From Bacteroidales bacterium (GTDB taxonomy: Bacteria; Bacteroidota; Bacteroidia; Bacteroidales; UBA932): 64,000 nucleotides of DNA. Below the pieces are notes generated by a model. That model did not search any database and was not told the origin of the DNA. It saw nothing but the letters and a program-made list of their open reading frames with translations. Where the stretch lies: the NCBI GenBank assembly GCA_017630155.1, contig JAGBVU010000005.1, forward strand, positions 144,342-208,341, in the 5' to 3' direction. Positions within the stretch are counted from its first letter, which is position 1. The number at the start of each line of letters is the position of its first letter. Of the stretch, positions 1-64,000 are shown one piece after another. The position numbers were made by a program, and so were the translations under genes.

Positions 1-590
1 CCCGTACAAGTTCGGTGCTGCTCAAGAAATTTGAGATACAGACCCGCACAATGTCGCACCATAAGTTCAACGAACATAAAAATGCAGAGGCGATATGCGA
101 GAGGATCCTCGCCGGAGCCGATGTGGCACTTATCTCAGATGCCGGCACACCTGGTATCTCAGATCCTGGATTTCTCCTTGTCCGTACCTGTGTGGAGCAT
201 GGGGTGGAGGTGGAGACCCTTCCCGGTGCTACCGCCTTTGTCCCTGCACTGGTAAACTCAGGTTTCCCCTGCGATAGGTTCGCATTCGAAGGATTCCTCC
301 CTGTGAAGAAGGGTCGCCAGACCAAATTGACAGAGTTGGCCACAGAGCCAAGGACCATGATATTTTATGAATCTCCATACCGTCTGGCAAAAACATTGAC
401 CCAGATGTGTGAATTCTTTGGCCCGGAGCGACGTGCATCTGTGTCGAGGGAGATAAGCAAAGTGCATGAGGAGACCCGCAGAGGGACCCTCGCAGAGCTG
501 AGTGCCTGGTATACCCAGAATGAACCAAAAGGTGAAATAGTGTTGATAGTGGAGGGGACGGATTATGTGGGAAAAAGAGAAAATATCTAA
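1..590 (+). CDS. rsmI: 16S rRNA 2'-O-methyltransferase RsmI, 5' end outside window
   Basis: ORF 15..590 stays open to the window edge. The translation has the tetrapyrrole-methylase-like RsmI pattern (ISDAGTPGISDPGF, FEGFLP, FYESPYR). Confidence 0.85.
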   Translation, partial: RTSSVLLKKFEIQTRTMSHHKFNEHKNAEAICERILAGADVALISDAGTPGISDPGFLLVRTCVEHGVEVETLPGATAFVPALVNSGFPCDRFAFEGFLPVKKGRQTKLTELATEPRTMIFYESPYRLAKTLTQMCEFFGPERRASVSREISKVHEETRRGTLAELSAWYTQNEPKGEIVLIVEGTDYVGKRENI

Positions 591-1470
591 GAGCCTTTCG
601 ATAGGGTTAATAGCACTTGTATTCATATTTCTTTCGCTGCAGTTTGTCTTCTTCGTGGCGAAAGTTATCCAGATCAGAAAGTACAATAAGGAGCTGGCGG
701 CTGAGCAATCGGTGGCCGGAGAGAACCAGTTTGTGGCCGGAGGTGAGTCATCTGTGGCCAGAAGGGAGTCGTCGGAGGCAGGTGATAAGTCTTCTGCAGC
801 CTCTGTAGCTGGTGGAGGTATTCCCGCGACTGAAAATCGCGAAAAATGGACGCGGGACGGGGAAAAAACGGCTGCCGCGTCTGAATTTGGCCAAAATCGA
901 GCGCGGGAAGTCGATGGGGCTCCGTCAGATGGGAAATTGCCTGAAGGGCAACAGAAAAACCACCAGCGAACAGGTGACTCAGCCGTGCACACAAAGAGCC
1001 TCTCCGGAGTGGTGGCGCGGACCTTCTCTCTGGAGAAACTTCCACCGAGGACCTCCTACAAGCCAAAACCGAAAGTGGAACTAAACAGTGCCGATACCAC
1101 TGCATTGATGACCCTCTACGGTATCGGTGGCTATTATGCTCGGAAGATAGTTGACTTCAGACAGCGACTGGGCGGGTCTTTCGCTTCGCCGGAGCAGCTG
1201 ATGGACATTTACGGGATAGATTCTGCCAGATATGTCGGTTTTGCAGATAGGGTGTATGTCGACACTTCGCTGATAATCCCTCTGGATCTGTATCATATGC
1301 CAGTAGATTCTATGGCCAGACATCCGTACATCGGCAAATATGCGGCCCGGGGTATCGACCGCTACCGCCGAACAGTAGACTCGGCCACCTTCACCCTCGA
1401 TGCCCTCCTTGATAACGGCATACTGCAAAGCCCATATGTCCAGAGGCTGAAGATGTATCTGAAGAAGTAG
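565..1470 (+). CDS. ComEA-like helix-hairpin-helix DNA-binding membrane protein
   Basis: N-terminal TM helix (LSIGLIALVFIFLSLQFVFFVA), a low-complexity acidic/Ser linker, then C-terminal HhH repeats (LMTLYGIGGYYARKIVDFR; LMDIYGID). Confidence 0.7.
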   Translation: MWEKEKISKSLSIGLIALVFIFLSLQFVFFVAKVIQIRKYNKELAAEQSVAGENQFVAGGESSVARRESSEAGDKSSAASVAGGGIPATENREKWTRDGEKTAAASEFGQNRAREVDGAPSDGKLPEGQQKNHQRTGDSAVHTKSLSGVVARTFSLEKLPPRTSYKPKPKVELNSADTTALMTLYGIGGYYARKIVDFRQRLGGSFASPEQLMDIYGIDSARYVGFADRVYVDTSLIIPLDLYHMPVDSMARHPYIGKYAARGIDRYRRTVDSATFTLDALLDNGILQSPYVQRLKMYLKK

Positions 1471-1650
1471 TCCTGTCTCATCGAAGTTTGCTTATTCTCT
1501 GCCGGTGGTGTCGTTGGCGAAAGGACTGTGCGCGTGAGATCCCTTTGGAGGTGCTTCTGGATGAGGTTGGTGCGCACAGTCAGGGTTTGTGGGCCGGGAC
1601 TGTGCGCATTTTCGGCTCTGTAGGGCAGATTTTGCGTCCAGTCCTTTTGC

Positions 1651-1745
1651 AGTGGGTCTCTTCATCGTGGTGAGTCTTTTTTCGTGGTGAACTTTTCATC
1701 ACGGTGGGACTTTTTCATTACGGTGGGACTTTTGGCGGGACAGTT
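1651..1745. repeat. Degenerate tandem repeat, about 5 units of 17-19 bp (consensus near CGGTGGGACTTTTTCAT)
   Basis: Successive units read directly: agtgggtctcttcat / cgtggtgagtctttttt / cgtggtgaacttttcat / cacggtgggactttttcat / tacggtgggacttttgg. Located upstream of the ABC exporter operon. Confidence 0.7.
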
Positions 1746-1803
1746 GTGGGGCTCGTGAGTTTGCGATCTTGGGGTGATTCTTTGATTTTATCGTCAAATA
1801 AAA

Positions 1804-1811
1804 TATATTTG
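1804..1811 (+). promoter_or_regulatory. Bacteroidota-type -7 box TATATTTG for the ABC exporter operon
   Basis: Matches the TAnnTTTG consensus and lies 22 nt upstream of the ATG at 1833. Confidence 0.45.
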
Positions 1812-1832
1812 TATGATAAAATTTTATTGACG

Positions 1833-2753
1833 ATGAATGTGATAGAATGTAACGGGATTGTCAAGCAGTTCGGAAATTACAGAGCACTTGACAATGTCTC
1901 CATAGCAGTCCCTGAGGGTAAGATTTTCGGACTGCTCGGCCCTAATGGTGCCGGTAAGACTACCCTCATCCGTATTATAAATCAGATTACCATTCCCGAT
2001 GCAGGTCAGGTCTATTTCGGTGGAAAAGAGGCACAGCCTGATGATGTATATAACATAGGTTACCTTCCTGAGGAGCGTGGTCTCTATAAAAAAATGAAGG
2101 TGGGAGAGCAGGCTATGTATCTTGCCCGTCTCAAAGGGATGACATCAGCTCAGGCAGAGAAGGAACTCAAAAAATGGTTTGTCAAATTCGGTATCCAGTC
2201 GTGGTGGGGTAAAAAGGTGGAGGAGCTCTCCAAAGGTATGGCGCAGAAGGTGCAGTTCATTACCACAGTCCTTCATCAGCCTAAGCTCCTTATCCTTGAT
2301 GAGCCGTTTTCGGGTTTTGACCCTGTTAATGCCCAGCTTATAAGAGATGAGATTCTGGCTTTGAAGGCAAACGGTACATCCATAATACTCTCAACACACA
2401 ATATGGAGTCTGTGGAGGCCCTTTGTGATGAGATTGCCCTTATCAACAAGTCAAAACTCATCGTAACAGGCGGTGTGGACGAGATTCGTCGTGAGCACGG
2501 ACAGAATCAGGTAGAACTCATCTACAGAGGATCTGAGCCACTTCCTCTCAAAGAGTCTGAGTTTGTTCTAAATGCCTATGACGAGGAGTTCAAAGGGAAC
2601 AGACGTGCTATCATAGAGATGGAACGTGATGTCAAATCGGGTGCAGTTCTTGCAGATATTCTGAAACAGACACAAGATATAATCTCATTCAAGGAGCTCA
2701 TTCCAAGTATGAACGATATTTTCATTAAACTTGTAAGTGGGGAGGCTAAATAG
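1833..2753 (+). CDS. ABC transporter ATP-binding protein (ABC-2/NatA-like)
   Basis: Walker A GPNGAGKTT, signature LSKGMAQK, Walker B LLILDEP. Start moved from 1704 to the ATG at 1833 (MNVIECNG...) because the extension is Gly-rich repeat DNA and overlaps the promoter box. Confidence 0.9.
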   Translation: MNVIECNGIVKQFGNYRALDNVSIAVPEGKIFGLLGPNGAGKTTLIRIINQITIPDAGQVYFGGKEAQPDDVYNIGYLPEERGLYKKMKVGEQAMYLARLKGMTSAQAEKELKKWFVKFGIQSWWGKKVEELSKGMAQKVQFITTVLHQPKLLILDEPFSGFDPVNAQLIRDEILALKANGTSIILSTHNMESVEALCDEIALINKSKLIVTGGVDEIRREHGQNQVELIYRGSEPLPLKESEFVLNAYDEEFKGNRRAIIEMERDVKSGAVLADILKQTQDIISFKELIPSMNDIFIKLVSGEAK

Positions 2754-2754
2754 T

Positions 2755-4101
2755 ATGAATCTAGGAAAAATACAATTGGTGGCGGGTCGTGAATACTCTA
2801 TCCGCGTAAAGAAGAAATCTTTTATTTTTACAACAATACTTACACCTATTCTTTTTGCAGCACTGATGATTGTACCTTCGGTGGTGATGCTTATGGGTGG
2901 CAATGAAGAGATCCGTAAGGTGGTGGTAGTGGACAATTCCGGTGTTGTGGCCCCTACACTTGTAGATACAGAGATTGTCGATTATGAGGTGCTTCAAGGT
3001 GTTTCTGTCGATTCACTTAAGGCAAATTTTGAAGCTACAGGTGCTTATGCGATCGTAGAGATCTCACAGCTCGATGAGAACAAAAATGTGAGCATTACAG
3101 CATATTCGGCTAAGCAGATGAATATGGAGCTCAAGTCTTCCATCAAGAGGAGTGCCAATGCTGCATTGGAGGCATATAAGCTTGAGTCATATGACATTGA
3201 GAATCTTGATAAAATACTTGAAGATGTGAAGTCGGATGTCCAGCTTTCTGCATATACCATCGGTGATGATGGTGATGCTAAGAAATCTATGGTAGAGATA
3301 AGTATGGCCATGTCGTACATTATGAGTTTCTTCATCTATATTTTCGTCTTTATGTTCGGAAATATGGTGATGAACAGTGTGATTCAAGAGAAATCAAACC
3401 GTATTGTGGAGGTTATAGTATCCTCTGTGAAACCTTTTGATCTGATGCTTGGTAAAATACTGGGTGTGGCAGGTGTAGCGGTGACACAGTTCCTCATCTG
3501 GGTGGTCCTTACTGTTGTACTGGTATTTGGCTTCCAGGCAGTGATGGGCCCTGAACTCTTTACAGGTGGTGCGCAGCAGATGACCCAGATGGCAGGTGTG
3601 GATGCAGAGGCTATGATGGCTGCAGCTGCTGCACCAAGCGGTCCGTTGGCAGATATCATGGGTGCATTGTCACAAATCAATTTCCCTTACATAATCGGAT
3701 GCTTCCTTATCTATTTTGTATTGGGTTACCTCCTTTATGCAGCTATGTTTGCAGCAGTGGGATCAGCAGTGGAAAATGAGGCAGATACCCAGCAGCTTAC
3801 ATTGCCTATATCATTGCCTTTGATTCTCGGTCTGTTCATTATGCTCCATACCTTTGAGCATCCTGAGAGTTCGCTTTCTTTCTGGGCATCAATGATACCT
3901 TTCACTTCACCTATGGTGATGCTTGCCAGGATTCCGTTTGAAGGGGCTGTCCCTACATGGGAGCTTCTGCTATCTATTGGCCTCCTTTTCGTGACATTCC
4001 TTGCTATCGTTTACCTCTCTGGTAAGATTTACCGTGTAGGTATTCTTATGTACGGCAAAAAGGCCTCTTGGAAAGATCTTTGGAAATGGATAAAATACTA
4101 A
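2755..4101 (+). CDS. ABC-2 type transporter permease (NatB-like)
   Basis: One N-terminal TM helix, a large extracytoplasmic loop, then a cluster of C-terminal TM helices. The ATG at 2755 sits 1 nt after the ATPase stop. Confidence 0.85.
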   Translation: MNLGKIQLVAGREYSIRVKKKSFIFTTILTPILFAALMIVPSVVMLMGGNEEIRKVVVVDNSGVVAPTLVDTEIVDYEVLQGVSVDSLKANFEATGAYAIVEISQLDENKNVSITAYSAKQMNMELKSSIKRSANAALEAYKLESYDIENLDKILEDVKSDVQLSAYTIGDDGDAKKSMVEISMAMSYIMSFFIYIFVFMFGNMVMNSVIQEKSNRIVEVIVSSVKPFDLMLGKILGVAGVAVTQFLIWVVLTVVLVFGFQAVMGPELFTGGAQQMTQMAGVDAEAMMAAAAAPSGPLADIMGALSQINFPYIIGCFLIYFVLGYLLYAAMFAAVGSAVENEADTQQLTLPISLPLILGLFIMLHTFEHPESSLSFWASMIPFTSPMVMLARIPFEGAVPTWELLLSIGLLFVTFLAIVYLSGKIYRVGILMYGKKASWKDLWKWIKY

Positions 4102-4103
4102 CT

Positions 4104-4850
4104 ATGAAGAGAATATTTATTGCTTTAGCGCTCCTTTCCGGAGCAATGCTCTCTGCCTCGGCTCAGAGTTTTACCTATAAGTGGGAGAGAGTACCTATGG
4201 ATTCTACCTGGATGAAAGAGGGGACATCAAAGGTTGAGGAGATTATCGCCAAATACCATCCCGGAATAGAGGATTTGATGGAGATTATCGGATACTCTTC
4301 TGAGGAACTCTCTAAAGGGAATCCTGAGAGCGGACTTTCAAACCTTGCAGCAGATGCCCTTCTGTATGCAGCCCAACCACTTCTGAAAGAGGGTGACAAA
4401 GCGTTCGCACTTACCAACTTTGGCGGTATCAGGGCAGATCTCCCCAAGGGGGCAATAAGGGTTTATGATATCTACTCCACATTCCCTTTTGACAATGCCC
4501 TTGTAATTGTGGAGCTTCCAGGGTACAGGGTGCGTGAGATAATGAAGAACTTTGCAAAGAAGGGGAGGTTCGAGGCTCTCGCCGGTGTGCAGATTGAGGT
4601 CAAAGATAAAGGTCTCAAAAAGTGCTATATCGGAGGTGAGAAACTCAATGATGACAAGTACTACAAACTGGTGACTATTGACTTTCTTCTCGACGGAGGT
4701 GATGCGCTCAGTTTGCGCAAGGGTGCCAAAGAGATTGTGATGTCGGATATTTTTGTGAGGGATGGTGTGGTCAAATATATTAAGGACAAATCTGAAGCGG
4801 GCCATGTTTTCAACAATCAGCGTGATGGCCGAATAGTAATCAAAAAATAG
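4104..4850 (+). CDS. 5'-nucleotidase C-terminal (substrate-binding) domain protein, secreted
   Basis: Signal peptide MKRIFIALALLSGAMLSASAQ. Motifs NFGGIRADL and TIDFLLDGGD are typical of the UshA/5'-nucleotidase C-terminal domain. Confidence 0.8.
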   Translation: MKRIFIALALLSGAMLSASAQSFTYKWERVPMDSTWMKEGTSKVEEIIAKYHPGIEDLMEIIGYSSEELSKGNPESGLSNLAADALLYAAQPLLKEGDKAFALTNFGGIRADLPKGAIRVYDIYSTFPFDNALVIVELPGYRVREIMKNFAKKGRFEALAGVQIEVKDKGLKKCYIGGEKLNDDKYYKLVTIDFLLDGGDALSLRKGAKEIVMSDIFVRDGVVKYIKDKSEAGHVFNNQRDGRIVIKK

Positions 4851-4859
4851 CAAGGCAAT

Positions 4860-5705
4860 ATGAGAAGAAGATTTATTATAGGTTTGGCAGCTGCGGTGGC
4901 TCTTTTGAGCGGCTGTGCAGGTATGGGCTCCAAGGAGCTCGTCATTCTCCATACAAATGATACCCATTCGCAGATTGAGACTATCCGTACAGGTCGTGGC
5001 AAAGGGCTTGGTGGTGTGGACCGTCGTGCAGAGTATATTGACCAGGTAAGGAAGGATCACAGAAATGTGTTGCTTCTGGATGCCGGAGACTGGGATCAGG
5101 GTACACCTTACTTTACAGTATTCAAGGGCGATATGGAGATAGAGCTTATGAATGCTATGGGGTACGATGTGGCTTGTTTGGGTAATCACGAATTTGACAA
5201 TGGCCAGCAGGAGCTGGCACGCAGACTTGCTATGGCAGAATTTGATGTGGTGTGTGCAAATTATGATTTCTCTGCTTCACCTGCAGGACTTGACAAATAT
5301 GTAAAACCATATGTGATCATCAATAAAGGTGGCCTTAAGATAGGTGTTTTCGGACTCCTTGTAAATATCAAATCAGTCGTTTCTGCAAAATCACGTGATG
5401 CCCTTGTATATAAGGATCCTATAGAGGTGTCTAATGAGTTGGCAAAGATGCTTAAGGAGGAACAGAAGTGCGATTTGGTGATAGCTCTATCACATCTTGG
5501 CTACAGTGCTTACAATCCAAAGGCTGCGTCAGACATAAATCTGGCTCAGAATACCAGAAATATCGATATCATCGTGGGCGGTCACTCCCACACTTTCCTC
5601 AAGGAGGAGAAGATTTTCCAGAATCTTGACGGTAAGGATGTAATAGTCCTACAGGCAGGAGCCCAAGGTGAATATGTCGGCAGACTAGATTTGAAATTCG
5701 AATAG
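4860..5705 (+). CDS. Metallophosphoesterase (5'-nucleotidase N-terminal catalytic domain) lipoprotein
   Basis: Lipobox LLSGC. Calcineurin-like phosphoesterase motifs HTNDTHS, DAGDW, GNHEFD and GGHSH. Confidence 0.85.
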   Translation: MRRRFIIGLAAAVALLSGCAGMGSKELVILHTNDTHSQIETIRTGRGKGLGGVDRRAEYIDQVRKDHRNVLLLDAGDWDQGTPYFTVFKGDMEIELMNAMGYDVACLGNHEFDNGQQELARRLAMAEFDVVCANYDFSASPAGLDKYVKPYVIINKGGLKIGVFGLLVNIKSVVSAKSRDALVYKDPIEVSNELAKMLKEEQKCDLVIALSHLGYSAYNPKAASDINLAQNTRNIDIIVGGHSHTFLKEEKIFQNLDGKDVIVLQAGAQGEYVGRLDLKFE

Positions 5706-5721
5706 AATAATTATATAGACT

Positions 5722-5874
5722 CTCACCATCGGGTGCTGGGAAAGAGGAAACCGTGCTACCCCTCTGGCCGCAGAGGTCGTGAGCGAATAGTGAGCATCCA
5801 GTGGATGCTCACAGCGAGCAGCCCGCACCGTAGGTGTGGGAGGGATTGTTTCCTCGCCAGCACCCGATGGTGGT
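5722..5874. repeat. ~150 bp multi-stem palindromic element between convergent genes
   Basis: Outer 15 bp perfect stem accatcgggtgctgg / ccagcacccgatggt, second stem gaggaaac / gtttcctc, and inner hairpins ctctg-gccg-cagag and gtgagcatcc-agt-ggatgctcac. Confidence 0.75.
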
Positions 5875-5890
5875 AGATGTGGATAGTGTG

Positions 5891-6454
5891 CTAATATCCG
5901 GTCTTGTAATCTTTAGGGAATTTGGCGCCGAGGTCAAGCTCGTGATATAGTTTCTGGATTCTGGCCAAATCAGCTTTAGCATCGTCGGTAAGTTCGACTT
6001 TTTGTCCTCTGCCGACGATTTTTCTTTTCCAGTCGTAGTAACCCATATAGACAGGTACACCTGCTGTTCTGGCTATAGTGTGGAAACCGGCTTTCCATTT
6101 GGTGACAGCTTTTCTGGTCCCCTCTGGGGCAATAGCCAAGTGGAAGGTCTCCTCTTTCTCGAAGGCTTCTACCATCTGACGGACAAGCGTTGCCCCCCCC
6201 TTGCGCGAGCGGTCTACTGGGATGCCACCCATCCACCTTACGATAGGGCCGAGCGGCCAGAAGAAAAACTCTTTCTTTACCATCACTTTGGCGTCACCAC
6301 CCACCGAACGGTAGTATAGGTATGATATTATCAGGTCCCAGATGGAGGTGTGTGGGACACCGAGGATTATACATTTCTTTTCGGGGGCCATAGGCTCTCC
6401 CGCTTTCCATCCGAGGCTTTTCAGCAGAAATCCTGCAACTTTTTGATTAAGCAT
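5891..6454 (-). CDS. 1-acyl-sn-glycerol-3-phosphate acyltransferase family protein
   Basis: HX4D acyltransferase motif (HTSIWD) and the APEGTR motif. Confidence 0.8.
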   Translation of the reverse strand: MLNQKVAGFLLKSLGWKAGEPMAPEKKCIILGVPHTSIWDLIISYLYYRSVGGDAKVMVKKEFFFWPLGPIVRWMGGIPVDRSRKGGATLVRQMVEAFEKEETFHLAIAPEGTRKAVTKWKAGFHTIARTAGVPVYMGYYDWKRKIVGRGQKVELTDDAKADLARIQKLYHELDLGAKFPKDYKTGY

Positions 6455-6456
6455 AA

Positions 6457-8304
6457 CTATACGTTTTCTAAGATGATATCAGAACGGAGATTTTCACGGA
6501 CAAAGTTTTGTCTGTCGATAGTGTTTTGTCCCATATAGAATTCAAGAAGATTGGCTATGTTGTCATCCTGGCTCAGACGTACCTGGTCAAGACGGATATT
6601 CTCACCGATAAACTCCTTGAACTCATCTGGTGATATCTCACCCAGACCTTTGAATCGGGTGATCTCAGGGTTGGACCCGAGCTCTTTTATTGCAGCCAAC
6701 TTCTCCTCCTCATTGTAGCAGTAGAGGGTGGTCTTTTTGTTCCTGACCCTGAACAATGGTGTCTGGAGGATGAAAAGGTGGTTCCTCCTGATAAGTTCAG
6801 GATAGAATTTCAGGAAGAATGTGATTAACAGAAGACGGATGTGCATACCATCCACATCGGCATCGGTAGCGATGACGATCTTGTTGTATCTCAAGTTATC
6901 AAGATCCTCATCCACATTGAGGGCTGCTTTGAGGAGGATTAGCTCCTCGTTGCTGTATATCTCTTTGTTGCTCTTCTGGTACGAGTTGAGGGGTTTGCCT
7001 CGGAGGCTGAAAACTGCCTGAGTATTGGCATTGCGGCTTTTGGTGATCGATCCGCTCGCAGAGTCACCCTCAGTGATGAAAAGGGTCGATTCTGAAGCGA
7101 GTGCATTCTTTGCGTCGTTGTAGTGGACGCGACAGTCGCGGAGTTTCCTGTTGTGGAGGCTCGCCTTCTTTACTTTCTCCTTGGTAGATTTCTGGATTAC
7201 TGAGATGGCTTTTCTCTCTTTTTCCGATTCCTGGATCTTTTTCAGGAGTATGGTAGCGGTCTCAGTGTGCTTGTGAAGGTAGTTGTCAAGCTCCTCCTGC
7301 ACAAAGTCACCGATGAAGTTGCGGACAGTGGTGTCCTCATTGACCATCTTCGAATTGAGCTTGGTCTTGGTCTGGTTACCGAAGATTGGCTCTATGACAC
7401 GGATGCTGATGGCACCCACCATTGACTGGCGAATATCAGAGGGCTCAAAGTCCTTTTTCAGGTGCTCCTTGATGGTCTTGGCTACTGCCTCCCTGAATGC
7501 AGAGAGGTGTGTACCACCCTCAGTGGTGTTCTGTCCGTTGACAAATGAAGCGATATCTTCGCCATTGCCGTCACCGTGGGTGATTACAAGTTCGATGTCG
7601 TGGCCTACCAGGTGGATAGGGGGGTAGAGGGTCTCCGATCCGAGGTTCTCTGTCACAAGGTCAAGAAGACCGTTCTTCGATTTGTATTCGGTGCCGTTGA
7701 ATTTGAGGCTCAGACCGGTGTTCAGGTAGGAGTAGTTCTTTATCATCTCCTCCACGAACTCGGTATTGTACCTGTACGAAGGGAAGACTTTGTCGTCAGC
7801 TGTGTATTTGACAAATGTTCCGTTTTTCTGACCGGTGTCCTCGTGGTATCCGCTGTTGAGGAGGTTACCGGCCGAGAACTCTGCCCACTTCGAACGACCT
7901 TCACGGAATGACTCGATGTAGAAATATGATGAGGTGGCGTTTACAGCCTTTAGACCCACACCGTTAAGACCTACCGATTTCTGGAACACATCACTATCAA
8001 ATTTACCGCCTGTGTTGAGTTTGCTTGCACAGTCGATCACACTCTCGAGTGGAATTCCACGACCATAGTCACGAATGGATACCGTATTGTCCTCGATATC
8101 TATCTTGATCTCCTTTCCGTTCCCCTGTGAGAATTCGTCGATGGAGTTATCGAGCACCTCTTTTATGAGGATATAGATACCGTCATCGGGGCGGGAGCCG
8201 TCACCAGTGTTGCCGATATACATACCGGGCCTTTGGCGAATGTGTTCGTTCCACTCCAGCGTCTTGATAGCGTCATCTGTGTATTCCTTGGTAATAGTGC
8301 TCAT
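6457..8304 (-). CDS. parE: DNA topoisomerase IV subunit B (type IIA topoisomerase B subunit)
   Basis: GHKL ATPase N-terminus (LEWNEHIRQRPGMYIG, EVLDNSIDE), TOPRIM EGDSA and DADVDG. The 615 aa length fits Bacteroidota ParE better than GyrB. Confidence 0.8.
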   Translation of the reverse strand: MSTITKEYTDDAIKTLEWNEHIRQRPGMYIGNTGDGSRPDDGIYILIKEVLDNSIDEFSQGNGKEIKIDIEDNTVSIRDYGRGIPLESVIDCASKLNTGGKFDSDVFQKSVGLNGVGLKAVNATSSYFYIESFREGRSKWAEFSAGNLLNSGYHEDTGQKNGTFVKYTADDKVFPSYRYNTEFVEEMIKNYSYLNTGLSLKFNGTEYKSKNGLLDLVTENLGSETLYPPIHLVGHDIELVITHGDGNGEDIASFVNGQNTTEGGTHLSAFREAVAKTIKEHLKKDFEPSDIRQSMVGAISIRVIEPIFGNQTKTKLNSKMVNEDTTVRNFIGDFVQEELDNYLHKHTETATILLKKIQESEKERKAISVIQKSTKEKVKKASLHNRKLRDCRVHYNDAKNALASESTLFITEGDSASGSITKSRNANTQAVFSLRGKPLNSYQKSNKEIYSNEELILLKAALNVDEDLDNLRYNKIVIATDADVDGMHIRLLLITFFLKFYPELIRRNHLFILQTPLFRVRNKKTTLYCYNEEEKLAAIKELGSNPEITRFKGLGEISPDEFKEFIGENIRLDQVRLSQDDNIANLLEFYMGQNTIDRQNFVRENLRSDIILENV

Positions 8305-8356
8305 GTCCTCTCCTTTGATGTAATTCCAAACGGCAAAATTAGGAAGAAAATGGAAA

Positions 8357-8386
8357 TAAAAAAAGCCAACCTGAACGGTCGGCTTT
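8357..8386 (-). terminator. Rho-independent terminator after hpf
   Basis: On the minus strand, stem gccgacc/ggttggc is followed by a T-run. Confidence 0.6.
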
Positions 8387-8405
8387 TGTGGAACGAAACT
8401 ATCTG

Positions 8406-8696
8406 TTATTTGTTGAATCGTTTTTCTTTGGTTTTGACAAGCATGTCTTTAAGAAGGTCTGCGCAGTCGTTTACTGCGTCTTCAAATGTAGCCGCACTAC
8501 GTTCAACAATCAAATCATCTCCCGGAATAGCAACCCTGACCTTCACCTTCTTCACGTGGTCAGGTTCTACTGAGAGTGCGACCTCTACTCTGATGATGTT
8601 GTCGAAAAATTTCTCCAATTTGCCGAGCTTCTTGTCGATGAAGTCTAGAAGCTTCTGGTCTGCATCAAACTTGAGTGATTGAACTCTGATTTCCAT
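8406..8696 (-). CDS. hpf: Ribosome hibernation promoting factor (short HPF/RaiA)
   Basis: 96 aa with the typical sigma-54-modulation/HPF pattern (IRVQSLKFDADQKLLDFIDKKLGKLEKFF...). Confidence 0.85.
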   Translation of the reverse strand: MEIRVQSLKFDADQKLLDFIDKKLGKLEKFFDNIIRVEVALSVEPDHVKKVKVRVAIPGDDLIVERSAATFEDAVNDCADLLKDMLVKTKEKRFNK

Positions 8697-8697
8697 A

Positions 8698-9621
8698 TTA
8701 CCTCCGTTTTTTTGCCCTTGGATGGGCGGTTAAAAATGTGTTTTTGAGCTGCTCGAAGGATGTGTGGGTGTAAACCTGTGTCGCCGCTAGCGACGAGTGC
8801 CCGAGCATCTCTTTTATGCTGTTAAGGTCAGCTCCGTGATTCATAAGATGTGTGGCAATCGAATGTCTCAGGACGTGGGGGGATTTTCTCCCCGAAAACC
8901 CTTCTAACCCACCGAGCTCCTCCTTTACCACTTTATCCACAAATCCGGGATAAACAGCTTTACCTTTGTCTGTTACAAAGAACATTCCATCTGTCCCCTC
9001 CGGAAACTCACCCTTAATTCTTTTCAAATATAATAAAATTTCCTCACAAATGGAAATCGGGACAGGAATTTCTCTCAATTTATCCCCTTTTCCCACTATT
9101 CTGAAAACTTTTCTCCCGCTGTCAAAGTCCCCCACCTTAAGGGATACTATTTCGCTCCGACGCATCCCCGTGCCGTACATCACCAGTACCATCATTTTAT
9201 TGCGCAGCATGTGGAAATCTCCTTCCTGGTCAGGAGGCTCGGCGAGGTACCCCTCCAATGCCCCTTCGGTGTAGAATTCGGGGAGTCTGGACCCCTCTTT
9301 AGGGCGGAAGACCCTCTTGGCCGGGTTGGATTCGAGGAGCGATGCTGTCATCAGATATGAGCAGTAGCTGCTCAGTGCTGAGAGGCGCAGGTTCATCGAA
9401 CGGGGGGAGAGCCCCGATTCAAGCCCATGGGCAATGAAACCGCGGATATTGTTCGTGGTGAGGGTCCCGATGAGTTCCTCCTCAGGGGTGATGGCGGGAT
9501 CTGCATCTGAAAGGATGAATGCGTAGAACTCCTCCAGCGCACTTTTGTACAGGGCTGATGTGCGTGGAGAGTACCTTTTCTGGACCCTTATGTATTCCAA
9601 AAATTTCTCTATACAATTCAT
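8698..9621 (-). CDS. Tyrosine recombinase, XerC/XerD family
   Basis: Phage-integrase fold catalytic residues (GMRRSE, HVLRHSIATHL, GHSSLAATQVYTH). It sits in an hpf/rpsU housekeeping context. Confidence 0.85.
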   Translation of the reverse strand: MNCIEKFLEYIRVQKRYSPRTSALYKSALEEFYAFILSDADPAITPEEELIGTLTTNNIRGFIAHGLESGLSPRSMNLRLSALSSYCSYLMTASLLESNPAKRVFRPKEGSRLPEFYTEGALEGYLAEPPDQEGDFHMLRNKMMVLVMYGTGMRRSEIVSLKVGDFDSGRKVFRIVGKGDKLREIPVPISICEEILLYLKRIKGEFPEGTDGMFFVTDKGKAVYPGFVDKVVKEELGGLEGFSGRKSPHVLRHSIATHLMNHGADLNSIKEMLGHSSLAATQVYTHTSFEQLKNTFLTAHPRAKKRR

Positions 9622-9656
9622 TTTTACCTCCCTATTGCAAATTTACAAAAAATATC

Positions 9657-9664
9657 TACCTTTG
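9657..9664 (+). promoter_or_regulatory. -7 box TACCTTTG for rpsU
   Basis: Matches TAnnTTTG, with an ATTG -33-like element about 20 nt upstream. The ATG is at 9697. Confidence 0.5.
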
Positions 9665-9696
9665 CAGTCCGAAAATAAAAAGGAGGTGGTAAAAAG

Positions 9697-9888
9697 ATGA
9701 TCATAGTACCGGTAAAAGAGGGCGAAAACATTGAGAAAGCGCTTAAGAAATTCAAACGTAAATTCGAGAAAACAGGTATCGTTCGCGAGCTTCGCGGAAG
9801 AAAAACCTTTGAGAAACCCTCTGTGAAGAAGAGAGCTCAGCTTCAGAAAGCTATCTACGTACAGCACCTTCATACTAACGAGGACTAA
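9697..9888 (+). CDS. rpsU: 30S ribosomal protein S21
   Basis: 63 aa: MIIVPVKEGENIEKALKKFKRKFEKTGIVRELR... Confidence 0.95.
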   Translation: MIIVPVKEGENIEKALKKFKRKFEKTGIVRELRGRKTFEKPSVKKRAQLQKAIYVQHLHTNED

Positions 9889-9908
9889 TTACGTACCAAT
9901 ACAAATAA

Positions 9909-9938
9909 AAACCGACTTCATCAGAAGCCGGTTTTTTT
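9909..9938 (+). terminator. Rho-independent terminator after rpsU
   Basis: Stem aaccgacttc / gaagccggtt followed by TTTTTTT. Confidence 0.7.
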
Positions 9939-9988
9939 GTTTCAGCTGTGTAGGTCATGTTTTTATGGGTGTGTAGAGAGGCTGAAAC

Positions 9989-11104
9989 CTATCTGTAGTG
10001 GCACTCGATCCAATAAGGTACTTTGAGAATGTCGTGCTCTTTGTGTTCGTCGCAAGTGGGGAAGAAGTTTTCAAGCATGCCGGGGAGGATCTTCAGACCG
10101 TTGCGGCTGTTGCATACATAGTGCATTATTCTGGCCTGCTTGCCCGGGTATATTACGAAGAAACTCTTGAATGTGCCGTTGTCTCCCCAGTGCCATAGTG
10201 CTCCGTCGTCTGTCAGTCCCACTCCAAGACCCCAACTGATAGGGAGGTCTTCATAGATTCTCCACTCACTGTCCTCCCTCTCGAACTGTGGGGTAATCAT
10301 CTCCTGGAATGTCTCATCGGAGAGATTTCCTCCATCTGCCAACTTCTCCAGGAATTTGACGTAGTCAGCAGCACAGGTCATGAGCGTGTAGCCTGAGTTT
10401 GCCCTTGGGTAGCGCACTACATCGACAGGTGTGCCGTCCTCCTTGTGCCCGACAGTCACCTGCCCCTCAAAGGAGTCTCTCCATCCGTACCAGGAGTTTG
10501 GCATCCCGAAAGGTTCGAATACATATTTGGTGGCCAGCTCGTTAAGGGTCATTCCTGTAAGGTGTTCAAGTGTGTGCTGCAGATATGCAAATCCTTCACC
10601 TGAGTAGGTGAACATCCCGGTGGAGTCGCTCTCTTCGTAAGGTTTTTTCTTGAATGTGATGGTGCTTGTGGGCCAGGCATCCGATGATGGTGATGCTGCC
10701 CAGTTCTTGAGCCCTGTGCGGTGTGAAAGGACGTGGCGCGCAGTGAGCATTCTGGCGTATATGCTGTCCTGCCCGGCAGCGAAGCGGCCGTTGTCATAGT
10801 ACTCCATAAGTGGAGTGTCAAGGTCAAACAGCCCTTCGTCGTAAAGGCTCATTGCGATGTATGAGAAGAGGACTTTGCTCAGTGATGCTGCCTGAAAAAC
10901 TGTAGTGTCTGCAATCCCTTCACCGTAGATGAAATAGCTCTCATTGAATTTGTTGGAGAGATTTTTTTCCTCTGCCAGAACTGCTTGTATCCCTGTGATT
11001 CCGTGCTTTTCCATAAGTGGCTGCAGGTCCATTTGTGTCTGGTCAGAACTTTTGCAACTGACCAATGTCAGGCAGAAAATCGAAATAAAAAGTGCTTTTC
11101 TCAT
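9989..11104 (-). CDS. Serine hydrolase / class C beta-lactamase-family lipoprotein
   Basis: Lipobox LVSC and an SxxK active-site motif (ASLSKV). Confidence 0.75.
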   Translation of the reverse strand: MRKALFISIFCLTLVSCKSSDQTQMDLQPLMEKHGITGIQAVLAEEKNLSNKFNESYFIYGEGIADTTVFQAASLSKVLFSYIAMSLYDEGLFDLDTPLMEYYDNGRFAAGQDSIYARMLTARHVLSHRTGLKNWAASPSSDAWPTSTITFKKKPYEESDSTGMFTYSGEGFAYLQHTLEHLTGMTLNELATKYVFEPFGMPNSWYGWRDSFEGQVTVGHKEDGTPVDVVRYPRANSGYTLMTCAADYVKFLEKLADGGNLSDETFQEMITPQFEREDSEWRIYEDLPISWGLGVGLTDDGALWHWGDNGTFKSFFVIYPGKQARIMHYVCNSRNGLKILPGMLENFFPTCDEHKEHDILKVPYWIECHYR

Positions 11105-11164
11105 AAAATTGGTTTTTATACTTCAAAAGTAGTGATTTTTTAGATACTTAATATATAAAAATGT

Positions 11165-11172
11165 TATCTTTG
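11165..11172 (+). promoter_or_regulatory. -7 box TATCTTTG for mutAB
   Basis: TAnnTTTG match 45 nt upstream of the mutA ATG. Confidence 0.4.
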
Positions 11173-11216
11173 CGTGATTAAAAGAAACACACTCATTTAT
11201 TAATAATCATAAAAAT

Positions 11217-13133
11217 ATGGCAGAAAAACTTTTTACTGAATTTCCAGCGGTCCCTACCGAGAAATGGGAAGAGGTAATTCTAAAAGACCTTAAATGTGCA
11301 GATCTAGAAGCTGCACGTGCCGCATACGAGAAAAAACTCGTATGGAAAACACAAGAGGGTTTCAGCGTTCGTCCATACTACCGTGCAGAGAATCTTGCAG
11401 AGCTTCCTCACGTAGGTTCAAACCCTGGAGCATTCCCTTATGTTAGAGGTACCAAACAAAACAATGACTGGTTCATCCACCACAGTGTATGCTGCTGCAC
11501 TTGCGACTATGCAAAAGCAAATGCTGAGGCTAAAGAGCTCCTTTCAAAAGGTATCGAGTCTGTAGGTTTCTACATGGATGGCTCTAAAGTTCAGACTGTA
11601 GCTGATTATGAAGTTCTTTTGAACGGTATCGATCTTGCTAAAGTTCCTGTAAGCTTCCAGGAGAGCTGTGTGAAATCTGTTGAGTCTCTTAAAAACTTCT
11701 TGGCTTATGCAGATTCTAAAGGTGTTGAGAAAGATGTTCTAAGAGCTACTTTCGATTTCAACCCTCTACACACTTTGACCACTAAAGGTTATTTCTGTGA
11801 AGAGTCATTTGCACTTCTTGCAGAGGCTGTTAAAGTGGCTGCTGACTATAAGAGAGTTAAAGTTATCGCTGTAGATGCTACCACATTCAACGGTTGTGGC
11901 GCTACTTCTACTCAGGAGCTTGCATTTGCTCTTGCTGAAGGTAGCGAATATCTTTCACGCTTGACCGAACTTGGTCTTGATGTTAAAGATGTGGCTAAGA
12001 AGATGACCTTCTGCTTCTCAGTAGGAAGCTCATATTTTATGGAGATCGCCAAATTCCGTGCTGCACGTATGTTGTGGGCTAACGTTGTTGACGCTTACGG
12101 TACAGATTCAGAGTGCGCTAAGAAGATGGAACTTCGTGCTACCACCAGCGAGTGGAACCAGACTGTTTACGATGCTTACGTAAATATGTTGAGAGTTACC
12201 ACTGAGGCTATGAGTGCTTCTATCGCAGGTGTTGACTATCTTGAGGTTCTTCCTTTCGACTACTCATTCAGAACACCTAACGAGTTCTCAAACCGTATCG
12301 CACGTAACGTACAGAGCATCCTTAAAGGTGAGTCTCACTTCGATAAAGTAGTAGACCCTTCTGCTGGTTCATACTATATCGAGACCCTTACCAACTCTAT
12401 CGCTAACTCTGCTTGGGCTCTATTCCGCTCAGTAGAAGAGGCTGGTGGTTATGTTGCTAAATTCAAAGAGGGCTTCATCCAATCAGAGATCAAGGCTGTG
12501 GCTGACAAGAAAGACAAAAACCTTGCAATGCGCAAAGATATCCTTCTTGGTTCTAACCAGTATCCTAACTTCCTTGAGAAAGCTGAAGATTGCATCACTA
12601 CAGATATCGTTTCAAGAGACGTTCTTACCTACAATGGTATCAAATTCGAAACTCCTGCATGCACTTGCGAGCAGGTAGCTGAGCCTTTGAAACCTTATCG
12701 TGGTTCACAGGTATTCGAGGCTATGCGTCTTGCAACTGACAGAAGCGAGAAACAGCCTATGGCATTCATGCTTACCTTCGGTAACTTGGCTATGTGCCGT
12801 GCAAGAGCACAGTTCTCATGCAACTTCTTCGCTACTGCAGGTATCAAAGTTGTGGACAACAACCGTTTCTCATCTGTAGAAGAGGGTGTTAAAGCTGCTC
12901 TTGAGGCTGGTGCTGACATCGTAGTGGCTTGTTCATCTGACGAAGAATATGCAGAAGCAGTTCCTCAGATCGCTGAACTTATCGGTGACAAAGCTATCGT
13001 AGTAGTAGCTGGTGCTCCTGCTTGCCAGGCAGAACTTGAAGAGAAAGGTATCAAGAATTTCATCAACGTGAAGAGCAACGTTCTTGAGACTTTGAAAGAC
13101 TACCAGGCTAAACTTGGTATTAAAGCACTTTAA
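11217..13133 (+). CDS. mutA: Methylmalonyl-CoA mutase small (beta) subunit
   Basis: 638 aa MCM-like TIM barrel plus a C-terminal Rossmann domain lacking the DxHxxG B12 motif, immediately upstream of the large subunit. Confidence 0.85.
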   Translation: MAEKLFTEFPAVPTEKWEEVILKDLKCADLEAARAAYEKKLVWKTQEGFSVRPYYRAENLAELPHVGSNPGAFPYVRGTKQNNDWFIHHSVCCCTCDYAKANAEAKELLSKGIESVGFYMDGSKVQTVADYEVLLNGIDLAKVPVSFQESCVKSVESLKNFLAYADSKGVEKDVLRATFDFNPLHTLTTKGYFCEESFALLAEAVKVAADYKRVKVIAVDATTFNGCGATSTQELAFALAEGSEYLSRLTELGLDVKDVAKKMTFCFSVGSSYFMEIAKFRAARMLWANVVDAYGTDSECAKKMELRATTSEWNQTVYDAYVNMLRVTTEAMSASIAGVDYLEVLPFDYSFRTPNEFSNRIARNVQSILKGESHFDKVVDPSAGSYYIETLTNSIANSAWALFRSVEEAGGYVAKFKEGFIQSEIKAVADKKDKNLAMRKDILLGSNQYPNFLEKAEDCITTDIVSRDVLTYNGIKFETPACTCEQVAEPLKPYRGSQVFEAMRLATDRSEKQPMAFMLTFGNLAMCRARAQFSCNFFATAGIKVVDNNRFSSVEEGVKAALEAGADIVVACSSDEEYAEAVPQIAELIGDKAIVVVAGAPACQAELEEKGIKNFINVKSNVLETLKDYQAKLGIKAL

Positions 13134-13158
13134 TAATCACCTGAAAAAATAATTTAAT

Positions 13159-15288
13159 ATGCGTCCTAATTTTAAAGATATCAAATATTGCGGAGCAGCC
13201 GCTTGCAAAGCTGAGGCTCCTGCACAGGAAACTTGGAAGACCCCTGAGCAAATCGACGTTAAAGGGATCTACACCGCTGAGGACCTAAATGGTATGGAGC
13301 ATCTGAATTATGCAGCAGGTGTCGCTCCTTTCCTTCGTGGACCTTACAGCACAATGTATGTACAAAAACCTTGGACTGTTCGTCAGTACGCAGGTTTCTC
13401 TACAGCTGAAGAGTCAAACGCTTTCTACCGCAGAAACTTGGCTGCCGGTCAGAAAGGTCTTTCTGTAGCATTTGACTTGGCTACACACCGTGGATACGAT
13501 GCTGACCACCCAAGGGTAGTTGGTGACGTAGGTAAAGCTGGTGTAAGTATCTGTAGCGTTGAGGATATGAAGGTTCTTTTCGACCAGATTCCTCTAAACA
13601 AAATGTCAGTTTCTATGACTATGAACGGTGCCGTTCTTCCTGTTATGGCATTCTACATCGTAGCAGGTCTTGAGCAAGGTGCCAAACTTGAAGAGATGGC
13701 TGGTACTATCCAGAACGACATCTTGAAAGAGTTCATGGTTCGTAACACTTACATCTATCCACCTGAGTTCTCAATGAGAATTATCGGCGATATCTTCGCT
13801 TATACTTCTAAATATATGCCTAAGTTCAACTCTATCTCTATCTCTGGTTACCACATGCAGGAAGCAGGTGCTACCAACGATATCGAGATGGCTTACACTT
13901 TGGCAGACGGTCTTGAGTATCTCCGTACTGGTGTTAAAGCCGGTATCGATGTAGATGCTTTCGCACCTCGTCTATCATTCTTCTGGGCTATCGGTATGAA
14001 CCACTTTATGGAGATTGCCAAGATGCGTGCTGCACGTATGATCTGGGCAAAACTTGTAAAACAGTTCAATCCTAAGAACCCTAAATCTCTATCACTAAGA
14101 ACACACTGCCAGACTTCAGGTTGGTCACTAACTGAGCAGGATCCTTTCAACAACGTAGCTCGTACTTGTATCGAGGCTATGGGTGCTGCACTTGGTCACA
14201 CTCAGTCACTTCACACCAACGCTCTTGATGAGGCTATCGCACTTCCTACCGACTTCTCAGCACGTATCGCACGTAACACCCAGATCTACATCCAGGAGGA
14301 GACCAACGTATGCCGTGGTATCGACCCTTGGGCTGGTTCATACTATGTAGAGACCCTTACCAAAGAACTTGCTGATAAAGCTTGGAAACTTATCCAGGAG
14401 GTTGAAGAACTTGGTGGTATGGCTAAAGCTATCGAGACAGGTATTCCTAAACTTCGTATCGAAGAGGCTGCTGCCCGTAAACAGGCTCGTATCGACTCAG
14501 GTATTGAGAAGATCATCGGTCTTAACGAGTACAGACTTGAGAAAGAGGATCCTATCGAGATCTTGGCAGTGGACAACACTAAAGTTCGTGAATCTCAGGT
14601 TAAGAGACTTCAGGAGCTTCGTGCTAACCGTGACAATGCAAAAGTTAAAGAGTGTCTTGCAGCTATCACTCACGCAGTGGAGACTAAGACCGGTAACCTT
14701 CTTGAGCTTGCTGTTGAGGCTGCTAAGAACAGAGCTACCCTTGGTGAAATCTCTGACGCTTGCGAAGCTGTAGTAGGCAGATATAAAGCAGTTATCCGTA
14801 TGAATACAGGTGTTTACTCATCAGAAGTTAAGAACGATTCAGAGTTCGAACAAGCTAAAGTTAAAGTAGCTGAATTCGCTAAGAAAGAGGGTCGTCAACC
14901 TCGTATCATGATCGCTAAACTTGGTCAGGACGGTCACGACCGTGGTGCTAAAGTGGTAGCTACCGGTTATGCTGACTGCGGTTTCGACGTGGATATGGGT
15001 CCTCTATTCCAGACTCCAGAAGAGGCTGCTAAACAGGCTGTTGAGAACGACGTACACGTAGTGGGTGTATCTTCACTTGCTGCTGGTCACTTGACACTTG
15101 TTCCTCAGATCGTTGCTGAGCTTGCTAAACTTGGCCGTGAAGACATCCTTGTAGTTTGTGGTGGTGTAATCCCTGCACAGGACTACGATGCACTTTACAA
15201 AGCCGGTGCAGCTGCTATCTTCGGTCCTGGTACAAAAGTAGCTTTGGCTGCTTCTACTATCGTTGACCTTTTGTCACAGAGATTCTAA
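13159..15288 (+). CDS. mutB: Methylmalonyl-CoA mutase large (alpha) subunit
   Basis: 709 aa with [10 protein letters not shown] and RQYAGFST motifs and the C-terminal B12-binding [11 protein letters not shown] (DxHxxG) motif. Confidence 0.95.
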
Positions 15289-15316
15289 TCTGATTAAGAT
15301 AGAATATAATAAAGTA

Positions 15317-15349
15317 AGAGGCCTTCAAATCTGAAGGCCTCTTTTTTAT
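15317..15349. terminator. Bidirectional hairpin terminator between convergent mutB and the nine-gene operon
   Basis: Stem agaggccttca / tgaaggcctct with A/T runs on both sides. Confidence 0.7.
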
Positions 15350-15351
15350 TA

Positions 15352-16644
15352 TTATATATTCTTGACAGCTTTTACTATCTCTTCTGCAGGGAGATCAGGG
15401 TCAAGGACCAGATGTGGTTTGGCGTAGACTATGTTCTGCTCTGATTTGGCAAGTTCTTCTCCGCCACCTGTTATATTGAGCATAATCACGTCTTCTTTGG
15501 ATACTTTCCCCTCTTTGACTGCAGCTGCAAGTGAGGCAACAGCGACAGCAGCAGCGTTGTGGATGTCGATACCCTCAAGTTCTGCAAACCTGGCTTTCCA
15601 CTGGTGAAGTTCATCGTTGGTCACTTTGAACATGTCACCGCCGGCGTCTTCCATAGCATCAAAAAGGCCACCTGCGATAGAGTAAGGCGGTTTCCTGTTG
15701 GAAAGGACCTTGGCATCTATCACTGCAGCAGCATTGCGTGCCTGATCGGGAGTCATATCGACCAGTTGTCTTGAATGGAGTTTCCACGAATCGTACATGA
15801 TGGTGAAAGGGTCGTTCTGTGAAGGGTAGAGTTTCATTTTGTGTGTGCCCCAACGGCCGTCTTCGATAAGTCTGAGGTTGTTCTCCCAGGCGGCAATGGT
15901 ACCTGTGCCGCTGCCGATGGCCTGGAAATATGCATCTGGTATCCTTCCGATAACCTCTACGGCAGAGAGGAGGGTAGTACCCATACCGTCACGACGTGCC
16001 ACATTCTTGGCACCACCTTCTGCCATAAAATCAGGATCTGTACACACTTTATCGGCAAGTGCTATGGCATCAAAATAGTCTGAACCTTTTGGGGAGGCTA
16101 TTATTTTAACACATTCATTGAGAGGCTCTGTGAACCAAAGGGCATTGATGTTGTCCTCAGGGATAGATATCAGGAGTGGGATGTTGTTCTCGGAGCACAC
16201 TTTGGCGAAGGCTCTCGCAGTGTTTCCTGCGGATGCCACTACCAGGGTCTTTTTGTTGTCGGCAGAGAGTCTTCCGCAGACAGAGTAGGCCTCTGTCTCC
16301 TTGAAGGAGCCGGTGGACATTCTTGCCCCCATCTTTGGCCACCAACCGGAGAAGGTGATATATAGATTCTCAAGTCCGAGTTCGGATGCAAGTGCAGTGC
16401 TTTTGTATGTCACAGGGGCGCATGAGCCTTTCAATGTCCTGCGTACAGGGAGCCAGCCTGCATATCTGTATAGCCCCTCAAGATCCTCTCGGGGTGTGTA
16501 TTGTTTCTCTTCATATTCTGCCTTTATGAGGCTTGGCTTTTCGCAATCGGGGTCTGCAAGAGACCATCCGGTATCTTCAAATTTATGTTTGTCTGCGAAG
16601 CAGACGAGTGTGTATCCGGTGGCTTTGAGTTCCATATCTTTCAA
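15352..16644 (-). CDS. Threonine-synthase-fold PLP enzyme, probable cysteate synthase
   Basis: Fold-type II PLP lysine motif (STGSFKETE) and a Gly-rich PLP loop (GSGTGT). The N-terminus does not look like canonical ThrC. The cysteate synthase call rests on family resemblance plus operon context and was not verified by HMM. Confidence 0.55.
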   Translation of the reverse strand: MKDMELKATGYTLVCFADKHKFEDTGWSLADPDCEKPSLIKAEYEEKQYTPREDLEGLYRYAGWLPVRRTLKGSCAPVTYKSTALASELGLENLYITFSGWWPKMGARMSTGSFKETEAYSVCGRLSADNKKTLVVASAGNTARAFAKVCSENNIPLLISIPEDNINALWFTEPLNECVKIIASPKGSDYFDAIALADKVCTDPDFMAEGGAKNVARRDGMGTTLLSAVEVIGRIPDAYFQAIGSGTGTIAAWENNLRLIEDGRWGTHKMKLYPSQNDPFTIMYDSWKLHSRQLVDMTPDQARNAAAVIDAKVLSNRKPPYSIAGGLFDAMEDAGGDMFKVTNDELHQWKARFAELEGIDIHNAAAVAVASLAAAVKEGKVSKEDVIMLNITGGGEELAKSEQNIVYAKPHLVLDPDLPAEEIVKAVKNI

Positions 16645-16650
16645 GTAGTT

Positions 16651-18462
16651 TTATTTCTTTTCAATTGATTGCAAGGCGACTTCTGCAATGTCGATTACAG
16701 GGATTGCCGAGTGCCTTTTGAATGTGTTTTTACAGAGTGGGCAGGCTGTCACTATGGCGTCGGGAGAGGCCACGGTGAGGTTGTTGAGTGCATTCTCTAT
16801 CAGCCTTTTCCTCTGTTCATCCCCCAGACTGAGGCTGCCGAGGCTACCGCCGCAACATATGCTCTCAGCTCCGTTCTTTGTCCCCTCGAGCAGTTCACCT
16901 GCAGCACGGATTATATCTCTTGGCTCCTCATATATACCGCACCCCCTTCCGAGCTCGCAAGGGTCGTGGTATGCAAATTTAATATCAGATTTTGATATAT
17001 CAATCCTCTTTTCAGAGATAAGTCTCTTGATATATTCGGTATGGTGCAGGATCTCTATACCCTCAAGTTTGTAGTTCTCTTTGAATATCCGGTAGCAGAT
17101 GGGACAACTCAATAGAAGGGTGGTGGCCCCTGATGCCATTATTATACTGGTGTTTTTCTCTATCATCTGCTGTGCTGCATCGCGGCGTCCGGCCATAAGC
17201 ATTGGCCTTCCGCAGCATATACCACCATTTTCGTCCATTATGGTGTAATCTTCCCCGGCTTTCTCCAAAATAGAGACAAGGGATCTCTTTATCGCTGGGG
17301 TGAGGTGTGTCATGCACCCGGCAAAATAGAGAATCTTGCCGCTTCCCTGAGGGATAAACTGCTTCCCGTCTATCGATGAGTAATCGGGTGTGAGATTATA
17401 TTTCCTAGTAGAACGCTGTGCTATCCTGAGTTTATCCCCCTCAACCCCTACAGGGCATACGGATGAGCATTTTCCGCAGAGGAGGCATTTGTCGCTTATC
17501 TGGTCGATTCTCTTTTTGTTGTTGCGTTTCAACTGCCTGTTGAGGTAGACTGTGGCATCCTTGATATTGGCCTTGGCTGCACTCAGAGGGCAGGCATCAA
17601 TGCACACACCGCAGCCCGGGCAAGAGTAGACTTGCAGTCTCGAAATTCCTTTGCGGGAGTATCTGATGGGGATACCTGCATTGCGCATAGGGATTAGGAG
17701 TATCTCAGCCGGGATGTGCATATATCTGCTGAAAGGGAGAATGAACATGAATACACCCAGTGCAATCGAGTATGCCCACCACACGGGGAGTGCCTGTGTA
17801 GGGTCGCTGTAGAATGAGTGGAGCAGGTGATTGAGTGTCTTGGTGAGGAAAGATCCGCCGCTTATATCAGCGGTGAACCCCTCTGCCAGGAGTCTCAGCG
17901 GGAAGATGCTCCACAATGAGTATAGTCCGATGAGGTCGGTGAGGCTTGGTCTGGTGGTCCTTCTCATCCCGAAAAGTAGGGAGTATGCCCTTTTGAGCAT
18001 AGCCAGAATGATTCCGCTAAGAATCATAAGGAGGAAGAAGTCCATCAGGAAGAAGAAGAATGATCCCGACATTGTGTGGTCTGTCACCGCGACGAAGTAT
18101 CTGAAGAATATAGGGTACCATATACGGTGAATCCTTTCTGGAGTATACAGGAATACCTCTATGTGACCTACCACTATTATCATGAACCATCCGAATGCGA
18201 TGCTGGAGTGCATATAGCCCAGGAGTTTGTTCCTCTTCCATAGTTTGACGTGGAAAAGGCAGTCACAGAACCACTCCTTGATATTTTTGGCCATTATCCT
18301 GGGGTTGATCAGGGAGAGGAAGAATTTTTTTCTGTCCCCAGGGGTCAGTTCGTATATCACCCTTATTGCCCCTCCGATGCACCAGACCAGGACAAAGGTC
18401 ATCCCCAGGACAAAGGGCATGATGAAGCTATTGAATCCCGACGGGTGAAGATAATCTACCAT
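16651..18462 (-). CDS. Membrane-anchored Fe-S oxidoreductase: NarI/DsrM/HdrE-like heme-b membrane domain fused to an HdrD/DsrK-like module
   Basis: N-terminal ~260 aa has about 6 TM helices with conserved His residues and the NarI-type motif PFSRYMHIP. This is followed by two CxxCxxCxxxCP ferredoxin motifs (CPGCGVCIDACP, CLLCGKCSSVCP) and two complete CCG domains (ICCGRP...SCPICY; ICCGGS...ACPLCK). Confidence 0.75.
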   Translation of the reverse strand: MVDYLHPSGFNSFIMPFVLGMTFVLVWCIGGAIRVIYELTPGDRKKFFLSLINPRIMAKNIKEWFCDCLFHVKLWKRNKLLGYMHSSIAFGWFMIIVVGHIEVFLYTPERIHRIWYPIFFRYFVAVTDHTMSGSFFFFLMDFFLLMILSGIILAMLKRAYSLLFGMRRTTRPSLTDLIGLYSLWSIFPLRLLAEGFTADISGGSFLTKTLNHLLHSFYSDPTQALPVWWAYSIALGVFMFILPFSRYMHIPAEILLIPMRNAGIPIRYSRKGISRLQVYSCPGCGVCIDACPLSAAKANIKDATVYLNRQLKRNNKKRIDQISDKCLLCGKCSSVCPVGVEGDKLRIAQRSTRKYNLTPDYSSIDGKQFIPQGSGKILYFAGCMTHLTPAIKRSLVSILEKAGEDYTIMDENGGICCGRPMLMAGRRDAAQQMIEKNTSIIMASGATTLLLSCPICYRIFKENYKLEGIEILHHTEYIKRLISEKRIDISKSDIKFAYHDPCELGRGCGIYEEPRDIIRAAGELLEGTKNGAESICCGGSLGSLSLGDEQRKRLIENALNNLTVASPDAIVTACPLCKNTFKRHSAIPVIDIAEVALQSIEKK

Positions 18463-18776
18463 AACTTGCTTATATTAAGGATTATACTGCGGGTATTTAT
18501 TCCGCGTGGGCACACCATTGTGCATTTCCCGCACAACATGCAGGCTGAGAGCATCTTGCGGACCTCCTCATTTCTTCCCCTCTGGAGGTTAAGGAGCACC
18601 TTCCTTACACTCATCCCGGTGTATCCGGCAGCTGTGCATGTAGCACTGCAGGAGCCGCACGCCATGCATCGGAGTGCATCGGGTTCGACCTCGGTAAGCT
18701 TGTTAAAAAATGTCCTGTCCACCTGATCCAAATTTATTGCGGAGCTGGGTGAAAGGGAAAATCCAAATTTATTCAT
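18456..18776 (-). CDS. Small 2x[4Fe-4S]-type ferredoxin-like protein
   Basis: 106 aa with CMACGSCSATC and CMLCGKCTMVCP. It overlaps both neighbours by 7-8 nt. Confidence 0.7.
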   Translation of the reverse strand: MNKFGFSLSPSSAINLDQVDRTFFNKLTEVEPDALRCMACGSCSATCTAAGYTGMSVRKVLLNLQRGRNEEVRKMLSACMLCGKCTMVCPRGINTRSIILNISKLW

Positions 18777-19794
18777 CTCTCTTGCCCCTTATTTGATAAT
18801 CAATCTCCAAAGCAGCAGAGCGTGCCTCTGCCAATGTCTCCGGGACCGTTTTGGGTCCGGTGCAGGCACCTGCATAGAAAACACCACCCCTTGGGGAGGA
18901 TGTTATGTCAGAGATATTGTTTGCACTCTGGAGGAAGTGGTCTGAATCGGTGGGGAGTGATATCATCGATGCCAGTTTGGTGCTGTCAGGGTTGCAAAGC
19001 ATGCCCGACATCAGGACAAGCAGGTCCAATGTCACCTTGATGGGTTTCCCCAGGAGTGTATCTTCTGCCTTGATTACCACCTTGCCATCTATATTCTCGC
19101 TCACCTCAGAGACCCTTCCTCTGATGAAATGGATCCCGTGATCCCTTTGGGCTTTGGTGTAGAAGTCCTCGAACTTCTTTCCGAAGAGTCTCAGGTCCAT
19201 ATAGAAGCAGTATATGTCTGCATTGGGGTGCATCTCTTTGAGTTCAATAGCCTGTTTGATGGCGGTGATGCAGCACACTTTTGAGCACTGTCCATTGCCG
19301 GCCTTCTCGTCACGGGATCCGACGCAGTGGACAAATCCCACTTTCTCCCTGGATGATTTGTCTATCCTATCATCTTTCGCACCATTGAACCATCTCTCCA
19401 GGTCGGAGTTTGTGATGACGTGGTTGTAGATGCCGTATCCGTACTCCTCTTTGCGGGAGGCTTCAAACATCTTGAACCCGGTGGTCATCAGTATATATTT
19501 GGTGTTGATGGTCACACCGTTGGAGAGGATTATGTTGTAACTGTCCCTCAGACGGTTCACCTGTGATATCTCTGTGTTGAGAAAGATGTTGGCCCCTTTG
19601 CTGTCGGCTGTAAGACGGTCAATGAGATCTTTGGCCGGAGTGAGGTCCGGGAAGAGCCTGTTCCACTCTGCCACATGGCCGCCAAGGTGGTCACTTTTCT
19701 CTATTATGATAGGGGTGTGGCCCATCCTGATGAGCTGCTTAGCAGCCTCCATACCAGCGATGCCACCACCTACTATTACTATTATATCCTTCAT
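18769..19794 (-). CDS. HdrA-like FAD-dependent Fe-S flavoprotein (short, sHdrA-sized)
   Basis: Dinucleotide fold GGGIAGMEAA. Exact HdrA cluster signature CxGxRDx7CSxxCC (CVGSRDEKAGNGQCSKVCC). Confidence 0.8.
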   Translation of the reverse strand: MKDIIVIVGGGIAGMEAAKQLIRMGHTPIIIEKSDHLGGHVAEWNRLFPDLTPAKDLIDRLTADSKGANIFLNTEISQVNRLRDSYNIILSNGVTINTKYILMTTGFKMFEASRKEEYGYGIYNHVITNSDLERWFNGAKDDRIDKSSREKVGFVHCVGSRDEKAGNGQCSKVCCITAIKQAIELKEMHPNADIYCFYMDLRLFGKKFEDFYTKAQRDHGIHFIRGRVSEVSENIDGKVVIKAEDTLLGKPIKVTLDLLVLMSGMLCNPDSTKLASMISLPTDSDHFLQSANNISDITSSPRGGVFYAGACTGPKTVPETLAEARSAALEIDYQIRGKRDE

Positions 19795-19806
19795 ATTCAG
19801 ATCTTT

Positions 19807-20877
19807 TTAGAAGCATTTGATCCCAGATGGGAGCTCTGGCTTCATTATGTCTTTGCTGTTGAGCCCCTTGTATTTTTCTTCAGGACTGTATTCTATCCCT
19901 ATCTTGTCCAGTAGTGGCTCCACTGCCACCTGATGGAGCTGGAGACCTAAGTCCCATGGGTCATAGCCCAATACCAGCCCAGCTACCTCTTCATATGTGA
20001 AGACAGGTATTCCGAAGCCGTTCTGGCCGTATGTTTTCCCCTCCATCTCAGCTATAACATATTGCCATCTGTCGAGGAAGTATGGGCATCCGGGACAATT
20101 GGTGATAATCATGTCGGGTTTGTACGGGGCCATCGACTCGAATTTCTTGTGGGTATTTGAGAGGGAGTAGCCCCTGTTGGCCTTGACGTGGTATTGTCTG
20201 AATCCGTAGCCGCAGCAGTGCCTCCTCTCGGGGTAGTCGATAATATTGCCGCCCCATGACTCTATCATACCTGTCAGGACGTATGGGTACTCAGCCCCAC
20301 CCACACCCTTTGAAGGGAACATCTTCGAGTAGTGGCAGCCTATGTGTTCCACCACGCGGAGAGGTTCTCCGGTCTCTTTGTTGACAAGGTGAAATTTTGC
20401 CTTCTCTGCTATCTCGTTGCGGAACTTGAATATAAGGTCGCTCGAGTGGGCGAGGTATTTGGGCTTCTTGAACTCCTTGCGGCAAGATTTCCAAAGCATC
20501 TCCCTTATCTTGGCTTCCAGCTCGGGGAACTCGTGCCAGGTCTCAAGTATTTCAGTGTAGTTTCCAAATGAGGTGATGCAAGAGGCGACATAGTTCTCAT
20601 AACCCGCCTCAGTCATCAGAGCGAACTGCCTGGCCACTATGGTCATAGCGGTCTCCTGCGGAATGGTGTCGCAGTGGTATGCTATACCTCCACAGGTGGT
20701 GTGGTGTTCATTTTCATATATATCCTTACCAAGGACATTCCTGCAAATCTCCATAAACATCTTCTCCGAAGCGGGGAAGAAATTCTGGCGGATACAGCTC
20801 CGTACATAGTACCAGTTGTCGTCAGGAATCTCCTTCTGGTAGTCGCTCCATATTTTCTGTTTCCCTTGATAAATCAT
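19807..20877 (-). CDS. HdrB-like CCG-domain protein
   Basis: C-terminal CCG domain (GCHYS...HCCGYG...NCPGC) and a degenerate N-terminal copy (TCGG). Confidence 0.75.
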   Translation of the reverse strand: MIYQGKQKIWSDYQKEIPDDNWYYVRSCIRQNFFPASEKMFMEICRNVLGKDIYENEHHTTCGGIAYHCDTIPQETAMTIVARQFALMTEAGYENYVASCITSFGNYTEILETWHEFPELEAKIREMLWKSCRKEFKKPKYLAHSSDLIFKFRNEIAEKAKFHLVNKETGEPLRVVEHIGCHYSKMFPSKGVGGAEYPYVLTGMIESWGGNIIDYPERRHCCGYGFRQYHVKANRGYSLSNTHKKFESMAPYKPDMIITNCPGCPYFLDRWQYVIAEMEGKTYGQNGFGIPVFTYEEVAGLVLGYDPWDLGLQLHQVAVEPLLDKIGIEYSPEEKYKGLNSKDIMKPELPSGIKCF

Positions 20878-20879
20878 AC

Positions 20880-21578
20880 TCAGTCGTTGTTGAAATGCTC
20901 ATTTGAGCAGTGTTCGAATGTGTGTCTGAAGTACTCTTCCATATCCATCCCCATCTCCTCTGCCTTGGCCCTTGAATATCTCTCCACGCACTCCATCCTC
21001 TCGGTGGCCCCTGTGATGTCAAAAATTTTCTTGAGTTCGTCGAGGGACTCCTGTGGTATATCCCTCAATGCCCCCGGACCGGTGCCGTGGAAATTGGCCC
21101 CTTGTCTTGCGTAGCTCTCCTCAAGGTGTTCGGTGTGCCATTTCCATACAGGGCCCGACTCCACATGGTCCTCCCATTTGAAGGTGTCGGGGTGGATGCA
21201 GTAGCCGTATTTGAGGATATTGCCGGTCATTATTTTTGTAAGGGGGTAGAGTTGTCTCCCCTTTTCAGACTCCACGAAGTATCCCAATCTTGCAGAGAGG
21301 TCCCGCAGTGCCATAATGACTAGCCCTGGACCATTCTTCCTCGGGCATCTGGTAAGGCAAGAGAGGCACTCTCCGCAATACCAGATAGTGTCACTTTTCA
21401 GCAGTTTCTCTATCTCCCCGTCATCGCCCCTCTGGATAGTGTCGACTATCTTGCGGGGATCATACTTGTAGAACTCTGCAGCAGGGCAAATGGCCGTGCA
21501 GGTCCCGCAGTTGATGCAGGTCTTCAGACCCTCCTTTATCCTGTAATCCTCTTTTAACAGATCGTATAGTTTTCCCAT
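20880..21578 (-). CDS. HdrC-like 4Fe-4S dicluster protein
   Basis: CINCGTCTAICP and CGECLSCLTRCP motifs. Its size and its position upstream of the HdrB-like gene match HdrC. Confidence 0.75.
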   Translation of the reverse strand: MGKLYDLLKEDYRIKEGLKTCINCGTCTAICPAAEFYKYDPRKIVDTIQRGDDGEIEKLLKSDTIWYCGECLSCLTRCPRKNGPGLVIMALRDLSARLGYFVESEKGRQLYPLTKIMTGNILKYGYCIHPDTFKWEDHVESGPVWKWHTEHLEESYARQGANFHGTGPGALRDIPQESLDELKKIFDITGATERMECVERYSRAKAEEMGMDMEEYFRHTFEHCSNEHFNND

Positions 21579-21587
21579 AATTACCCT

Positions 21588-22373
21588 TTACATAGGTTTG
21601 ATTTTGCGTGCTAGACGGGCACAAACTCCAGGGAGGAACCTTTTGATATGGACCATCAGCAGCTCCTTTCTCCCCACAAGCACCTCACGGCGCCCTTTGG
21701 CGATGGCACGTACAATAATCTGTGCAGCCCTCTCAGCGCTCATTCCACCTTTCTGCCCTGGGTCAAGCACTCCGTGGGGTTTCCCACCCTTGTCAAGTGC
21801 ATAGAGGGATATATTTGTCTGAACCCTCCCCGGACACACGATGGTGACGCCGATTCCGGCATTGTAATACTCTGCTTGCAGCGTCTCGAAAAAGCCGTAG
21901 AGAGCAAATTTGGAGGAGCTGTATCCGCAGCGCAATGGGAAGCCGAAGCGTCCCGCAATAGATGTGGTTACCGCTATTTTGCCCCCTCCACGCTCCACCA
22001 TCCTGGGGAGAATTGCCTTGGCAATGGCTACAGGGGCAAAATAATTGACCTCCATAATCTTGCGAACCATCTCCATAGAGGTATCCTCCACATTGGTCCT
22101 CTGGCTGATCCCTGCATTGAGCATGACAATGTCAATCCCCCCGACAGCATCCCAAGCATTGGCAGTAAGCTCCTCTATCCCCTCGGGATTGCCGAGTTCG
22201 TAGGGGAGGACCACCACCTCAGGTGCTCCGAGGGAGCGGCACTTTTGCGCTACTGGCTCCAGCCTTTCAGCTGAAGAGGAGGTGAGGACAAGCCTCGCCC
22301 CCTCAGCTGCATATTTGCAGGCGCACGCTGCCCCGATTCCGGAGGATGCGCCTGTAATCCAAACAGATGACAT
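21588..22373 (-). CDS. Short-chain dehydrogenase/reductase (candidate 3-keto reductase of the sulfonolipid/sphingoid pathway)
   Basis: TGASSGIG cofactor motif, NAG, and catalytic YSSSK. Confidence 0.85.
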   Translation of the reverse strand: MSSVWITGASSGIGAACACKYAAEGARLVLTSSSAERLEPVAQKCRSLGAPEVVVLPYELGNPEGIEELTANAWDAVGGIDIVMLNAGISQRTNVEDTSMEMVRKIMEVNYFAPVAIAKAILPRMVERGGGKIAVTTSIAGRFGFPLRCGYSSSKFALYGFFETLQAEYYNAGIGVTIVCPGRVQTNISLYALDKGGKPHGVLDPGQKGGMSAERAAQIIVRAIAKGRREVLVGRKELLMVHIKRFLPGVCARLARKIKPM

Positions 22374-22376
22374 GTC

Positions 22377-23642
22377 TTATTTCAATAGTGCCATATTAGG
22401 CATCTCTTTGTCAAATTCGCCGCGGTCAAGTCTCTCTTTGATGTCGCGGAATGCTGCCAGTGTCCTCTCCACATCCTCCATGCTGTGTGCAGCGGTAGGG
22501 ATGATACGGAAGATTACCATTCCCGGAGGAATTACAGGGTAGATAACTACTGAGCAGAAGATGTGGTACTCCTCGCGAAGAGCTACCGCAATGTTGGAAG
22601 CCTGGTTTACACCCGCTTTCACGTGAACCGGGGTAACGCAAGCCTCAGCAGGTCCTATGTCGAAGCCCATCTCGCGGAAACCCTCCTGAAGACGTCTTGT
22701 CACTTTCCATAGTTTGGCGCGAAGCTCATCACCCTCAGGGCTGTTGATAATCTCAAGTCTCCTCAAGCAACCCTCTACGATAGGCATAGGGAGTGACTTG
22801 GCGTAGATCTGTGAACGCATATTGTATTTGAGATAGTCGATGATATCCCTGTCAGAAGCGACAAAACCTCCGATGATGGCCATCGATTTGGCGTAGGCAC
22901 CGATGTAGATGTCGATCTCATCCATCACACCGAAATGTTCTGATGTACCGCGGCCGTTAGGACCCATTACACCGAAACCGTGGGCATCGTCGATCATGAT
23001 GCGGAAGTTGTATTTCTTCTTCAGGGCAGCTATCTGGTCCAGGATACCGAGGGCACCTGTCATGCCGAATACACCCTCAGTGATAAGTAGTACGCCGCCA
23101 CCATTCTTGTCGGCCTCAGCGCAAGCTTTGGCAAGTACGCGGTCGCAATCCTTGATATCGTTGTGGCGGAATTTGTATTTGCTGCCGATGTGGAGACGGA
23201 TACCGTCAAGAAGGCAAGCGTGGTCCTCTGCATCGTATACGATAACATCGTGACGCCCTACAAGTGCGTCGATGGTCGATACAATACCCTGATAACCGAA
23301 GTTGAACTCAAATGCGGCCTCTTTCTTCTCGAACTCAGCCAGACGGCGTTCGAGCTCTTCGTGAAGGTGAGTCTGGCCGGTCATCATACGGCTACCCATA
23401 GGGTAGGCAAGACCCCAGCGTGCAGCTGCTTCAGCGTCGATTTTGCGGATCTCGGGGTGGTTGGCCAGACCGAGATAGTTGTTGAGACTCCAGCAAAGGA
23501 CATCCTGTCCGTTGAACTTCATATAAGGGCCCAATTCACCCTCAAGTCTTGGAAATGCGAAATAACCTTCAGCTTTCTCACGGTATTGGCCGATAGGGCC
23601 ACCTGTAGATTTTCTTATTCTGTCAAAAATGTCAAGTTGCAT
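22377..23642 (-). CDS. Alpha-oxoamine synthase family PLP enzyme (serine palmitoyltransferase / cysteate-fatty-acyltransferase-like)
   Basis: AONS/KBL/SPT family pattern (NNYLGLANHP, DDAHGFG, PLP-Lys in AYAKSM). Substrate (serine versus cysteate) cannot be read from the sequence alone. Confidence 0.8.
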   Translation of the reverse strand: MQLDIFDRIRKSTGGPIGQYREKAEGYFAFPRLEGELGPYMKFNGQDVLCWSLNNYLGLANHPEIRKIDAEAAARWGLAYPMGSRMMTGQTHLHEELERRLAEFEKKEAAFEFNFGYQGIVSTIDALVGRHDVIVYDAEDHACLLDGIRLHIGSKYKFRHNDIKDCDRVLAKACAEADKNGGGVLLITEGVFGMTGALGILDQIAALKKKYNFRIMIDDAHGFGVMGPNGRGTSEHFGVMDEIDIYIGAYAKSMAIIGGFVASDRDIIDYLKYNMRSQIYAKSLPMPIVEGCLRRLEIINSPEGDELRAKLWKVTRRLQEGFREMGFDIGPAEACVTPVHVKAGVNQASNIAVALREEYHIFCSVVIYPVIPPGMVIFRIIPTAAHSMEDVERTLAAFRDIKERLDRGEFDKEMPNMALLK

Positions 23643-23657
23643 AGCTATATGTTTTAT

Positions 23658-24737
23658 TTATTTTACTTTTTCTCTTGATACAAGCCCCATCATCCTGAAA
23701 AGGAATTTAGGGAGCGATTTTTTAGGGTCCCTCTTTTTCATATCGATAAACCATCCGAGTTTTTTGGCCACAGGGACCTTGTGTGTCTCCACAAACTCTA
23801 TAAGTGTGCCGTCAGGATCCTCGATGTAGGTGAAGTGACCCGATGCATCACCCATGTCAAATTGCTCTCCGCCGGGGCAGCTGTCCACTGTGAAAGGGTG
23901 CCCTTTCTCTGCACAGAATTTGCCCAGAGCCTTCATCCCTGTAACATCGAAGCATATCTGGATAAAGCCGGGATCTCCCCAGTAACGACCCTCGTATATC
24001 TTTCGGGGTGTACGTTCCAGTGCCTGGACAAGTTCTATGGTAGAACCTCCGAAGAGTGCGGCAAAAGCACCCTCCCGCTGAGGAGCTTCAAGGATAACAC
24101 GGCGGCACTGTTTGTCAGCCGAGGGGAGGAAGTAGTTTTTACTGAATCTCCCTGTAGTATCGCTCTTAATGGTGGTGTAGCCGAGGACCTCACTATAGAA
24201 ACGGATGGAGGCCTCCATATTTGTCACACCTACCACAGCACCGATCATACCCCCGGTGAGTTTGCCCTCATCGATGAAGACATCGGGGCGTTCCACTATC
24301 TGGAACCAGTTGCCGTAAAGGTCTTTGACATAGAAGCAAGGGGTGCCGTCTGGCAATGTTTCAGGGGTGCTGCAATCTTTCCATTTGGTGGAGATCTCCT
24401 TGTAGAAAGCCTCCACATCGCGGCATTTGAGTTTTGCTGCGAGGACACCCAGATCACCAACCTCTATAGTGAATGGACAAGGTTGGGGTTCCCTTTTTGA
24501 GTATTGCCATATCTCAAAACCGCCGCCGCCCTGAAGGTTTACGGCGATGCAGGCGTGGCGCTGCTGGGGCTGTCCGCCAGTGTAGGGGAGCATCCTCTCC
24601 GCCACTGTATCGTCTTCCAGTATCCTGATATCGACTCCAAACATGTCAATGTACCAGTTCCACGACTTTCTGAAATCGACGGTACCGACACCTATCTGCT
24701 GGATTCCCGAAATCATAAATGACTCCATAATGTTCAA
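23658..24737 (-). CDS. Two-domain VOC (glyoxalase/dioxygenase) superfamily protein
   Basis: Two tandem beta-alpha-beta-beta-beta VOC-like halves (GIQQIGVGTVDF...; GAVVGVTNMEASIRFY...). First gene of the nine-gene operon. Confidence 0.65.
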   Translation of the reverse strand: MNIMESFMISGIQQIGVGTVDFRKSWNWYIDMFGVDIRILEDDTVAERMLPYTGGQPQQRHACIAVNLQGGGGFEIWQYSKREPQPCPFTIEVGDLGVLAAKLKCRDVEAFYKEISTKWKDCSTPETLPDGTPCFYVKDLYGNWFQIVERPDVFIDEGKLTGGMIGAVVGVTNMEASIRFYSEVLGYTTIKSDTTGRFSKNYFLPSADKQCRRVILEAPQREGAFAALFGGSTIELVQALERTPRKIYEGRYWGDPGFIQICFDVTGMKALGKFCAEKGHPFTVDSCPGGEQFDMGDASGHFTYIEDPDGTLIEFVETHKVPVAKKLGWFIDMKKRDPKKSLPKFLFRMMGLVSREKVK

Positions 24738-24802
24738 GTTTTAGATTGGTTTTAGTTCGTTTTAGTAAACGGTTATATAGTAAAAGGTTTTACTATCGAC
24801 TG

Positions 24803-24810
24803 CAAATGTA
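24803..24810 (-). promoter_or_regulatory. -7 box TACATTTG (minus strand) for the nine-gene operon
   Basis: Reverse complement of caaatgta, 66 nt upstream of the VOC start codon. Confidence 0.45.
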
Positions 24811-24866
24811 TGAAAAATTTTTAAAATGGACCTTTTTGTGTGTGAAAAGTGGGTGGCGAGAGGGCA

Positions 24867-24996
24867 GTCGCGACTTCGGAGTTAAGGTTCTTCAGGCGTT
24901 CGCTCCGCTCACTCCCACCACGCCTTACGGCGCGGTCCCCCCGCTATCAAGCGCGTGTGCTTAGGCCTTCAGAACCTTAATCTCCACAGCCGCGAC
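24867..24996. repeat. ~130 bp palindromic (MITE/REP-like) element, copy 1
   Basis: Termini gtcgcgacttcggagttaaggttcttcag ... cttcagaaccttaatctccacagccgcgac pair with each other. The whole element is the reverse complement of 48505..48629, roughly 85-90 percent identical by eye. Confidence 0.85.
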
Positions 24997-25034
24997 AGAA
25001 AAACGCCGAAAGCTGTCATAGGGAGTTCAGCGAT

Positions 25035-25150
25035 CTACACACATGCAAGAAATCAGGCAAAAACTTGCAGGTGTGTAGTAAAAGTCGTCGGAAACTGAGG
25101 TGATTCGGGACACACATGCAAGAAATCTGGCGAAAACTCGTAGGTGTGTG
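25035..25150. repeat. Two tandem ~44 bp hairpin units, 74 bp apart
   Basis: ctacacacatgcaagaaatcaggcaaaaacttgcaggtgtgtag and cacacatgcaagaaatctggcgaaaactcgtaggtgtgtg. Each folds as acacac(a)tgcaag / cttgca(g)gtgtgt. Confidence 0.75.
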
Positions 25151-25234
25151 GTGAAATGTACAGCGACGCACGGGAAATGCCCGATATCTGCTGCGTCAGG
25201 TGGGGGATGACTTATTTTGACTGCTTGACAGGCT

Positions 25235-25717
25235 TTAATCTTTGTGTGATTTGTCCCGTCTCATTTGTCTTGCCAATTCTTTTCCTCTTTCGGTGGCCAT
25301 GCCGCGTGGATCAGGCTGTATACCGCACCTGACCAAATCGAGTCTGTCTGCATCAAAGCATGTATCTATGGTAATATCGCCTGTATGATGACAGACAGTG
25401 TGATGTTTGCATGCATTGTATAGCAGATCAAACTCCTCATCTGTAAGTTCTTTCAGCAGCGTGTCACGAAGTGGTACAAGATTGTGTGCAGCCCGAATCC
25501 CATGATTGATATCCCTGAAATTGTCTCTTCGCCATTTGTCATGAAGATAGGCAAACAGGGTGACAACTCTCAAATTGACCCCTTCTACTGCCAGACGATG
25601 TCCATTGCTCTCCACATTCCTCCAGTGTTCCTTTCCGTGGGTACGGCCCAGCTCCCAGCCGGCAGCTGCAAATTCAATGACGCGTTGGCGTAACTCCTCA
25701 AACTCTTTGTCTTCCAT
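25235..25717 (-). CDS. HD-domain phosphohydrolase superfamily protein
   Basis: H...HD...D pattern (HGKEHW, AYLHDKWRRD, FDADRLD). Confidence 0.65.
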   Translation of the reverse strand: MEDKEFEELRQRVIEFAAAGWELGRTHGKEHWRNVESNGHRLAVEGVNLRVVTLFAYLHDKWRRDNFRDINHGIRAAHNLVPLRDTLLKELTDEEFDLLYNACKHHTVCHHTGDITIDTCFDADRLDLVRCGIQPDPRGMATERGKELARQMRRDKSHKD

Positions 25718-26480
25718 TTTTTATCAAATAGGCGATTAGTAATATTACCAGGCAAAAGATCCATCTCTGCAACATGTTGTGGTTGATGCAAAACAATGGA
25801 AATATGAAAGGTGTGGTGAAGCCGATAAAATCGAAGAATCTGGGAAATTTTTGCAGGAGCTTGTCCCATTGGGCCGATTTGGCCCAACTGAATGCGGCTA
25901 TTAAGATTGCAGCGATGGGAATCAAGTTTGCAAGATCTACTAAAGCACTTACAACATGAACGTTGTCAAAATTGTTCCAGTGTATATTTTTGACAAGTGT
26001 CCCACCAAAAAGCAAAATGAGACCCACCGATGCCAGAACAGCAGATTTCCATCCATCGAGGTTGAGATCCTTTTTGGAAAGTAAGATACCCATGGAGATA
26101 AAGATGCTGGCATAGAGCAGATAGCATATATCGAAAATAATAATATAAAGTGATAAGCACATGAATCTATTCCGCAGCTCCATTATGCCGAAAAGCGTCA
26201 TGAGGATTATATAAAGGATAGAGCCGATAACGCCTAAAGCAATACATTTGTTTTTATATCTGCCGGTAAAACCTTCAGTTTTCCTGTTGCCAATCTGGAT
26301 TCCAAGCCACATAGCCCATAAAGATACGGCAAGTGTACGTGATGAACCATAACATACTCTGAAGATTGGAACAGATATAGCTTGAATCTCCTCTATAAAG
26401 GTACGGAGTAGAGACAGGACAAGAACAAATAGTATAAAGATAAAGACTGAAAGTTTTTGTGACGATCTTTCCATTTTCAT
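25698..26480 (-). CDS. Polytopic membrane protein, unknown function
   Basis: About 8 hydrophobic helices. Overlaps the HD gene start by 20 nt. No recognisable motif. Confidence 0.6.
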   Translation of the reverse strand: MKMERSSQKLSVFIFILFVLVLSLLRTFIEEIQAISVPIFRVCYGSSRTLAVSLWAMWLGIQIGNRKTEGFTGRYKNKCIALGVIGSILYIILMTLFGIMELRNRFMCLSLYIIIFDICYLLYASIFISMGILLSKKDLNLDGWKSAVLASVGLILLFGGTLVKNIHWNNFDNVHVVSALVDLANLIPIAAILIAAFSWAKSAQWDKLLQKFPRFFDFIGFTTPFIFPLFCINHNMLQRWIFCLVILLIAYLIKNGRQRV

Positions 26481-26499
26481 AGTGTTTTAAATAAAAATA

Positions 26500-27234
26500 T
26501 TAACTTCTGCACCCTTCATTGGCGTTTTTTAACTGCAGTTCTTCAAGGAAGTTTTTATCCCTTTCTCCCTTTTCTTGAAGAAGTTTGCCTGCATTGCCCA
26601 TCGTATTGTCCATCGATTTGATAAGTGCTGGTATGAACAGCTCCAGATTCTCTTTGTCTGTGCATAGAGTGGAGGTGTCGCTAACAAAATCGCACCTGTC
26701 ATCGGATATTCCGAAGAAGCATTTGGTCAAAGTGTCTGTGAAGCAGAGCTCCCTCTCGATATCCATATAGAAATCCTGCATGCTATTGTCCATTCCCATT
26801 ACCATTCGAAGTCTCAAAATATTGCATCCCAACTGAGAGGAGCATTCATTGATAAGGCCATAATTGAAATCCTGATACCTGAATACTACCCATGGCCCAT
26901 TTATTCTGACATCTTCATAGCCCAGTTTTATCAGTGCTGACTCCAAGTCTTCTAAAGTGATAATCGAAGTTCCTTTGGAAACCTCTTTTCCAGTATGTTT
27001 CTCTTCTTCAGTACCTTTCTCATCTTGCTTCTTTTTCATTGCCTCCAATTCAGAAAGTCTGTTTACTAGCATGGTGATGTGTACAATAAATCCAATCACA
27101 GCACAGGCGGCAAAAATGGCTATTAATATATAAATGAATGATTCGGTATTGGTAAACCTTGATAGACCAGTTAATAGAATGATAATAGTTATTATCTCGG
27201 CACAAATGGCCGGTATGTGTTTATTCATGTTCAT
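26500..27234 (-). CDS. Membrane-anchored protein, unknown function
   Basis: Two N-terminal TM helices, a charged linker and a ~150 aa soluble Cys-containing domain. No family assigned. Confidence 0.6.
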   Translation of the reverse strand: MNMNKHIPAICAEIITIIILLTGLSRFTNTESFIYILIAIFAACAVIGFIVHITMLVNRLSELEAMKKKQDEKGTEEEKHTGKEVSKGTSIITLEDLESALIKLGYEDVRINGPWVVFRYQDFNYGLINECSSQLGCNILRLRMVMGMDNSMQDFYMDIERELCFTDTLTKCFFGISDDRCDFVSDTSTLCTDKENLELFIPALIKSMDNTMGNAGKLLQEKGERDKNFLEELQLKNANEGCRS

Positions 27235-27238
27235 AATG

Positions 27239-28156
27239 CTATTTTATTTTATATGGTGGCCTTTTTCTCCACACCACATAGCTGGTGTTTTTAGGGAGTC
27301 CTCTACGACCTTTGAGGATATTTTCGTCTCCGAATTTGTGATGGGTCCCATCTTCTGAGACTGCCCATCCGAAAGCATTGGATCCCACCAGATAGATGGC
27401 ATTGTCCACCCCGAGATCCACCAATACCTGTGCAAAGTCGTGGAATGATTCCTGGGTAAGGCTCTCCACTACGAGAATCTCCCCTTTGCGGTCGCAGATG
27501 GCTCTGCGGATGCTTTTACCTTTGGGCTCGTTATCGACCAATAGGCCATTATCTACAAGTGGATATTGCCTGAAGAAATATCCCCCTTTAGCTGTCGATT
27601 CTTCGAACAGAGGTGTGTTCTCGGCCACCCCGATGGAAATTTTGTCATCTATTATTGCGCAGTAGCCACGTTTGGCAAGTCCCCTTGACTTCTGTTCACC
27701 CTTCAAAACAAATGCACCGACAATACCGCCATTGTCTGCACGGACATCTGCAGCCTGTGCAGCAAAAATTATCTCAGGGTCGCTTTTGTCCAGCTTCCCT
27801 AGATGGAGGGTCATCTGCGCATTGTGCGGGATATAGATCCTTAGGGGAATATCATTGATGGTGGTGTCCACTATCTCTGTAAATCCAGCAGCAGTGGAAT
27901 CAATCTCGGAACCGATCCACCCTTTGTCCACCGGCTCCGAAGTAATATATGCCACCTCAGGCTCGAATAGGGCAGGCTCCGGTTCGTAGAGGGTACTTTG
28001 CCTGATTTTTACCAGTACAACGATGAGTATTCCCAGCACAATGATGATTATTGCTGAAATAAGGTATCTCTTCAAATTTGAAGATGGCACCCATTTGGAT
28101 TTGGTGTAGCCTATCACACGTATTTGGTCATCCCTTATATCGTCAAACTCTTTCAT
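27239..28156 (-). CDS. Membrane-anchored protein, possibly phosphodiester glycosidase (DUF2233/NAGPA-like)
   Basis: One TM helix, then a domain whose C-terminal part (VDLGVDNAIYLVGSNAFGW) resembles the LDGGGS region of that family. Confident it is coding; the function call is weak. Confidence 0.5.
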   Translation of the reverse strand: MKEFDDIRDDQIRVIGYTKSKWVPSSNLKRYLISAIIIIVLGILIVVLVKIRQSTLYEPEPALFEPEVAYITSEPVDKGWIGSEIDSTAAGFTEIVDTTINDIPLRIYIPHNAQMTLHLGKLDKSDPEIIFAAQAADVRADNGGIVGAFVLKGEQKSRGLAKRGYCAIIDDKISIGVAENTPLFEESTAKGGYFFRQYPLVDNGLLVDNEPKGKSIRRAICDRKGEILVVESLTQESFHDFAQVLVDLGVDNAIYLVGSNAFGWAVSEDGTHHKFGDENILKGRRGLPKNTSYVVWRKRPPYKIK

Positions 28157-28157
28157 A

Positions 28158-28532
28158 CTATTTGATATCTTCCTCCAAAAGCTCCTTCAACTGCTTGAGT
28201 GCCTCTTTCGATGCCGATACCGAGTGGCTGAATGTGGCATTGTCCGAAAGTATAAGTTTCTGCTTCTGCACATTGATGTAGTAGATGTAGGAGCGATTGA
28301 TAATTAAACTTTTACCGATGCGGATGAATGTATTCCTTTCTGAACCCAACTGTTCGGACATGATCTTCTCGATCTGCCCGAGCTGGAAAGTGAGGACACG
28401 TGTCTCACCATCACTCTGGACTATTGTGGAATAGTTTCCATCCGATGCCACATAAACCACCCGCTCCGGTGCTATTCTCACCAGATCCACTGAGGTTGAT
28501 ATGACAATGTGTTTTTTCATCTTTAATTTCAA
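28158..28532 (-). CDS. Stand-alone LytTR DNA-binding domain protein
   Basis: 124 aa with the LytTR pattern (IAPERVVYVASDGNYSTIV...FIRIGKSLIINRSYI). Its stop is 1 nt from the next gene's start. Confidence 0.8.
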   Translation of the reverse strand: MKLKMKKHIVISTSVDLVRIAPERVVYVASDGNYSTIVQSDGETRVLTFQLGQIEKIMSEQLGSERNTFIRIGKSLIINRSYIYYINVQKQKLILSDNATFSHSVSASKEALKQLKELLEEDIK

Positions 28533-28580
28533 GCAAATTTAAAAATCATTTAACCAAGGAGCAAGGGCGTGAGCTTGCAA

Positions 28581-28611
28581 TGTATGAAATGTGTGGCTGG
28601 ATGTATGAAAT
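28581..28611 (-). promoter_or_regulatory. Two perfect 10 bp direct repeats (minus strand ATTTCATACA) at 21 bp spacing upstream of the LytTR gene
   Basis: tgtatgaaat at 28581-28590 and at 28602-28611. The proximal copy overlaps a near-consensus -7 box (TACATTGC). Confidence 0.5.
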
Positions 28612-28619
28612 TAATGAAA

Positions 28620-29153
28620 TCAGAACTCCAGACGGAAACCCTTGCTTTTGAGTTCCGCATATTTTTCCGGGTTGAAACTGTAGTTTATAGGGATCCTGCT
28701 TCCGGCATTTTTGGGTCTGGTCCCAACCTCAGTCAGAATGCCGAGCTTGAGCATCTTGTTTGAGAAATTCCTTCTGTCAAACTTCACCTCGAGAATAGAT
28801 TCATAAAGCTCCTGAAGCTGCGGCATCGTGAACACATCGGGGAGAAGTTCGAAACCGATAGGGGCAAAATGGATTCTCTCTTTCAAGGTCTTGAGGGCCA
28901 CTCTTAGAATTCTGTCATGGTCAAAGGCCAGCTGGGGAACCTCATCAATAGGAAACCATTGGGCATCGGCTGCATCATCTCCACCCTTTACTTCGCTCTT
29001 TTTTACCAGAGCATAATATGCAATAGTTATCACCCTCTCACGTGGGTCCCTGTTCACCTCGGAGAAACATCCGAACTGCTCCATGTAATGGGTATCAAGA
29101 CCGGTCTCCTCCATCAATTCTTGTAAAGAATGGATGATATTTTTCGTTACCAA
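28620..29153 (-). pseudogene. Nudix hydrolase / NrtR-like regulator, 5'-truncated
   Basis: The ORF begins inside the Nudix box (..LQELMEETGL), so the upstream Gx5Ex7 half and the N-terminal beta-strands are missing. A C-terminal winged-helix-like part is present. The first 8 codons lie in AT-rich foreign DNA and overlap the helicase ORF tail. Confidence 0.6.
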
Positions 29154-31698
29154 GATTAATAATGTATAAATTCTTTTTAGCTCTCGTGATGGCAGTGTAT
29201 ATTAGTTCAGGATAATTTTCAGCATCACTAGTTTTACTTGGCCGTTGTATTACAAGAAAAATATTATCTGCTTCCCATCCTTTGTAACTATAAATGGTTG
29301 ACAATTTTAGCATATTAGAACTCATCGTAAAATGAGTTTTTCTATTTGTACGAATCTCCTCTATTGCATTACGGAAGCATTTATCTTTTACGTCATTATA
29401 TTTATTTAAAATTATGTCGTACTCTTCCTTCGTTTCAAACACACTCATACTTGACTTTCCTGTAGATTGAGAATATGCGTACTGAATTTCTCGTAAAATA
29501 TCAACTCTTTGAGATAGTATGGCAGTTTTCTGGATTTCTAATTTATCATTATCTATGCAATGTAAAATACAATTGGCTATTGTGTCAGCACTGGCATCTA
29601 CTGACAAGTAATCATACCTTGGTACTTTGTTGTCAAATGACAATATTAATTCATTCTGCTCAATTTCATCAGGATTTTCAAAAAACTCATTTTGAAACTG
29701 AGACGCAAGATTCACGATATGCTGATTATTAAGCCTACGTCCCACTTTTAACCTATTCCAAGGGCCCCACGTTCTACCTCCTAAATTCGGTGTACTATTA
29801 AATGTTCGACGACAATAAACATCTTGCTTTTCATCTCCAAAAATAACAAGTTCTCCACCTTCTTTAAGGAAATTATTATAAAGAATGTGGTACCAATTAT
29901 ATTCATAGTCTTGGGCTTCGTCAATGAATATCGCAGAATACTTTGGAAGATTATCAACTACTTCACTGAAGAAGTTCAGTGTATTGTAAGATGTCAAATC
30001 TAATTTTAGATTATAATTTTTGGCCTGAGTAGTAATGAAGTTATGATAATTGGTAATTACAAATTTATTCCAAGGAAAATCAGCAGGAACACGTCCTATT
30101 CTATATCGGATATAGTTTGCCAATGTAATATTATAGGTTAGTATGAGTATACGTCCTCCTGTTCGCAGTTGAGATTTAACAGCACTGGATGCCAATATCT
30201 GCGTCTTACCCGATCCAGCAACGCCTTTAATTCTAATTTGTCGTCCGTCAAAGCTTTTTGCAAGTTCTCTTTGTCTTTTTGTTAACACAATTTCTCCGTC
30301 TCCCTCATTATATGAGTGCCATTGCATCGTAAGCATTTTTATGATTTCTGAGCTAGCTTCTTTTGTAAATTCTTTACGCGTGCGCTTGACATCTAAGCTA
30401 TATAATATTTCATTATTATTAAAATCTTCAGTTGATAGGGTTACAACTCCTGATATAATATTGGGATTATGAGCATCTTTCTTTTCACCTGCATATACTG
30501 AATCAATTGCTACTCTTGTACTATTTGTAAACCAAATAGCAGGGCGCACAATATACCAGCCTACATTTGACACTAAAGCCGCTTTTAACAATTGTGTAGA
30601 GTGTTGTTCTATAAGGTTTGTCCTGTACGTGTATACTCGAGACAGTGGAGATGGTATTGCTAATCCACCTCTTGATAACATCCCGTTATTCAATGTAAAT
30701 TGATCCAAATTTTCTGAAAACACATTGAGAATTACTATACCTTTTCCCGGCCTGATTAATACAATGTCTGGTTTGTCTCCCTTAAGATCAGGAGAAAGAA
30801 AAATTCGATCATTTTCACTGAGGGTACTGGATATTTTCCGATACACATTAAGAACATCTTGTGACACAAGACCATTTCTTACCATTGCATCAAGGTCGTA
30901 ATCATCATAAGCACCTTCATCTGTATAGTGACCTTCATGGACTACTGCAATAGAATTACTAGTGTTTTCAAAATAAAATCCTTTAGTTTTACAACTAAAT
31001 GTATGAAAAGTATCAGAGGTGACACCAAAACATGGGTCATAGATATCAGAAAACACAGATGTGTTATAGAAATATCTTGAAAATTCATCTATTCTTGAGC
31101 AATTGTCATTAGTCGGTCCAACACACACAACAAACTGCTTACCACGCGCATCTGCAACAATTTTTGCTGTCTTTTGCAATGAAATAGATATTATATCCAA
31201 TATATTTGAGAAAAGATGAATAGTCCCTGGTAGTGTAAGATTGAGCTCTGAAATCTGTGGCACCGGACTATCATTTGATGCAGGCAAGAAGTTCTGAATA
31301 CCTATAACTTCAACATTCCAGCCTTCTAATGCTTTAGATATATTTTCTACAGCCCTTGATAAGGCAATGGGAGATGGTTCTATGAGAGTCACTCTTTTAA
31401 GTCTTCTCAATAGATATGGATCTCGCGCATACAAACTATCCATCATACAAATAGTACCAATACCTTGCCCACACCCCCAATCGACAATTTCGAAAGTTGA
31501 TGGCAGTTCTTCATAAGGAAAGTTCTGCAATGCACTTAGGCATTTGCATTTATGCATTTCACCATATGCACATATATATGCGTTTAATTCATCAGTTGAC
31601 TTTAAAAGTTTTTTGCCATGATCAATATACGCCCATGGATTTCTCCTCCAGCTGAACGGCAATTCTAGCCTTGCTCTTTCAATAATACGGTCTATCAT
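29095..31698 (-). CDS. Fusion protein: class I SAM-methyltransferase-like domain, NERD/PD-(D/E)xK-like region, and UvrD/SF1 helicase
   Basis: Methyltransferase motif I VDWGCGQG (aa 72-79) with LIEPS after it. Strand pattern DIVLIRPGKGIVILNVF (aa 311-327). Walker A GVAGSGKT (aa 492-499), Walker B FIDEAQD (aa 591-597), and a UvrD_C-like end YSYKGWEADNIF...YTAITRAKKNLYIIN. AT-rich. Confidence 0.8.
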   Translation of the reverse strand: MIDRIIERARLELPFSWRRNPWAYIDHGKKLLKSTDELNAYICAYGEMHKCKCLSALQNFPYEELPSTFEIVDWGCGQGIGTICMMDSLYARDPYLLRRLKRVTLIEPSPIALSRAVENISKALEGWNVEVIGIQNFLPASNDSPVPQISELNLTLPGTIHLFSNILDIISISLQKTAKIVADARGKQFVVCVGPTNDNCSRIDEFSRYFYNTSVFSDIYDPCFGVTSDTFHTFSCKTKGFYFENTSNSIAVVHEGHYTDEGAYDDYDLDAMVRNGLVSQDVLNVYRKISSTLSENDRIFLSPDLKGDKPDIVLIRPGKGIVILNVFSENLDQFTLNNGMLSRGGLAIPSPLSRVYTYRTNLIEQHSTQLLKAALVSNVGWYIVRPAIWFTNSTRVAIDSVYAGEKKDAHNPNIISGVVTLSTEDFNNNEILYSLDVKRTRKEFTKEASSEIIKMLTMQWHSYNEGDGEIVLTKRQRELAKSFDGRQIRIKGVAGSGKTQILASSAVKSQLRTGGRILILTYNITLANYIRYRIGRVPADFPWNKFVITNYHNFITTQAKNYNLKLDLTSYNTLNFFSEVVDNLPKYSAIFIDEAQDYEYNWYHILYNNFLKEGGELVIFGDEKQDVYCRRTFNSTPNLGGRTWGPWNRLKVGRRLNNQHIVNLASQFQNEFFENPDEIEQNELILSFDNKVPRYDYLSVDASADTIANCILHCIDNDKLEIQKTAILSQRVDILREIQYAYSQSTGKSSMSVFETKEEYDIILNKYNDVKDKCFRNAIEEIRTNRKTHFTMSSNMLKLSTIYSYKGWEADNIFLVIQRPSKTSDAENYPELIYTAITRAKKNLYIINLGNEKYHPFFTRIDGGDRS

Positions 31699-32744
31699 AG
31701 TCCAATTATCGTTTCACTAATTGGTAAGTTTTTATGTCTCTTAAAGTTTTGGTTTGCTAATTCTTTCGAGGAATTAGCATAGCAATACTCACATTGATGG
31801 ATGCAGGTATTGTATTCTCCGATATCTTTGCTTTCTATGCAGCCACAAAACACTCTCTGACCTTTATCTTTCCTACCCTTTTTCTTTACAGCATATTTCC
31901 CATTACCAAGGTCTATAGCTCCATCAGGTATCTCACCAAATATACCAGTTTCTTCGATTGTTACCCCTAAATGCTGCATGAGCTCTATATCACGATGAGC
32001 AAGTCGTATAATGAGATCGTCATCAATACACTTATTATGACTTATACCATGTTGTTCTATATCAATTTTTTCTCCGCATGTGGCTAACTCGAACCCCCAC
32101 TTCTTATTTAATAGCGATAACTTTTTCGCAAAGTCATTCATTAAGTCAGGAGTCCATTCAATATAATTTATTCCACACTTTTTGAGGTTGGCTTCAACTT
32201 TCCTATATGAAGCAATATCAACAAAACTAAACACAAGTTTTTCCGTGTACCCTTTAAGATTATTACCGATATATTCTATTTTGCGTAATAAATCATCAAT
32301 ACTAATCTTATCAGTTAAAATCAATGGGTCAAATCTCCAGATAACCCGCCCTTTACCAAGAATTTTTACAAGTTCTTTAAATGTTTCTATTCTTGTATCT
32401 ACACTTGGAACTGACTTCTCCAATTCCTCTGAGACATAATCATTGAGTGTAAATTGAATGTAACAACCAATACCCTTATCTTGTAATTTTGATAGGTATG
32501 GAATCAGCGGTCGCGGATTTTTAGACCAGAATACTATAAATCGGGTATGCTTATAAGATATGTAGCTTTTTACTCCGTTAAAAGGATTAATCCAAGCAGA
32601 ATATCCTTTATCCAGTCTATGAAAAAACCAATCTGCATAAAATGCCGGTATATCTGTACTTCGGCTTGCTGACACTATGATGGGTTCCTGAGCAGGGACC
32701 ATTTCACCACTTTCCCTTGTTATATAAGGTTTAGAGTTGAGCAT
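31695..32744 (-). CDS. DUF1848-like protein with a C-terminal radical-SAM-type Cys cluster
   Basis: 349 aa. C-terminal CGC (aa 300-302) followed by CIHQCEYC, a CX3CX2C motif (aa 314-321). Its stop overlaps the helicase start (ATGA). The family name comes from recollection of PF08902 and was not verified. Confidence 0.65.
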   Translation of the reverse strand: MLNSKPYITRESGEMVPAQEPIIVSASRSTDIPAFYADWFFHRLDKGYSAWINPFNGVKSYISYKHTRFIVFWSKNPRPLIPYLSKLQDKGIGCYIQFTLNDYVSEELEKSVPSVDTRIETFKELVKILGKGRVIWRFDPLILTDKISIDDLLRKIEYIGNNLKGYTEKLVFSFVDIASYRKVEANLKKCGINYIEWTPDLMNDFAKKLSLLNKKWGFELATCGEKIDIEQHGISHNKCIDDDLIIRLAHRDIELMQHLGVTIEETGIFGEIPDGAIDLGNGKYAVKKKGRKDKGQRVFCGCIESKDIGEYNTCIHQCEYCYANSSKELANQNFKRHKNLPISETIIGL

Positions 32745-32821
32745 TTACAAATATTTTATTTAGATTTTAGCTGAATACGCCACCACAATTACCGCATTGA
32801 CTCTATTGTCAATGTGCTATA

Positions 32822-32829
32822 CAAAGTTA
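32822..32829 (-). promoter_or_regulatory. -7 box TAACTTTG (minus strand) for the DUF1848-helicase operon
   Basis: Reverse complement of caaagtta, about 78 nt upstream of the ATG at 32744. Confidence 0.4.
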
Positions 32830-32915
32830 CATAAATTATAATATCCTAACAAAACCACCTTTTCAACCATCTTACCCAACTTTACAACCCTATCACAACA
32901 CTCACCCCTCTTTTT

Positions 32916-33515
32916 TTACTCCACCAAAAACACTCTACTCTCTTTGTTGTGTGCTTTGGCAATCATCATGTCTTTTATTTTTGCTTGGAAGTCATCTTCT
33001 GGTGTGTAATCATTGAGTATGGCCAGGCATTTGTCAAATTCACCGATCTCTCTATACATTTCAGATCTGAACAGAGGATTCCCAATAAAGATTGGCTGGC
33101 CTAAACTTTTCACTATGATTTCCCTCAGCAAATCTAAATGTTCTGGTTCGGCCTCAATTTCACTATGGCGTATCTTGTCGTTGAAAGCCCACACGACTAT
33201 CATAGTTAGAAGTTCCAGATTACTGATTTCAGTATCGTAAAGTTCACTGTATGCCTCTACGGCTTCTTCGAACATCAACCAACCTAGTTCAGATGAGTAC
33301 GTGTTACCATTTTCAAATTTGGCTTCGCGCAAATAGAAGTAATGCCCGCAAAAAGAGCATTTCTGAACAGGTGACACTCGGGGCAGCATAGGCGCAATTT
33401 GGCGCATATCAGACCAAAGCATTGCATCGCATGTGTTTCCGGACATCAGTTGGAAAATCTCATTTTTGCCCCCACAGTGGGGACAAACAGCAAGTTTACA
33501 AAAAGCAGGAAGCAT
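32916..33515 (-). CDS. Zinc-ribbon protein, unknown function
   Basis: CPHCGG ... CSFCGH pair at the N-terminus and a helical C-terminal half. No family recognised. Confidence 0.55.
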   Translation of the reverse strand: MLPAFCKLAVCPHCGGKNEIFQLMSGNTCDAMLWSDMRQIAPMLPRVSPVQKCSFCGHYFYLREAKFENGNTYSSELGWLMFEEAVEAYSELYDTEISNLELLTMIVVWAFNDKIRHSEIEAEPEHLDLLREIIVKSLGQPIFIGNPLFRSEMYREIGEFDKCLAILNDYTPEDDFQAKIKDMMIAKAHNKESRVFLVE

Positions 33516-33630
33516 AATGATAAATATTAATGTTATGGTTTTCTATGATTTTATCACATAAGCAGCACTATGTAATAACACTACGAAGTTACAACCATCA
33601 CAACATTGAACGAAATATTATGCCCCCGAA

Positions 33631-33661
33631 TGTATGAAATGGTAGCTAAGGTGTACGAAAC
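33631..33661 (-). promoter_or_regulatory. Second pair of ATTTCATACA-type direct repeats at 21 bp spacing
   Basis: tgtatgaaat at 33631-33640 and tgtacgaaac at 33652-33661, 116 nt upstream of the zinc-ribbon gene. Confidence 0.4.
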
Positions 33662-33796
33662 TGAGTGCCATGACAATTTTCAACATTTTTACTTAAAAAA
33701 AATAGCCATCATCGCTCCTGATGAAAGCTCTTTTGATCTGTAATCAGCAACTATATTTCCCCGAATTTTCTTAATTCCCCGTTTTTAGGGTTTAAG

Positions 33797-34672
33797 TTAT
33801 TCCTCCTGTTCGTAATAATACGAGTAATCGATGCCCTTCATGAAGGTTTCGCGGTCGTGGATTTTGTCTGTAAGAGCTGATGCGAGAAGTTTGTGGATAG
33901 GGGTGGGGTTGACTACGCTGGTCTGCATGGCCTGGAGGTAGTCGTTTTTGTTGATTTGGCTCCAGTCGACACATCTCTGTAAGCGTTTTTTGAGGATGAG
34001 GTCGAGCCATATACGGGTGGAGCGGCCATTGCCTTCCATGAATGGATGGGCGACGTTCATTTCTACGTATTTGTCAACGATCTGGTCTAATGTATCTTCC
34101 GGCATTGATTCTATCTTCTGCAGTTCGTGTGGGAGATATTCTGCAAGGCAGAAAGTGAATCCTCCTTTGCTGATGGTCTTGTTGCGGATTTGACCGGCAA
34201 AGTCGTAGAGACCGCCGAAGATGTAGGCATGAATCTGCTGCAGGGACTTTATTGTTCCAACATCTTCATATGCCACGAGGTTGCTTTCCATGAAGGTGTA
34301 TGCCTTCTTCTTACTTTTGCCGTCTATTGTGTTGTCACTGTATGTGAACCAGTCGAGGAATGCATTTGCTCTATTGTTCGGATAGTGCTTAGCGAGGATT
34401 TCCACACATTCATTGTCAAGAGCATCTGCAGTTCGCTTCTTTCCGTCAGGAGCCTCAAATTTGAAGTCGTGAGTGATACTCACGAGTTGAACTCCATCTG
34501 CGTTCAGTTTCTTCTTCAGCCAACGCCAATAGTTTCCAGCCTTGACATAGTCATCTCCCTTATTGATTGCACGGACGATGTCAATCGCAGAAAACCACCA
34601 CTTGGAATTGATTTCATCCCAAATGGCTCTGACCTCGCGGTCATTGAAGAATCTGATGAATATCTTACTCAT
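33797..34672 (-). CDS. Bro-N domain / Fic (AMPylase-type) family protein
   Basis: N-terminal Bro-N-like pattern (FNDREVRAIWDEINSKWWFSAIDIVRAI). Canonical Fic motif HPFMEGNGRSTR. Confidence 0.85.
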   Translation of the reverse strand: MSKIFIRFFNDREVRAIWDEINSKWWFSAIDIVRAINKGDDYVKAGNYWRWLKKKLNADGVQLVSITHDFKFEAPDGKKRTADALDNECVEILAKHYPNNRANAFLDWFTYSDNTIDGKSKKKAYTFMESNLVAYEDVGTIKSLQQIHAYIFGGLYDFAGQIRNKTISKGGFTFCLAEYLPHELQKIESMPEDTLDQIVDKYVEMNVAHPFMEGNGRSTRIWLDLILKKRLQRCVDWSQINKNDYLQAMQTSVVNPTPIHKLLASALTDKIHDRETFMKGIDYSYYYEQEE

Positions 34673-34804
34673 AGAAGCAAAGGTACTAAATTTATAGCAC
34701 GGGACCTATATGTTCTCTAAATATCTCACCGCAATTCCCTGAGACTTGGCGTAGGTAATTTCGTTACGGGTGCTTTCGTGCAAAACAGTGTCGAGGACAG
34801 ATGG

Positions 34805-35278
34805 CTATGGAGAAATTATAAAACAAAGAGCCGTCATCGCTCTGACATTTTTATCTGTAACTCGCAACAAATTGCGGTAATGTGTCCAAGATAGTATTTG
34901 GGATTTTCCACTCACTGTGTGGAAAATCTCAGTGAAGAACTTATAAAACTCAACAAACTGATAGAGATTGCTCTTTGTGAATCCCTTACCATATACATTC
35001 GTGAGGTGATCGGCAAGTCGTTTGATAATTTCCTTACCATACTCAACTCTATTCACTCCCTGCAATTCTTCATCAACAATACGCTTACCCAACAGCCAAT
35101 TACGCTGTACCATAGCCACATTAACGGCGTGATATGCATAATTGCGTGTTTGTTCAATGATATTCTGTGAATCCTTAAAAATATCACCTGTATTGCTAGC
35201 CTTTAGTATCTCTATGTCTTGTTTCATAATGCAGAGATATATACTTTTGTCGAAATGAGACACATACAATGATTCCAT
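34805..35278 (-). pseudogene. 3'-truncated copy of the DUF1016/YhcG-type PDDEXK nuclease gene
   Basis: The first ~148 codons are near-identical to the N-terminus of 44174..45289. The nuclease half is absent, and the reading frame runs into unrelated sequence. Confidence 0.85.
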
Positions 35279-35336
35279 CTAGTAGAACAAAACGGCCCAG
35301 ATCTTTAACGAATCTGGGCCTATTTTTTTATTTATT
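34847..35336. repeat. ~490 bp direct repeat, copy 1 (pairs with 44857..45347)
   Basis: About a dozen mismatches over ~490 bp by eye. It includes the nuclease gene 5' half, its upstream region, a hairpin terminator and the last 9 nt of the 45339..47390 gene. Confidence 0.9.
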
Positions 35337-35521
35337 GCCTTCGTGCAAAACGGAGTCCAGCATAGATGGCCCTAGATAGGCCTCTGATCACGATTCCGCT
35401 GGACACCTGAACCATTTAGCTCGGTTATCCAAGCCAACGCCATTCACAACTCCTTGTAAAGCACTTTAGACTGGACAATTACTAGTAGGCTCATATGAAA
35501 AGTACTATAATTATATATCTA

Positions 35522-38500
35522 TCATTTCAATAAACTTATCTCATCAGTAGACATTCCAACAATCTGTAATAATGTGATCATATCATCTGTATTTGTTGCC
35601 CATAGAGTCGGCTCATGTTGGAAATTATGCTTACACAACTCATTCCACTTAGAACGTTCAGATTCAAGAGAAGCAGACAAGAATAAGAGCTTACAATTAG
35701 TATTTCTAGAATCACGGCTTTCAATCATAGATTCTTTTCTTACAAATGCATCAGACTTCTTATCCATTTGCTGGAGCAATTCATTGACATCAGTGTATCT
35801 GCGGTCAACATACGGATAATTTTCCTCACCCACCACATGCTTGTAAATAGAAAAGCCCTTCAATCTTGACCATAATGCGTTGATTAATGTCTCTTTAAGA
35901 GTATTCTTGAACTTAATTATCTGATCTTCACTTATATTGTACTGATTCTTGAACATTGAAGACAACCTAATCTCCTTAGTTATACTATCTTTCTGTTCTT
36001 CAAAGTATGAATCAAGACAAGGGTTAGATATCAATGATAGGAACGGTTCTCTATTCATTGGCTCAATCTTCACACTTTCCTCTTCTTCAGCACGCCAAAC
36101 CTTAAGATTACCGACATACGATTTCATACCGTTATACTTAGTATGAAGATTCTTTGACAATTTGGAAAGAGAGTCAATAATCATACCGGCAACATGGGTC
36201 TTGATATGTATTATATCTATCTCCCTAGTCCTCTTTGTTATCTCGTCAGTTATTCTGTCTAATCGATGTTTGTAATCCTCATCCAGATCCACTTTCTTAT
36301 GTTTCCTTTGTTTAGACCACAAAGCGAAGACGAGAGAGCCTACGACTAACAAACCGTAAACGATATAACTCACAGTACTAAATAACACATCCTCTACTGA
36401 TTCACTATACGAGCACACTAAAATAAATGTCAACAGGATAGTTGCAGCCACACCCCAGAACACCCATTTTGTAACCTTAGTTTTCTTATCAAAAGCCTCA
36501 AGCTGCACAGTACGCTCTTCATGAACACGTTCCTTTGAAGAATGCAAGTCGCGTTTTTCCATCTCAAGACGCTTAATAGATCCGTCGCAAATAGAATTTC
36601 TCGTCGCATTGTTTCCAAGAAGCTGCGTCAAAGTATTATATTCAACCGTTTTTGCACTGAATTTGGTACTGAGTGTTGCCAGATTTACCTTTTCTTCCTC
36701 TATAAGATTCTTCAATATCGCTGCCTTAATCTGGGAGTTTGACATATCGAATGATATTGTTGTCTTATTGTCCTTTCCTCCTACCGTGAGTTTATTGTCT
36801 GAAATCTGAGTAATAATACAAGCAATATTCATCAGACTCGGATCAGCTATGTAAGAATATGGTATATAGCAATATCCTCTATCACCAAATCTTGTTCCCC
36901 ATGAATTCCTTACAATGAAGATCTTCTCCTCCTCACTGTAACCACAGAGAATCATCGCATGATTTCCACTTTCCCCAGAAATCTCTTCAGAGGTTGGTCG
37001 AGAAATGAATCCCTCTACTGGCTCGAATGAGTCATAAATCTTCAATGATATTGCTACAGGGTATCCTTCAGAAATTGCTGATTTTATATCATCAAGGGTG
37101 CCCTTTACATTCAACGCCTTAATTATCTTGTTACTCTGTGCATCATCATAGGCCTCTTGCGAAGGATTTATATCTAATGTTTCCGAATACGGACAGAAAC
37201 GTTCATGGCAAACACCCTTATCAGTAATTGAAGATATTACTTCAAAGAGAGAACTTCCTGTATCTTCTTTCTCCTTATTGTTGGCTTTGCGCACATTATA
37301 GTAAACAAAGCTCTCACTCAAATCTGGCTCGCTTATACTATTCCTTTTAAGGATATATTCGAAAATGCCGACAATTGAGAATGCAGAACATGCACCAATT
37401 TCACCCTGATCTTTAATCGTAGTAAAGAACGGTCTCAAATCCACCTTTGCAGGAAGATTTGTCTTTGGAACATAATCCTCAGAACAAGGAATTTCAGTAA
37501 CATTCGCCTGCAGCTGGTACGTTTTACCCTCAAAAACAAAACCGTCACGAGTTAATCTCTTCTGGCTTTCAGTATTATCTTTTATTAAAACCTCTACCCC
37601 CTCTAATTCCTCTGACTTATGACGAATGTAATTTGAAGACTCCCTCATCCTAACCTTGATCGCCTTCACATCATCTATAATCGCACTCGCAGATGCCACT
37701 GCTGTCTTTGCTGAACCTGAAAGTGCTGCATACTCTGCAATAGACTCTCGTTCTGTTTTCTCTGTAGCAACGTCTGTTTCTTCTATCGACGTTGTAGGAT
37801 ATAGCGCAGCTAGATTATTATTCAATTGAACAAACAAATCTAGCACTTCCCTAGCACAGTCATCAATTACAAGTTGACGCTTATTGAACATATATCCAGT
37901 CAATAAATCGTCATCCTCGCCTAAAAGTTGAGCTAATGTCGCCTTCTTCTCTGGCAAAGACAAGTTATCGTCATCGACAAAAGACTGGAAGACATCAGTC
38001 AAACGTTGAACCTCGGTCTGAAGTTCCGGATGTATCTGAGCTATTATTTCATCTTGTTGTTCTCCCCTATCAAGTCTCGCCTTTACAGATTTATTATAGA
38101 AAGAGGTAAATATCTCTACATTCTCTTTCAGAATCTTTTGTACAATCTGAGAGACCTTATTTACATCTACCTCTTCTTGGCGTACCTTTTCCCTATCAAG
38201 GATATTGATATAGGCTTTATGCAATAGATATTGCACAAAGTAATACTTGTCAAAACTTAGAACAGAGAGGCCTAGTGCATGTATCAATCTATCCTCCGAC
38301 TCTGCAGCAGGATTAAATAGTTCCTGATAATGATTTAAGGAAAGAAGAGTATATTCTCCAATGATTCTCACAAAGGACTCAAGCACCAGATTCAATGCAA
38401 CTCCCGCAGAGTTACAGTTCTGCAATAGAATCGCATGCGCTATCTGTCTTTGAGTTTTATTGAATTCAATGATTTCATTGATGGTCTTCTTAGTCTGTTG

Positions 38501-39025
38501 TTGGTACTCATTTACCTTAAGAGGCAACAAGTCGGCATCCTTCTCGAACAGATAGGCAAGATCGTAAGGAAGCAACAAAAGGTCAACATTGTAGTTCTGC
38601 GGGATTGCATTTATTGCTCCTAAAAACTCCTTGATTGTTGACCAACACTTTGCATCATATGTCTTCAGGTGAAAACACACATGCAATGATGTAGAATCTC
38701 CAGGATTGTTAATCGTTACTTGACGATTATATAATTCAGAGTAAAAGCTCTTCAAATACTCGCTTCTATTCGCTGCCGGGATACGATATTTCTCAACAGA
38801 CTTTACTGAGTACAAGTTATCAATACCTGCAACAAACTTACTGGCATCATCTAGAGCAGGTATGGCCTCATAAAAAATAGAGTCTCCTTCCCGCTTGTCA
38901 TCAAATAATATGGCACGAAAAAAATCCGTCGACTTTTCATTACCATACTTAATGATGTACTCCTGAAGATTGCAAAGCATCTGCTCGGCATTACTGCCGA
39001 GCATTATATGCACCGTGTGTCTCAT
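35522..39025 (-). CDS. Multidomain membrane protein: degenerate tubulin-like N-domain, papain-like (C1) cysteine peptidase, coiled coil, 2 TM helices, C-terminal domain
   Basis: Peptidase C1 triad motifs KDQGEIGACSAFS (Cys546), GNHAMILCGY (His689), VRNSWG (Asn707). TM helices at about aa 853-875 and 884-903. The N-terminus aligns by eye to the GTPase of the upstream gene but has lost the glycine loops. Confidence 0.8.
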   Translation of the reverse strand: MRHTVHIMLGSNAEQMLCNLQEYIIKYGNEKSTDFFRAILFDDKREGDSIFYEAIPALDDASKFVAGIDNLYSVKSVEKYRIPAANRSEYLKSFYSELYNRQVTINNPGDSTSLHVCFHLKTYDAKCWSTIKEFLGAINAIPQNYNVDLLLLPYDLAYLFEKDADLLPLKVNEYQQQTKKTINEIIEFNKTQRQIAHAILLQNCNSAGVALNLVLESFVRIIGEYTLLSLNHYQELFNPAAESEDRLIHALGLSVLSFDKYYFVQYLLHKAYINILDREKVRQEEVDVNKVSQIVQKILKENVEIFTSFYNKSVKARLDRGEQQDEIIAQIHPELQTEVQRLTDVFQSFVDDDNLSLPEKKATLAQLLGEDDDLLTGYMFNKRQLVIDDCAREVLDLFVQLNNNLAALYPTTSIEETDVATEKTERESIAEYAALSGSAKTAVASASAIIDDVKAIKVRMRESSNYIRHKSEELEGVEVLIKDNTESQKRLTRDGFVFEGKTYQLQANVTEIPCSEDYVPKTNLPAKVDLRPFFTTIKDQGEIGACSAFSIVGIFEYILKRNSISEPDLSESFVYYNVRKANNKEKEDTGSSLFEVISSITDKGVCHERFCPYSETLDINPSQEAYDDAQSNKIIKALNVKGTLDDIKSAISEGYPVAISLKIYDSFEPVEGFISRPTSEEISGESGNHAMILCGYSEEEKIFIVRNSWGTRFGDRGYCYIPYSYIADPSLMNIACIITQISDNKLTVGGKDNKTTISFDMSNSQIKAAILKNLIEEEKVNLATLSTKFSAKTVEYNTLTQLLGNNATRNSICDGSIKRLEMEKRDLHSSKERVHEERTVQLEAFDKKTKVTKWVFWGVAATILLTFILVCSYSESVEDVLFSTVSYIVYGLLVVGSLVFALWSKQRKHKKVDLDEDYKHRLDRITDEITKRTREIDIIHIKTHVAGMIIDSLSKLSKNLHTKYNGMKSYVGNLKVWRAEEEESVKIEPMNREPFLSLISNPCLDSYFEEQKDSITKEIRLSSMFKNQYNISEDQIIKFKNTLKETLINALWSRLKGFSIYKHVVGEENYPYVDRRYTDVNELLQQMDKKSDAFVRKESMIESRDSRNTNCKLLFLSASLESERSKWNELCKHNFQHEPTLWATNTDDMITLLQIVGMSTDEISLLK

Positions 39026-39029
39026 AGAC

Positions 39030-41771
39030 CTATAGATGTTTCTTTACGTAATCGAGTTCCAAAGTTATAAGCTCTCTGATTCTCTCAAATCCCTTTGCCT
39101 TTATTTGGTCCTTTGTCATATTTATCTGAGAGTAAGCATTCAGATAGTTAGCCTTCGCAGCAGATATTATCTTTAAAACAGCCTCCTGCCCCTTTTGAGA
39201 AACAAGGGTTTCAATAATATCAGTAAACTCTTTCAATATCACGGCCTTGTTCCTTCTAAACTCATCATAAGCCTCATCGCGATATTTGCCCAAATCTACC
39301 CAGTTATCATCCAGAGTATCTCCTAGTTCCTGACTCTGGAACTGATATGTACCATTGTCATTTCTCACAAGGCCAAAAATAAAGCCCTTAACCCACATTT
39401 CAAGTAAATCGTCATCAGAAGCCCTCTTAGGAACAATAGCATACTCTTCTCTTACCATTCTTGTCAACATATTATTGTCGAAATGGCAGTTTACATTACA
39501 ATCCTCATATTCTCTCTTGTATTCCTGAATTGATGAGATTGCGTATGCCGGAACTACACCAACCTGTCTATAGATGATGATTCTATCGTTCACGCCGATG
39601 TTTGCAAAATCCACATCCGCAGTACCATGTATCTTACCCTTGAAATAGTTGTCCTTAAAGAGACGACTCGTTGCTTTATTTGGTACACCCACATAGAAAC
39701 TATCTCTAGGATTTTCCTTTGGAGCATAACCTCTATAATTGTATCGGAACAATGGCATAGACTTCTTGACTGCCAATTCTACAACATGCTTGAAATCGTC
39801 TTCTGACAATTTATCAATTATCTGATCAATTGTTGTCTCTGCCAATGACTTTGCGACATGAGTGCGTGATGTATAACGCAAGAGCATATCCTCTACCTCT
39901 CCTGAAGACAACTCATGGAATCCGTATATTTTTCCTTCATTGATTAGTGTCCTTACAAAATCCGAAATCTGGATATCATCCTGCTTAACAGACACTTTTG
40001 ATGCCGCTTCTAGGGCAAGGTCGATCTGGAAAGTACGAGAAGTCTTACCCACACTGTTCTGGATCTTTGAAAGATCAGATGTAAACTTCTTATATATACC
40101 ATTAAGAGTGCTATGTATAACCTTCACTTTATCCTCAGCAATCTGAAGCATTGACAGAATATTGTTAAACACAGTGAGCGCAGAGGTCCTACGAACGATC
40201 TCTCTCTGACATACCACAAGCTGCCTTACCGCATCAGCCACATCTGTAGCTCTATCCTCTAAAGTCGACGACTTCTTAAAGAACTTGGAGTCATATTCTT
40301 TAAGATCCGCTACTGCGGTTTCCATCGCAGTTCTCAGCCTTGGCTCCTTGTCAACAAAGTCTTCTTTCTCTTTCTGCATCTCTCCGATGAAGAGATTTAC
40401 CTGAGTACGAATACCCTCAATAATTTTTGCCGCAGTTGAAACACCACACTCTTTATTGATATTTGCCACCAAGAGTTCACGAAGTTCCTTCCTAACTCTT
40501 GATGTCAAAGTAGTAATCTTAGGTGACACGAATTCATCAGCCAACTGCTGAGCTGCAATGTACTGCTGGATTTCAGGAGTTGGATTAGCATACTCGTTGA
40601 TAGTGATATCATACTTTGGATTCTTATCAGCAATGAAATCAATAACGTGGTCATTATTATTGTTTTCTCTGATATTCACTTTCTCAGAATCAATCCAAGA
40701 GTTTACAATCACATCAATATCCTCACATGTATTTTGTAATCTCTCAATGAGACTCTTTGCTGCCTTGATTGAATATATCTTACTAATTGACGAACTCTTG
40801 TAAAGAATCTCGCAAACACCCATACCTGCAGCCCATGCCTTTTTGTTCTCAATATCCATTGAGCCTTCTGCAATATTCTTCTCAAGGTTATCACTCACAC
40901 TCGCTGATGCAGTGGACAGCTCTCCTGCTGAGGTAACCAGAGCAAGACTTATCATCTCGGTCAGTTCATCAATATGAGTATACGAATCATTATTCTCATT
41001 CTTATTATCAATGAAAACGACCGAATTGAATGGTCGCTCTTTTATCTCATAACTATCTCTTATGTACTCCAATTTGACAGGAGTAGATCCAATACCCATA
41101 TGCATGAGATAGTCAAGATCCTGAATTGCACCATATGCATTTGGTGCAACTTTTGCCATACCTGAATTAGACATCGACTTGAACACATCCGGAAGGACCG
41201 CATAACCTGTAAGTTTGCATCCCGGAGCCTCCTTACGAAGCAGATATGCCATATTTAAGAAAGTGCCACATCCTGTTCCACCACACACAGAGAATATCAT
41301 ATGAATCTCTGTATCTGAGCCCAAGAGCTCATACTTATCGTTATTGATTATTCTTGCATTTGTAATCTGGTCAAGAATGCTTCTAATCTTCTGCGCTACC
41401 TGAACATAATTAACTGTGAATGCAAATCTTCCATTTGTCCTTACCTGTCCTGCGCCCTGATTCAGGGAAGACAATGCATACAAGTTCTTATCTGGCACCC
41501 AAGAAAAGTACTCCTTATTCACATCATATATAGGTCGAGGATCTCGAACAATAATAGGAAGCTGCTCATTTGGCAAAAGGGAAATTTCCTCACCCGTTGT
41601 AGATGGGAGAGTCTTCTTATATTGATTTCCATCTGTATCAATACCCATGAAGCCGATCATAGGTGGAACCTCACCATATGTATCAACGAACATCTTCTTT
41701 GTGTGAAGAAGCGCATTCATACCTGTACCACCCATTCCGACGTACAGGCATCTTTTAATTTTTGAGCCCAT
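39030..41771 (-). CDS. Tubulin/FtsZ-superfamily GTPase-like protein with a long helical C-terminal extension
   Basis: T1-like GMGGTGMNA (aa 12-20), T3-like NQGAGQVRTNG (aa 104-114), and T4 signature-like CGGTGCG (aa 163-169), in the correct order. 913 aa. Confidence 0.7.
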   Translation of the reverse strand: MGSKIKRCLYVGMGGTGMNALLHTKKMFVDTYGEVPPMIGFMGIDTDGNQYKKTLPSTTGEEISLLPNEQLPIIVRDPRPIYDVNKEYFSWVPDKNLYALSSLNQGAGQVRTNGRFAFTVNYVQVAQKIRSILDQITNARIINNDKYELLGSDTEIHMIFSVCGGTGCGTFLNMAYLLRKEAPGCKLTGYAVLPDVFKSMSNSGMAKVAPNAYGAIQDLDYLMHMGIGSTPVKLEYIRDSYEIKERPFNSVVFIDNKNENNDSYTHIDELTEMISLALVTSAGELSTASASVSDNLEKNIAEGSMDIENKKAWAAGMGVCEILYKSSSISKIYSIKAAKSLIERLQNTCEDIDVIVNSWIDSEKVNIRENNNNDHVIDFIADKNPKYDITINEYANPTPEIQQYIAAQQLADEFVSPKITTLTSRVRKELRELLVANINKECGVSTAAKIIEGIRTQVNLFIGEMQKEKEDFVDKEPRLRTAMETAVADLKEYDSKFFKKSSTLEDRATDVADAVRQLVVCQREIVRRTSALTVFNNILSMLQIAEDKVKVIHSTLNGIYKKFTSDLSKIQNSVGKTSRTFQIDLALEAASKVSVKQDDIQISDFVRTLINEGKIYGFHELSSGEVEDMLLRYTSRTHVAKSLAETTIDQIIDKLSEDDFKHVVELAVKKSMPLFRYNYRGYAPKENPRDSFYVGVPNKATSRLFKDNYFKGKIHGTADVDFANIGVNDRIIIYRQVGVVPAYAISSIQEYKREYEDCNVNCHFDNNMLTRMVREEYAIVPKRASDDDLLEMWVKGFIFGLVRNDNGTYQFQSQELGDTLDDNWVDLGKYRDEAYDEFRRNKAVILKEFTDIIETLVSQKGQEAVLKIISAAKANYLNAYSQINMTKDQIKAKGFERIRELITLELDYVKKHL

Positions 41772-41782
41772 TGTGTTATTAT

Positions 41783-42712
41783 TTATGATATTACTATTTT
41801 TGATTTACTACCTGTCTGGATATTCTCCAGAGTATATTCCTGTGCTTTTTTCAGAATACGAGAATCGACCATAAAGTCCTTTCCTTGTCGTATTCTAATG
41901 CTGCTCTTATCCCTTGGTTCAAAAGCGACATCAGATGTCCATCTCGGATCAACTACAAACTTCGTTTCACCAACAAAGGTCTTCTCAAAGAATCCTTGTT
42001 TTGCCTTATCTTTTGATGATGTCAGAATAACTTTATGAAATCCTCGTGCTCTAACTACATTGGAAAACTGATCGCTCTGAATACTGATATTTCCGATTTT
42101 AAAAGTTGGAAAGAAAATCGGCTTGAGAATAAAAATCCAAACTAGCAATGCGATGATAATTCCCGAAAAGCTAAATGTCATTCCCTCTGCTAAAGGATTC
42201 CATACTTTCTTCTTTTCCGCGGTTACTTCCATCAAAGCAGTATTATCATCATTGAACTGAGAAGGATCCGTGTCGTTAATTCTATCAAGTCCTCCATCTT
42301 CAAGAACTTTGATATACCAATAATGAACTTTACTTTCTGCACCTTTAGTAAACACAACCCCTACTGTAAGCTTTTCAGTTGTAGGAGGGACTGTTATAGT
42401 ATTGCCATCTACCTGCTGCTTATCAACAAATAGCTGCATCTCATTCTCCATAACTTGAACATAACGACCAGAGTCATTCTTCTTAAAGATACCAAGTACC
42501 AATGGCTCACGCATATGATTCCTTGAATCCTCATTGAAATCAAAGCATATAGTCTTTGTTAATGTATCAGGGACATGCTTCTTCCACAAGAAATCATCAT
42601 ATACTTTAGAACGTCCCCACGAAGTAGATGGGAGTTTTGTCTCCGAATCACATCCTATCGCTAAAAATAAGACTAGCGAAACTAAGAAAGCAAACTTTAT
42701 TTTAGAGCACAT
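41783..42712 (-). CDS. Lipoprotein with C-terminal TM helix, unknown function
   Basis: Start moved to the ATG at 42712 (MCSKIKFAFLVSLVLFLAIGC, lipobox). Hydrophobic helix FSGIIIALLVWIFILKPIFF near aa 190-210 of that form. Confidence 0.6.
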   Translation of the reverse strand: MCSKIKFAFLVSLVLFLAIGCDSETKLPSTSWGRSKVYDDFLWKKHVPDTLTKTICFDFNEDSRNHMREPLVLGIFKKNDSGRYVQVMENEMQLFVDKQQVDGNTITVPPTTEKLTVGVVFTKGAESKVHYWYIKVLEDGGLDRINDTDPSQFNDDNTALMEVTAEKKKVWNPLAEGMTFSFSGIIIALLVWIFILKPIFFPTFKIGNISIQSDQFSNVVRARGFHKVILTSSKDKAKQGFFEKTFVGETKFVVDPRWTSDVAFEPRDKSSIRIRQGKDFMVDSRILKKAQEYTLENIQTGSKSKIVIS

Positions 42713-43715
42713 AGAACGACACGGTTTTTTCTGGTTTGTTAATAAGCTGAACTCTTGTAGATTCATCAAGCAATCGCGTGTTTTTATGAGGACCATCCGT
42801 TGAGACAGGAGTCATTTGCAATGTAATATCATTATATGATTCCCAGCTCATTGCCATTATATCCGACTTTGAACGTTTGAATTTAGGATGTACCTCAAAT
42901 GAATAATTTTCATCCATGGTCACAACCTCATCAATCTCTATATAAGGATTATCTTCTGTCTTGAAATGAACTTGATATCCAGGCTGCACATCACCGCCAT
43001 ATGACGAGAACTTCACAGATTTTGGTTCGCCATACTCGTCACGTACACTTATGACAAGACCTATTCCCTTAGTCGCACTTACATTCAGCTGTCGGATATC
43101 ACCTATACCTGACATATCGCCATCCGAAAGATCAACTGTTTCAAAATTACATATCTCCTTAAGTTTGATAATCAGGTCCCCATTCTCTTTCGCGGCATCC
43201 GTCAAAAGGATATAGTAACCATACACATCCTTCGATTTCGCAATCTGACACCAATTATCAAGGATATGCTTCAATTTGTTAGGATCAACATTATCTACTC
43301 CATCCGTCATTAGCTTCATAATATCAATCTTATCCGTAGTAAAGATTTTATCAATCGCATGCTGCAGCGGGGCAGAGATGTTTGTATTGGTAATATTGTC
43401 GTTTTTGTATGCTTTAATTTTTGATTTGAGATTAGCTTTTCCCTGAGGAGTTGCAAACTCTTTCCAAACGTCACAATACTTTGAATTTTGGAAAGGCACA
43501 ACTACGATTTCTGTTCTCTCATTAGTAATAGACTCAATATCTTTAATCATTGCAGTCACCACCTTGTCATAAATATTCGGAGAGCCGTTATATCCTTTCA
43601 TTGATAAAGTAACATCCCAAAGATATGTCATACGGATATCTTTGTATGAATCACTTCTTGCTGTGCCTGCTATTAAGGCAAACATCAAACAACATAAATA
43701 CTTAGTGTTTTTCAT
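42702..43715 (-). CDS. Secreted von Willebrand factor A (vWA) domain protein
   Basis: Signal peptide MKNTKYLCCLMFALIAGTARS. MIDAS-like DVTLS (DxTxS) at aa 34-38 and the downstream LMTDG motif. C-terminal beta-rich domain. Confidence 0.7.
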   Translation of the reverse strand: MKNTKYLCCLMFALIAGTARSDSYKDIRMTYLWDVTLSMKGYNGSPNIYDKVVTAMIKDIESITNERTEIVVVPFQNSKYCDVWKEFATPQGKANLKSKIKAYKNDNITNTNISAPLQHAIDKIFTTDKIDIMKLMTDGVDNVDPNKLKHILDNWCQIAKSKDVYGYYILLTDAAKENGDLIIKLKEICNFETVDLSDGDMSGIGDIRQLNVSATKGIGLVISVRDEYGEPKSVKFSSYGGDVQPGYQVHFKTEDNPYIEIDEVVTMDENYSFEVHPKFKRSKSDIMAMSWESYNDITLQMTPVSTDGPHKNTRLLDESTRVQLINKPEKTVSFYVL

Positions 43716-43914
43716 AGAAACGCATTATAATATACCATTAAAACGAAAGCGTGGCGCTGAAGCTTATCTAACTGACTGGTCCTAGGAATAACCGCGTGAA
43801 TAAATAAGCGACAACCCCACGCCGTAAATCCGGATTGGATACGACGAAGGAGCGAGCTTATCCTCTTCACTTATGAATTTCCTAGGTTCGTCAGTGAGAA
43901 CAAACTACACTTTC
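43716..43914 (-). other. ~200 nt GC-richer structured insert between the promoter and the vWA gene, flanked by an 11 bp direct repeat
   Basis: gtgtttttcat occurs at 43705-43715 and 43915-43925. Nested complementary arms: aaacgaaagcgtg / cactttcgtgttt and ctgac..cctaggaa / ttcctagg..gtcag. Confidence 0.5.
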
Positions 43915-43935
43915 GTGTTTTTCATCATGTATGTG

Positions 43936-43943
43936 CAAATATA
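43936..43943 (-). promoter_or_regulatory. -7 box TATATTTG (minus strand) upstream of the four-gene operon
   Basis: Reverse complement of caaatata. It ends about 8 nt before the ATGATG of the 7-codon upstream ORF. Confidence 0.4.
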
Positions 43944-44056
43944 AATATTTATCCGTTTATAAACGAATAAATACGGATTTATTCCTCACTTAAAGAATAT
44001 TACATAAATCATCTCATTGCTGTCCGGTAAGTTCCGGACAGCAATGAGTCTCCTAA

Positions 44057-44097
44057 TAAAAACAAAGAGCCATCATCGCTCCTGATGACAGCTCTTT
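44057..44097 (-). terminator. Hairpin terminator after the DUF1016 gene; sequence shared with 33703-33741 and half of it with 34822-34845
   Basis: On the minus strand, aaaagagctgtcatcaggagcgatgatggctcttt is followed by gtttttatt. Confidence 0.6.
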
Positions 44098-44173
44098 TGA
44101 TTCTGTTGCGGTCGTAGGTTTTCTTCGATTTGTGGATCACTTTATTTGCATATACAGAAACACTCCCGACTAA

Positions 44174-45289
44174 TTATTCTTCGGGAGTGTCTTGCTGTAA
44201 TTTGAATATCTCTTTTTGCAATTCTATCTCTTCTTTCAATTGGTCAATTGATGGCAGATAGGTTAAATATCTTGCTTGGAATAACCGTTCATTATCGTGA
44301 AGCACTGAGTAACGAGCCATATCCTCACTTGTTTCAGAACAAAGGATAAGCCCAATGGTCGGATTATCGCCTTCTGTTCTTTTAATGCTATCGTACATTC
44401 TTACATACATGTCCATCTGTCCGACATCTTGATGTGTAATCCTTGATGCTTTAAGGTCTATCAATAAGAAACATTTGAGGATATAGTTGTAAAATACCAA
44501 ATCAATGAAATAATCACCTATATCGGTTTTAATATGTTGCTGACGAGCAACAAAAGCATAACCCTTACCTAACTCCATAACAAACTTTTGGATATGGGTA
44601 ATGATAGATGATTCCAATTTGGTCTCTGAAAAGTCAGAATTTGGAGACAATCCCAAGAACTCTGCTACAACGGGATTTTTGATGAACTCCAATTTATCTT
44701 GCTGGTATGGTGCTGTAATCTGTTTCATCTCCTCTTTGACCACCTGCTTATTCTGTGATTGTAGCAAACGGTAGTAATATTGTGAAGCGATGTTTCGGTC
44801 AAGTGTTCTTGCACTCCATACTTCAGTTATAGATTCGTTAAGATACCAATCTCTGGCATTTTTATCTGTAACTCGCAACAAATTGCGGTAATGTGTCCAA
44901 GATAGTATTTGGGATTTTCCACTCACTGTGTGGAAAATCTCAGGGAAGAACTTATAAAACTGAACAAACTGATAGAGATTGCTCTTTGTGAATCCCTTAC
45001 CATATACATTCGTAAGGTAATCGGCAAGTCGTTTGATAATTTCCTTACCATACTCAGCTCTATTCTCTCCCTGCAATTCTTCATCAACAATACGCTTACC
45101 CAACAGCCAATTACGCTGTACCATAGCCACATTAACGGCTTGATATGCATAATTGCGTGTTTGTTCAATGATATTCTGTGCATCCCTAAAAATATCACCT
45201 GTATTGCTAGCCTTTAGTATCTCTATGTCTTGTTTCATAATGCAAAGATATATACTTTTGTCGAAATGAGACACATACAATGATTCCAT
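44174..45289 (-). CDS. PDDEXK nuclease domain protein (DUF1016 / YhcG family)
   Basis: 371 aa. N-terminal helical DUF1016 region and a C-terminal restriction-endonuclease-like core (DLVFYNYILKCFLLIDLK = D...(D/E)xK pattern). Confidence 0.8.
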   Translation of the reverse strand: MESLYVSHFDKSIYLCIMKQDIEILKASNTGDIFRDAQNIIEQTRNYAYQAVNVAMVQRNWLLGKRIVDEELQGENRAEYGKEIIKRLADYLTNVYGKGFTKSNLYQFVQFYKFFPEIFHTVSGKSQILSWTHYRNLLRVTDKNARDWYLNESITEVWSARTLDRNIASQYYYRLLQSQNKQVVKEEMKQITAPYQQDKLEFIKNPVVAEFLGLSPNSDFSETKLESSIITHIQKFVMELGKGYAFVARQQHIKTDIGDYFIDLVFYNYILKCFLLIDLKASRITHQDVGQMDMYVRMYDSIKRTEGDNPTIGLILCSETSEDMARYSVLHDNERLFQARYLTYLPSIDQLKEEIELQKEIFKLQQDTPEE

Positions 45290-45347
45290 CTAGTAGAACA
45301 AAACGGCCCAGATCTTTAACGAATCTAGGCCTATTTTTTTATTTATT
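44857..45347. repeat. ~490 bp direct repeat, copy 2 (pairs with 34847..35336)
   Basis: See copy 1. This copy lies in its native context: a full-length nuclease gene and the true 3' end of the neighbouring gene. Confidence 0.9.
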
Positions 45348-47390
45348 AAAAATATCATAATCCACCCACTTGTCGCATTCACCCCTTACAAGTCTCCCTT
45401 TGGCGGTGTCGGGGTACTTCTGGGCTACTGTCCTGAAGTGGTTCAGCCTATAGTGGAGGTCGGCGGCCAGTTCCGGATCAGTAACGGTCTGGAGTGCCTC
45501 GTCTATAAGTGATTGCGCCCGTCTCCTGGCGGCAGATGTGTATTTGTCACTCTCCCAATCCCTTTTGATGCATACCTGATCTACAAAGTTTGTCCCTTTA
45601 TAGTATTGGGTAAGCCCCCAATGGGTTTCAAATGATTGGCGGATCTCTATCCCGAGTTTATACATATACTTTCCCTTGATATCAGGATTTGTTACAATAC
45701 CGATCTTTTTTTCGAGTATATGCATCTCCAGAGCAAACTCATATCTGTTGAGGTAGGGTCCCATATGATCACCCACTTTCAGACTCGCCCAATACCCTTG
45801 GCTAACATTCTCCAGATACCCAACAGCTTCACTGTAACGGAGATTCCTCAGACATTGCGTCCCCAGGATATCATTCAGGTAGTCGCTGTCTGTATATCCA
45901 CGCTGATTGAGGTATCTGTCGAACTCCGATTTGGGATTCCTGATATTCGCTGTATAGCACTTTGCCACATCCAGCCCCAGACTGTCAATCATCTCAAAGA
46001 AATGGTTTGAGTAATGGAGATCGCTCTTGACCCCAACCACCTTCGGGAGAAAATTGTCTGCCATATTTGCCAGCTGGAGGGCACGGTTTGTTTTCCCTAT
46101 TTCGAGCATGCGGGGGCAAACCTCTGCCAGGAGAATGCGCCTTAGCATATCATTCCAGTAATAATAGCTGATCATTCTGCCCAGCTTACTACCATCGATG
46201 GTCTCAAGAACCACATCTTGATCGATGTTGTTGACTATTTTATCCTCCAACCATCTGAGTTGCCCGAGTAGCTTGACTTCGTATGAGCTGTCATATGTGG
46301 AGCTCTTGGAGTCAAGATAGATTCTGAATACCTTCAGCGATTCCTTCAGGAATTGGCTGCACTTCTGCCCCTCTGCCAGTTTCAGATAGCGCATAGCCAT
46401 CCATGTATCTTTCACCAAATCATATAGAAATGCCCTGGTATAGTACCATATAGCCTTGTCCGTAACCTCTGCGCTCCTTATCATTCTGTTACAAAGGGAG
46501 CACAAATCATTGTATTCGGGTGTAGCTGTGAATGAGTGGTCCCAATCCCAATACAGATTTGGTTCCATCTGCCTGACGCATTTCTGCAGCGCCTTGGGGA
46601 TGTTATGGTGGTTAGGATCGCATTCGCAAATCATGCTCAATGCTTTCACCGCAGAAATTCTTTCCCCGCTGAGGTAAGAGCAATAGAGCATCGATTCGAT
46701 GTCTCCCATTTGTGCGAAATATTCTATATCGCTTCCGAGCTGCCCCATGTGGTATCTGGCTCCCGCAATGTACGGTTCTATCATTCTCCTCATAAGATTC
46801 TCCCTAGGGAGCAATTCCACCTCCTCTTCCCATATCCTTATGCACTCATCATATCTTGCAAGGGTGAATAGTGCCCTGACCCCCTGTAGCAGATATCTCT
46901 CCCTGAGTGCAGGAATATCTGCTGACAATGAGACCTGGGCAACCTCTTCAAGGGTCATCCTTGCCCCGATTTTCATTAATGGGTAATACCAACGGGAATT
47001 GCGTTTGGCACGGATATACTCATTGGTCTTAGCCAGGAGGAGGAAATCAAGGATGGCTGTATCTTTTTTGGTAATCCTTTCCAGAAATCTGTTGTTGTAG
47101 GTGCTGTCGCGTCTAGTCGCTACCTTCTCAATCTCTTCCAGCGGCATATCATAGACAACATAGTGGATTTCATGCAGAGGGATGCTGTAGGAGGTCATCT
47201 TTTGCCACTCCCTGCAGTTTTCGGTGCGATCCTGAGAGGCGTCCCCCACCAATGCATTGTTCTCCCCCTCATAGACTCTGTACATATAGTATGCTGCAGG
47301 CAGGTTGGATGGAACCCAACACCCGTTGGCATACTTTGGAAGGCTTATGGCCAATAAGCTAATGAGCAAGTATTTGTGCAATCTCTTCAT
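45339..47390 (-). CDS. Putative lipoprotein, unknown function (683 aa)
   Basis: Signal/lipobox-like N-terminus (LLAISLPKYANGC) and a helical repeat-like body. No family recognised. Confidence 0.6.
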   Translation of the reverse strand: MKRLHKYLLISLLAISLPKYANGCWVPSNLPAAYYMYRVYEGENNALVGDASQDRTENCREWQKMTSYSIPLHEIHYVVYDMPLEEIEKVATRRDSTYNNRFLERITKKDTAILDFLLLAKTNEYIRAKRNSRWYYPLMKIGARMTLEEVAQVSLSADIPALRERYLLQGVRALFTLARYDECIRIWEEEVELLPRENLMRRMIEPYIAGARYHMGQLGSDIEYFAQMGDIESMLYCSYLSGERISAVKALSMICECDPNHHNIPKALQKCVRQMEPNLYWDWDHSFTATPEYNDLCSLCNRMIRSAEVTDKAIWYYTRAFLYDLVKDTWMAMRYLKLAEGQKCSQFLKESLKVFRIYLDSKSSTYDSSYEVKLLGQLRWLEDKIVNNIDQDVVLETIDGSKLGRMISYYYWNDMLRRILLAEVCPRMLEIGKTNRALQLANMADNFLPKVVGVKSDLHYSNHFFEMIDSLGLDVAKCYTANIRNPKSEFDRYLNQRGYTDSDYLNDILGTQCLRNLRYSEAVGYLENVSQGYWASLKVGDHMGPYLNRYEFALEMHILEKKIGIVTNPDIKGKYMYKLGIEIRQSFETHWGLTQYYKGTNFVDQVCIKRDWESDKYTSAARRRAQSLIDEALQTVTDPELAADLHYRLNHFRTVAQKYPDTAKGRLVRGECDKWVDYDIFNK

Positions 47391-48342
47391 CGCTGTAATG
47401 TTTTATGTGTTCACTCTCCAGATGGTACAATATGTTCCCATCGGCCGGCTTCCCAAGATTTTTCTCCACCAGCCTCTTTACTGATTCTATCTGGGGATAT
47501 GTGGGGCGTTCATACCTTATAACTTCTTTTTCCGATTTCACAGAATCCCTCTCGGAGACAATCGATATAAAATTCTCCCCATGGAATTTCACTCCCCATC
47601 CGAAAATAGGGTAGGAGTAGTCAAGTGGGATAGGGTATGTCCTCTTATTCATCAGATAAGGCTTTACATCATTGAGGTCAAGGATAGAATTCTTTGTGCG
47701 GAACTCTTTGAGCGCTCCGGTGTTGTAGAGCATCAGTACACCCTTGTCTGCGGGAGGAGGATTTTCCCCCAGTTGATGCAGCCTCACAGTAATGCTGAGG
47801 TCTATCCCCTTGTCAGAGAGTAAATTTTTGGTGTGCTGGCACAATGAAGAATAGATCCCCTTGGTGGTGGCTGTCCAGTCGCAGTCAAACTGCACCTCCC
47901 GGATATTGCCACACTCGTTGTGAGAGCACATGGCGAGCAATCTGTCGGTAATCAGCTCAGCATATTCCCTCTCTTGCCCCGACATTGCACGAAGTGCTTC
48001 CAGTGTAATGTATGTAACAGGGACAATCTCTACCCCCTTAGGGATAGATGACTCAAACCTTGTGGTGGCGATAGGGACAATCTCCTGCTTCCTTGTCCAT
48101 TGGTTTGTCTCCAGAGCCACATCAAACATCCGGAGATAGATTCGCCCGATGCTTTGTTTTTCTATAAAAGCCATCTCTGCCGAGTCTGGTGAAAACACAG
48201 TCTTCCAATGGTAGATGGAACTCTGATATGCAGACTTTTTCCCTGTGGTTCCGGTGCAACTCCATATCAGTGTCGAAGCAGTTGTAAAAATGAAAAGAAA
48301 TTTAAGCAATGACCTCATCTTGAAATTCGTTATCTGTCTCAA
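47359..48342 (-). CDS. Putative lipoprotein, unknown function (327 aa)
   Basis: Lipobox TLIWSC. Overlaps the downstream gene by 32 nt. Confidence 0.6.
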   Translation of the reverse strand: MRQITNFKMRSLLKFLFIFTTASTLIWSCTGTTGKKSAYQSSIYHWKTVFSPDSAEMAFIEKQSIGRIYLRMFDVALETNQWTRKQEIVPIATTRFESSIPKGVEIVPVTYITLEALRAMSGQEREYAELITDRLLAMCSHNECGNIREVQFDCDWTATTKGIYSSLCQHTKNLLSDKGIDLSITVRLHQLGENPPPADKGVLMLYNTGALKEFRTKNSILDLNDVKPYLMNKRTYPIPLDYSYPIFGWGVKFHGENFISIVSERDSVKSEKEVIRYERPTYPQIESVKRLVEKNLGKPADGNILYHLESEHIKHYSDEEIAQILAH

Positions 48343-48504
48343 ATTTCACAACAAAGTTTCACACTTCCCACCATTTTATCACCGACTGTACAAACTCACC
48401 GTATTGGTGTATGAAATTGTGCACGGAACTGAAATTCAACACCGACGCGTGGGAAAAGCCCGGTATCCGCTGCGTCGGGTATAGAAGAACTTTCTGAAGG
48501 AGTA

Positions 48505-48629
48505 GCGGCCACGGAGATTAAGGTTCTGAAGGCCTAAGCACCCGCGCTTGATAGCGGGGAGACCGCCGCGTAAGCGGTGGTGGGAGTGAGCGTAGCGAAC
48601 GTCTGAAGAACCTTAACTCCGAGCCGCGA
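48505..48629. repeat. ~125 bp palindromic (MITE/REP-like) element, copy 2, inverted relative to 24867..24996
   Basis: gcggccacggagattaaggttctgaag ... cttcagacgttcgc... The reverse complement aligns to copy 1 along its full length. Confidence 0.85.
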
Positions 48630-48656
48630 TAGAAAAGAAAAATCAGTTTTTTTCAT

Positions 48657-48664
48657 TATATTTG
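48657..48664 (+). promoter_or_regulatory. -7 box TATATTTG for hutU
   Basis: TAnnTTTG match 25 nt upstream of the ATG at 48689. Confidence 0.45.
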
Positions 48665-48688
48665 TAACCGACACAAATGTAAAAGGTT

Positions 48689-50698
48689 ATGAACGACTTT
48701 CAAAAAGCTATATTAGCAGGTATTCCGGATATCCTTCCGGAGCCAAAAAGCTATGACACAAATATAAACCACGCACCCAAAAGGAAAGATATCCTTACCC
48801 CTGCCGAGAAGAAACTGGCACTGAAAAATGCCCTCAGGTATTTCCCTACCAAGCATCACGCCACACTACTCCCCGAATTCAGACAGGAACTCGAGACATA
48901 CGGCCGCATCTACATGTACCGCTTCCGTCCGGACTATAAAATCCACGCCAGAAGCATAGACGAATTCCCACACAAAAGCCGTCAGGCAGCAGCGATCATG
49001 CTGATGCTTTCAAACAACCTCGACTACGCAGTGGCACAACACCCCCACGAACTTATCACATACGGAGGAAACGGCGCAGCATTCCAGAACTGGGCACAAT
49101 ACCTCCTCACTATGCAATACCTCGCCCAGATGACAGACGAGCAGACACTTGTTCTATACTCGGGACACCCCCTCGGCCTCTTCCCCTCACATAAGGAGGC
49201 ACCACGTCTTGTCATCACAAACGGAATGGTGATCCCCAACTACTCATCCAAAGACCACTGGGAGAAATTCAACGCCCTGGGCGTATCCCAATACGGACAG
49301 ATGACAGCGGGATCATTTATGTACATAGGACCTCAGGGAATCGTACACGGCACCACCATCACTGTCCTTAACGCAGCCAGAATGCATTGTGCGAAGCACC
49401 AAGCTGTGGTAAGTGATGAAGATATCAAAGGGAAACTCTTCGTAAGCTCCGGCCTCGGAGGAATGTCGGGAGCTCAGCCAAAGGCGGCAGTTATCGCCGG
49501 TGTGGTGGGTATAGTGGCAGAGATCAATCCTAAGGCTGTCCAGAAACGCTACGAACAGGGTTGGGTAGATGAAGTCTATACAGACCTTGACCAGCTTATC
49601 GCCAGGGCCCTTAAAGCACGCGACGCAAAAGAGGCTGTCTCACTTGCATATCAGGGCAATGTGGTGGACCTTTGGGAGAAACTCGCTGCAGAGAATATAA
49701 ATGTCGACCTCGGCTCAGACCAGACATCACTCCATAACCCATGGGCAGGCGGTTACTACCCAGTAGGGTACTCACTCGAAGAGTCAAATGAGATGATGGC
49801 CAAAGAGCCTGAAAAATTCAAGGAGGCTGTACAGGAGACTCTCCGCCGCCACGCAGCTGCTATCAACAAACTTACAGCCCAGGGTATGTACTTCTTCGAT
49901 TATGGCAATGCATTCCTCCTCGAGGCATCGCGAGCAGGTGCCGACATCCTGAAAGAGGACGGCACCTTCAAATACCCTTCATATGTTCAGGATATTATGG
50001 GTCCTCTATTCTTCGATTACGGATTCGGCCCATACCGTTGGGTTTGTACATCGTCCAAGCCTGAAGATCTGGCCGAGACAGACCGCCTCGCTGCAGAGGT
50101 TCAGGAGGAGATCCTCAAAACTGCTCCAGTCGAGATCCAGTCACAGCTGAAGGACAATATACATTGGGTGAAGGAGGCTGCCAAAAACCACCTGGTAGTG
50201 GGCTCACAGGCCCGTATCCTCTATGCTGATGCAGAGGGTCGTACCAAGATAGCACTTGCCATGAACCAGGCTATCCGTGAAGGTAAAATATCTGCCCCTA
50301 TCGTTCTGGGACGTGACCACCACGATGTGTCAGGAACAGACTCACCTTACCGCGAGACCTCAAATATCTATGACGGCTCAAGCTTTACAGCCGATATGGC
50401 TATCCATAATGTCATCGGAGACTCATTCCGCGGAGCCACCTGGGTATCTATCCACAACGGAGGTGGAGTCGGCTGGGGAGAGGTGATAAACGGCGGCTTC
50501 GGTATGGTTATCGACGGCACTCCGGAGGCCGACCGCAAGATAGTGGAGATGCTCCATTGGGATGTGAACAATGGTATCGCACGCCGCAGCTGGGCGCGCA
50601 ATAAAGGTGCAATGTTCGCTATCCAGAGGGAGATGGAGCGTACCCCAAATCTCAAAGTGACCCTCCCTAATCTAGTAGACGAGAGCTTGTTTGAATAA
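48689..50698 (+). CDS. hutU: Urocanate hydratase
   Basis: 669 aa with urocanase hallmarks (YGGNGAAFQNW, GQMTAGSFMYIGPQGIVHGT, GLGGMSGAQ). Confidence 0.95.
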   Translation: MNDFQKAILAGIPDILPEPKSYDTNINHAPKRKDILTPAEKKLALKNALRYFPTKHHATLLPEFRQELETYGRIYMYRFRPDYKIHARSIDEFPHKSRQAAAIMLMLSNNLDYAVAQHPHELITYGGNGAAFQNWAQYLLTMQYLAQMTDEQTLVLYSGHPLGLFPSHKEAPRLVITNGMVIPNYSSKDHWEKFNALGVSQYGQMTAGSFMYIGPQGIVHGTTITVLNAARMHCAKHQAVVSDEDIKGKLFVSSGLGGMSGAQPKAAVIAGVVGIVAEINPKAVQKRYEQGWVDEVYTDLDQLIARALKARDAKEAVSLAYQGNVVDLWEKLAAENINVDLGSDQTSLHNPWAGGYYPVGYSLEESNEMMAKEPEKFKEAVQETLRRHAAAINKLTAQGMYFFDYGNAFLLEASRAGADILKEDGTFKYPSYVQDIMGPLFFDYGFGPYRWVCTSSKPEDLAETDRLAAEVQEEILKTAPVEIQSQLKDNIHWVKEAAKNHLVVGSQARILYADAEGRTKIALAMNQAIREGKISAPIVLGRDHHDVSGTDSPYRETSNIYDGSSFTADMAIHNVIGDSFRGATWVSIHNGGGVGWGEVINGGFGMVIDGTPEADRKIVEMLHWDVNNGIARRSWARNKGAMFAIQREMERTPNLKVTLPNLVDESLFE

Positions 50699-51665
50699 GT
50701 TCGGTAAACTCTTCCGGTGTTACGCCGGAGATATAACTGTTCAGGTCAATATCGGATACGGCGGCAAATATGTCGTCGTATCTGTTCAATACACCTGTCA
50801 GTCTGGCCTCAAGCTCTGATGTGGGGGCGGTAAAGAAGTAGTCACCGTGTATGCGGCACTCCTGGATTATCCCCTTTTCCACATTGAGATATACCTCAAT
50901 GAATCCTGACGGGAGCTTTACAGAATTTGAGAATGTGTATTTTGGGGATACGCCGAAATTCCACTCATTGGTGGAGTATTTCTCTTCATAAAGGGCCTGG
51001 ATCTTCTCAAGTTCTGCCGGTGTATAGTCAGATGCACCCTCCTCTTTGGCCACTTCGCTGTAGATGTATTGGATGAAATCCCCAATCTCCATCGGGGTAG
51101 GGAGGTGCTGGCTGATGTTTGTGACGCGGGATCTGGTGGACTGTACCCCCTTTCCTACAAACTTCTCAGGGCGGGCATTAAGGGCACCGCTAAGATCAGA
51201 TATGGATGCGGAGAACATCAGTGTCCCGTGCTGCAGGACCCTGTCGCGATAGACACAAATGGCATTGCCCGAGAATTTTTTCCCATCTATAAGGAGGTCG
51301 TTGCGGCCCTCCAGATAAGCCTCCACCCCCAGTTTGCGGAGCGCTGCGATGATAGGGGCTGTGAATCTGGCAAACATGGCGCTGGTATCCTCCCCCTCCA
51401 CTTTCTTGTCAATAAAGGTGAAGTTGATATTGCCCAGGTCGTGGAATACGGCTCCCCCTCCGCTCAGTCTCCTTACTACAGGGATATTGTTCTGGTGGAT
51501 AAACTGGCCGTTGATCTCGGCAGCGGCGTTCTGGTTCTTGCCAATGATTACCGATGGTGCATTGCGCCATAGGCGGAAAATCGGTTCAGTGCAGTGCTTG
51601 AGAAGATACTCTTCGGCTGCAAGGTTGAAATATGGGTCATGCCCTTTGTCGACGATACATCTCAT
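50667..51665 (-). CDS. lplA: Lipoate-protein ligase A
   Basis: NLAAEEYLL, RRLSGGGAVFHD and GKKFSGNA motifs. Its convergent 3' end overlaps hutU by 32 nt. Confidence 0.85.
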   Translation of the reverse strand: MRCIVDKGHDPYFNLAAEEYLLKHCTEPIFRLWRNAPSVIIGKNQNAAAEINGQFIHQNNIPVVRRLSGGGAVFHDLGNINFTFIDKKVEGEDTSAMFARFTAPIIAALRKLGVEAYLEGRNDLLIDGKKFSGNAICVYRDRVLQHGTLMFSASISDLSGALNARPEKFVGKGVQSTRSRVTNISQHLPTPMEIGDFIQYIYSEVAKEEGASDYTPAELEKIQALYEEKYSTNEWNFGVSPKYTFSNSVKLPSGFIEVYLNVEKGIIQECRIHGDYFFTAPTSELEARLTGVLNRYDDIFAAVSDIDLNSYISGVTPEEFTELIQTSSRLLD

Positions 51666-52242
51666 ATTTGTGTAGTGAAAGTTTCAGGATATAGTATACC
51701 AGAAGCCCTATGGCAGCCCCGAGAAGGGCGCCGCAGATGACATCCAGCGGGTAGTGCTTTGCGAGATAGATGCGGCTGTAGCTGATAGTCACAGCCCATA
51801 AGAAGATGAAGATGGAGTACCACTTCTTTCTGAAAATCAGTGAGGTGAGTGTGGCCAGGCCAAATGTGTTGGCAGCATGGCCCGACACGAAACCATAGCT
51901 TCCACCTTTCCCCTCCAGCAGTCTGACAAGACCTTCAAGGGAGGGCTCGTGACCTGGTCTGAACCTTTGGACAGACTCCTTCAACAGGAGAGATATCTGG
52001 TCGCACAGACCGAAGCAGACAGCGACAGCCGCTACAGAGAACAAACCCACGACCCATCTCTGGAGATCGTCGGACTTGAATCTTTGCCACTTGGGGTGGA
52101 AGAGGAGTGCTGTTATTATAAGGTATAGCGGTATCCAGACCGGTATGGAAGAGAAGAACAGCATCACTTTATCTGAAATAGGGGAGTTCCACCCATTGAT
52201 GGCCAGAAGAAGCTCCCTATCCAGATTGAGCAGTTGTTCCAT
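51637..52242 (-). CDS. PAP2 family phosphatase (membrane)
   Basis: KxxxxxxRP (KESVQRFRP), SGH (FVSGHAAN) and SRxxxxxHxxxD (SRIYLAKHYPLD) motifs. Confidence 0.85.
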   Translation of the reverse strand: MEQLLNLDRELLLAINGWNSPISDKVMLFFSSIPVWIPLYLIITALLFHPKWQRFKSDDLQRWVVGLFSVAAVAVCFGLCDQISLLLKESVQRFRPGHEPSLEGLVRLLEGKGGSYGFVSGHAANTFGLATLTSLIFRKKWYSIFIFLWAVTISYSRIYLAKHYPLDVICGALLGAAIGLLVYYILKLSLHKYEMYRRQRA

Positions 52243-52247
52243 AGCGG

Positions 52248-53240
52248 TTATTGGTTAAGAGTTTTCCACAAAAGGTCCTTCAGCTGTGGGATACCCTCAC
52301 CGGTCAGCGATGATATGAAGATACAGGGGAGAGTGCGTGGAAGGTGTTTTTTGATCTCTTTTTTGAGCTCATCATCCAGCATGTCCGCTTTGGTGATGGC
52401 GAGTACCCTCTCTTTGTCCATCAGTTCAGGGTTGTAGAGTTTCAGCTCCTTGAGAAGGACCTTATAATCCTCCTTGATGTCCTGACTGTCTGCAGGAATC
52501 ATGAACAGAAGCATCGAGTTTCTCTCGATATGGCGGAGGAATCTGGTCCCGAGACCTTTTCCTGTGTGAGCCCCTTCGATGATACCTGGTATGTCAGCCA
52601 TTACGAACGATTTGTTGTCGTAGTAGTTTACGATACCGAGGTTTGGCTCAAGAGTGGTAAATGCGTAGTCAGCAATCTTGGGTTTGGCTGCTGAAACTAC
52701 AGACAGGAGAGTCGATTTTCCGGCATTCGGGAAACCGACAAGACCTACATCGGCAAGGAGTTTGAGCTCCAGGATGAACCACCCCTCCACACCAAGTTCG
52801 CCAGGCTGTGCATAGCGGGGTGTCTGGTTGGTGGCAGATTTGAAGTTTGCGTTTCCAAGGCCGCCGCGGCCACCTTTTACCAGGATCTTCTCCTCACCTG
52901 GTTCGAGTACCTCAAAAAGTACCTCTCCGGTCTCTGCATCCTTGGCAACAGTTCCAAGGGGGACATCCAGATAGATGTCCTTGCCATTGGCACCCTTGCA
53001 TAGACTGCCGCTCCCGGCTTCACCATGGTCAGCTTTGATGTGTTTGCGGTATTTGAGGTGGATCAGGGTCCAGAATTGTGGATTACCCCTCAGGATGATA
53101 TGTCCGCCGCGACCACCATCTCCACCATCAGGTCCCCCTTTAGGGACAAATTTCTCGCGGCGAAGGTGCATCGAACCATTGCCTCCGTTGCCGGATGCAC
53201 AGAAGATGCGTACGTAGTCTATGAAGTTTGAATTAGCCAT
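52248..53240 (-). CDS. obg: GTPase Obg
   Basis: Gly-rich Obg fold (GGDGGRGG), G1 [10 protein letters not shown]3 DIPG. Confidence 0.95.
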
Positions 53241-53281
53241 ATTGTGTAGAAGATCCTGCGGTCAGGGCCGCAGGATGACTT

Positions 53282-53848
53282 TTATTTTATTAGTTTGGAA
53301 ATGTTCTTGAATACCTCCTCGATGGTCCCTGTTCCATCCACTTCCTGATATTTCCCCTGTCTCTTGTAGAAATCGATAAGGGGTTCAGTTTTGTGGTGGT
53401 AGGTGTCTATCCTGTTCTGGATAATCTCCCTTTTGGTGTCATCGATTCTCCCTTCTATCAGTGCCCTATGCTGGATACGTTCAAATACCATCATGTCGGG
53501 GAGAGATATTGAAAGGATAGATGTTACTTCATCACCTCTGTCGGCAAGCAGGTTGTCGAGGGTCTCAGCCTGGGCGATAGTGCGTGGGAAGCCGTCAAAA
53601 AGGAAACCGTACACGTGGGTGTTCTCCTCAATGCAGTTTTTGATCATACCTACCACCACCTCGTCAGGGACGAAGTTTCCGGCATTGATCAGAACTGCAG
53701 CCTGGTTGCCAAGTTCGGTCCCTTTCTTTATCTCCTGGCGTAGCAGATCGCCTGTTGAGATGTGATGCAAATTATATTTTTCAGCTAGAAGCTTAGCCTG
53801 TGTACCCTTGCCAGCACCTGGAGGGCCAAACAATACGTAATATTTCAT
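53282..53848 (-). CDS. adk: Adenylate kinase
   Basis: P-loop GPPGAGKGTQ and the GDLLR motif. Short lid form. Confidence 0.95.
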   Translation of the reverse strand: MKYYVLFGPPGAGKGTQAKLLAEKYNLHHISTGDLLRQEIKKGTELGNQAAVLINAGNFVPDEVVVGMIKNCIEENTHVYGFLFDGFPRTIAQAETLDNLLADRGDEVTSILSISLPDMMVFERIQHRALIEGRIDDTKREIIQNRIDTYHHKTEPLIDFYKRQGKYQEVDGTGTIEEVFKNISKLIK

Positions 53849-54402
53849 TACTCTGGATCTTGATTTGGGTCTAATACATAAATATCCTTGTACTGACGGC
53901 CAAGTTCGTCATAGTCAAGGCCAAAGCCCACTATGAAGTCGTTGGGGATGGAGAGTGCAGGATAATCTATCTTGATGTCTTTGTTGTATGATTCGGGTTT
54001 GATAAGCAGTGTGCACACCTTAATGTCGGCTGCACCGGCCTCTTTCAGGAGCTGTACAAGTTCTACAATGGTATTCCCTGTGTCGACAATATCCTCCACG
54101 ATAAGGACATTTTTCCCTTTTATATTCTTGTTAAGACCAAGCAACTGCTTTACACAACCTGTAGATTGAGTGCCGTCATATGAGGACATCTTGATAAATG
54201 ATACCTCAGCCTGGATATCAAGATATTTCATAAGTGAAGCGGTAAACATGAACGAGCCGTTCAGCACACTGAGAAAAATAGGGTGTTCCTTATCTCTGTA
54301 ATCATCACAAATTCTTGCTGCGACAGATTTAATAGCCTTCTCGATCTCTTCATTTGGAAGAGAAGGGATGAAATACTTGTCGTGAAGTTTAATCCTTGCC
54401 AT
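53848..54402 (-). CDS. hpt: Hypoxanthine phosphoribosyltransferase
   Basis: PRPP-binding loop VLIVEDIVDTGNT. Start moved to the ATG at 54402 (MARIKLHDKYF). Confidence 0.9.
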   Translation of the reverse strand: MARIKLHDKYFIPSLPNEEIEKAIKSVAARICDDYRDKEHPIFLSVLNGSFMFTASLMKYLDIQAEVSFIKMSSYDGTQSTGCVKQLLGLNKNIKGKNVLIVEDIVDTGNTIVELVQLLKEAGAADIKVCTLLIKPESYNKDIKIDYPALSIPNDFIVGFGLDYDELGRQYKDIYVLDPNQDPE

Positions 54403-54441
54403 CGTTTTGCACATATTTTTTGAAGATGCGAAAATAAACAT

Positions 54442-54449
54442 TAATTTTG
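54442..54449 (+). promoter_or_regulatory. -7 box TAATTTTG for purE
   Basis: TAnnTTTG match 22 nt upstream of the ATG at 54471. Confidence 0.45.
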
Positions 54450-54470
54450 TTTAAACCGAAAAAATAGGAC

Positions 54471-54983
54471 ATGAAACCAGTAGTATCTATAATTATGGGC
54501 AGCACTTCTGACATGCCCGTTATGAAACAAGCGGCAGAATTCCTCGATTTGATGGAAATTCCCTTTGAAATCAATGCATTGTCGGCACACAGAGTTCCCG
54601 AGATGGTGATGGATTTTGCTACCAACGCTTATGAAAGGGGGATAAAGGTAATAATCGCAGGGGCTGGTGGAGCAGCTCACCTCCCAGGTGTTATTGCAGC
54701 ATATACACCGGTACCTGTAATCGGTGTCCCTATCAAATCTTCAAATTCGATTGACGGTTGGGACTCAGTACTCTCAATCCTTCAGATGCCTTCAGGTATC
54801 CCTGTAGCAACAGTTGCCCTTGACGGTGCCAAGAATGCAGGTATCCTCGCTTTCCAGATTCTCGCCACAGGCGACCCTGAGCTTATGAAGAAGATGGTCG
54901 AGTTTAAAAAGGATCTCGCTGCCAAGATAGGCAAGGCCAATAAAGATCTGCAGGAGGTCAAATACAAATTCAAGACAAATTAA
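54471..54983 (+). CDS. purE: 5-(carboxyamino)imidazole ribonucleotide mutase
   Basis: IMGSTSD, SAHR and GAGGAAHLPG motifs. Confidence 0.95.
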   Translation: MKPVVSIIMGSTSDMPVMKQAAEFLDLMEIPFEINALSAHRVPEMVMDFATNAYERGIKVIIAGAGGAAHLPGVIAAYTPVPVIGVPIKSSNSIDGWDSVLSILQMPSGIPVATVALDGAKNAGILAFQILATGDPELMKKMVEFKKDLAAKIGKANKDLQEVKYKFKTN

Positions 54984-54996
54984 ACACTAAATAAAA

Positions 54997-56733
54997 TTGG
55001 ACATGTGGGGGAGAGATGAGGCGCTGAGATATATAAAGATTGTCATATTCCCTATGGCAATCTTTTTTTTATCCATTGCACCGGCAGGTGTGGCAGCGCA
55101 AACATTGCCCGAAGGGGTGATGAGGATATTGGAGGCAGAGGCTGAGAGGGGATTGGGGGATCTGGAAGAGCTGGTGAATTATTGTGAGCATCTGATGGAG
55201 AATCGTATCGATATCAATAGTGCCACAGAGGGGGAGCTTGCAGCGTTTCCCCTCCTTTCACCGTTTCAGGTGGCAAGCATAGTGGAGTATAGGGACCAAT
55301 ATGGGGCGATCCTTTCTGCAGGGGAGCTGGCTCAGGTCGATGGCTTCAATGAGGAGAAGGTGGAGAGGATATTGCCCTTCATCACCTTTGGGGAGGATCC
55401 CTCTATTGCCCCGGAGGTGGGTGAGAGGATATCGCATAAGGTGATATTGAGGGGCAATGGTAAGTTTGAGAAAGGGGCCCCTTTGGGGTATTATGGGAAA
55501 TACCGTTTCAGGGTAGGGGAGAATCTGCAGGTGGGCACAACTCTCTCCGGCAAGGGGGCGTCTGCACATTTGCAGGTGGGGAGTGTGGATCTTTGCAGGG
55601 GGCTCTATCTTAAAAGTGGAGTGGTGGGGGATTATACGGTGAGGCTGGGGCAAGGGTTGCTGCTTTGGAACTCATTTTCCCTCTCCGGAGTAGGGGACCC
55701 CTCTTCGATGCTCAAACTTGGAGGTGGAATTTACCCCTATACTGCATCATCTCCCCAAGAGGCTTTCCGTGGGGTGGGGGCAACATTGCTCTTCTGTGAC
55801 AATTGGGAGCTCTCCCTTTTCTATTCTGAGCAAGGTGAAAATGTGGCTGGGGGCTCCCTGGGGTTCAGTGGCGACCGATGGAGGGTCGGGATCAATGGGG
55901 CTGCGTGGAGGGGAGATCTGTGGAGTGGTAGTGTGAGTGCTGACGGGCTCTGGTCCATCGGAAGATACAGAGTTTTTTCGGAGGTGGCAATAGATTCAGA
56001 TGGGGACGGGGCTGCTCTGGTCGGGGCAGTTCTACCATTCTCATCCTCATTTGAGTGTTCTGCGCTGGCAAGGTGGTACTCCCCTGAATACTCCGCTCAA
56101 TATGGGGGTGCATTTTCATCCATATCTTCATGCAAGGATCAGTTGGGTGGTGTGGTAAATATCCTTTGGATTCCGCAGAGGGAGCTTTTATTCAGAGGGT
56201 ATGTGGATGTTGTCTACTATCCTGCCCCAAGGTGGGGTGTCAAGGTCCCCTCCTTCGAGGTGGAGTCCTCTTGTGAGGGGGAATGGACCAGAGGGGAGAG
56301 CAAACTGATGCTCCGGTGGAGGTACAGATTCTATGGGTACGAAGGGAGGCATCAGCAGGGGCTCAGACTCCACTACAGCTATCACCCCGCTTCCGGGTTC
56401 TATCTGGCGGCAAGAGCAGAGGTGGTGTGGAACAATCTCGCCACATCTTCTCCGCTGGAACCGGGTGTTGCCCTTTATGCTGAGTGCGGATATACACCGC
56501 TGCGCAAAAAGTGGGAAGTGGCAGTCAGAGGGACAGTCTATCATATAGACAAATGGGAGAACAGGATATATTTCTATGAGAGGGACCTACCGCAGAGCTT
56601 CTCGGTTCCAGCCCTGTACAGGAGGGGATGGGATCTGTATGGCTATATAAAATATGCCCCACTCTCTCGAGTAGGGCTATATCTTAAGGTCTCCACCAAG
56701 ATGTTGAAGGGGCAGATTAATTTGACTTTTTAA
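54997..56733 (+). CDS. Helix-hairpin-helix domain protein with a large beta-rich C-terminal domain (possible outer-membrane barrel)
   Basis: Signal-like N-terminus, HhH region (INSATEGELAAFPLLSPFQVASIVEYR), and a Gly/aromatic-rich alternating C-terminal 400 aa ending in an aromatic residue (INLTF). Confidence 0.6.
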   Translation: MDMWGRDEALRYIKIVIFPMAIFFLSIAPAGVAAQTLPEGVMRILEAEAERGLGDLEELVNYCEHLMENRIDINSATEGELAAFPLLSPFQVASIVEYRDQYGAILSAGELAQVDGFNEEKVERILPFITFGEDPSIAPEVGERISHKVILRGNGKFEKGAPLGYYGKYRFRVGENLQVGTTLSGKGASAHLQVGSVDLCRGLYLKSGVVGDYTVRLGQGLLLWNSFSLSGVGDPSSMLKLGGGIYPYTASSPQEAFRGVGATLLFCDNWELSLFYSEQGENVAGGSLGFSGDRWRVGINGAAWRGDLWSGSVSADGLWSIGRYRVFSEVAIDSDGDGAALVGAVLPFSSSFECSALARWYSPEYSAQYGGAFSSISSCKDQLGGVVNILWIPQRELLFRGYVDVVYYPAPRWGVKVPSFEVESSCEGEWTRGESKLMLRWRYRFYGYEGRHQQGLRLHYSYHPASGFYLAARAEVVWNNLATSSPLEPGVALYAECGYTPLRKKWEVAVRGTVYHIDKWENRIYFYERDLPQSFSVPALYRRGWDLYGYIKYAPLSRVGLYLKVSTKMLKGQINLTF

Positions 56734-58465
56734 TCTTAAGTTTCATTCCCGGATAGATCTTGGCACCCGATTTCATCCCGTTGAGGTCCATAATGTTCTG
56801 AGCACTTACACCAGGGAACTTTTTGGCAATGTCCCAAAGGTTGTCTCCAGATTTGACTGTGTAGATAACATATCCTCCGGATGTGGTGGTTTTGGCTTTG
56901 GTGGTGCTGCTGCCTGACGATTTTGATGATGCTACAGGGCCACCACCTTTATATATTACAAGTCTCTGGCCGACACGGATGTTGGTCTTGACACCATTCC
57001 ATCTCTGGATATCCCTCACTTTTACACCATACTTGATAGCGATGTGGCTGAGTGTCTCTCCACTTTTTACCTTGTGGGTTATCCTCTGTGAGTTGGTTGA
57101 ACCGCTCTCTTTGATTTTCTTGAGGGTGGCGGGGCTGAAATATACTGAGTCTCTGTATTTGTAGATAGAGTCTTCGTATTGTACAAATTTACCTGTATAG
57201 TTGTAGGGTATGCGGAGTACATATTCCCTCTCCACACCTGGAACTATATCGTGAAGATATTGTGGGTTGAGGTCGCGCAGCTGCTGTTTAGGGAGCCCAG
57301 TGTAGTGCTCAACCTGTTCGAAGTGGAGCATTTTGTTCACTTTTATTGTGTCTGTGTGGACAGGCATATTGACAGGAATAGGGGTGAGCTGATGCTCCTG
57401 ATAGTAATTTAACATATAGAGTGCAGCTATGAAAGATGGGATATATCCTCTGGTCTCCCTTGGGAGGAATGGATATACATCCCATATCTCTTTTGAACCT
57501 CCACACCTTCTTATCGCTTTGTTTACATTTCCTGCGCCGCAGTTGTATGATGCAATAGCAAGTGGCCAGCTGCCGAACATCCTGTATGCGTCCTGCAGGT
57601 AGCGAGCTGCAGCGTGGCACGATTTGAATGGATCGAGGCGCTCATCCACATAGGAGTTGATCAGGAGGTTGTACCTGATGGCTGTGCCGTACATAAACTG
57701 CCACATACCTTTTGCCTTCACCCTTGAAACTGCCCTTGGGTTGAGGGCTGACTCGATGATGGCCATAGCCTTGAGCTCCAGAGGGAGTTGGTACTGGTCC
57801 AGAATCTCCTCGATGATAGGCATGTAGTATCTGCACAGGCCGAGCATGGTTTCGGATTGTTTGGATATGCGCTCGGTGTATGTGATGATGTAGTTTCTGA
57901 TGATGCTGTTGTAAGGGACGGAGATGAAAGAGTTCATCTTCTGAAGTCTCTCGATATATACAGAGTCTGGGATGTTTGAGAGGAGGACAGCTGTGTCAAG
58001 GTCCACATTTTTCTCAAGATTTTCGAGAAGCTCCATATTTTTCTGGTGGTACCAGATGCTCATAAGGGAGTCGGTGTCCTCCAATGTCAGGGAGTCACTT
58101 GGTACATAGCCCGGGACCAAATCCAATGACCCTTCATTGAGGGTATCTGAAGAGGTGACCAGTTCATAATCTGTAATCTCCATCCTGAGGGTGTCGATAA
58201 GTCTCAAGAGAGAATCATTGGCGGCATAAAGGCTGTCTCTCTGTTTGAGCAGGCTTGGACGTCTCTCCTCTTTTGGAGGGAATATTTTTTTGAAAAAATC
58301 GTCGCCCTTCTTCTCCCTCTTTACATTTTCTGTGGCAGACACAGTCACTGTATCTGTCTCAGCAGTGAGTGTGACATAGGTGGTGTCTGTATTTGCTGTA
58401 TTCTGTGCAAATGAAACAGATGTGAATAGTGAAAGGGTCAGTAAACTGATAACAAGTCTCTTCAT
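56717..58465 (-). CDS. Lytic transglycosylase (SLT domain) with two C-terminal LysM domains
   Basis: SLT catalytic region (AIIESALNPRAVSRVKAKGMWQFM) and two LysM repeats (HKVKSGETLSHIAIKYG; YTVKSGDNLWDIAKKF). Confidence 0.85.
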   Translation of the reverse strand: MKRLVISLLTLSLFTSVSFAQNTANTDTTYVTLTAETDTVTVSATENVKREKKGDDFFKKIFPPKEERRPSLLKQRDSLYAANDSLLRLIDTLRMEITDYELVTSSDTLNEGSLDLVPGYVPSDSLTLEDTDSLMSIWYHQKNMELLENLEKNVDLDTAVLLSNIPDSVYIERLQKMNSFISVPYNSIIRNYIITYTERISKQSETMLGLCRYYMPIIEEILDQYQLPLELKAMAIIESALNPRAVSRVKAKGMWQFMYGTAIRYNLLINSYVDERLDPFKSCHAAARYLQDAYRMFGSWPLAIASYNCGAGNVNKAIRRCGGSKEIWDVYPFLPRETRGYIPSFIAALYMLNYYQEHQLTPIPVNMPVHTDTIKVNKMLHFEQVEHYTGLPKQQLRDLNPQYLHDIVPGVEREYVLRIPYNYTGKFVQYEDSIYKYRDSVYFSPATLKKIKESGSTNSQRITHKVKSGETLSHIAIKYGVKVRDIQRWNGVKTNIRVGQRLVIYKGGGPVASSKSSGSSTTKAKTTTSGGYVIYTVKSGDNLWDIAKKFPGVSAQNIMDLNGMKSGAKIYPGMKLKIKKSN

Positions 58466-58474
58466 ATAAATGTG

Positions 58475-59413
58475 TCAGAATGATAAATTTAATTGCAAAC
58501 CAAAAGAGTTCTGCTGTCTTAAGGTTATATTTTGGTTTTGGTTTGGTGTTTCAAGTGGAGTGATGACTGTAGGGGATATGTCCATTGAGAGGTCATCTGT
58601 GATTTCGAAGTTGTGCATTGTGGCAAACACATTGGCATCTATGACCTGAAGCAGATAGACAGCCACTGTAGCCAGGATGGAGTAGTCCCTCATGCGCCTA
58701 TATGTGTCCCTGTAGTGGTTGAGGTTGCTGACAGAGGTGCTCCCTGTGTACCCTCCATTGGGGTCAGATGCCTGGATGCTCAGCTCCTTGTATCTTTTAT
58801 ATTGTTTTCCGTTGTAGTTCCATGCATAACCGGCTACAGCCAGACCTGTGTACCAGATGGGGATGTGCCAGTAGTCCTTATTGTATATCTGCCCCAAACC
58901 GGGAAGGAGGACAGAGTATAGTGTGGCCCTTGTGGGGTCAGGGTCCTGGTAAGAGTCATAATTGCAAACACCATCGAGGATTGAGCCCCAATACACAAGG
59001 GCAGCCCCTGCGAAAAGGATGGTGCTGTATGTCTTGTGTGACGGATCGCCAGTTTTCTTGTACTTGGAGAGGAAGTATCCACCTCCGGCAGCCATACCTC
59101 CAATTCCGAGGTAGACTATGGGAAGCTTCCAGTAATCTTTGTTGTATATCTGAGCTGTGCCGGGGAGGACTATGGAACCTCCGAACATCCAGCTCATTTT
59201 GATGGTGTCTTTGTGGGCAAGGCCACGGAAATAATCTTTTGCAGAGAATATTTGTGTTGCTGAAATGGTGTCGTTCTCCGAAGATGTGGTACTGTTGCCG
59301 AAAAGGCCACCCAGACCACCACCATCATCTTCACCCATTCCGAAGTTGAATTGGGCGTAGCCTGAGACAGTAGATATGAGCAACAGTATGGATAGGAGAA
59401 CTATTTTTCGCAC
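58475..59413 (-). CDS. DUF5683-type membrane protein
   Basis: Repeated PG(T/L)(A/G)QIYNKDYW motif. Conserved position downstream of parB in Bacteroidota. Confidence 0.7.
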   Translation of the reverse strand: MRKIVLLSILLLISTVSGYAQFNFGMGEDDGGGLGGLFGNSTTSSENDTISATQIFSAKDYFRGLAHKDTIKMSWMFGGSIVLPGTAQIYNKDYWKLPIVYLGIGGMAAGGGYFLSKYKKTGDPSHKTYSTILFAGAALVYWGSILDGVCNYDSYQDPDPTRATLYSVLLPGLGQIYNKDYWHIPIWYTGLAVAGYAWNYNGKQYKRYKELSIQASDPNGGYTGSTSVSNLNHYRDTYRRMRDYSILATVAVYLLQVIDANVFATMHNFEITDDLSMDISPTVITPLETPNQNQNITLRQQNSFGLQLNLSF

Positions 59414-59418
59414 GGCCT

Positions 59419-60327
59419 CTATTGTTGTTTTATTCCCTCCAGATCTTTCAGGAATGATTCCACCTCCTGGTCGTTTGCAAATTGGATGGTTATGCTCCCT
59501 TTTCCTGAGTCTGCCCTTTTGAGGCTGATGTGATTATTGAAATATCTCCCGACAATTTCAAGTACCCTGTAGTATGGGTCCGGGAGATTGACAGGTTTGT
59601 CCTCTTTGGCTGGCTTGGGCTCAAGAAGGGCTTTTGCTTTCTGCTCAGCCTGTCTTACCGACAGATCGTTCTTTATGATAATGTCGCATAGTTTTACTTG
59701 CTGTGCCGCATCTTCAAGTGACAGGATGCATTTGGCGTGTCCCATAGAGATTTTACCCTCTCTAAGGGCGATCTGCACTATTGCAGGAAGTTTGAGCAGG
59801 CGTAGATAGTTGGTGACAGTGGCCCTTTTTTTTCCTACCCTTTCTGCCATTGCCTCCTGGGTGAGGTTGCACTCCTCTATAAGTCTCTGGAAGCTCAAGG
59901 CCACCTCTATGGAGTCAAGGTTCTCCCTCTGAATGTTCTCTACGATAGCCATCTCGAGCATCCCCTGGTCATCAGCTTTTCTTATGTATGCAGGGATATG
60001 GGTAAGACCAGCTATTTTGGCTGCCCTGAATCTGCGTTCGCCACTTATGATCTGGTACTTTCCGTTCTCAATACCCCTTACGGTTATGGGTTGGATAAGA
60101 CCGAGTTGTTTGATGGAGTCCGCCAGAGCTTCAAGTGCCTCCTCTTCAAAAACTGTACGGGGCTGGTATGGATTGACAGTAATGTCGTCCAATGAGATCT
60201 CAGATATAGATACTGGGCTGGATGTTGGGCCCGGTATAGTCACTGGGGGTGTGTGCGGTTCGAACTTCCCTTCATAACCGGATATGAGGGCACCGAGACC
60301 TTTTCCTAATGCAGATTTCTTAGCCAT
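59419..60327 (-). CDS. parB: Chromosome partitioning protein ParB
   Basis: ParB box GERRFRAA and an HTH region. Confidence 0.95.
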   Translation of the reverse strand: MAKKSALGKGLGALISGYEGKFEPHTPPVTIPGPTSSPVSISEISLDDITVNPYQPRTVFEEEALEALADSIKQLGLIQPITVRGIENGKYQIISGERRFRAAKIAGLTHIPAYIRKADDQGMLEMAIVENIQRENLDSIEVALSFQRLIEECNLTQEAMAERVGKKRATVTNYLRLLKLPAIVQIALREGKISMGHAKCILSLEDAAQQVKLCDIIIKNDLSVRQAEQKAKALLEPKPAKEDKPVNLPDPYYRVLEIVGRYFNNHISLKRADSGKGSITIQFANDQEVESFLKDLEGIKQQ

Positions 60328-60333
60328 AGTATC

Positions 60334-61101
60334 TTATGAGTTCTTTTTTATAATTTCTTTTGCCAGATTAAGGTAGTTGTTGGAGCCTGGGGATACAGCA
60401 TCATACAGGATGGCGGGTTTGCCATGTGATGGGGCCTCGCTCAATCGTACATTTCTTTGGATGAGGGTATTGAATACCATCTCTCCGAAGTGTTGCCTTA
60501 CCTCTTCCACCACCTGGTTTGCCAGACGGAGACGTCCGTCAAACATAGTGAGGAGAAATCCTTCGATTGTCAGTGCAGGGTTGAGTTTGTTCTGTACCAG
60601 CTTGATGGTGTTTAGGAGTTTGCCAAGACCTTCGAGGGCGAAATATTCGCATTGGACTGGGATGATTACAGAATCAGCCGCTGTGAGGGAGTTGACCGTG
60701 ATAAGGCCCAAAGATGGAGAGCAGTCTATGATGATGTATTCATACTTGTCGATAACCTTCTGAAGTGCGTTCTTGAAAACGTTTTCGCGGTTTTCGATGG
60801 AGAGCATCTCTATTTCTGCACCCACCAGATTGATGTGTGATGGGACAAGCTTAAGATCTGCAATCTCTGTGTCAAGTGTCACCTCTTCAAATGTTCTGTC
60901 TCCAATCAGCACCTCATAGAGTGTCCTGGTAGAGTCTGTGTCGGGGTCAAAATTTAGTCCCGATGTCGCATTTGCCTGAGGGTCAGCGTCGATAAGGAGT
61001 GTCTTTTTCTCCATTACTGCCAATGATGCTGCCAAGTTGATTGCAGTGGTGGTCTTGCCTACTCCACCTTTCTGGTTTGCGATTGCTATTACTTTTCCCA
61101 T
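60334..61101 (-). CDS. parA: Chromosome partitioning ATPase ParA/Soj
   Basis: Deviant Walker [12 protein letters not shown]. Confidence 0.95.
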
Positions 61102-61127
61102 AATCGATATTATTCTCCAATAACGAG

Positions 61128-61135
61128 CAAATTTA
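61128..61135 (-). promoter_or_regulatory. -7 box TAAATTTG (minus strand) for parAB
   Basis: Reverse complement of caaattta, about 27 nt upstream of the parA ATG. Confidence 0.45.
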
Positions 61136-61166
61136 CAAAATCTTTTTATCTGCGCGATATTTATGT

Positions 61167-61174
61167 TAGATTTG
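61167..61174 (+). promoter_or_regulatory. -7 box TAGATTTG for the lipid kinase gene
   Basis: TAnnTTTG match 26 nt upstream of the ATG at 61200. Confidence 0.45.
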
Positions 61175-61199
61175 TCCCATATTTCTAAACTTATTTACG

Positions 61200-62129
61200 A
61201 TGAGTAATTCAAAGTGGATGGTGATAGCCAATCCGAAGGCTGGGAAAAATAAGGTACTTGAGGAGTGGCATCTGATAGATAGTGCCCTCAAGGGGGCAGG
61301 AGTGGAGTTTGATTCGGTATTCTCCAAGAGCAAGTACCACTCTATAGAGCTGGCTGTAAAGGCAGTAAGGGATGGTTACAGGAATATAATAGCGGTGGGT
61401 GGTGATGGAACCATTCACGAGGTGGTCAATGGAATATTTCTCCAGAAAGAGGTTCCTACCGATGATGTCAGATTGGGGGTTATTCCGGCAGGTTCCGGTA
61501 ATGATTGGGTGAAGATGTATGGTATCCCTGCCGACTATGTAAAGTGTGCTGAGATAATTGCAGCGGGGAGGGTGGTCAAACAGGATATCTTCCGTGTGGA
61601 GGTGGAGGAGTCTAAAGTTAAGCAGAGCAGATATATGATCAACGGTTCGGGGGTCGGCTTGGATGCGGTCATCTGTCGTGAGTGCAATGCTATGAAAGAG
61701 AAGGGTCAGAGTGGGAAGTGGATATATGTAAAGGCTGCTGCCAAATCTTTTCTGAAGATGAGCCCCAAGCTATTCCGTGTAGAGGTGGATGGAGAGATTT
61801 TCTTCAAGGGTAAGGCTCTCTCTGTGGCATTGGCCAATGGAGTTTATAGCGGAGGCGGGATGATCCAGGCTCCAGATGCTGTAATGGACGATGGAATGGT
61901 GAATGTCACTGTTATAGGCAATATGTCCAGAGCTAAGATCCTGGTCCGCTTCAAGGAGCTTTTCTCAGGGAGAATCTACCAGATTCCCGATATTTACCAT
62001 ACAGTGGGCAAGAGTGTAAGAATCTTTATCGAAGGGGATGAGTTCCCAGTGGAGGTGGATGGAGAGGTTATAGGAGGGACACCTGTAGAGCTAGCAGTAT
62101 TGCCGAAGGCACTCAGTATAGTCTGCTGA
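61200..62129 (+). CDS. Diacylglycerol kinase family lipid kinase (YegS-like)
   Basis: DAGK catalytic domain motifs (VGGDGTIHEV, PAGSGNDW). Confidence 0.85.
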   Translation: MSNSKWMVIANPKAGKNKVLEEWHLIDSALKGAGVEFDSVFSKSKYHSIELAVKAVRDGYRNIIAVGGDGTIHEVVNGIFLQKEVPTDDVRLGVIPAGSGNDWVKMYGIPADYVKCAEIIAAGRVVKQDIFRVEVEESKVKQSRYMINGSGVGLDAVICRECNAMKEKGQSGKWIYVKAAAKSFLKMSPKLFRVEVDGEIFFKGKALSVALANGVYSGGGMIQAPDAVMDDGMVNVTVIGNMSRAKILVRFKELFSGRIYQIPDIYHTVGKSVRIFIEGDEFPVEVDGEVIGGTPVELAVLPKALSIVC

Positions 62130-62133
62130 GTGT

Positions 62134-64000
62134 TTAGAGAGGATCTACGTCGATTATAACATTTTCAAAATAGTAGAGCGCTGATGAGAGTTGGCGCTTT
62201 ATTTTTTGTGCCCCCTTGTTTTTGTGGAGACGTATCTGGAACATGCAACTCTCCTCTGAAATGGGGATGGGTCCATCGAAATCTGTTGCTCCGGACATTT
62301 TTATTGCTTTTGTCACTTCCTCTCCCTTCTGTTCCATTTTTTGGAAGCTGTCGCAGTGCATGGTGATCTGAATTATTCTGCTGAATGGGGGGAGGTTGAG
62401 CTCTGCCCTTTCCTGGAGCAATGTCTCAAATGGGACTTTACCACAGAGGTGTTTGAAGATATTGTGGCGATAGAGTGATGTCTGCACGATGACCTGTCCC
62501 TCGCTTTTACCACTTTTGGCAATCTCTACTATCTTCATTATTTGTTGGAGTGCTCGCTCTTCAGCTCTGAAATTTTTGGGAGAGAGGAGTGCTTCGCCTT
62601 GGATTACCACGATAAAAGAGGGTTTGGCCTTGAGAGATTCCAACTGCTGGATCTCTGTGAAGATCTCTGTTTTGATCCCCTCGAGAGCATCTTCAAGTTC
62701 GGGACGCCACTCCTGTTCTGCCTGGGGAAATGCCCACTTGGGGCGGAAAATGGCGGTTTTGATCCCCTTTGCAGCCCTCTCACGCAGTGCAGCCAGGGCA
62801 ATATTTGTAAGTGCCCCTTTGGTCGATCCTGTCCGGAACTCCTTTGAGAAGTCCACTATCTTCAGAGATTCTGTAGCATCATTTGGATGGTCTGCCAAAA
62901 GCTCTTGTGGGAGGGACAGTTCCTGATATTTCCCTATCATCACATTGTGTAGGGACTCAAATGATGGGGTGGGGGAGCTGAGGATGATGTCCGCGTTGTG
63001 CAGTTGGGCCAATATCAGTGCCGTATCCCTGCCGTGATAGCGTGGGGTAGGCTCTGACTGTTTGTAAAGAGGGCTATGCTCCTCATCTACAATGATAAGG
63101 CCCAGATTTCTGAATGGGAGGAAGAGGGCTGAACGGAGGCCAATTATAATAAGGGGTGAGTGGTGGTCTCCTCTTGTGCTGCAGATGGTGTCTGTATAGG
63201 TTCCAATGGTATGACAAGTACCCTCTGATGCCGGATGGGAAGCTTCTCCATTTCCGGTGAGGAGAGCCTTGGTCGCTTCGCGCTTTTTGGCTGTGGTCTG
63301 TCCGGAGTGGTATGTGATTATTTTGTCGCCGAAGTGTGGGGATAGTGCTTTCTCCATCTTACGGCAAGATGCTATGTCCGGGGTGAGGATAAGGGTGCTT
63401 TTCCCTCTTTGGACCTGTCTGCTTACCAGGTCCAGATACAATCCGTTCTTGATGGCAGGGTCTTGTGGGCTCTTTAGAAATTTGGGCACGGAGTGGGCGT
63501 TTTTGGTGCCCAAAGTGGCGGTTTCTGGGTTTTCGGGCACGGATTTGCCGGTTTGGGTGTCCGAAGTGCTTGCTTCTGTTGCTGCGGCCATCCATTCGGT
63601 GGTTTTGCTGACCAAAATGTCTGGCTTTTTCGCTGCAGCCGCACATTTACAGGCTTTGGTGTCAGTTTTTGGGAGGGATTCAGCAGATTTCTTCTCCCGT
63701 TTGGTGAGGAGCTCCATCAGGAATGGGGTGGCTGCCTTGAGTGCCTCCCCTGAGCTGCACATATAGTAGTCGGCGATGGTGCGCCAGAACCGTATATCTT
63801 CAGGGGTTGCCGTAATCTCAGTATCGATGGAGAGGATATCCCTTATCTTCCTGATGTCGTATCTCGGGGTCTGCGATATCTCCTCCACATACCCCTTGTA
63901 CTTCCTGTATCCAAGCATCACCTCCACCCTTGAACCAATCTGGATTTTTGGTACAAGCTCATCGGGGACAGAGTAGGTCACTGTGTCCCGAAATCTTACC
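62134..64000 (-). CDS. priA: Primosomal protein N' (PriA) homolog, N-terminus outside window; helicase motifs look degenerate
   Basis: N-terminal 3'-DNA-binding-domain pattern (TYSVPDELVPKIQIGSRVEVMLG), DEEH box (IIVDEEH), and a C-terminal domain. The frame stays open upstream of the GTG at 63981. See the findings for the missing motifs. Confidence 0.7.
   Translation of the reverse strand, partial: VRFRDTVTYSVPDELVPKIQIGSRVEVMLGYRKYKGYVEEISQTPRYDIRKIRDILSIDTEITATPEDIRFWRTIADYYMCSSGEALKAATPFLMELLTKREKKSAESLPKTDTKACKCAAAAKKPDILVSKTTEWMAAATEASTSDTQTGKSVPENPETATLGTKNAHSVPKFLKSPQDPAIKNGLYLDLVSRQVQRGKSTLILTPDIASCRKMEKALSPHFGDKIITYHSGQTTAKKREATKALLTGNGEASHPASEGTCHTIGTYTDTICSTRGDHHSPLIIIGLRSALFLPFRNLGLIIVDEEHSPLYKQSEPTPRYHGRDTALILAQLHNADIILSSPTPSFESLHNVMIGKYQELSLPQELLADHPNDATESLKIVDFSKEFRTGSTKGALTNIALAALRERAAKGIKTAIFRPKWAFPQAEQEWRPELEDALEGIKTEIFTEIQQLESLKAKPSFIVVIQGEALLSPKNFRAEERALQQIMKIVEIAKSGKSEGQVIVQTSLYRHNIFKHLCGKVPFETLLQERAELNLPPFSRIIQITMHCDSFQKMEQKGEEVTKAIKMSGATDFDGPIPISEESCMFQIRLHKNKGAQKIKRQLSSALYYFENVIIDVDPL

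Follow-up and report, generated by a model that had tools for sequence, protein, structure and literature searches.

Organisation of the nine-gene cluster

Nine ORFs on the minus strand of the window (the whole 64,000-nt stretch of DNA analysed, from an uncultured gut Rikenellaceae bacterium) extend from 24737 to 15352. In order of transcription, they predict a VOC-family protein, an alpha-oxoamine synthase (AONS) family enzyme, a short-chain dehydrogenase (SDR), HdrC-like, HdrB-like and HdrA-like proteins, a ferredoxin, a membrane protein with Fe-S and CCG domains, and a cysteate synthase. The successive spacings are 15, 3, 9, 2, 12, -8, -7 and 6 nt, reproducing the coordinates and the layout of 2-15 nt gaps and 7-8 nt overlaps given in an earlier sequence-only reading. 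The motifs quoted there (CVGSRDEKAGNGQCSKVCC, PFSRYMHIP, the CCG triplets and CxxCxxCxxxCP) were also verified.

A putative Bacteroidetes-type -7 promoter box, TACATTTG, lies on the minus strand at 24803..24810, ~70 nt before the start of the first gene, and is the only intergenic TAnnTTTG on that strand upstream of the cluster. The proposal of a single promoter box holds for this upstream region but not for the cluster interior, where four copies of TAAATTTG are found on the minus strand inside genes (16578, 16974, 18729 and 18764). A bidirectional intrinsic-terminator hairpin with a 12-bp stem (15316..15343) is located just past the last gene, and no comparable hairpin occurs within the nine genes. 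This hairpin is common to the cluster and a convergent methylmalonyl-CoA mutase gene. The nine genes are best explained as a single transcription unit. The arrangement is not due to chance: all nine are found in this order in 13 loci of other species, where the flanks differ.

Predicted enzymes of the sulfonolipid pathway

The last gene (15352..16644, minus strand) predicts a PLP enzyme that would form L-cysteate from O-phosphoserine and sulfite. The product scores 455.9 bits against TIGR03844 (curated cut-off 324.9) and 556 bits against PDB 9k3c, 'Cysteate synthase', but ≤47 bits against threonine synthase structures. Threonine synthase was rejected as an identity, since ThrC models give ≤61 bits and the cysteate synthase model is passed. 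The enzyme is thus well identified, at the level of sequence, as a cysteate synthase, as had been proposed.

The AONS gene (22377..23642, minus strand) predicts a cysteate acyltransferase of the SulA/CFAT/CapB type, which would make 3-ketocapnine. Matches to Alistipes finegoldii SulA [PDB 7u7h] and cysteate-C-fatty acyltransferase, CFAT [PDB 28eh], are 542 and 540 bits, respectively, versus 232 bits for serine palmitoyltransferase (SPT), and the protein falls under every NCBIfam SPT/Kbl/BioF cut-off. It retains the Lys of YAKSLPMP (aa 280-287), the equivalent of SulA Lys281 that separates SulA from SPT (Radka et al.). On these scores and this residue an SPT identity was rejected, and the predicted SulA/CFAT-type assignment, which agrees with the earlier one, is a good one.

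The adjacent gene (21588..22373, minus strand) encodes a classical SDR (Pfam adh_short, 2.6e-47) that narrowly exceeds the NF004825 cut-off (215.4 versus 215 bits). Its membership of the family expected for the third capnine step was upheld, but its best PDB matches, to 11beta-HSD1, are generic, and it is from context that it is a candidate 3-ketocapnine reductase. The SDR gene adjoins the AONS gene in 13 loci; in two others, L170 and L171, it has moved downstream.

The first gene (23658..24737, minus strand) predicts a two-module VOC/glyoxalase-family protein (Pfam Glyoxalase, 5e-11) of 359 aa from a TTG codon, though an ATG at 24728 (356 aa) is the more likely start. Every locus in which it occurs has the AONS gene as well. 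No relative was found in the PDB, and comparison with the VOC protein of the sHdr locus L145 indicated that the two are unrelated.

The Hdr-like block

Five genes between the SDR and cysteate synthase genes form an Hdr-like block. The HdrC/sHdrC1-like protein (20880..21578, minus strand) contains two cubane [4Fe-4S] motifs, CxxCxxCxxxCP, at aa 21-32 and 68-79. It scores 79 bits against the HdrC HMM (cut-off 350), and shares 33% identity with sHdrC1 (88 bits; 43 bits to sHdrC2).

The HdrB/sHdrB1-like subunit (19807..20877, minus strand) has one Pfam CCG match, in line with its earlier description, and scores 130 bits against the HdrB HMM (cut-off 450). No other subunit of the block is as well conserved: its identity is 67-69% even in clades where the others share 41-46%. 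It presumably carries the catalytic site. Part of the sHdrB1 cysteine signature is common to both proteins, namely C[TG] for CC and CxTSFGNY for CxxC in the N-domain, together with CCGFGFR. However, the score of the subunit against sHdrB1 (99 bits, 27% identity) is slightly below that against methanogen HdrB (114 bits); methanogen HdrB and sHdrB1 score 48 bits against each other.

The product of the next gene (18769..19794, minus strand) is a short HdrA-like FAD/[4Fe-4S] flavoprotein with the architecture of sHdrA. Residues 5-330 align with residues 4-335 of Hyphomicrobium sHdrA [PDB 6tjr] (190 bits, 29% identity), but alignment to methanogen HdrA was obtained only in two pieces, and none of the ferredoxin domains of HdrA (N-terminal, inserted, C-terminal) is present. 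It bears GGGIAG and an exact CxGxRDx7CSxxCC signature (CVGSRDEKAGNGQCSKVCC, aa 157-175). The block proteins fall well short of every curated HMM cut-off for Hdr, Qmo and Dsr, and no specific chemistry is therefore assigned to them by these models.

A 106-aa 2x[4Fe-4S] ferredoxin (18456..18776, minus strand; Fer4 families, two Cys motifs) is encoded between the HdrA-like and membrane genes in every locus with the block, and presumably links the soluble module electronically to the membrane subunit. It scores ~39 bits to sHdrC1/C2 and by sequence comparison has no similarity to sHdrH, a 291-aa protein without a Pfam domain. The suggested parallel to the hypothetical protein of sHdr operons is accordingly not sustained.

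The 603-aa membrane subunit (16651..18462, minus strand) contains two complete CCG domains, two CxxCxxCxxxCP cubane [4Fe-4S] motifs and PFSRYMHIP at aa 243-251; no Pfam domain was found in its membrane region (aa 1-272). An AlphaFold model (pLDDT 87.7) shows a five-helix domain of the haem-b/menaquinone type joined to an HdrD-like module, and the best PDB fold match, over the whole length, is Mycobacterium smegmatis EtfD [PDB 9ojn] (E 4.6e-20, TM 0.69). His85 and His249 are invariant among homologues and are probable haem b ligands. EtfD, for which menaquinone reduction has been demonstrated, contains a single bis-His haem b (PMC13083937). The subunit had been described as C2 and B2 equivalents fused to a NarI/DsrM-type domain. 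The ferredoxin motifs, two CCG domains and membrane domain are all present, but an EtfD/EMO/HdrDE type fits better, as the match to sHdrB2/C2 is only 34-38 bits, and on the model the proposed quinone link is structurally credible. In EtfD a capping His, in the motif CPHC, renders the corresponding cluster non-catalytic (PMC13083937), whereas the 603-aa protein has CPIC and no capping His.

Relationship to sHdr systems

The proposed parallel to the order hdrC1-hdrB1-hdrA-hyp-hdrC2-hdrB2 is borne out for the first three genes, which resemble C1, B1 and A, but the fourth is not sHdrH and the last subunit is of the EtfD type. The HdrA-like architecture, the sHdrB1 cysteine substitutions and CCGFGFR are sHdr-like features. 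Subunit identities to true sHdr are nevertheless low, at 27-33% (C1 33%, B1 27%, A 29%), and sHdrH, LbpA, TusA/DsrE and EtfAB are missing. In the loci with Pfam listings, no LbpA, lipoate-assembly, TusA, DsrE or rhodanese family was found within ~10 kb, and etfAB was absent from all. A canonical sHdr identity was rejected on these grounds. We know of no in vitro reconstitution of canonical sHdr. The accepted role of the system is the oxidation of sulfane sulfur, with sulfite as the product. The Dahl group finds it always accompanied by sulfur transferases and also by LbpA, and in type II, defined by etfAB, it is proposed to pass electrons via EtfAB and an EMO protein to menaquinone (PMC11094781).

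Conservation and genomic neighbourhood

As far as the contigs extend over the block, its five genes have the same order in 82/82 related Bacteroidales loci. This order is also seen in three distant genomes, each complete or nearly so. Of the 76 loci with sufficient flanking sequence, 53 have cysteate synthase as the next gene downstream, on the same strand and at a spacing of 5-70 nt. The predicted linkage of the two is thus widely conserved; it persists down to ~50% identity of the membrane subunit, and no other functional neighbour is comparably conserved among the related loci. The AONS and SDR genes are upstream of the block, away from cysteate synthase, which places the block inside the pathway in two clades and the L170 variant. 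In a neighbour-joining tree, adjacency appears as one ancestral state followed by several losses, and hence represents few independent events.

Sulfonolipid loci are not the only setting of the block. Of the 76 loci, 21-22, from gut or rumen, have it on its own, among them L004, which is closely related to the window. It also forms a stand-alone operon in environmental Bacteroidota (Tenuifilaceae, Lentimicrobium and one 6.2-Mb genome). Its function is therefore not exclusive to cysteate synthesis unless the synthase is elsewhere in those genomes. In Alistipes proper, a genus whose sulfonolipid synthesis has been shown by experiment, cysteate synthase is kept but its neighbours are unrelated and no block lies within 10 kb, so that the block may not be required.

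In some lineages the cluster is joined by genes of transporter families that have a link to sulfur oxyanions. The gene after cysteate synthase encodes SulP in 8 loci, and L170/L171 have a distant relative of the YeiH-family 'putative sulfate exporter'. The SulP neighbour is ambiguous evidence, as its best score is to DauA, a dicarboxylate carrier.

Proposed function and alternatives

The reading we consider best, though tentatively and as something short of probable, is that the nine genes make capnine with their own sulfur donor, the block oxidising reduced sulfur to sulfite. The proposal is built on gene order, enzyme families, cofactor motifs, the fold and the conserved adjacency. Cysteate synthase would condense O-phosphoserine with sulfite, the SulA/CFAT-type enzyme would couple cysteate to an acyl chain, and the SDR would probably reduce the 3-keto group to give capnine, the sulfonolipid base; the VOC protein may also have a part. 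The five block genes would specify one membrane-bound redox complex, comprising an HdrC/HdrB/short-HdrA module of sHdr design, the ferredoxin and the EtfD/HdrDE-like subunit. The host being a strict anaerobe, this complex may form sulfite in its cytoplasm by oxidising reduced sulfur at the sulfane or persulfide level. Electrons would reach menaquinone via the Fe-S clusters and a single haem b and be drained by fumarate respiration, and the toxic sulfite would be captured at once by cysteate synthase. From textbook potentials, the sulfite/S0 couple (~-40 mV) and menaquinone (~-74 mV) are close, so by our estimate the step would be roughly isoenergetic and could be drawn forward by fumarate reduction and by the removal of sulfite.

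The stand-alone occurrences, the unaccompanied Alistipes synthase, the few independent events in the tree and the wide failure of the curated HMMs to assign any chemistry all suit a general menaquinone-linked thiol/disulfide or electron-transfer complex with a housekeeping or energy role, adjacency then reflecting inherited order or shared regulation. We regard this as rather unlikely, given that the close same-strand adjacency outlasts divergence of the membrane subunit while other flanks change, that upstream AONS and SDR genes enclose the block within the pathway, and that sulfite is the sole unusual substrate of cysteate synthase, the closest characterised relatives of the soluble module being sulfur enzymes. 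The adjacency is accounted for equally well if sulfite were released reductively, in the direction customary for heterodisulfide reductases, menaquinol and/or reduced ferredoxin serving to split thiosulfate, S-sulfocysteine or another thiosulfonate at its S-S bond into sulfite and sulfide or a thiol. Noncubane-cluster CCG sites of HdrB/HdrD cleave S-S bonds (PMC13083937), and the membrane subunit has both CCG motifs complete with no capping His. A soluble substrate would need no sulfur-carrier genes, and none were seen; the SulP and YeiH-family neighbours make oxyanion import possible. However, we estimate E0' of thiosulfate cleavage to sulfite and sulfide at ~-400 mV, far under menaquinol, so that ferredoxin or membrane potential would be needed, and the cluster encodes no ferredoxin-reducing partner. 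With an HdrB-like cysteine pattern that indicates the oxidative family, and an sHdrA-type flavoprotein lacking the ferredoxin domains used by bifurcating HdrA, reductive release seems distinctly improbable.

A catabolic direction is very improbable indeed. Here the cysteate synthase homologue would free sulfite from cysteate, and the complex would use that sulfite as a respiratory acceptor, with menaquinol as the reductant. PLP fold-type II enzymes can eliminate beta-substituents, the complex is quinone-linked by its EtfD fold match, and gut bacteria such as Bilophila reportedly respire cysteate-derived sulfite (PMC11193023). Yet the operon includes a SulA-type acyltransferase that would consume cysteate, the PLP enzyme exceeds the equivalog cut-off of TIGR03844, no sirohaem sulfite reductase or DsrC-like gene was found nearby, and we know of no Hdr-type enzyme that reduces sulfite.

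No previous description of an Hdr-like block linked to sulfonolipid or cysteate synthesis was found in the literature. If the sulfite-supplying role is correct, this apparently undescribed linkage would mean that the capnine genes carry a built-in source of sulfite.

Arrangement of the operon and its flanks

The nine genes lie on the minus strand between positions 24737 and 15352, where the sequence-only reading had placed them, and their coordinates were confirmed. They encode, in the direction of transcription, a VOC protein, an AONS-family acyltransferase, an SDR, HdrC-like, HdrB-like and HdrA-like proteins, a ferredoxin, a membrane protein and a cysteate synthase, and are separated by 15, 3, 9, 2, 12, -8, -7 and 6 nt. 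The five genes from that for the HdrC-like protein to that for the 603 aa membrane subunit (21578-16651) are referred to as the block. A Bacteroidetes-type -7 box, TACATTTG (24803-24810), is found in the only intergenic stretch upstream. Four further matches to TAAATTTG are located within coding regions on the same strand, and the earlier description of the promoter box as single therefore applies to intergenic sites only. The only strong hairpin terminator (15316-15343; 12-bp stem) is 3′ of the last gene, and is common to the operon and the convergent methylmalonyl-CoA mutase gene. A promoter scan based on sigma-70 carries no meaning in Bacteroidetes, and only its terminator calls were used.

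No riboswitch or other known RNA family in Rfam matched the 500-nt leader or the window as a whole. The leader includes two 47-nt direct repeats (25037-25083 and 25110-25156) that are 87% identical, each with an internal ACACAC...GTGTGT palindrome, and a 16-nt inverted repeat (24882-24897 and 24965-24980) is present between these and the -7 box. The repeat region (24880-25160) has no Rfam family match, and the repeats could be binding sites for a regulator. A MarR gene flanks the block in approximately 10 related loci.

Convergent with the operon are genes for the small and large subunits of methylmalonyl-CoA mutase (11217-15288, plus strand), beyond which is a tyrosine recombinase gene of the Phage_integrase family (8698-9621, minus strand). 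A stretch from approximately 28000 to 47400 has a low GC content (0.36-0.40, compared with 0.45-0.51 around it) and all of its genes are on the minus strand. Their products include a UvrD-like helicase, a DUF1848 protein, a Fic protein, a YhcG PDDEXK nuclease, a 1167 aa protein with a papain-like protease domain and a 913 aa Tubulin_2-like protein, and the stretch resembles a defence or mobile island that has been acquired. Proteins of the window are 96-99% identical to those of the human-gut MAG Rikenellaceae bacterium HGM05605 (locus L003).

Enzymes of sulfonolipid synthesis

The product of the last gene scores 455.9 bits against TIGR03844, for which the curated equivalog cut-off is 324.9, and 60.8 bits against ThrC, the best of the threonine-synthase models. 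It matches PDB 9k3c ("Cysteate synthase") at 556 bits and threonine synthases at no more than 47 bits. The acyltransferase encoded by the second gene scores 542 bits with A. finegoldii SulA (7u7h) and 540 bits with a cysteate-C-fatty acyltransferase (28eh), compared with 232 bits at most for serine palmitoyltransferases (SPTs), and reaches 295 bits with the SPT HMM NF047600 (cut-off 640). It retains the lysine in YAKSLPMP (aa 280-287) that tells SulA from SPT (Radka et al.). The PLP enzyme with a threonine-synthase fold is thus a cysteate synthase, and the AONS-family enzyme is a cysteate acyltransferase of the SulA/CFAT/CapB type, not an SPT. Grouping of the former with threonine synthases, or of the latter with serine-specific SPTs, had been named in advance as evidence against the pathway and, given these scores, neither occurred.

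The SDR gene adjoins the acyltransferase gene. Its product is a classical SDR with generic PDB and NCBIfam matches, and its position makes it a candidate 3-ketocapnine reductase (KCR/CapC). Two of the three capnine steps originally predicted for the operon are borne out by enzyme family, and the third is suggested by position. The first gene predicts a two-module VOC protein that has no informative relatives and was found solely in loci that carry the acyltransferase gene.

Relative to the CapA-CapB-CapC (Cys-CFAT/SulA-KCR) pathway, the cysteate synthase and acyltransferase of the window are clear members and the SDR gene is beside the acyltransferase gene, whereas in A. finegoldii and C. gleum the validated KCR genes are reportedly dispersed and outside any cluster with cfat and Cys (PMC11211663). 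The surroundings of the cysteate synthase gene also differ. The 9k3c enzyme is identical to an Alistipes-type protein, and in the Alistipes lineage the gene has unrelated neighbours, being located between Orn/DAP-decarboxylase-family and TonB-dependent receptor genes with a saccharopine dehydrogenase gene farther upstream, whereas in the window it adjoins the block. No Hdr block was found within 10 kb of 9k3c-type or Alistipes cysteate synthase genes.

The soluble Hdr-like proteins

The HdrC-like protein (232 aa) contains two cubane-cluster motifs, the HdrB-like protein (356 aa) has one Pfam CCG match, and the HdrA-like protein (341 aa) includes GGGIAG and CxGxRDx7CSxxCC motifs. The 106 aa ferredoxin is of the 2x[4Fe-4S] type, with two CxxCxxCxxxC motifs. 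Scores for the curated Hdr, Qmo and Dsr HMMs were all well below cut-off, at 79 of 350 bits for HdrC, 130 of 450 for HdrB, 246 of 1100 for HdrA, 50 of 300 for QmoC and 50.9 of 400 for DsrK. The N-terminal, inserted and C-terminal ferredoxin domains are absent from the HdrA-like protein, which matches Hyphomicrobium sHdrA (6tjr; 190 bits) along its entire length but methanogen HdrA only in two pieces.

An sHdrA query rebuilt from the 6tjr alignment brought in 80 true sHdr loci. One of these, L145, has the order sHdrC1, VOC, sHdrB1, LysE, sHdrA, sHdrH (291 aa, no Pfam domain), sHdrC2 and sHdrB2. The HdrC-like protein is more similar to its sHdrC1 (88 bits, 33% identity) than to sHdrC2 (43 bits), the HdrB-like protein is more similar to sHdrB1 (99 bits, 27% identity) than to sHdrB2 (47 bits), and the HdrA-like protein and sHdrA are 29% identical. 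The sequence-only reading had set the operon in parallel with the sHdr order, taking the small ferredoxin as the counterpart of "hyp" (sHdrH) and the last block protein as fused equivalents of C2 and B2. The C-B-A order and domain content, together with the preference for C1 over C2 and for B1 over B2, are compatible with the first half of this parallel, but the identities of 27-33% are low and the HdrB-like protein scores higher (114 bits) with methanogen HdrB. The second half does not hold. The ferredoxin shares no similarity with sHdrH of L145, and the membrane subunit scores 38 bits with sHdrC2 and 34 bits with sHdrB2 and has the fold of EtfD instead; both identifications were rejected.

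The VOC gene of L145 was also considered as a parallel to that of the window and rejected, as VOC genes are present in only 3 of the 80 sHdr loci and are unrelated in sequence. The L145 gene (4396-4956) predicts a 186 aa glyoxalase/VOC protein and is located between shdrC1 and shdrB1, as are the VOC genes of L092 and L156, and a LysE-type exporter gene (6348-6986) separates shdrB1 and shdrA in L145. These three VOC-bearing clusters are proteobacterial.

In alignment, the HdrB-like protein shares with sHdrB1 the changes of CC to C[TG] and of CxxC to CxTSFGNY in the N-domain and the motif CCGFGFR. It is without the extra CxxC that sHdrB1 has at the first position, and retains a C-terminal CPGC (methanogen-type CPxC) where sHdrB1 has DTGC. 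As it scores 114 bits with methanogen HdrB and 99 bits with sHdrB1, and these two score 48 bits with each other, the HdrB-like protein appears to be intermediate between them.

The membrane subunit

In the membrane subunit, a membrane domain is combined with two cubane motifs and two CCG domains, both complete, and the soluble part is recognised by Pfam Fer4 families and two CCG stretches. The membrane domain had been described as a quinone-interacting domain of the NarI/DsrM type. This assignment is unconfirmed by sequence, since Pfam gave no match to the domain alone (aa 1-272) at E values up to 10. An AlphaFold model built with 60 homologues (pLDDT 87.7) has five long helices followed by an Fe-S/CCG module, and its best PDB fold match is M. 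smegmatis EtfD (9ojn), over the whole length (E 4.6e-20, TM 0.69). NarI was rejected as the closest relative, as the fold search gives the EtfD/EMO/HdrDE family. The modelled fold supports assignment of the subunit to this family, and with it the quinone-interacting part of the earlier description.

The EtfD structure has five transmembrane helices, one haem b with His78 and His241 as ligands and a site for menaquinone, along with two clusters of the cubane type and two CCG domains; its authors regard EtfD, HdrBC and HdrDE as homologues (PMC13083937). The membrane subunit shares the five helices, the two cubane clusters and the two CCG domains, and has two histidines at places similar to those of the haem-b ligands. 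These, His85 and His249, are invariant in 60 sequences of the Bacteroidales family, as are all cluster-ligand cysteines in that family, and a bis-His haem b is predicted at this pair. The two proteins differ in that identity is only ~17%, the disordered C-terminal extension (~30 kDa) of EtfD is missing, and no etfAB partner genes are in or near any block locus; genes for the small ferredoxin and the HdrA-like flavoprotein precede the membrane-subunit gene, where EtfD has its EtfAB donor. Further, the second Cys of both CCG motifs is retained, whereas EtfD has Thr there and its cluster is a linear 3Fe-4S one, and CPIC replaces CPHC, with Ile at the position of the capping His583, in which the subunit resembles HdrD. 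Because of these two features, the cytoplasmic part is HdrD-like and could be catalytic, not a mere wire.

Relationship to known Hdr-type systems

Two sHdr types are set out by Tanabe et al. (2024), type I (shdrC1B1AHC2B2) and type II (shdrC1B1AHB3 and etfAB), and LbpA and sulfur transferases (TusA, DsrE, rhodanese) are described there as constant companions of both. For type II, the cluster of which ends in an EMO gene, the same authors propose that electrons reach menaquinone by an EMO/EtfD-family route. Type II and EMO were compared here by published description, and direct sequence comparison was with sHdrA (6tjr) and L145. The block resembles type II (shdrC1B1AHB3-etfAB-emo) in its C-B-A order, in its short sHdrA-type flavoprotein, in an HdrB that has a single CCG domain that can be recognised and cysteine substitutions like those of sHdrB1, and in a downstream subunit where CCG domains are combined with a ferredoxin module, with a predicted EMO/EtfD-family menaquinone route. 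It differs in having no sHdrH, the position of which is taken by the 106 aa ferredoxin, and no EtfAB, in having one Fe-S/CCG subunit after the flavoprotein, itself the membrane protein, and in identities of 27-33%. The host is a strict anaerobe of the Bacteroidales, and the context is biosynthetic, not dissimilatory. LbpA and the sulfur transferases are not nearby; no LbpA, TusA, DsrE or rhodanese Pfam families were found within 9-10 kb in L001, in the three distant genomes (L085, L086 and L087) or in L170 and L171, and none are among the recurrent neighbours of block loci.

Neither shdrC2B2 nor shdrB3 with etfAB, by which the types are recognised, was found, and etfAB was not found in any locus. 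The block is thus a member of neither sHdr type by the published criteria, and resembles sHdr in layout, most closely type II. The main text of Tanabe et al. (2024) reports 397 sHdr-carrying assemblies from 20 phyla, with Bacteroidota and Bacteroidales unmentioned.

In common with HdrDE of Methanosarcina and DsrMK of organisms that reduce sulfate or oxidise sulfur, the membrane subunit includes a membrane part with a predicted haem b and a cytoplasmic Fe-S/CCG part, an arrangement that connects the quinone or methanophenazine pool to S-S chemistry. However, in the block both parts are fused into one polypeptide, there is one conserved His pair, which suggests one haem, the DsrK HMM is missed, and DsrC, DsrAB and CoM/CoB context are lacking. 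The likeness to methanogen HdrABC is in the HdrB-like protein, which aligns end to end with HdrB of 5odc and 9sfi (104-114 bits) with the C-terminal CCG motif and CPxC intact, and in the retained Fe-S/FAD core of HdrA. Differences from HdrABC are the three HMM cut-offs missed, the absence of ferredoxin and N-terminal domains from the HdrA-like protein, and the loss of two of the five cysteines at the N-terminal cluster site of the HdrB-like protein.

Distribution of the block in Bacteroidales

A scan of species-representative genomes detected at least 566 relatives of the membrane subunit, the best 80 of which are all from Bacteroidales MAGs that derive from the guts of humans, chickens, horses, yaks, goats, deer, sheep and buffalo. 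Full-length relatives are 34-45% identical and form approximately 25 clusters at 50% identity, and close relatives are all from uncultured Bacteroidales. The HdrC-B-A-ferredoxin-membrane order is invariant across the related loci (L001-L082) wherever the contig allows. The HdrB-like protein is the best conserved, retaining 67-69% identity in clades in which that of the other subunits is 41-46%.

Conservation of the adjacency between block and cysteate synthase across Bacteroidota had been left as a point to check and, within L001-L082, the adjacency is retained in most of the loci that could be scored. The cysteate synthase gene is next downstream of the block in 53 loci, at another place within L058, and upstream, between the AONS and SDR genes, in L044; it is absent, leaving the block alone, from 21-22 loci that have at least 1.4 kb of flank, and 6 could not be scored. 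The AONS and SDR genes, block and cysteate synthase gene are found together in 13 loci. On a neighbour-joining tree of the membrane subunit, adjacency to cysteate synthase is present in the deepest gut lineages and has been lost at least 5 times, and the nine-gene layout occurs in two separated clades.

The five genes stand by themselves as an operon, and cysteate synthase is not encoded within 10 kb of them, in the Tenuifilaceae genome CYCD, a Lentimicrobium genome and another genome of 6.2 Mb. Approximately 5 kb upstream of the block, the Tenuifilaceae locus (L085) also encodes (1-2102) a 357 aa Fe-S protein and another HdrA-like protein, which is long (656 aa) and has Fer4 domains. L004, a close relative of the window, carries the block alone between unrelated flanks. 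Its block proteins are near-identical to those of L005, which has the full nine genes, the HdrB-like protein of both being 94% identical to that of the window, and the contrast points to recent rearrangement or mis-assembly. An alternative sulfite-using enzyme was sought 3′ of the block in loci without cysteate synthase, where the genes are unrelated (hydrolase, glycosyltransferase, DUF4923, DUF3467, HerA, aminotransferase) apart from TrpB2-like PLP enzymes in two. These TrpB2-type enzymes (TIGR01415, 587-630 bits), another kind of beta-replacement enzyme, are encoded directly 3′ of the block in L027 (12079-13437, plus strand) and 2 kb from it in the Lentimicrobium locus L086 (13888-15249, minus strand); cysteate synthase is absent from both, and a pair of cases is too small a sample for interpretation.

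A MarR regulator gene upstream of the block is a recurrent neighbour. In eight loci (L053, L060, L061, L066, L074, L075, L081 and L082), a gene for a SulP/STAS permease of ~570 aa immediately follows the cysteate synthase gene. The permease passes the TIGR00815 (sulP) cut-off and is most similar to the dicarboxylate carrier DauA and, as cysteate is an analogue of aspartate, might carry cysteate rather than an inorganic anion. In a widely sampled variant (L170/L171, 12113-15009; also L038, L042 and L045), the cysteate synthase gene is followed by a divergent MarR gene and by one for a 446 aa distant relative of the YeiH family (PF03601, "putative sulfate exporter"). After these in L170/L171 are genes for a 92 aa two-helix membrane protein and the SDR, which has moved from the acyltransferase side to the far end.

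Possible role of the block

The sulfite that cysteate synthase requires is a reactive and toxic oxyanion, and to our knowledge its source in strict anaerobes that live in sulfide, both sulfonolipid-making Bacteroidota and coenzyme-M-making methanogens, has never been explained. Alongside the protein families, cofactor motifs, fold and gene adjacency observed, we propose that the five block proteins would form one complex, in which the sHdrB1-like site may act on reduced sulfur species. Electrons would run by way of HdrC, then the FAD/Fe-S flavoprotein and the small ferredoxin, to the clusters and haem b of the membrane subunit, with menaquinone as their acceptor. Oxidation to sulfite would be about isoenergetic, given potentials of about -40 mV for sulfite/S0 and -74 mV for menaquinone (our own estimate from textbook values), and could be pulled by removal of sulfite by cysteate synthase and re-oxidation of menaquinol by fumarate reductase. 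That the block is an oxidative sulfite generator is a tentative conclusion, to which we give a little less than an even chance.

The main rival is the reverse direction, in which thiosulfate or an S-sulfonate is cleaved reductively to sulfite and sulfide or a thiol. It accounts for the complete, uncapped CCG sites and for the anion transporters, but such cleavage is energetically demanding from menaquinol, and we consider it quite improbable. The block may otherwise be a general quinone-linked redox module with an inherited place beside cysteate synthase, an unlikely reading, though one that gains weight because the adjacency may trace to few events. A catabolic role is scarcely credible.

The comparative-genomic evidence for the association of the block with cysteate synthase is strong, and the chemistry is inferred. 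Full-text literature searches found no description of an Hdr-like complex linked to sulfonolipids, cysteate synthase or Alistipes, in agreement with the sequence-only reading, which was aware of none, and no redox complex tied to the capnine/sulfobacin pathway. What we rate as new is the sHdr-like system in an anabolic context. It is possible, though rather doubtful, that the block represents a third architectural sHdr-like type in gut and rumen Bacteroidales, wired to menaquinone by a fused HdrDE/EtfD-like subunit and serving anabolism, whereby sulfide-level sulfur is converted to sulfite without oxygen for cysteate synthase and the sulfonate head group of sulfonolipids.

If this is true, strict anaerobes would have their first known sulfite generator dedicated to biosynthesis, the sHdr/HdrDE family would extend to another architecture, another phylum and anabolic use, and gut sulfur cycling would gain an anaerobic sulfide-to-sulfite step. 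The operonic link between cysteate synthase and Hdr-like genes provides a concrete, testable candidate for the sulfite source of anaerobes. Sulfonolipids made by Rikenellaceae of the gut have been linked with TLR4 signalling and with inflammatory bowel disease (PMC11525784), and sulfite supply could therefore matter for host-relevant lipid output.

Follow-up and report, generated by a model that had tools for sequence, protein, structure and literature searches.

AlkB is a repair enzyme of DNA and RNA, a demethylase. It requires O2, and strict anaerobes, Bacteroides among them, are reported to lack it (PMC2790896). The comparison below suggests that DUF1848 is the oxygen-independent counterpart of AlkB, acting with a helicase-borne methyltransferase. 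Of other described systems, Gabija appears at our locus only as weak GajB matches in PADLOC, with the GajA/OLD partner absent, and DarT/DarG offers an analogy, its writer/eraser logic being similar to that which we infer for DUF1848 and the MTL domain of the neighboring gene. As the original prediction had it, the pair is not a named system, neither PADLOC nor the open literature giving a match. The two coupled genes do form a genuine module, conserved widely and as yet without a name. The fusion encoded by gene 2 has over 868 full-length homologues (P0001, from a Bacteroidales MAG, matches it at 100% identity) and DUF1848 about 4,500 clusters at 50% identity, which excludes chance. The window, by which we mean the whole 64-kb stretch of DNA analysed, holds these features:

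31695..32744, minus strand: gene 1, DUF1848 protein of 349 aa (ORF; predicted beta/alpha barrel with seven invariant Cys)
31782..31847, minus strand: Cys cluster of gene 1, C300-x-C302-x11-C314-x3-C318-x-Y320-C321 (sequence; C-terminal CX3CX-phi-C motif of radical-SAM type)
31695..31698, minus strand: ATGA stop/start overlap, translational coupling (ORFs and sequence)
29095..31698, minus strand: gene 2, 867-aa fusion of MTL, NERD-like domain and UvrD-type helicase (ORF)
30829..31698, minus strand: MTL domain, residues 1-290, divergent class I SAM-methyltransferase fold (AF2 and Foldseek)
31462..31485, minus strand: SAM-binding motif I VDWGCGQG, residues 72-79 (sequence and conserved columns)
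30289..30828, minus strand: NERD-like domain of PD-(D/E)xK fold, residues 291-470 (PADLOC C3a187 and column counts)
29098..30288, minus strand: UvrD-type SF1 helicase, residues 471-867 (Pfam, motifs and near-invariant columns)
30202-30216, minus strand: Walker A GSGKT, residue 495 (sequence)
29908-29922, minus strand: helicase motif II DEAQD, residue 593 (sequence)
29095..29129, minus strand: junction of helicase and nrtR (sequence, family C-terminal consensus and GC shift)
28620..29129, minus strand: 5'-truncated nrtR (Nudix + winged-helix) remnant adjoining the module (profile matches, with the remnant taken as 28620-29153)
29100..45300, no strand: low-GC island of ~16 kb (GC 0.34-0.44 vs 0.45-0.52 in the flanks; gene content)

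The ORFs and sequence bear out the coupled minus-strand pair with its ATGA overlap, and both genes are AT-rich as claimed (GC 0.34-0.37 at 29-33 kb vs 0.45-0.52 in the flanks). Pfam DUF1848 (PF08902) matched the 349-aa protein at E = 1e-92 (311 bits), in agreement with the prediction of a DUF1848-like protein with a C-terminal CX3CX2C, which reads C300-G-C302-x11-C314-IHQ-C318-EY-C321. That motif is no peculiarity of this copy but a feature of the whole DUF1848 family: C223, C239, C300, C302, C314, C318 and C321, with Y320, were invariant among 53 homologues, upholding the proposed radical-SAM-type spacing, and the C-terminal motif was kept in viral homologues of 28-48% identity. The CX3CX-Tyr-C is followed by YA, as seen in SPL-type radical SAM enzymes. 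Homology to the radical SAM core was not detectable by Pfam, hhalign or Foldseek; the Pfam Radical_SAM profile (E = 0.11, 13 bits, cut-off 29.5) aligned at the Cys motif only, and hhalign against an SPL-like radical SAM domain gave 15 columns, all in the Cys-motif stretch. The AF2 model (pLDDT 87.5) has alternating beta/alpha elements, so that a barrel is indeed predicted, but Foldseek matches in the PDB were to generic TIM barrels only (E > 1e-3). Radical SAM enzymes recur among the weak fold matches of DUF1848. Model confidence is poor around C300 and C302 (pLDDT <50 for residues 291-303), and because these two Cys lie beside the motif, the site could instead hold zinc, or a non-radical cluster with Cys as all of its ligands. 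With a mean identity across loci of 64% (MTL 39%, helicase 40%, NERD-like domain 28%), seven invariant Cys and a predicted barrel, DUF1848 looks like a constrained enzyme. Some DUF1848 members carry the JGI label 'DNA repair photolyase'.

In gene 2, the AF2 model of MTL (pLDDT 92.7) matched many SAM methyltransferases with a Foldseek probability of 1.0, so that the predicted union of a SAM-binding part with an SF1 helicase holds, as does the reading of motif I without DPPY/NPPY. Neither DPPY/NPPY nor a recognisable catalytic motif IV was found in MTL, which matched no Pfam family, DNA methyltransferases included, and for which no close characterised relative was found. The family invariants (Y41, G46/H49/K52, D73-W-G-C76-G77-Q78, E107-P-S109, R115, H161, S164-N165 and D168) hold across all partner types, with the SAM pocket intact. 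The NERD-like assignment is supported by the PADLOC C3a187 'NERD+UvrD' model (residues 287-846, E = 1.5e-42) but not by Pfam NERD, which did not match the 867-aa protein. Its D297, D308, D311, R316 and G320 are conserved and, as foreseen, ExK is replaced, the position being N325-V-F327 family-wide. This is the fastest-evolving part of the protein; BLAST misses the domain in 5 of 14 loci and elsewhere gives 24-40% identity between loci. The helicase is complete, as had been read from its GSGKT, DEAQD and UvrD_C parts: UvrD_C_2, AAA_19 and UvrD-helicase all scored above Pfam cut-offs, and TRAK lies near the C-terminus.

The association of DUF1848 with a helicase, on which the original prediction was built, is conserved as a coupled pair, with DUF1848 directly upstream of the fusion in all three contigs of distant fusion homologues and gaps of -4 to +12 nt at 14 further loci of MTL + NERD-like + UvrD architecture in a genome sample. 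The unit, however, is DUF1848 + MTL, and the helicase is swappable. Among 80 DUF1848 loci from distinct species, an MTL ORF lay immediately downstream in 42 (gap -7 to +16 nt) and MTL within 6 kb in 56, while one locus (L033) had DUF1848-MTL-LRR as a single ORF. MTL is fused to NERD-like+UvrD (14 loci) or to RecQ/DpdF/PsyrT-like SF2 helicases (15), is fused or linked also to Upf1-like SF1, LRR_5, Sel1, Ank and TPR partners, and occurs stand-alone (254-374 aa) adjoining DUF1848; at L088, DUF1848, MTL-Ank and NERD+SF1 helicase are three separate genes. Judged from these sequences, DUF1848 + MTL is the constant core, and helicase/NERD one among many interchangeable modules. The LRR, Sel1 and Ank fusions of MTL would suit protein recognition more than the targeting of nucleic acid.

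A survey from the MTL side, of 80 loci from metagenomes, recovered DUF1848 as the partner in 35, an intact AlkB-family 2OG-FeII_Oxy_2 gene in 29, neither in 16 (many of them truncated at the edge of the contig or of the fetched flank, though no fewer than 3 are not) and both in none, an exclusivity with Fisher P = 1e-10. Partner type was uniform within each of 35 MTL clusters at 60% identity. The AlkB partners occupy the same position as DUF1848 and keep HxD...H, NxY and RxNLTFR. MTL-RecQ proteins with AlkB are full-length orthologues of the DUF1848-partnered ones (39-57% identity). They fall within the diversity of the latter, in which some pairs are no more than 35-41% identical. The named DUF1848 loci belong to gut or rumen Bacteroidales, Treponema and Clostridia, with others on human-gut contigs, whereas AlkB versions were found on Nostoc and TARA ocean contigs, apparently an anaerobic/aerobic split, as read from the few contigs with informative names. 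It is this presence of AlkB in DUF1848's place in apparently oxygen-exposed microbes that suggests the oxygen-independent counterpart, and the mutually exclusive replacement points to an alkyl mark on nucleic acid that is removed or processed. The nucleic-acid modification system originally proposed was the right direction. The displacement speaks for equivalent parts played by the two enzymes in the module rather than for a shared chemistry. Since members of the AlkB family also act as hydroxylases (ALKBH8), 'processing' of the mark is as allowed as 'erasing'.

Our preferred reading, held tentatively and at somewhat less than an even chance, is a mobile two-gene writer/eraser conflict module in which gene 2 is the writer and gene 1 (DUF1848) an anaerobic AlkB-like eraser; the conflict would probably be of anti-phage or toxin-antidote type. 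The UvrD-type motor would travel along and unwind nucleic acid, and MTL, the putative writer, would put an alkyl group, most simply methyl, on exposed bases of single-stranded nucleic acid. The mark would be of an AlkB-reversible kind, e.g., N1-adenine/N3-cytosine type lesions, which act as blocks to replication or decoding, and the NERD-like domain, its nuclease motif lost, would probably serve binding or regulation. DUF1848, the putative eraser, would be an Fe-S enzyme with a beta/alpha barrel whose C-terminal CX3CXYC cluster probably serves radical-SAM chemistry; it would remove or oxidatively process the alkyl mark anaerobically, as AlkB dioxygenases do using O2. Host nucleic acids would be kept clean by DUF1848, and invader nucleic acid would suffer the damage.

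Genomic context favors the conflict reading. Neighbors of the module elsewhere include AbiE, McrBC, AbiP2, Mokosh- and Menshen-type genes and integrases, and a four-gene variant includes an ADP-ribosyl writer+eraser protein (2CompART+2CompARG); such defence-island context was seen at several loci, not all, L001 lying among housekeeping genes. Solo DUF1848 is common (24 of the 80 DUF1848 loci), and occurs also in jumbo phages and giant viruses, where one copy adjoins a WLM protease; MTL lacking both partners is rare. A link to DNA comes from other lineages, in which DUF1848 forms fusions with N6/N4 DNA methylase, SPL-like radical SAM domains or clamp-loader/MgsA-type AAA+ modules.

The displacement data also fit a two-step hypermodification scheme, which we rate as unlikely, where MTL methylates a DNA or RNA base and DUF1848 (AlkB in aerobes) modifies the methyl further, in the manner of Trm9/ALKBH8 or MTase/TET; the helicase or repeat module would give target access, and the product would mark self or tune tRNA/rRNA, with no poisoning of invaders. 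The AlkB family does include hydroxylases acting on a methyltransferase product (ALKBH8), the fusion of DUF1848 to N6_N4 DNA methylase exists, and the very high DUF1848 conservation would be expected with a fixed small substrate. Yet no conserved restriction partner or reader was found, the AlkB partners bear a repair-type signature (RxNLTFR), MTL partner domains are highly variable, as is typical for conflict systems, and the asymmetry between frequent solo DUF1848, viruses included, and rare lone MTL is easier to square with an antidote than with the second step of a pathway.

Ordinary DNA repair is a distinctly poorer prospect. DUF1848 would mend alkylation or photoproduct-like lesions anaerobically, by direct reversal or as a lyase-type enzyme, with the helicase as its motor, and MTL would merely bind SAM/SAH as cofactor supplier or sensor, writing nothing. 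AlkB's own role in repair, the JGI photolyase label, the fusions with SPL-like radical SAM and clamp-loader/MgsA modules, the standalone viral copies (one beside the WLM protease) and the housekeeping setting of L001 are consistent with repair, but it leaves unexplained the tie of two enzymes of unrelated fold to one methyltransferase-like domain with intact SAM pocket, the MTL fusions to LRR, Sel1 and Ank repeats, and a patchy distribution on islands, linked to integrases, with AbiE, McrBC and Fic as neighbors.

The nucleotide-effector system that had been offered alongside modification did not hold up, the AlkB replacement pointing elsewhere, and we regard it as very improbable. DUF1848 would here be a radical SAM enzyme that turns a nucleotide into an antiviral molecule or signal, as viperin does, or else makes a messenger from SAM, and MTL would sense or supply SAM or that molecule, switching on the helicase effector. 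Such a scheme would suit the radical-SAM-type motif, the partner's SAM-binding fold without recognisable motif IV, and the matches to ancillary-type PADLOC models, NERD+UvrD (C3a187) and CARF_2OG (the AlkB-like partner), which, to judge by their names, presumably belong to the accessory sets of type III CRISPR. However, DUF1848 is replaceable by an AlkB-type dioxygenase with a nucleic-acid repair signature, and no AlkB enzyme is known to make nucleotide signals or chain terminators; no conserved nucleotide kinase, cyclase or signal-degrading gene was found nearby, and most variants have no effector besides MTL (MTL-only, MTL-LRR, MTL-Sel1). Hardly credible is an atypical R-M or Gabija/Nhi-like system whose methyltransferase shields self DNA while NERD+helicase cuts foreign DNA, since, despite the architecture of methyltransferase fold, NERD-like domain and SF1 helicase and the GajB and 'NERD+UvrD' matches, the NERD ExK is lost family-wide, DPPY/NPPY, a DNA-methyltransferase Pfam match and GajA/OLD are all absent, MTL is found without any nuclease or helicase, and such systems have no role for DUF1848 or AlkB.

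At the present locus the nrtR remnant (NrtR_WHD E = 1.5e-18; NUDIX profile positions 51-131) covers positions 72-230 of the 245 in NCBIfam NtrR, and homologue alignments start at residue 9 of its ORF. The last ~5 codons and stop of the helicase are nrtR Nudix-box sequence (…ELMEETGL) read out of frame; the helicase family C-terminal consensus ends …FFxxxIx. The claimed insertion into nrtR is half supported: the truncation stands, with the helicase stop inside nrtR-derived sequence, but no 5' nrtR piece lies within the 64-kb window. Nor is the island limited to the gene pair: it spans ~16 kb (29.1-45.3 kb) and holds the module, a Fic gene (Fic/PDC-S04), DUF1016/YhcG copies, a tubulin-like/peptidase cluster and a 300-nt direct repeat.

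The two open reading frames of the original prediction and the ATGA that they share (31695-31698) are present exactly as it described them, and the two sit at the left edge of a low-GC stretch of the window (GC 0.34-0.37 over 29-33 kb and low up to ~45.3 kb, with 0.45-0.52 on both sides). The features at this edge are as follows.

28620-29153, nrtR remnant ORF, which keeps the last two-thirds of a Nudix/winged-helix regulator of the NrtR type (match to positions 72-230 of the 245 in the NtrR profile)
29095-31698, minus strand, fusion ORF, 867 aa
31695-32744, minus strand, DUF1848 ORF, 349 aa
32916-33515, minus strand, zinc-ribbon protein, 199 aa, upstream of DUF1848, with CxxC...CxxC motifs and no family assignment

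A Bacteroidales MAG protein (P0001 in our protein sample) matches the 867-aa fusion at 100% identity. The neighbours of the fusion are DUF1848, the nrtR remnant and the zinc-ribbon protein. The zinc-ribbon gene was considered as a third component and rejected, since it recurred only in contigs of the same strain.

The pair had been said to have inserted into and truncated the nrtR gene. Full-length NrtR homologues align only from residue 9 of the remnant ORF, inside the Nudix box; the final ~5 codons and stop of the helicase gene are an out-of-frame reading of nrtR sequence, and the helicase family consensus stops just ahead of this nrtR-derived tail. Neither a regex search nor tblastn with two full-length homologues found the 5' part of nrtR in the window. 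The junction and the missing 5' piece therefore show that the island truncated nrtR; simple insertion, the other part of the claim, is not shown, because deletion or recombination accompanied the truncation. When an empty site was sought through contigs encoding the identical flanking protein, every such contig had the island. Three other species also have an NrtR-like Nudix gene no more than 6 kb upstream of DUF1848 (L027 1502-2122, L043 3254-3784 and L078 5471-5917; L-numbers denote loci sampled from genomes and metagenomes), and in L078 an integrase and an HTH gene are followed by a 148-aa Nudix gene directly before DUF1848. Such proximity could reflect either a recurrent integration neighbourhood or a functional link.

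The 349-aa protein belongs, as foreseen, to Pfam DUF1848 (PF08902), matching profile positions 1-262 of 262 at E=1e-92 and 311 bits against a cut-off of 30.5. Its C-terminal CX3CX2C is real (C314-IHQ-C318-EY-C321, within C300-G-C302-x11-C314-IHQ-C318-EY-C321) and is a signature of the DUF1848 family, not a local oddity: C223, C239, C300, C302, C314, C318, C321 and Y320 are invariant in 53 homologues, as is the loop S25-ASRSTDIPAFY that follows the first core strand. The family comprises 4,471 clusters (50% identity, E<=1e-3), mostly standalone proteins of 300-360 aa. Divergent standalone members occur in jumbo-phage and giant-virus contigs (L107-L134, from IMG/VR contigs of 30-435 kb, with L130 and L132 from GVMAG contigs); at 28-48% identity they keep the Cys motif intact, as GQRxxCxC-x11-CxHxCxYCYA, and have no neighbour encoding MTL, our name for the divergent class I SAM-methyltransferase-fold domain at the N-terminus of the fusion. 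A search for a conserved partner among the neighbours of phage-borne DUF1848 genes found none; on the giant-virus contig L130 the gene next to DUF1848 encodes a WLM (SprT/Wss1-like) protease domain. DUF1848 is also fused to other domains in single polypeptides (sampled proteins P0358, P0365, P0367, P0465 and P0394), its partners in other lineages being an N6_N4 DNA methylase (P0394), DNA_pol3_delta2/MgsA-type AAA+ (clamp-loader) modules and SPL-like canonical radical SAM domains, which among solved structures are closest to spore photoproduct lyase. Some members carry the JGI label 'DNA repair photolyase'.

Judged from its conserved cysteines, DUF1848 is likely to bind an Fe-S cluster. In sequence, C314-x3-C318-x-Y320-C321 fits the radical SAM CX3CX-phi-C pattern for a site-differentiated 4Fe-4S cluster, although at the C-terminus and not after beta-1, and CX3CX-Tyr-C-Y-A looks like the motif of SPL-type radical SAM enzymes. 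The likeness to SplB/COG1533 (spore photoproduct lyase) extends to a barrel-type fold and to the fusion of DUF1848 with SPL-like radical SAM domains in some proteins; DUF1848 differs in the C-terminal placement of the motif, in two extra invariant Cys pairs and in lacking, outside the motif, any alignment with the radical SAM core. The AlphaFold2 model (pLDDT 87.5, with low confidence only at residues 291-303) alternates strands and helices in a beta/alpha barrel. The radical SAM core was not recognised by Foldseek against the PDB, by Pfam or by hhalign. Foldseek of the model against the PDB returned only generic TIM barrels (AKR, DHDPS, IspG; E>1e-3, TM 0.2-0.3), and against BFVD weak matches of which several are radical SAM enzymes; Pfam Radical_SAM scored 13.1 bits against a cut-off of 29.5 (E=0.11, residues 312-336 only); and hhalign of DUF1848 with the SPL-like radical SAM domain covered 15 columns at 45% probability. 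As this alignment reaches the Cys motif only, a circular permutation of the radical SAM fold is not supported. PDB sequence searches with DUF1848 and with the fusion, as single sequences or profiles, gave nothing meaningful, and DUF1848 has no sequence relative among solved structures. Thus the predicted fold can be assigned no further than 'beta/alpha barrel', and DUF1848 is not established as a member of the radical SAM superfamily.

The three parts proposed for the fusion fared differently. Residues 1-290 (MTL) have no Pfam or NCBIfam match, and their closest PDB sequence match, CmoA/YecO (E=0.005), covers the motif region only. Their AF2 model (pLDDT 92.7) has the Rossmann-like seven-strand class I SAM-methyltransferase fold, and Foldseek gives probability 1.0 to CNMT, TrmK, NTMT1, TehB, NNMT and others; its matches also include GRAS domains. 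Class I motif I and the acidic residue ending beta-2 (E107) are present, and the residues of the SAM pocket (D73-W-G-C-G-Q-G, E107-P-S and H161-x-F-S-N-x-x-D168) are invariant across all MTL subtypes. The absence of a DPPY/NPPY motif was borne out: the motif IV position reads H-L-F-S-N-I-L-D, and the fusion has no match to N6_N4_Mtase or a related Pfam domain. Residues 471-867 are the complete UvrD-type SF1 helicase expected, with near-invariant GSGKT, DEAQD and TRAK (Pfam bits against cut-offs: UvrD_C_2 35.1/27.4, AAA_19 32.4/25.1, UvrD-helicase 31.7/23). Between them, the NERD-like part is spanned by the PADLOC composite 'NERD+UvrD' model (287-846, E=1.5e-42), but it is degenerate and the fusion does not match Pfam NERD (PF08378) even at E=10. 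It retains D297, D308, D311, R316 and G320, while the ExK position is N325-V-F327, with N in 35 and F in 45 of 58 family members. It is also the fastest-evolving part, at 24-40% identity where BLAST finds it and undetected in five of 14 loci. We treat it as a probably nuclease-dead or atypical PD-(D/E)xK fold.

In each of the three contigs that we examined for distant homologues of the fusion (37-45% identity), DUF1848 immediately precedes the fusion gene; on one of them the pair shares an island with AbiE, McrBC and a gene of the Schlafen/AlbA type. A genome scan with one genome per species yielded 80 DUF1848 loci, nearly all from Bacteroidales, plus Treponema and Clostridia, which we searched with HMMs of the three parts of the fusion. 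An MTL ORF followed DUF1848 immediately in 42 of the 80 (gaps of -7 to +16 nt) and lay within 6 kb in 56; in one (L033) DUF1848, MTL and LRR form a single ORF. The NERD-like+UvrD architecture accounts for only 14 of the DUF1848/MTL loci, with mean identities of 64% for DUF1848, 39% for MTL, 40% for the helicase and 28% for the NERD-like part. A homologue search with MTL only gave short proteins, so long fusions were enumerated by a metagenome scan instead. Elsewhere MTL is fused to an Upf1-like SF1 helicase, to BspA-type LRRs, to Sel1 repeats or Sel1+LRR, to TPRs, or to RecQ-like SF2 helicases in proteins of 1,370-1,800 aa; short MTL proteins, with ankyrin repeats or without an extra domain, also adjoin DUF1848, and in L088 DUF1848, MTL-Ank and a bona fide NERD+SF1 helicase are separate genes. 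A four-gene variant runs DUF1848, UvrD-like helicase (340 aa), 2CompART+2CompARG and a 500-aa MTL (L090/L091 1232-6506; also L191 and L221), its third product being an ADP-ribosyltransferase and an ADP-ribose glycohydrolase, that is, writer and eraser in one. In L010, L027 and L057, DUF1016 genes separate DUF1848 from the gene for MTL.

Since MTL occurs with so many modules beside DUF1848, the constant core is DUF1848 plus MTL, with helicase and NERD-like parts interchangeable. The interpretation first given is supported in part: the pair is a real, conserved and unnamed module, but the helicase is not its core. That DUF1848 and MTL constitute a functional unit we hold with great confidence.

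In two cases, one in Nostoc and one in a phage-like metagenomic element, an MTL-only protein is followed by an AlkB-family 2OG-Fe(II) oxygenase and DUF1848 is absent. The metagenome scan started from diverse MTL sequences. Of the 80 loci that it yielded, 35 had DUF1848 beside MTL, 29 an AlkB-like gene, 16 neither and none both (Fisher p=1e-10 for mutual exclusion, relatedness ignored). Many of the 16 partnerless loci end at the edge of the contig or of the fetched flank, but at least three (L145, L146 and L163) lack a partner even though both flanks are there. When MTL was clustered at 60% identity, 22 clusters were AlkB-only, 13 DUF1848-only and none mixed. The AlkB partners retain three motifs: HxD...H, which is the iron triad, NxY and RxNLTFR. 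The large MTL-RecQ proteins that follow AlkB are orthologous over their full length to those that follow DUF1848 and are nested among them: L195 (AlkB) and L210 (DUF1848) are 57% identical, whereas the DUF1848-partnered L008 and L166 share only 37%. This is in-situ displacement by a non-homologous gene, the classical signature of equivalent function, and that AlkB and DUF1848 exclude each other as partners of one methyltransferase-like domain is a robust comparative-genomic fact whatever becomes of the eraser model below. We consider it fairly probable that the two play the same role in the module. While DUF1848 shares with the AlkB family of Fe(II)/2-oxoglutarate nucleic-acid dioxygenases (AlkB, ALKBH2/3, ALKBH8) a genomic slot beside orthologous MTL, its predicted beta/alpha barrel with Cys clusters differs from their double-stranded beta-helix, and the features of the AlkB family (2OG-FeII_Oxy_2), namely the DSBH, HxD...H and RxxxxxR, are absent from it; at most, then, it would be a functional analogue of AlkB, not a family member, and presumably one independent of O2. 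AlkB requires O2, and strict anaerobes, Bacteroides and Clostridium among them, are reported to lack it (PMC2790896). In our small sample of readable origins, DUF1848 carriers came from gut and rumen anaerobes and human-gut contigs, and AlkB carriers from Nostoc and TARA ocean contigs, which fits an oxygen split with AlkB aerobic and DUF1848 anaerobic.

No PADLOC 2.0 system equals the pair of DUF1848 and fusion, and the open-access literature that we searched describes neither a methyltransferase/AlkB/helicase module nor an anaerobic AlkB analogue, in agreement with the view that the pair is not a named system. We know of no anaerobic counterpart of AlkB. PADLOC matched DUF1848 to 'RTasDUF1848' only (E=9e-39) and the fusion to 'NERD+UvrD', 'RTasNERD-Hel' and, weakly and partially, GajB (E=2.5e-13 or weaker). 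The RecQ-like part of MTL fusions matches the DpdF and PsyrT models (E down to 5e-75; L199 965-5095 and L210 4881-9419), and the AlkB-like partner in L136 (5905-6651) matches CARF_2OG (E=2e-64); these matches connect MTL modules with known families of defence helicases. UG25 reverse transcriptases (RTs) have an N-terminal methyltransferase domain and an associated DUF1848 gene, and UG35, a methyltransferase-RT, has a UvrD-like helicase as its associate (Mestre et al. 2022, PMC9226505); the UG25 association is the only mention of DUF1848 in a defence context in the open literature. These class 1 UG/Abi RTs resemble our module in combining a methyltransferase-domain protein and DUF1848 with a swappable nucleic-acid enzyme; they differ in that our module has no RT, and UG25 is itself uncharacterised. 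No RT domain was found in either protein, in adjacent genes or in the fusion proteins scanned for domains, so that, with matches only to the accessory models, a DRT/UG25-type RT system was rejected.

The best-supported model is a writer/eraser conflict module. MTL, borne by a helicase or coupled to a sensor, would use SAM to alkylate bases in single-stranded nucleic acid, and DUF1848, as an oxygen-independent and probably radical-SAM-like Fe-S counterpart of AlkB, would remove or process the mark and so shield self, by the logic of DarT/DarG. As a complete mechanism we advance this tentatively, its chances falling slightly short of even. Several features accord with the model: DUF1848 comes first and is translationally coupled, domains are shuffled rapidly, the setting is an island, and solo DUF1848 is common in bacteria (24 of the 80 loci of the genome scan) whereas MTL with neither partner is rare. 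A defensive elaboration strikes us as rather unlikely as a whole: DUF1848 would be an unrecognised class of O2-independent nucleic-acid dealkylase, an Fe-S/radical-SAM analogue of AlkB, and the self-protecting antidote to MTL proteins that would act as immune effectors, delivered by helicases or triggered via LRR, Sel1 or Ank sensors, and would alkylate the nucleic acid of invaders. On this reading DUF1848 would show how strict anaerobes and some giant viruses undo damage of the m1A/m3C type. In its proposed logic the writer/eraser model is like DarT/DarG in the base-blocking mark on ssDNA, the co-encoded eraser of unrelated fold, the adjacency of the genes and the capacity of erasers to stand alone, and our four-gene variant itself carries an ADP-ribosyl writer and eraser. 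The two systems have no homology: the putative writer here has a SAM-methyltransferase fold, not that of an ART, and is fused to helicases or repeat sensors, and in place of a macrodomain DUF1848 or AlkB would be the eraser.

The strongest rival is a two-step hypermodification pathway, in which DUF1848 or AlkB would modify further what MTL had modified. It has a precedent in ALKBH8, where a Trm9-like methyltransferase domain and an AlkB domain can act sequentially on one base, and it shares with the writer/eraser model the slot that AlkB and DUF1848 exchange; the abundance of solo DUF1848 and the rarity of partnerless MTL are what the writer/eraser model fits. Next comes an ordinary repair module, to which the AlkB partners and the photolyase label are relevant, as is, on the side of a conflict module, the island context. 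The original prediction had offered either a nucleic-acid modification system or immunity through a nucleotide-derived effector; a relation to nucleic-acid modification survives in the writer/eraser model, while the effector idea is a weaker rival. Least likely is a restriction-modification or Gabija-like nuclease system, which is contradicted by the missing ExK and by the MTL variants that have no helicase. The fusion shares with GajB, Nhi and other NERD/UvrD nuclease-helicase defence proteins an SF1 UvrD-type motor behind an N-terminal PD-(D/E)xK-fold domain. The module further differs from them in that GajA is absent, an additional MTL domain stands at the N-terminus and DUF1848 is obligatory as a partner. 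The corresponding specific assignments were rejected: Gabija, as the neighbours scanned against PADLOC did not match GajA/OLD-family models; an Nhi-like system, as the NERD ExK is missing; and a restriction-modification DNA amino-methyltransferase, as there is neither a motif IV (D/N/S)PP(Y/F/W) nor a DNA-methyltransferase Pfam match.

Were the writer/eraser model true, DUF1848, a family of ~4,500 clusters with no known function, would be a testable candidate to fill a long-standing gap, the anaerobic reversal of AlkB-type lesions. The modules would make up an unnamed family of conflict systems, large and modular, with an uncharacterised SAM-binding domain at its core, and with nucleic-acid alkylation as the effector they would embody a new principle of immunity, a parallel to what DarT does by ADP-ribosylation. 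The model would also account for DUF1848 beside the methyltransferase-fused RTs of UG25, and it predicts an anti-defence or repair role for the DUF1848 copies that jumbo phages and giant viruses carry. Should the eraser model prove wrong, the exclusivity of AlkB and DUF1848 still sharply narrows the possible functions of two domains of unknown function; the displacement gives these two domains a concrete, testable role and bears on how anaerobes handle AlkB-type lesions.

The remainder of the low-GC island contains a four-gene cluster (35522-43715), two DUF1016 genes, a Fic gene and short repeats.

33690-33737 and 44054-44101, ~48-nt repeat (90% identity) with the palindrome-like core GAGCCATCATCGCTCCTGATGA; partial third copy at 34820-34842
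33797-34672, minus strand, Fic-domain protein with an N-terminal extension (PADLOC candidate PDC-S04 E=1e-156; NCBIfam NmFic-type adenylyltransferase E=3e-77)
34805-35278, minus strand, truncated DUF1016/YhcG PDDEXK-nuclease gene, 157 aa
35522-39025, minus strand, four-gene cluster, 1,167-aa protein with transmembrane segments and, in its centre, a papain-like Peptidase_C1 domain
39030-41771, minus strand, four-gene cluster, Tubulin_2 protein, 913 aa (PF13809 E=3e-48)
41783-42796, minus strand, four-gene cluster, membrane protein, 337 aa
42702-43715, minus strand, four-gene cluster, vWA-like protein
44174-45289, minus strand, full DUF1016/YhcG PDDEXK-nuclease gene, 371 aa

The four-gene cluster, which like all its members is on the minus strand, looks like an uncharacterised system of its own; its 1,167-aa peptidase protein, the one member scanned, had no PADLOC match. 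It is flanked by a 300-nt direct repeat (97% identity) common to both DUF1016 genes (34840-35139 and 44851-45150), which suggests insertion or recombination at a DUF1016 gene. The Fic gene is likely another defence or toxin gene of the island. Two copies of the ~48-nt repeat lie just 3' of minus-strand genes, Fic and the full DUF1016, and the truncated DUF1016 ORF has the partial third copy at its 3' end; the repeat may be a terminator or a REP-like element.

Follow-up and report, generated by a model that had tools for sequence, protein, structure and literature searches.

A horizontally acquired two-gene operon of a Bacteroidales bacterium that joins a DUF1848 protein to a methyltransferase-like head on a helicase

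Reverse transcriptases of group UG25 have a methylase domain at the N-terminus and occur in association with a DUF1848 gene; methylase-bearing reverse transcriptases of group UG35 pair with a UvrD-like helicase, and group UG34 pairs with a NERD-helicase (Mestre et al. 2022, PMC9226505). The locus described here lies in a 64,000-nucleotide stretch of the genome of a Bacteroidales bacterium (the window). It resembles the UG25 and UG35 systems of the UG/Abi (DRT) family, UG25 being likened by its description, in that it combines DUF1848 with a methyltransferase domain carried on a nucleic-acid enzyme of varying type. The 349-residue product of its first gene, P0001, matches the PADLOC model RTasDUF1848 (9e-39), and the 867-residue product of its second, P0002, matches RTasNERD-Hel (1e-15). 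Unlike the UG25 and UG35 systems, however, neither the window nor the 80 loci examined contain a reverse transcriptase, and none appeared when Pfam domains were tallied for 77 proteins with the head or in a set of 115 longer relatives of the class C methyltransferase (see below). P0002 also recalls the PADLOC candidate C3a187 (NERD+UvrD), which it matches over residues 287-846 (E = 1.5e-42), Nhi-like systems, and the GajB protein of Gabija, many models of which are matched by its helicase part. These systems, however, are without the methyltransferase head and the DUF1848 partner, Gabija has a GajA-like OLD nuclease that the cassette lacks, and P0002 has lost the catalytic E-x-K of NERD. An earlier note on this DNA had recognized no named system, and PADLOC gives only the three accessory or candidate models just mentioned; the DUF1848-head family looks like an undescribed and unnamed one that agrees with no named defence system.

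The stop codon of the first gene (TGA, 31697-31695) and the start codon of the second (ATG, 31698-31696) share the sequence ATGA at 31695-31698. This overlap had been pointed out in the earlier note and is seen in the ORF listing, and all of the motifs listed there for the two proteins are present in the translations. The GC content is 0.34-0.37 across the gene pair and 0.44-0.53 farther downstream.

Table 1. Features of the locus, in window coordinates
Feature	Coordinates	Strand	Basis or remark
Acquired two-gene cassette	29115..32916	-	3.8 kb, GC about 0.35; blastn against G007 (L029)
Candidate Bacteroidetes-type promoter within cassette	32822..32853	-	by eye from sequence
Long-form DUF1848 gene (P0001, 349 aa), predicted permuted radical-SAM-type Fe-S enzyme	31695..32744	-	ORF listing; PF08902
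Insert, about residues 250-292, in long-form and not in short-form DUF1848	31869..31997	-	alignment A3
C-terminal Cys cluster, C300-G-C302, x11, C314-x3-C318-x-Y320-C321 (CX3CxPhiC)	31782..31847	-	translation and alignment
Fusion protein gene (P0002, 867 aa)	29095..31698	-	ORF listing, Pfam, PADLOC
Rsm22/METTL17-like class I SAM-methyltransferase-fold head (modelled), residues 1-235	30994..31698	-	AF2, VIA, Foldseek
NERD-like domain, degenerate catalytic motif (D311 ... N326-V-F328 for E-x-K)	30499..30840	-	PADLOC C3a187, alignments
UvrD-type SF1 helicase core	29149..30291	-	Pfam UvrD_C_2, Viral_helicase1, AAA_19, UvrD-helicase, all above cut-offs
Walker A	30202-30225	-	GVAGSGKT, P0002 residues 492-499
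Walker B DEAQD	29908-29928	-	FIDEAQD, P0002 residues 591-597
Right junction	29095..29126	-	helicase gene end read from Nudix-box DNA
Nudix/NrtR-like regulator gene, 3' remnant	28620..29126	-	Pfam NUDIX positions 51-131, NrtR_WHD, AraR_C

The cassette was acquired horizontally and is a self-contained operon of two genes. A genome of the same genus, G007, has an intact 254-aa Nudix/NrtR gene (98% identity), which bears out the earlier proposal that the module had inserted into and truncated such a gene. By blastn, positions 9406-10239 of the G007 locus (L029) match window positions 33741-32917 and positions 10787-12648 match 29114-27246; the interval 10240-10786 is without a counterpart in the window. 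The cassette stands in place of these 547 bp, which take in the spacer upstream of the Nudix/NrtR gene and the 5' third of the gene itself. At the right junction, the last eight codons of the helicase gene (RIDGGDRS) and its TGA are Nudix-box DNA, which reads MEETGLD in the Nudix frame; homologues of P0002 stop four residues beyond a conserved FF. The remnant of the Nudix/NrtR gene is context and lies outside the module. A DUF1848 match was found in only eight of 31 related genomes (G000 counted), and of the seven other genomes of the genus only G006 has one (44% identity). The neighbours of the cassette are defence-like, namely a Fic protein matching PADLOC PDC-S04 (1e-156) and YhcG/DUF1016 nucleases, and similar modules were found on contigs labelled 'Bacteriophage sp.' and also with integrase-like genes on either side.

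P0001 matches PF08902 over its full length (E = 1.1e-92), in keeping with its first identification as DUF1848, and the radical-SAM-type CX3CX2C motif reported at its C-terminus lies exactly at the coordinates then given. The C-terminal sequence is C300-G-C302, 11 residues, and C314-IHQ-C318-EY-C321; in 37 aligned long-form and short-form proteins this cluster is invariant, as are C223 and C239, so that four invariant cysteines stand besides the CX3CxYC triad. A partial barrel had been envisaged for this protein, and the AF2 model (pLDDT 92.7, pTM 0.91) is nearest to radical-SAM barrels (Z 8-9.8). Its best structural matches by VIA are MqnE (Z 9.8), PFL-AE (9.4), spore photoproduct lyase (4fhc, 9.2) and HydG (9.1), and the top rows are mostly radical-SAM enzymes, the likeness being moderate (Z 8-10); viperin, at Z 7.9, ranks no higher than two dozen others. 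A Foldseek search with the model returned generic TIM barrels only. P0001 resembles radical-SAM enzymes (PF04055) in its partial (beta/alpha) barrel and in a CX3CxPhiC triad whose aromatic residue is invariant, and resembles spore photoproduct lyase in that the genomic context of DUF1848 points to a DNA substrate. It differs from them in that the triad is C-terminal (a permutation) rather than before beta1, in the four extra cysteines, and in that searches with Pfam Radical_SAM and of PDB sequences gave no radical-SAM match. From the model and the alignment, we predict that DUF1848 is a permuted radical-SAM-type Fe-S enzyme whose triad has moved to the C-terminus. Its carriers are mostly anaerobic lineages.

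Short-form DUF1848 proteins are encoded in Ada/AlkD/AlkB/AlkA-type alkylation-repair operons or downstream of a gene for an HhH DNA-binding protein. For example, DNA_alkylation is followed by an overlapping DUF1848 gene and then an Ada/Ogt-like gene in Gilliamella (L115), by DUF1848 in L016, and in L117 by DUF1848, Ogt-like, Ada_Zn_binding, 2OG oxygenase (AlkB-like) and HhH-GPD genes, in that order; in another Bacteroidota family, DUF1848 overlaps at its upstream end with a gene for a Cdd1/TfoX_C HhH protein. This repair-operon context applies to the short-form clade; the long form makes up a clade of its own, and a long branch separates the two in the tree.

The N-terminal head of P0002 contains VDWGCGQG (72-79), LIEPS (105-109) and HLFSNILD (161-168), that is, motif I (DWGCGQG), motif II (LIEPS) and a post-beta4 motif (HxFSNILD). 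The motif [DNS]PP[YFWH] is absent over the whole of P0002, and the original description of a class I SAM motif I without a DPPY/NPPY-type motif IV therefore holds. No Pfam methyltransferase model matches the head above its cut-off and the match to PF09243 is not significant; a sister protein, L060, has a weak Pfam Rsm22 match. The AF2 model of the head (pLDDT 88) aligns with the Rsm22-like 6sg9_F1 over 213 residues (Z 16.8) and with METTL17, 8csp_7, over 193 (Z 15.3, rmsd 2.8), and Foldseek places it at probability 1.0 with many SAM methyltransferases. As modelled, the head is Rsm22/METTL17-like rather than a DNA amino-methyltransferase, with motifs I and II conserved. Unlike these mitoribosome-assembly proteins, it occurs in bacteria, joined to helicases or repeats, and has DUF1848 as its partner. 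Its nearest folds (Rsm22/METTL17, MidA/NDUFAF7 and GRAS) include non-catalytic or protein-directed members.

The head family has 1427 representatives of 216-2494 aa. D73, G75, G77, E107, H161, S164, N165 and D168 are near-invariant, the SAM-pocket positions included. The head is nearly always N-terminal, and structure rows of the ESM Atlas agree that it is the constant part. The tails are UvrD, DEAD or Upf1-like helicases, nucleases, LRR, Sel1 or TPR; in 77 representatives, Pfam found LRR_5 (34), LRR_8 (27) and Sel1 (17), and also TPR, FNIP and helicases. The LRR, Sel1 and TPR tails of many members suggest ligands that are proteins, not nucleic acid.

The remainder of P0002 conforms to the fusion of methyltransferase-like, NERD-like and SF1 helicase parts originally described. 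Pfam NERD did not match P0002 at E <= 0.1, and the NERD-like domain was aligned with L052, L055, L039 and the canonical, Pfam-recognized NERD of L060. Because L060 reads GIRILEFK where P0002 reads GIVILNVF, E-x-K is represented by N-x-F, a replacement already suspected from the letters ILNVF. The helicase had been called a complete UvrD type, and it has both Walker motifs and a UvrD_C_2 end (residues 800-847).

Is the pairing itself conserved? Each of the four close DUF1848 homologues sampled first had the head immediately downstream, with differing tails. Across 80 genome loci, long-form DUF1848 adjoins the methyltransferase head in at least 50, usually with stop/start coupling: the head is directly downstream in 27 and elsewhere in the locus in eight, six loci are of class B and nine of class C, and about 10 of the rest are cut by contig ends. 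Class B comprises four-gene sister systems, with 2CompART and 2CompARG (an ART+ARG fusion, PF22546 + PF22545) between DUF1848 and the methyltransferase. In class C, the methyltransferase is fused to NERD, Schlafen-AlbA_2 or PIN domains and DUF1848 comes last, so that gene order is not constant and an antitoxin-first argument is weakened. In a census by likeness band, the head had DUF1848 no more than 3 kb away in 0 of 6, 9 of 30 and 18 of 36 carriers (random control, 0). The upper band shows a link of about 50%, short of 85-100%, and some long-form genes, such as L031, L037, L064 and L065, are solitary. The architecture of P0002 also follows DUF1848 in L052, L055, L063, L039, L044 and L110. 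Recurring as it does in dozens of independent genomes, the pairing is far beyond chance. The earlier note had paired DUF1848 with the helicase; the recurrence stands, but the conserved partner is the head, and the helicase is one interchangeable tail. What is conserved is the combination of DUF1848 and the methyltransferase-like head, the head being constant on interchangeable tails, and the modules form a family that occurs chiefly in Bacteroidales of the gut and rumen.

This conserved, mobile pair probably acts on nucleic acid. Our best overall explanation, to which we tentatively give a probability of about 0.4, is a mobile conflict (defence-type) module that would mark nucleic acid in a SAM-dependent manner, with DUF1848 as eraser or processor. 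The helicase tail would load P0002 on nucleic acid, most likely the DNA of an invading element, and the head, using SAM, would place an alkyl (methyl) mark or lesion there. DUF1848 would remove or further process that mark by radical-SAM chemistry. Given such removal, and given short-form sisters in alkylation-repair operons or behind HhH proteins, DUF1848 could be an eraser or immunity partner, shielding or resetting host nucleic acid. Its role would parallel the writer and eraser of the ART+ARG fusion, and as a proposed functional analogy only, the module may be likened to DarT-DarG and 2CompART-2CompARG, each a nucleic-acid modifier with its reverser; unlike DarT-DarG, the proposed chemistry is SAM-dependent alkylation and radical-SAM removal, not ADP-ribosylation. 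In this specific form, the writer/eraser mechanism is somewhat doubtful. Of the functions guessed at earlier, nucleic-acid modification fits the short-form contexts, whereas immunity through a nucleotide-derived effector gained no support.

Alternatively, the head and DUF1848 might give host DNA a protective mark, possibly a hypermodified one, as in restriction-modification, while the helicase/NERD tail or another nuclease attacks unmarked DNA. The island context is consistent with this scheme, as are the canonical NERD, PIN, HEPN-like or Schlafen-AlbA_2 nucleases, or in L060 and L062 PD-(D/E)xK/Dna2 with Upf1-like helicases, fused to the related methyltransferase of sister systems, and an N6_N4 DNA methyltransferase adjoining the DUF1848 gene of L013 (55% identity). 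But E-x-K is lost in P0002 and in the proteins closest to it in architecture, which leaves the two-gene version without an evident nuclease; the majority of the family carries LRR, Sel1 or TPR tails rather than a nuclease, the head is Rsm22-like and without a DPPY/NPPY-type motif, and the operons in which DUF1848 relatives occur are for repair, not for modification. We regard self-marking as unlikely. Quite unlikely, too, is a role in accessory DNA repair outside any conflict, in which DUF1848 would mend alkylated or damaged DNA to which the helicase-methyltransferase protein brings it. The short-form operons, the presence of the short form in 55 of 87 genomes in a single Bacteroidota family, the JGI label 'DNA repair photolyase' on some members and the fact that UvrD-type helicases are repair enzymes all favour such a role, but the long form is a separate, patchily distributed clade, this cassette disrupted a regulator gene, the partner tails are extremely polymorphic, and there are ties to ART/ARG and nuclease fusions and to integrative or phage-like contigs.

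Slightly less probable again is a small-molecule route, along the lines of the nucleotide-derived effector put forward in the earlier note. DUF1848 would be a viperin-like enzyme or a signal or toxin synthase (making a modified nucleotide or SAM-derived product), the head a sensor or co-enzyme and the helicase a trigger. The fold likeness of DUF1848 extends to viperin, and the variable LRR, TPR and Sel1 tails of the head family resemble, by analogy, the sensor modules of other immune proteins. Yet viperin does not stand out among the matches, the loci have no recurrent nucleotide kinase, cyclase or receptor-type effector, and short-form DUF1848 is coupled to DNA-binding and DNA-repair proteins. 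Finally, that the two genes are unlinked neighbours or a decaying cassette is highly improbable: the helicase gene does take its last eight residues and stop from Nudix DNA, the NERD motif is degenerate and the partner gene is split in L002, but the native C-terminus lies only about four residues past the junction, NERD degeneration is common to the whole subfamily and so is not recent decay, neither ORF is interrupted and every helicase and SAM-pocket motif is in place, and stop/start-coupled pairing is kept across many genera.

The Bacteroides promoter consensus is TTTG / TAnnTTTG. About 78 nt 5' of the ATG of the DUF1848 gene, the cassette has a candidate promoter composed of TTTG (32853-32850), 20 nt and TAACTTTG (32829-32822).

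The gene pair consists, as the earlier note described, of two overlapping minus-strand open reading frames (see the table). The product of the first, P0001, is a DUF1848 protein as proposed, matching PF08902 with a score of 311 bits (cut-off 30.5) over profile positions 1-262 of 262 and also matching the PADLOC accessory model RTasDUF1848. DUF1848 is carried by 3255 of 36145 genera, about 9% of the sampled prokaryotic genera and mostly anaerobic lineages, and our literature search found it seldom mentioned. The cysteine motif noted previously proved to be a CX3CxPhiC radical-SAM signature in a C-terminal rather than the canonical N-terminal position, with an invariant aromatic residue (Y320). 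Seven cysteines (C223, C239, C300, C302, C314, C318, and C321) are invariant in 37 sequences of the long and short forms of the family. No Pfam family other than DUF1848 matched P0001 at E<=0.1, PF04055 included, and a phmmer search of PDB sequences returned nothing below E 0.5. The AF2 model (pLDDT 92.7, pTM 0.91) is a (beta/alpha)-type barrel for which Foldseek found only weak, generic TIM barrels in the PDB (TM below 0.3). In an exhaustive VIA search, most of the top rows were radical-SAM enzymes, with Z values of only 8-9.8 (MqnE, 9.8; PFL-AE, 9.4; spore photoproduct lyase, 9.2; HydG, 9.1), and HemN, BioB, Elp3, and viperin were among the further matches. These alignments place the DUF1848 barrel on the portion of the radical-SAM enzymes beyond the N-terminal cluster loop. 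We read P0001 as a putative permuted radical-SAM-type enzyme, although the Z values are moderate.

The second product, P0002, carries VDWGCGQG, GVAGSGKT, and FIDEAQD where they had been reported. Its Pfam matches are confined to the helicase part (residues about 470-848; UvrD_C_2, AAA_19, UvrD-helicase, and Viral_helicase1), and the scores for UvrD_C_2 (35.1 bits, cut-off 27.4), AAA_19 (32.4, cut-off 25.1), and UvrD-helicase (31.7, cut-off 23) uphold its assignment as an SF1 helicase, which is complete, with GSGKT (Walker A), DEAQD (Walker B), and all other motifs intact. Residues 287-846 match the PADLOC model C3a187 ("NERD+UvrD"; 1.5e-42), and RTasNERD-Hel is matched as well; an NCBIfam search gave nothing useful. 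In the NERD-like region PF08378 had no match at E<=0.1, the composite PADLOC profile alone matching, and the suspected loss of ExK is real: P0002 has ILNVF, whereas a canonical protein (in locus L060) has ILEFK. The loss recurs in L052, L055, and L039, the whole P0002 subfamily has N/D-x-F/C against the E-F-K of L060, and no active nuclease is evident in the two-gene version of the system.

The N-terminal head of P0002 (residues 1-235) was matched by no curated model, and a PDB sequence search with it gave nothing significant. The proposal that the head is methyltransferase-like stood as regards its fold and motif I and failed as regards a curated methyltransferase HMM above cut-off, relatives of the head giving only sub-threshold matches to Methyltransf_23/25/31/12 and Rsm22. 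Its AF2 model (pLDDT 88) resembled many methyltransferases with a Foldseek probability of 1.0 and VIA Z values of 11-17, the Rsm22-like protein (16.8) and METTL17 (15.3) ranking above generic methyltransferases (11-14). D73-W-G75-C-G77-Q-G and E107, the acidic residue that closes beta2, are near-invariant both among 35 aligned sequences and among 72-75 census carriers, and this conservation of SAM-pocket residues argues for a head that is predicted to have kept SAM binding. A regular-expression search confirmed that (D/N/S)PP(Y/F/W), motif IV, occurs nowhere in P0002. A complex prediction for DUF1848 and the head domain scored 0.00, which is no verdict for or against binding.

Is the pairing conserved? 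Bacteroidales metagenomes contain a great many close DUF1848 homologues (66-80% identity), and a survey of adjacent genes again found DUF1848 next to the head; the head is constant and the tail, the remainder of the partner, differs, the helicase named in the earlier note being one tail among several. In all four of the first contexts sampled, the next gene downstream begins with the head (roughly 230 aa, with DWGCGQ, LIEPS, and HxxSNxLD as in P0002) after a gap of 2-8 bp or an overlap, and continues as a Sel1 repeat, a 1700-aa DEAD/Helicase_C protein, or an unassigned protein of >775 aa, or is a split, stand-alone form of 194 aa. One metagenome contig has the Sel1-tailed partner in one piece (550 aa), and near-identical contigs have it broken into a head of 194 aa and a tail of 356 aa, which may reflect a frameshift or phase variation.

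A profile search with the head recovered 1427 cluster representatives (50% identity) of 216-2494 aa, 784 of them at E<=1e-30, and the head is N-terminal in almost all. Among 77 representatives scanned against Pfam, the tails contained LRR_5 (34), LRR_8 (27), Sel1 (17), or FNIP (7), with TPR families, WG_beta_rep, FGE-sulfatase, and SF1 and SF2 helicases in smaller numbers; structural neighbors in the ESM Atlas were Bacteroidota clusters with UvrD helicase (853-887 aa), DEAD helicase, Sel1, and LRR tails. The head defines a domain family of considerable size that no Pfam model covers, with hypervariable tails and concentrated in gut and rumen Bacteroidales, a pattern typical of immune or conflict proteins.

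We also classed 80 genome loci of long-form DUF1848, mostly from Bacteroidales with some from Denitrovibrio, Desulfobacterium, Lentisphaerae, Kiritimatiellae, and Bacillota, using HMM and Pfam/PADLOC scans; the collections were rich in MAGs, and contig ends hide neighbors. DUF1848 is followed by a head fusion in 27 of the 80 (class A), including five with the architecture of P0002 (L052, L055, L063, L039, and L044). In six (class B), it precedes the genes for a 350-aa UvrD-like protein, a single 2CompART+2CompARG protein (PF22546/PF22545, on which our literature search found no paper), and a protein of roughly 510 aa whose C-terminal half contains the head. Nine have a roughly 270-aa related methyltransferase (motif DFGCGTGG), a UvrD-like gene, a 555-769-aa protein without a family (N-terminus MKKYYIPTSSLNF…), and then DUF1848 (class C); among longer relatives of the methyltransferase, fusions to canonical NERD prevail, the others being to Schlafen-AlbA_2, PIN_4, or PF18731. 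BLASTP of the class B ART/ARG protein with the 688-aa protein of class C gave only a 27-residue N-terminal similarity (E 0.036), which does not establish homology. The head lies elsewhere in eight further loci, among them L060 and L062, which encode giant NERD/Dna2 or PD-(D/E)xK proteins with Upf1-like helicases and a C-terminal methyltransferase domain. About ten of the remaining loci end at a contig edge, and a few DUF1848 genes are truly solitary.

A profile census in the reverse direction found the head in 78 genera out of 36145, chiefly in Bacteroidia; by likeness band, 0/6, 9/30, and 18/36 of the carriers had DUF1848 within 3 kb, as compared with 0 at random places. A single-sequence census (P0002:1-290 near PF08902) had found under 3 of 300; it was set aside as insensitive because the partners share only 23-40% identity, and the profile census was used instead. 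The P0001/P0002-type architecture and a class C system flanked by integrase-like genes were also seen on human fecal contigs labeled "Bacteriophage sp.", a label that is unverified; in L111, two integrase-like genes enclose the class C system.

Coordinates of features in the window and in comparison loci (L-numbers)
Feature	Position	Details
P0001 gene	31695-32744	349 aa
P0002 gene	29095-31698	867 aa
ATGA	31695-31698	P0001 stop/P0002 start
Cysteine motif of P0001	31782-31847	C300-G-C302, 11 residues, C314-IHQ-C318-E-Y320-C321
Candidate Bacteroidetes-type promoter	32853-32822	TTTG, 20 nt, TAACTTTG; read from sequence
Cassette	29115-32916	3.8 kb
Zinc-ribbon ORF	32916-33515	199 aa
Third indel	25713-27245	about 1.5 kb
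Second block	33742-44060	about 10.3 kb
Fic protein	33797-34672	PADLOC candidate PDC-S04, 1e-156
Truncated DUF1016_N ORF	34805-35278	within second block
Papain-like protease (Peptidase_C1)	35522-39025	1167 aa; within second block
Tubulin_2 (PF13809) protein	39030-41771	913 aa; within second block
DUF1016_N fragment aligned to G007	34840-35336	97.6% identity
Full YhcG gene	44174-45289	
Border repeats	24866-25017, 48440-48629	about 120-190 bp
Sel1-tailed partner	L002:9068-10719, L004:8555-10207	
Class B	L074:7023-11274	also L042, L069, L076, L077, L090
Class C	L100:2085-7053	also L094, L099, L104, L106, L107, L109, L111, second copy in L030
Gilliamella short form	L115:3309-6127	AlkD-like DNA_alkylation overlapping DUF1848, then Ada/Ogt-type gene
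Dysgonomonas short form	L117:2809-7257	DNA_alkylation, DUF1848, Ogt/Ada-like, Ada_Zn_binding, AlkB-like 2OG-Fe oxygenase, HhH-GPD glycosylase
Family relative, short form	L016:821-2448	DNA_alkylation, then DUF1848
Cdd1/TfoX_C genes	L134:1181-1504, L130:1127-1504, L132:2415-2813, L147:2391-2693	

The short form of DUF1848 (about 310 aa, without the insert at residues 250-292) forms its own clade in the tree, with a long branch between it and the long form, and has neighbors of another kind. Three of the seven short-form contexts sampled first contain an AlkD-type gene. The link is not universal, since a crude three-sequence HMM detected no DNA_alkylation neighbor in 30 more short-form loci, mostly from one Bacteroidota family; other short forms have flavodoxin-type neighbors. 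In that Bacteroidota family, which has DUF1848 in 55 of 87 genomes, a small Cdd1 (PF11731)/TfoX_C helix-hairpin-helix gene overlaps the upstream end of DUF1848 in four of ten genes tested. Gene neighborhoods of this kind point to DNA, specifically alkylated DNA, as the probable substrate of DUF1848, and the Ada-type alkylation-repair operons suggest that the short form may provide an uncharacterized radical-SAM DNA-repair activity.

As the earlier note had supposed, no named defense system fits P0001 and P0002, which match only accessory and candidate models of PADLOC, and the locus is therefore classed as a defense-island helicase module with novel accessory enzymology. Gabija was rejected because there is no GajA (OLD-family ATPase-nuclease) in window 24-48 kb and the GajB matches are parts of the helicase only. 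DRT/UG25 was rejected as well, there being no RVT-type Pfam match in the pair and 29 neighboring ORFs; nor was there an RT-type PADLOC match in the pair and ten neighbors. Nhi was considered, and the pair does not belong to it. The closest published precedent comes from Mestre et al. 2022 (PMC9226505), in which UG25 methylase-RTs are associated with DUF1848 and UG35/UG34 with helicases of the UvrD-like or NERD type. The module ties the UG25 RT-methylase-DUF1848 association to helicase, nuclease, and ART/ARG systems.

We propose that the pair is a mobile conflict module in which two putative SAM-using enzymes would work on nucleic acid, a reading to which we assign a probability of about 0.75. 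The head would be the working enzyme, writing a mark on nucleic acid, since it is the sole enzymatic domain in many LRR, Sel1, and TPR members and since P0002 has no active nuclease; the tail would supply recognition or loading. Long-form DUF1848 would be the eraser or processor of that mark, because its sister clade sits in alkylation-repair operons and because class B pairs DUF1848 with an explicit writer and eraser (ART and ARG). This putative division of labor, with the head writing and DUF1848 removing or processing, is offered tentatively. We are more doubtful of a narrower version, in which DUF1848 would be a novel repair enzyme for DNA (or RNA), an oxygen-independent radical-SAM dealkylase that anaerobes employ in Ada-type operons. 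Its long form would have been taken over by a polymorphic immune system to serve as its eraser or immunity half, and the Rsm22-like head would inflict lesion-type methylation on whatever the helicase, nuclease, LRR, Sel1, or TPR tail recognizes. A radical-SAM DNA dealkylase, if that is what DUF1848 is, would explain AlkB-like repair without oxygen in strict anaerobes.

Four rival explanations were weighed. Classical restriction-modification was rejected, P0002 having no DNA amino-methyltransferase motif IV, and a self-marking scheme resembling it is in our view unlikely. The repair operons of the short form would accord with a plain repair module and the hypervariable tails with conflict; we judge mere repair to be improbable. 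A viperin-like or signaling route through a small molecule, which the viperin match would allow and against which the neighborhoods pointing to DNA speak, has a slim chance, and that the two genes have no functional link is scarcely credible beside the recurrence of the pair. To return to the conflict module, the occurrence of DUF1848 both in alkylation-repair operons and in a mobile methyltransferase-linked module gives a concrete and testable idea of its chemistry, and there is a real, if modest, chance that new repair and immunity chemistry may come out of the locus.

The pair was acquired horizontally. DUF1848 was matched in only eight of 31 related genomes, the source genome (G000) counted, and in one of seven other same-genus genomes (G006, at 44% identity). 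In the same-genus genome G007 the Nudix/NrtR-type gene is intact (254 aa) and shares 98% identity with the remnant in the window, and alignment of 20 kb of its contig with the window bore out the claim that the pair had inserted into and disrupted this gene. Homology to G007 ends at window 32917, directly past the stop codon of the zinc-ribbon ORF, and restarts at window 29114, within the Nudix box (…MEETGLD); by these boundaries, the cassette took the place of 547 bp of ancestral sequence. Nudix DNA supplies the final eight codons of the helicase gene together with its TGA, and P0002 is essentially complete, since its homologues stop about four residues past a conserved "FF". GC content is 0.34-0.37 across the pair versus 0.44-0.53 a few kb downstream. 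A sigma-70 promoter and terminator scan is uninformative for Bacteroidota; with what we take to be the Bacteroidetes promoter consensus, a candidate promoter was spotted inside the cassette. The zinc-ribbon ORF directly upstream (two CxxC pairs, weak zf-ChsH2 match) is 93% conserved in G007 and is therefore counted with the recipient locus rather than with the module.

Finally, the surroundings of the cassette are a variable island. The second block is absent from G007; its tubulin-like and papain-like genes look like an operon of their own, and no family was found for two 337-aa ORFs in it. The YhcG/DUF1016 gene of the G007 locus aligns in its 5' part to the DUF1016_N fragment and also to the full YhcG gene of the window, so that a duplicated segment of roughly 500 bp edges the 10-kb insertion, which suggests that recombination may have occurred within YhcG-like genes. 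The third indel (GC about 0.40) replaces about 85 bp of G007 and holds two ORFs (244 and 260 aa) without Pfam or PADLOC matches. The variable region is bordered on either side by a repeat that matches two places of the G007 contig at 88-97% identity and may be REP/MITE-like or a boundary repeat.
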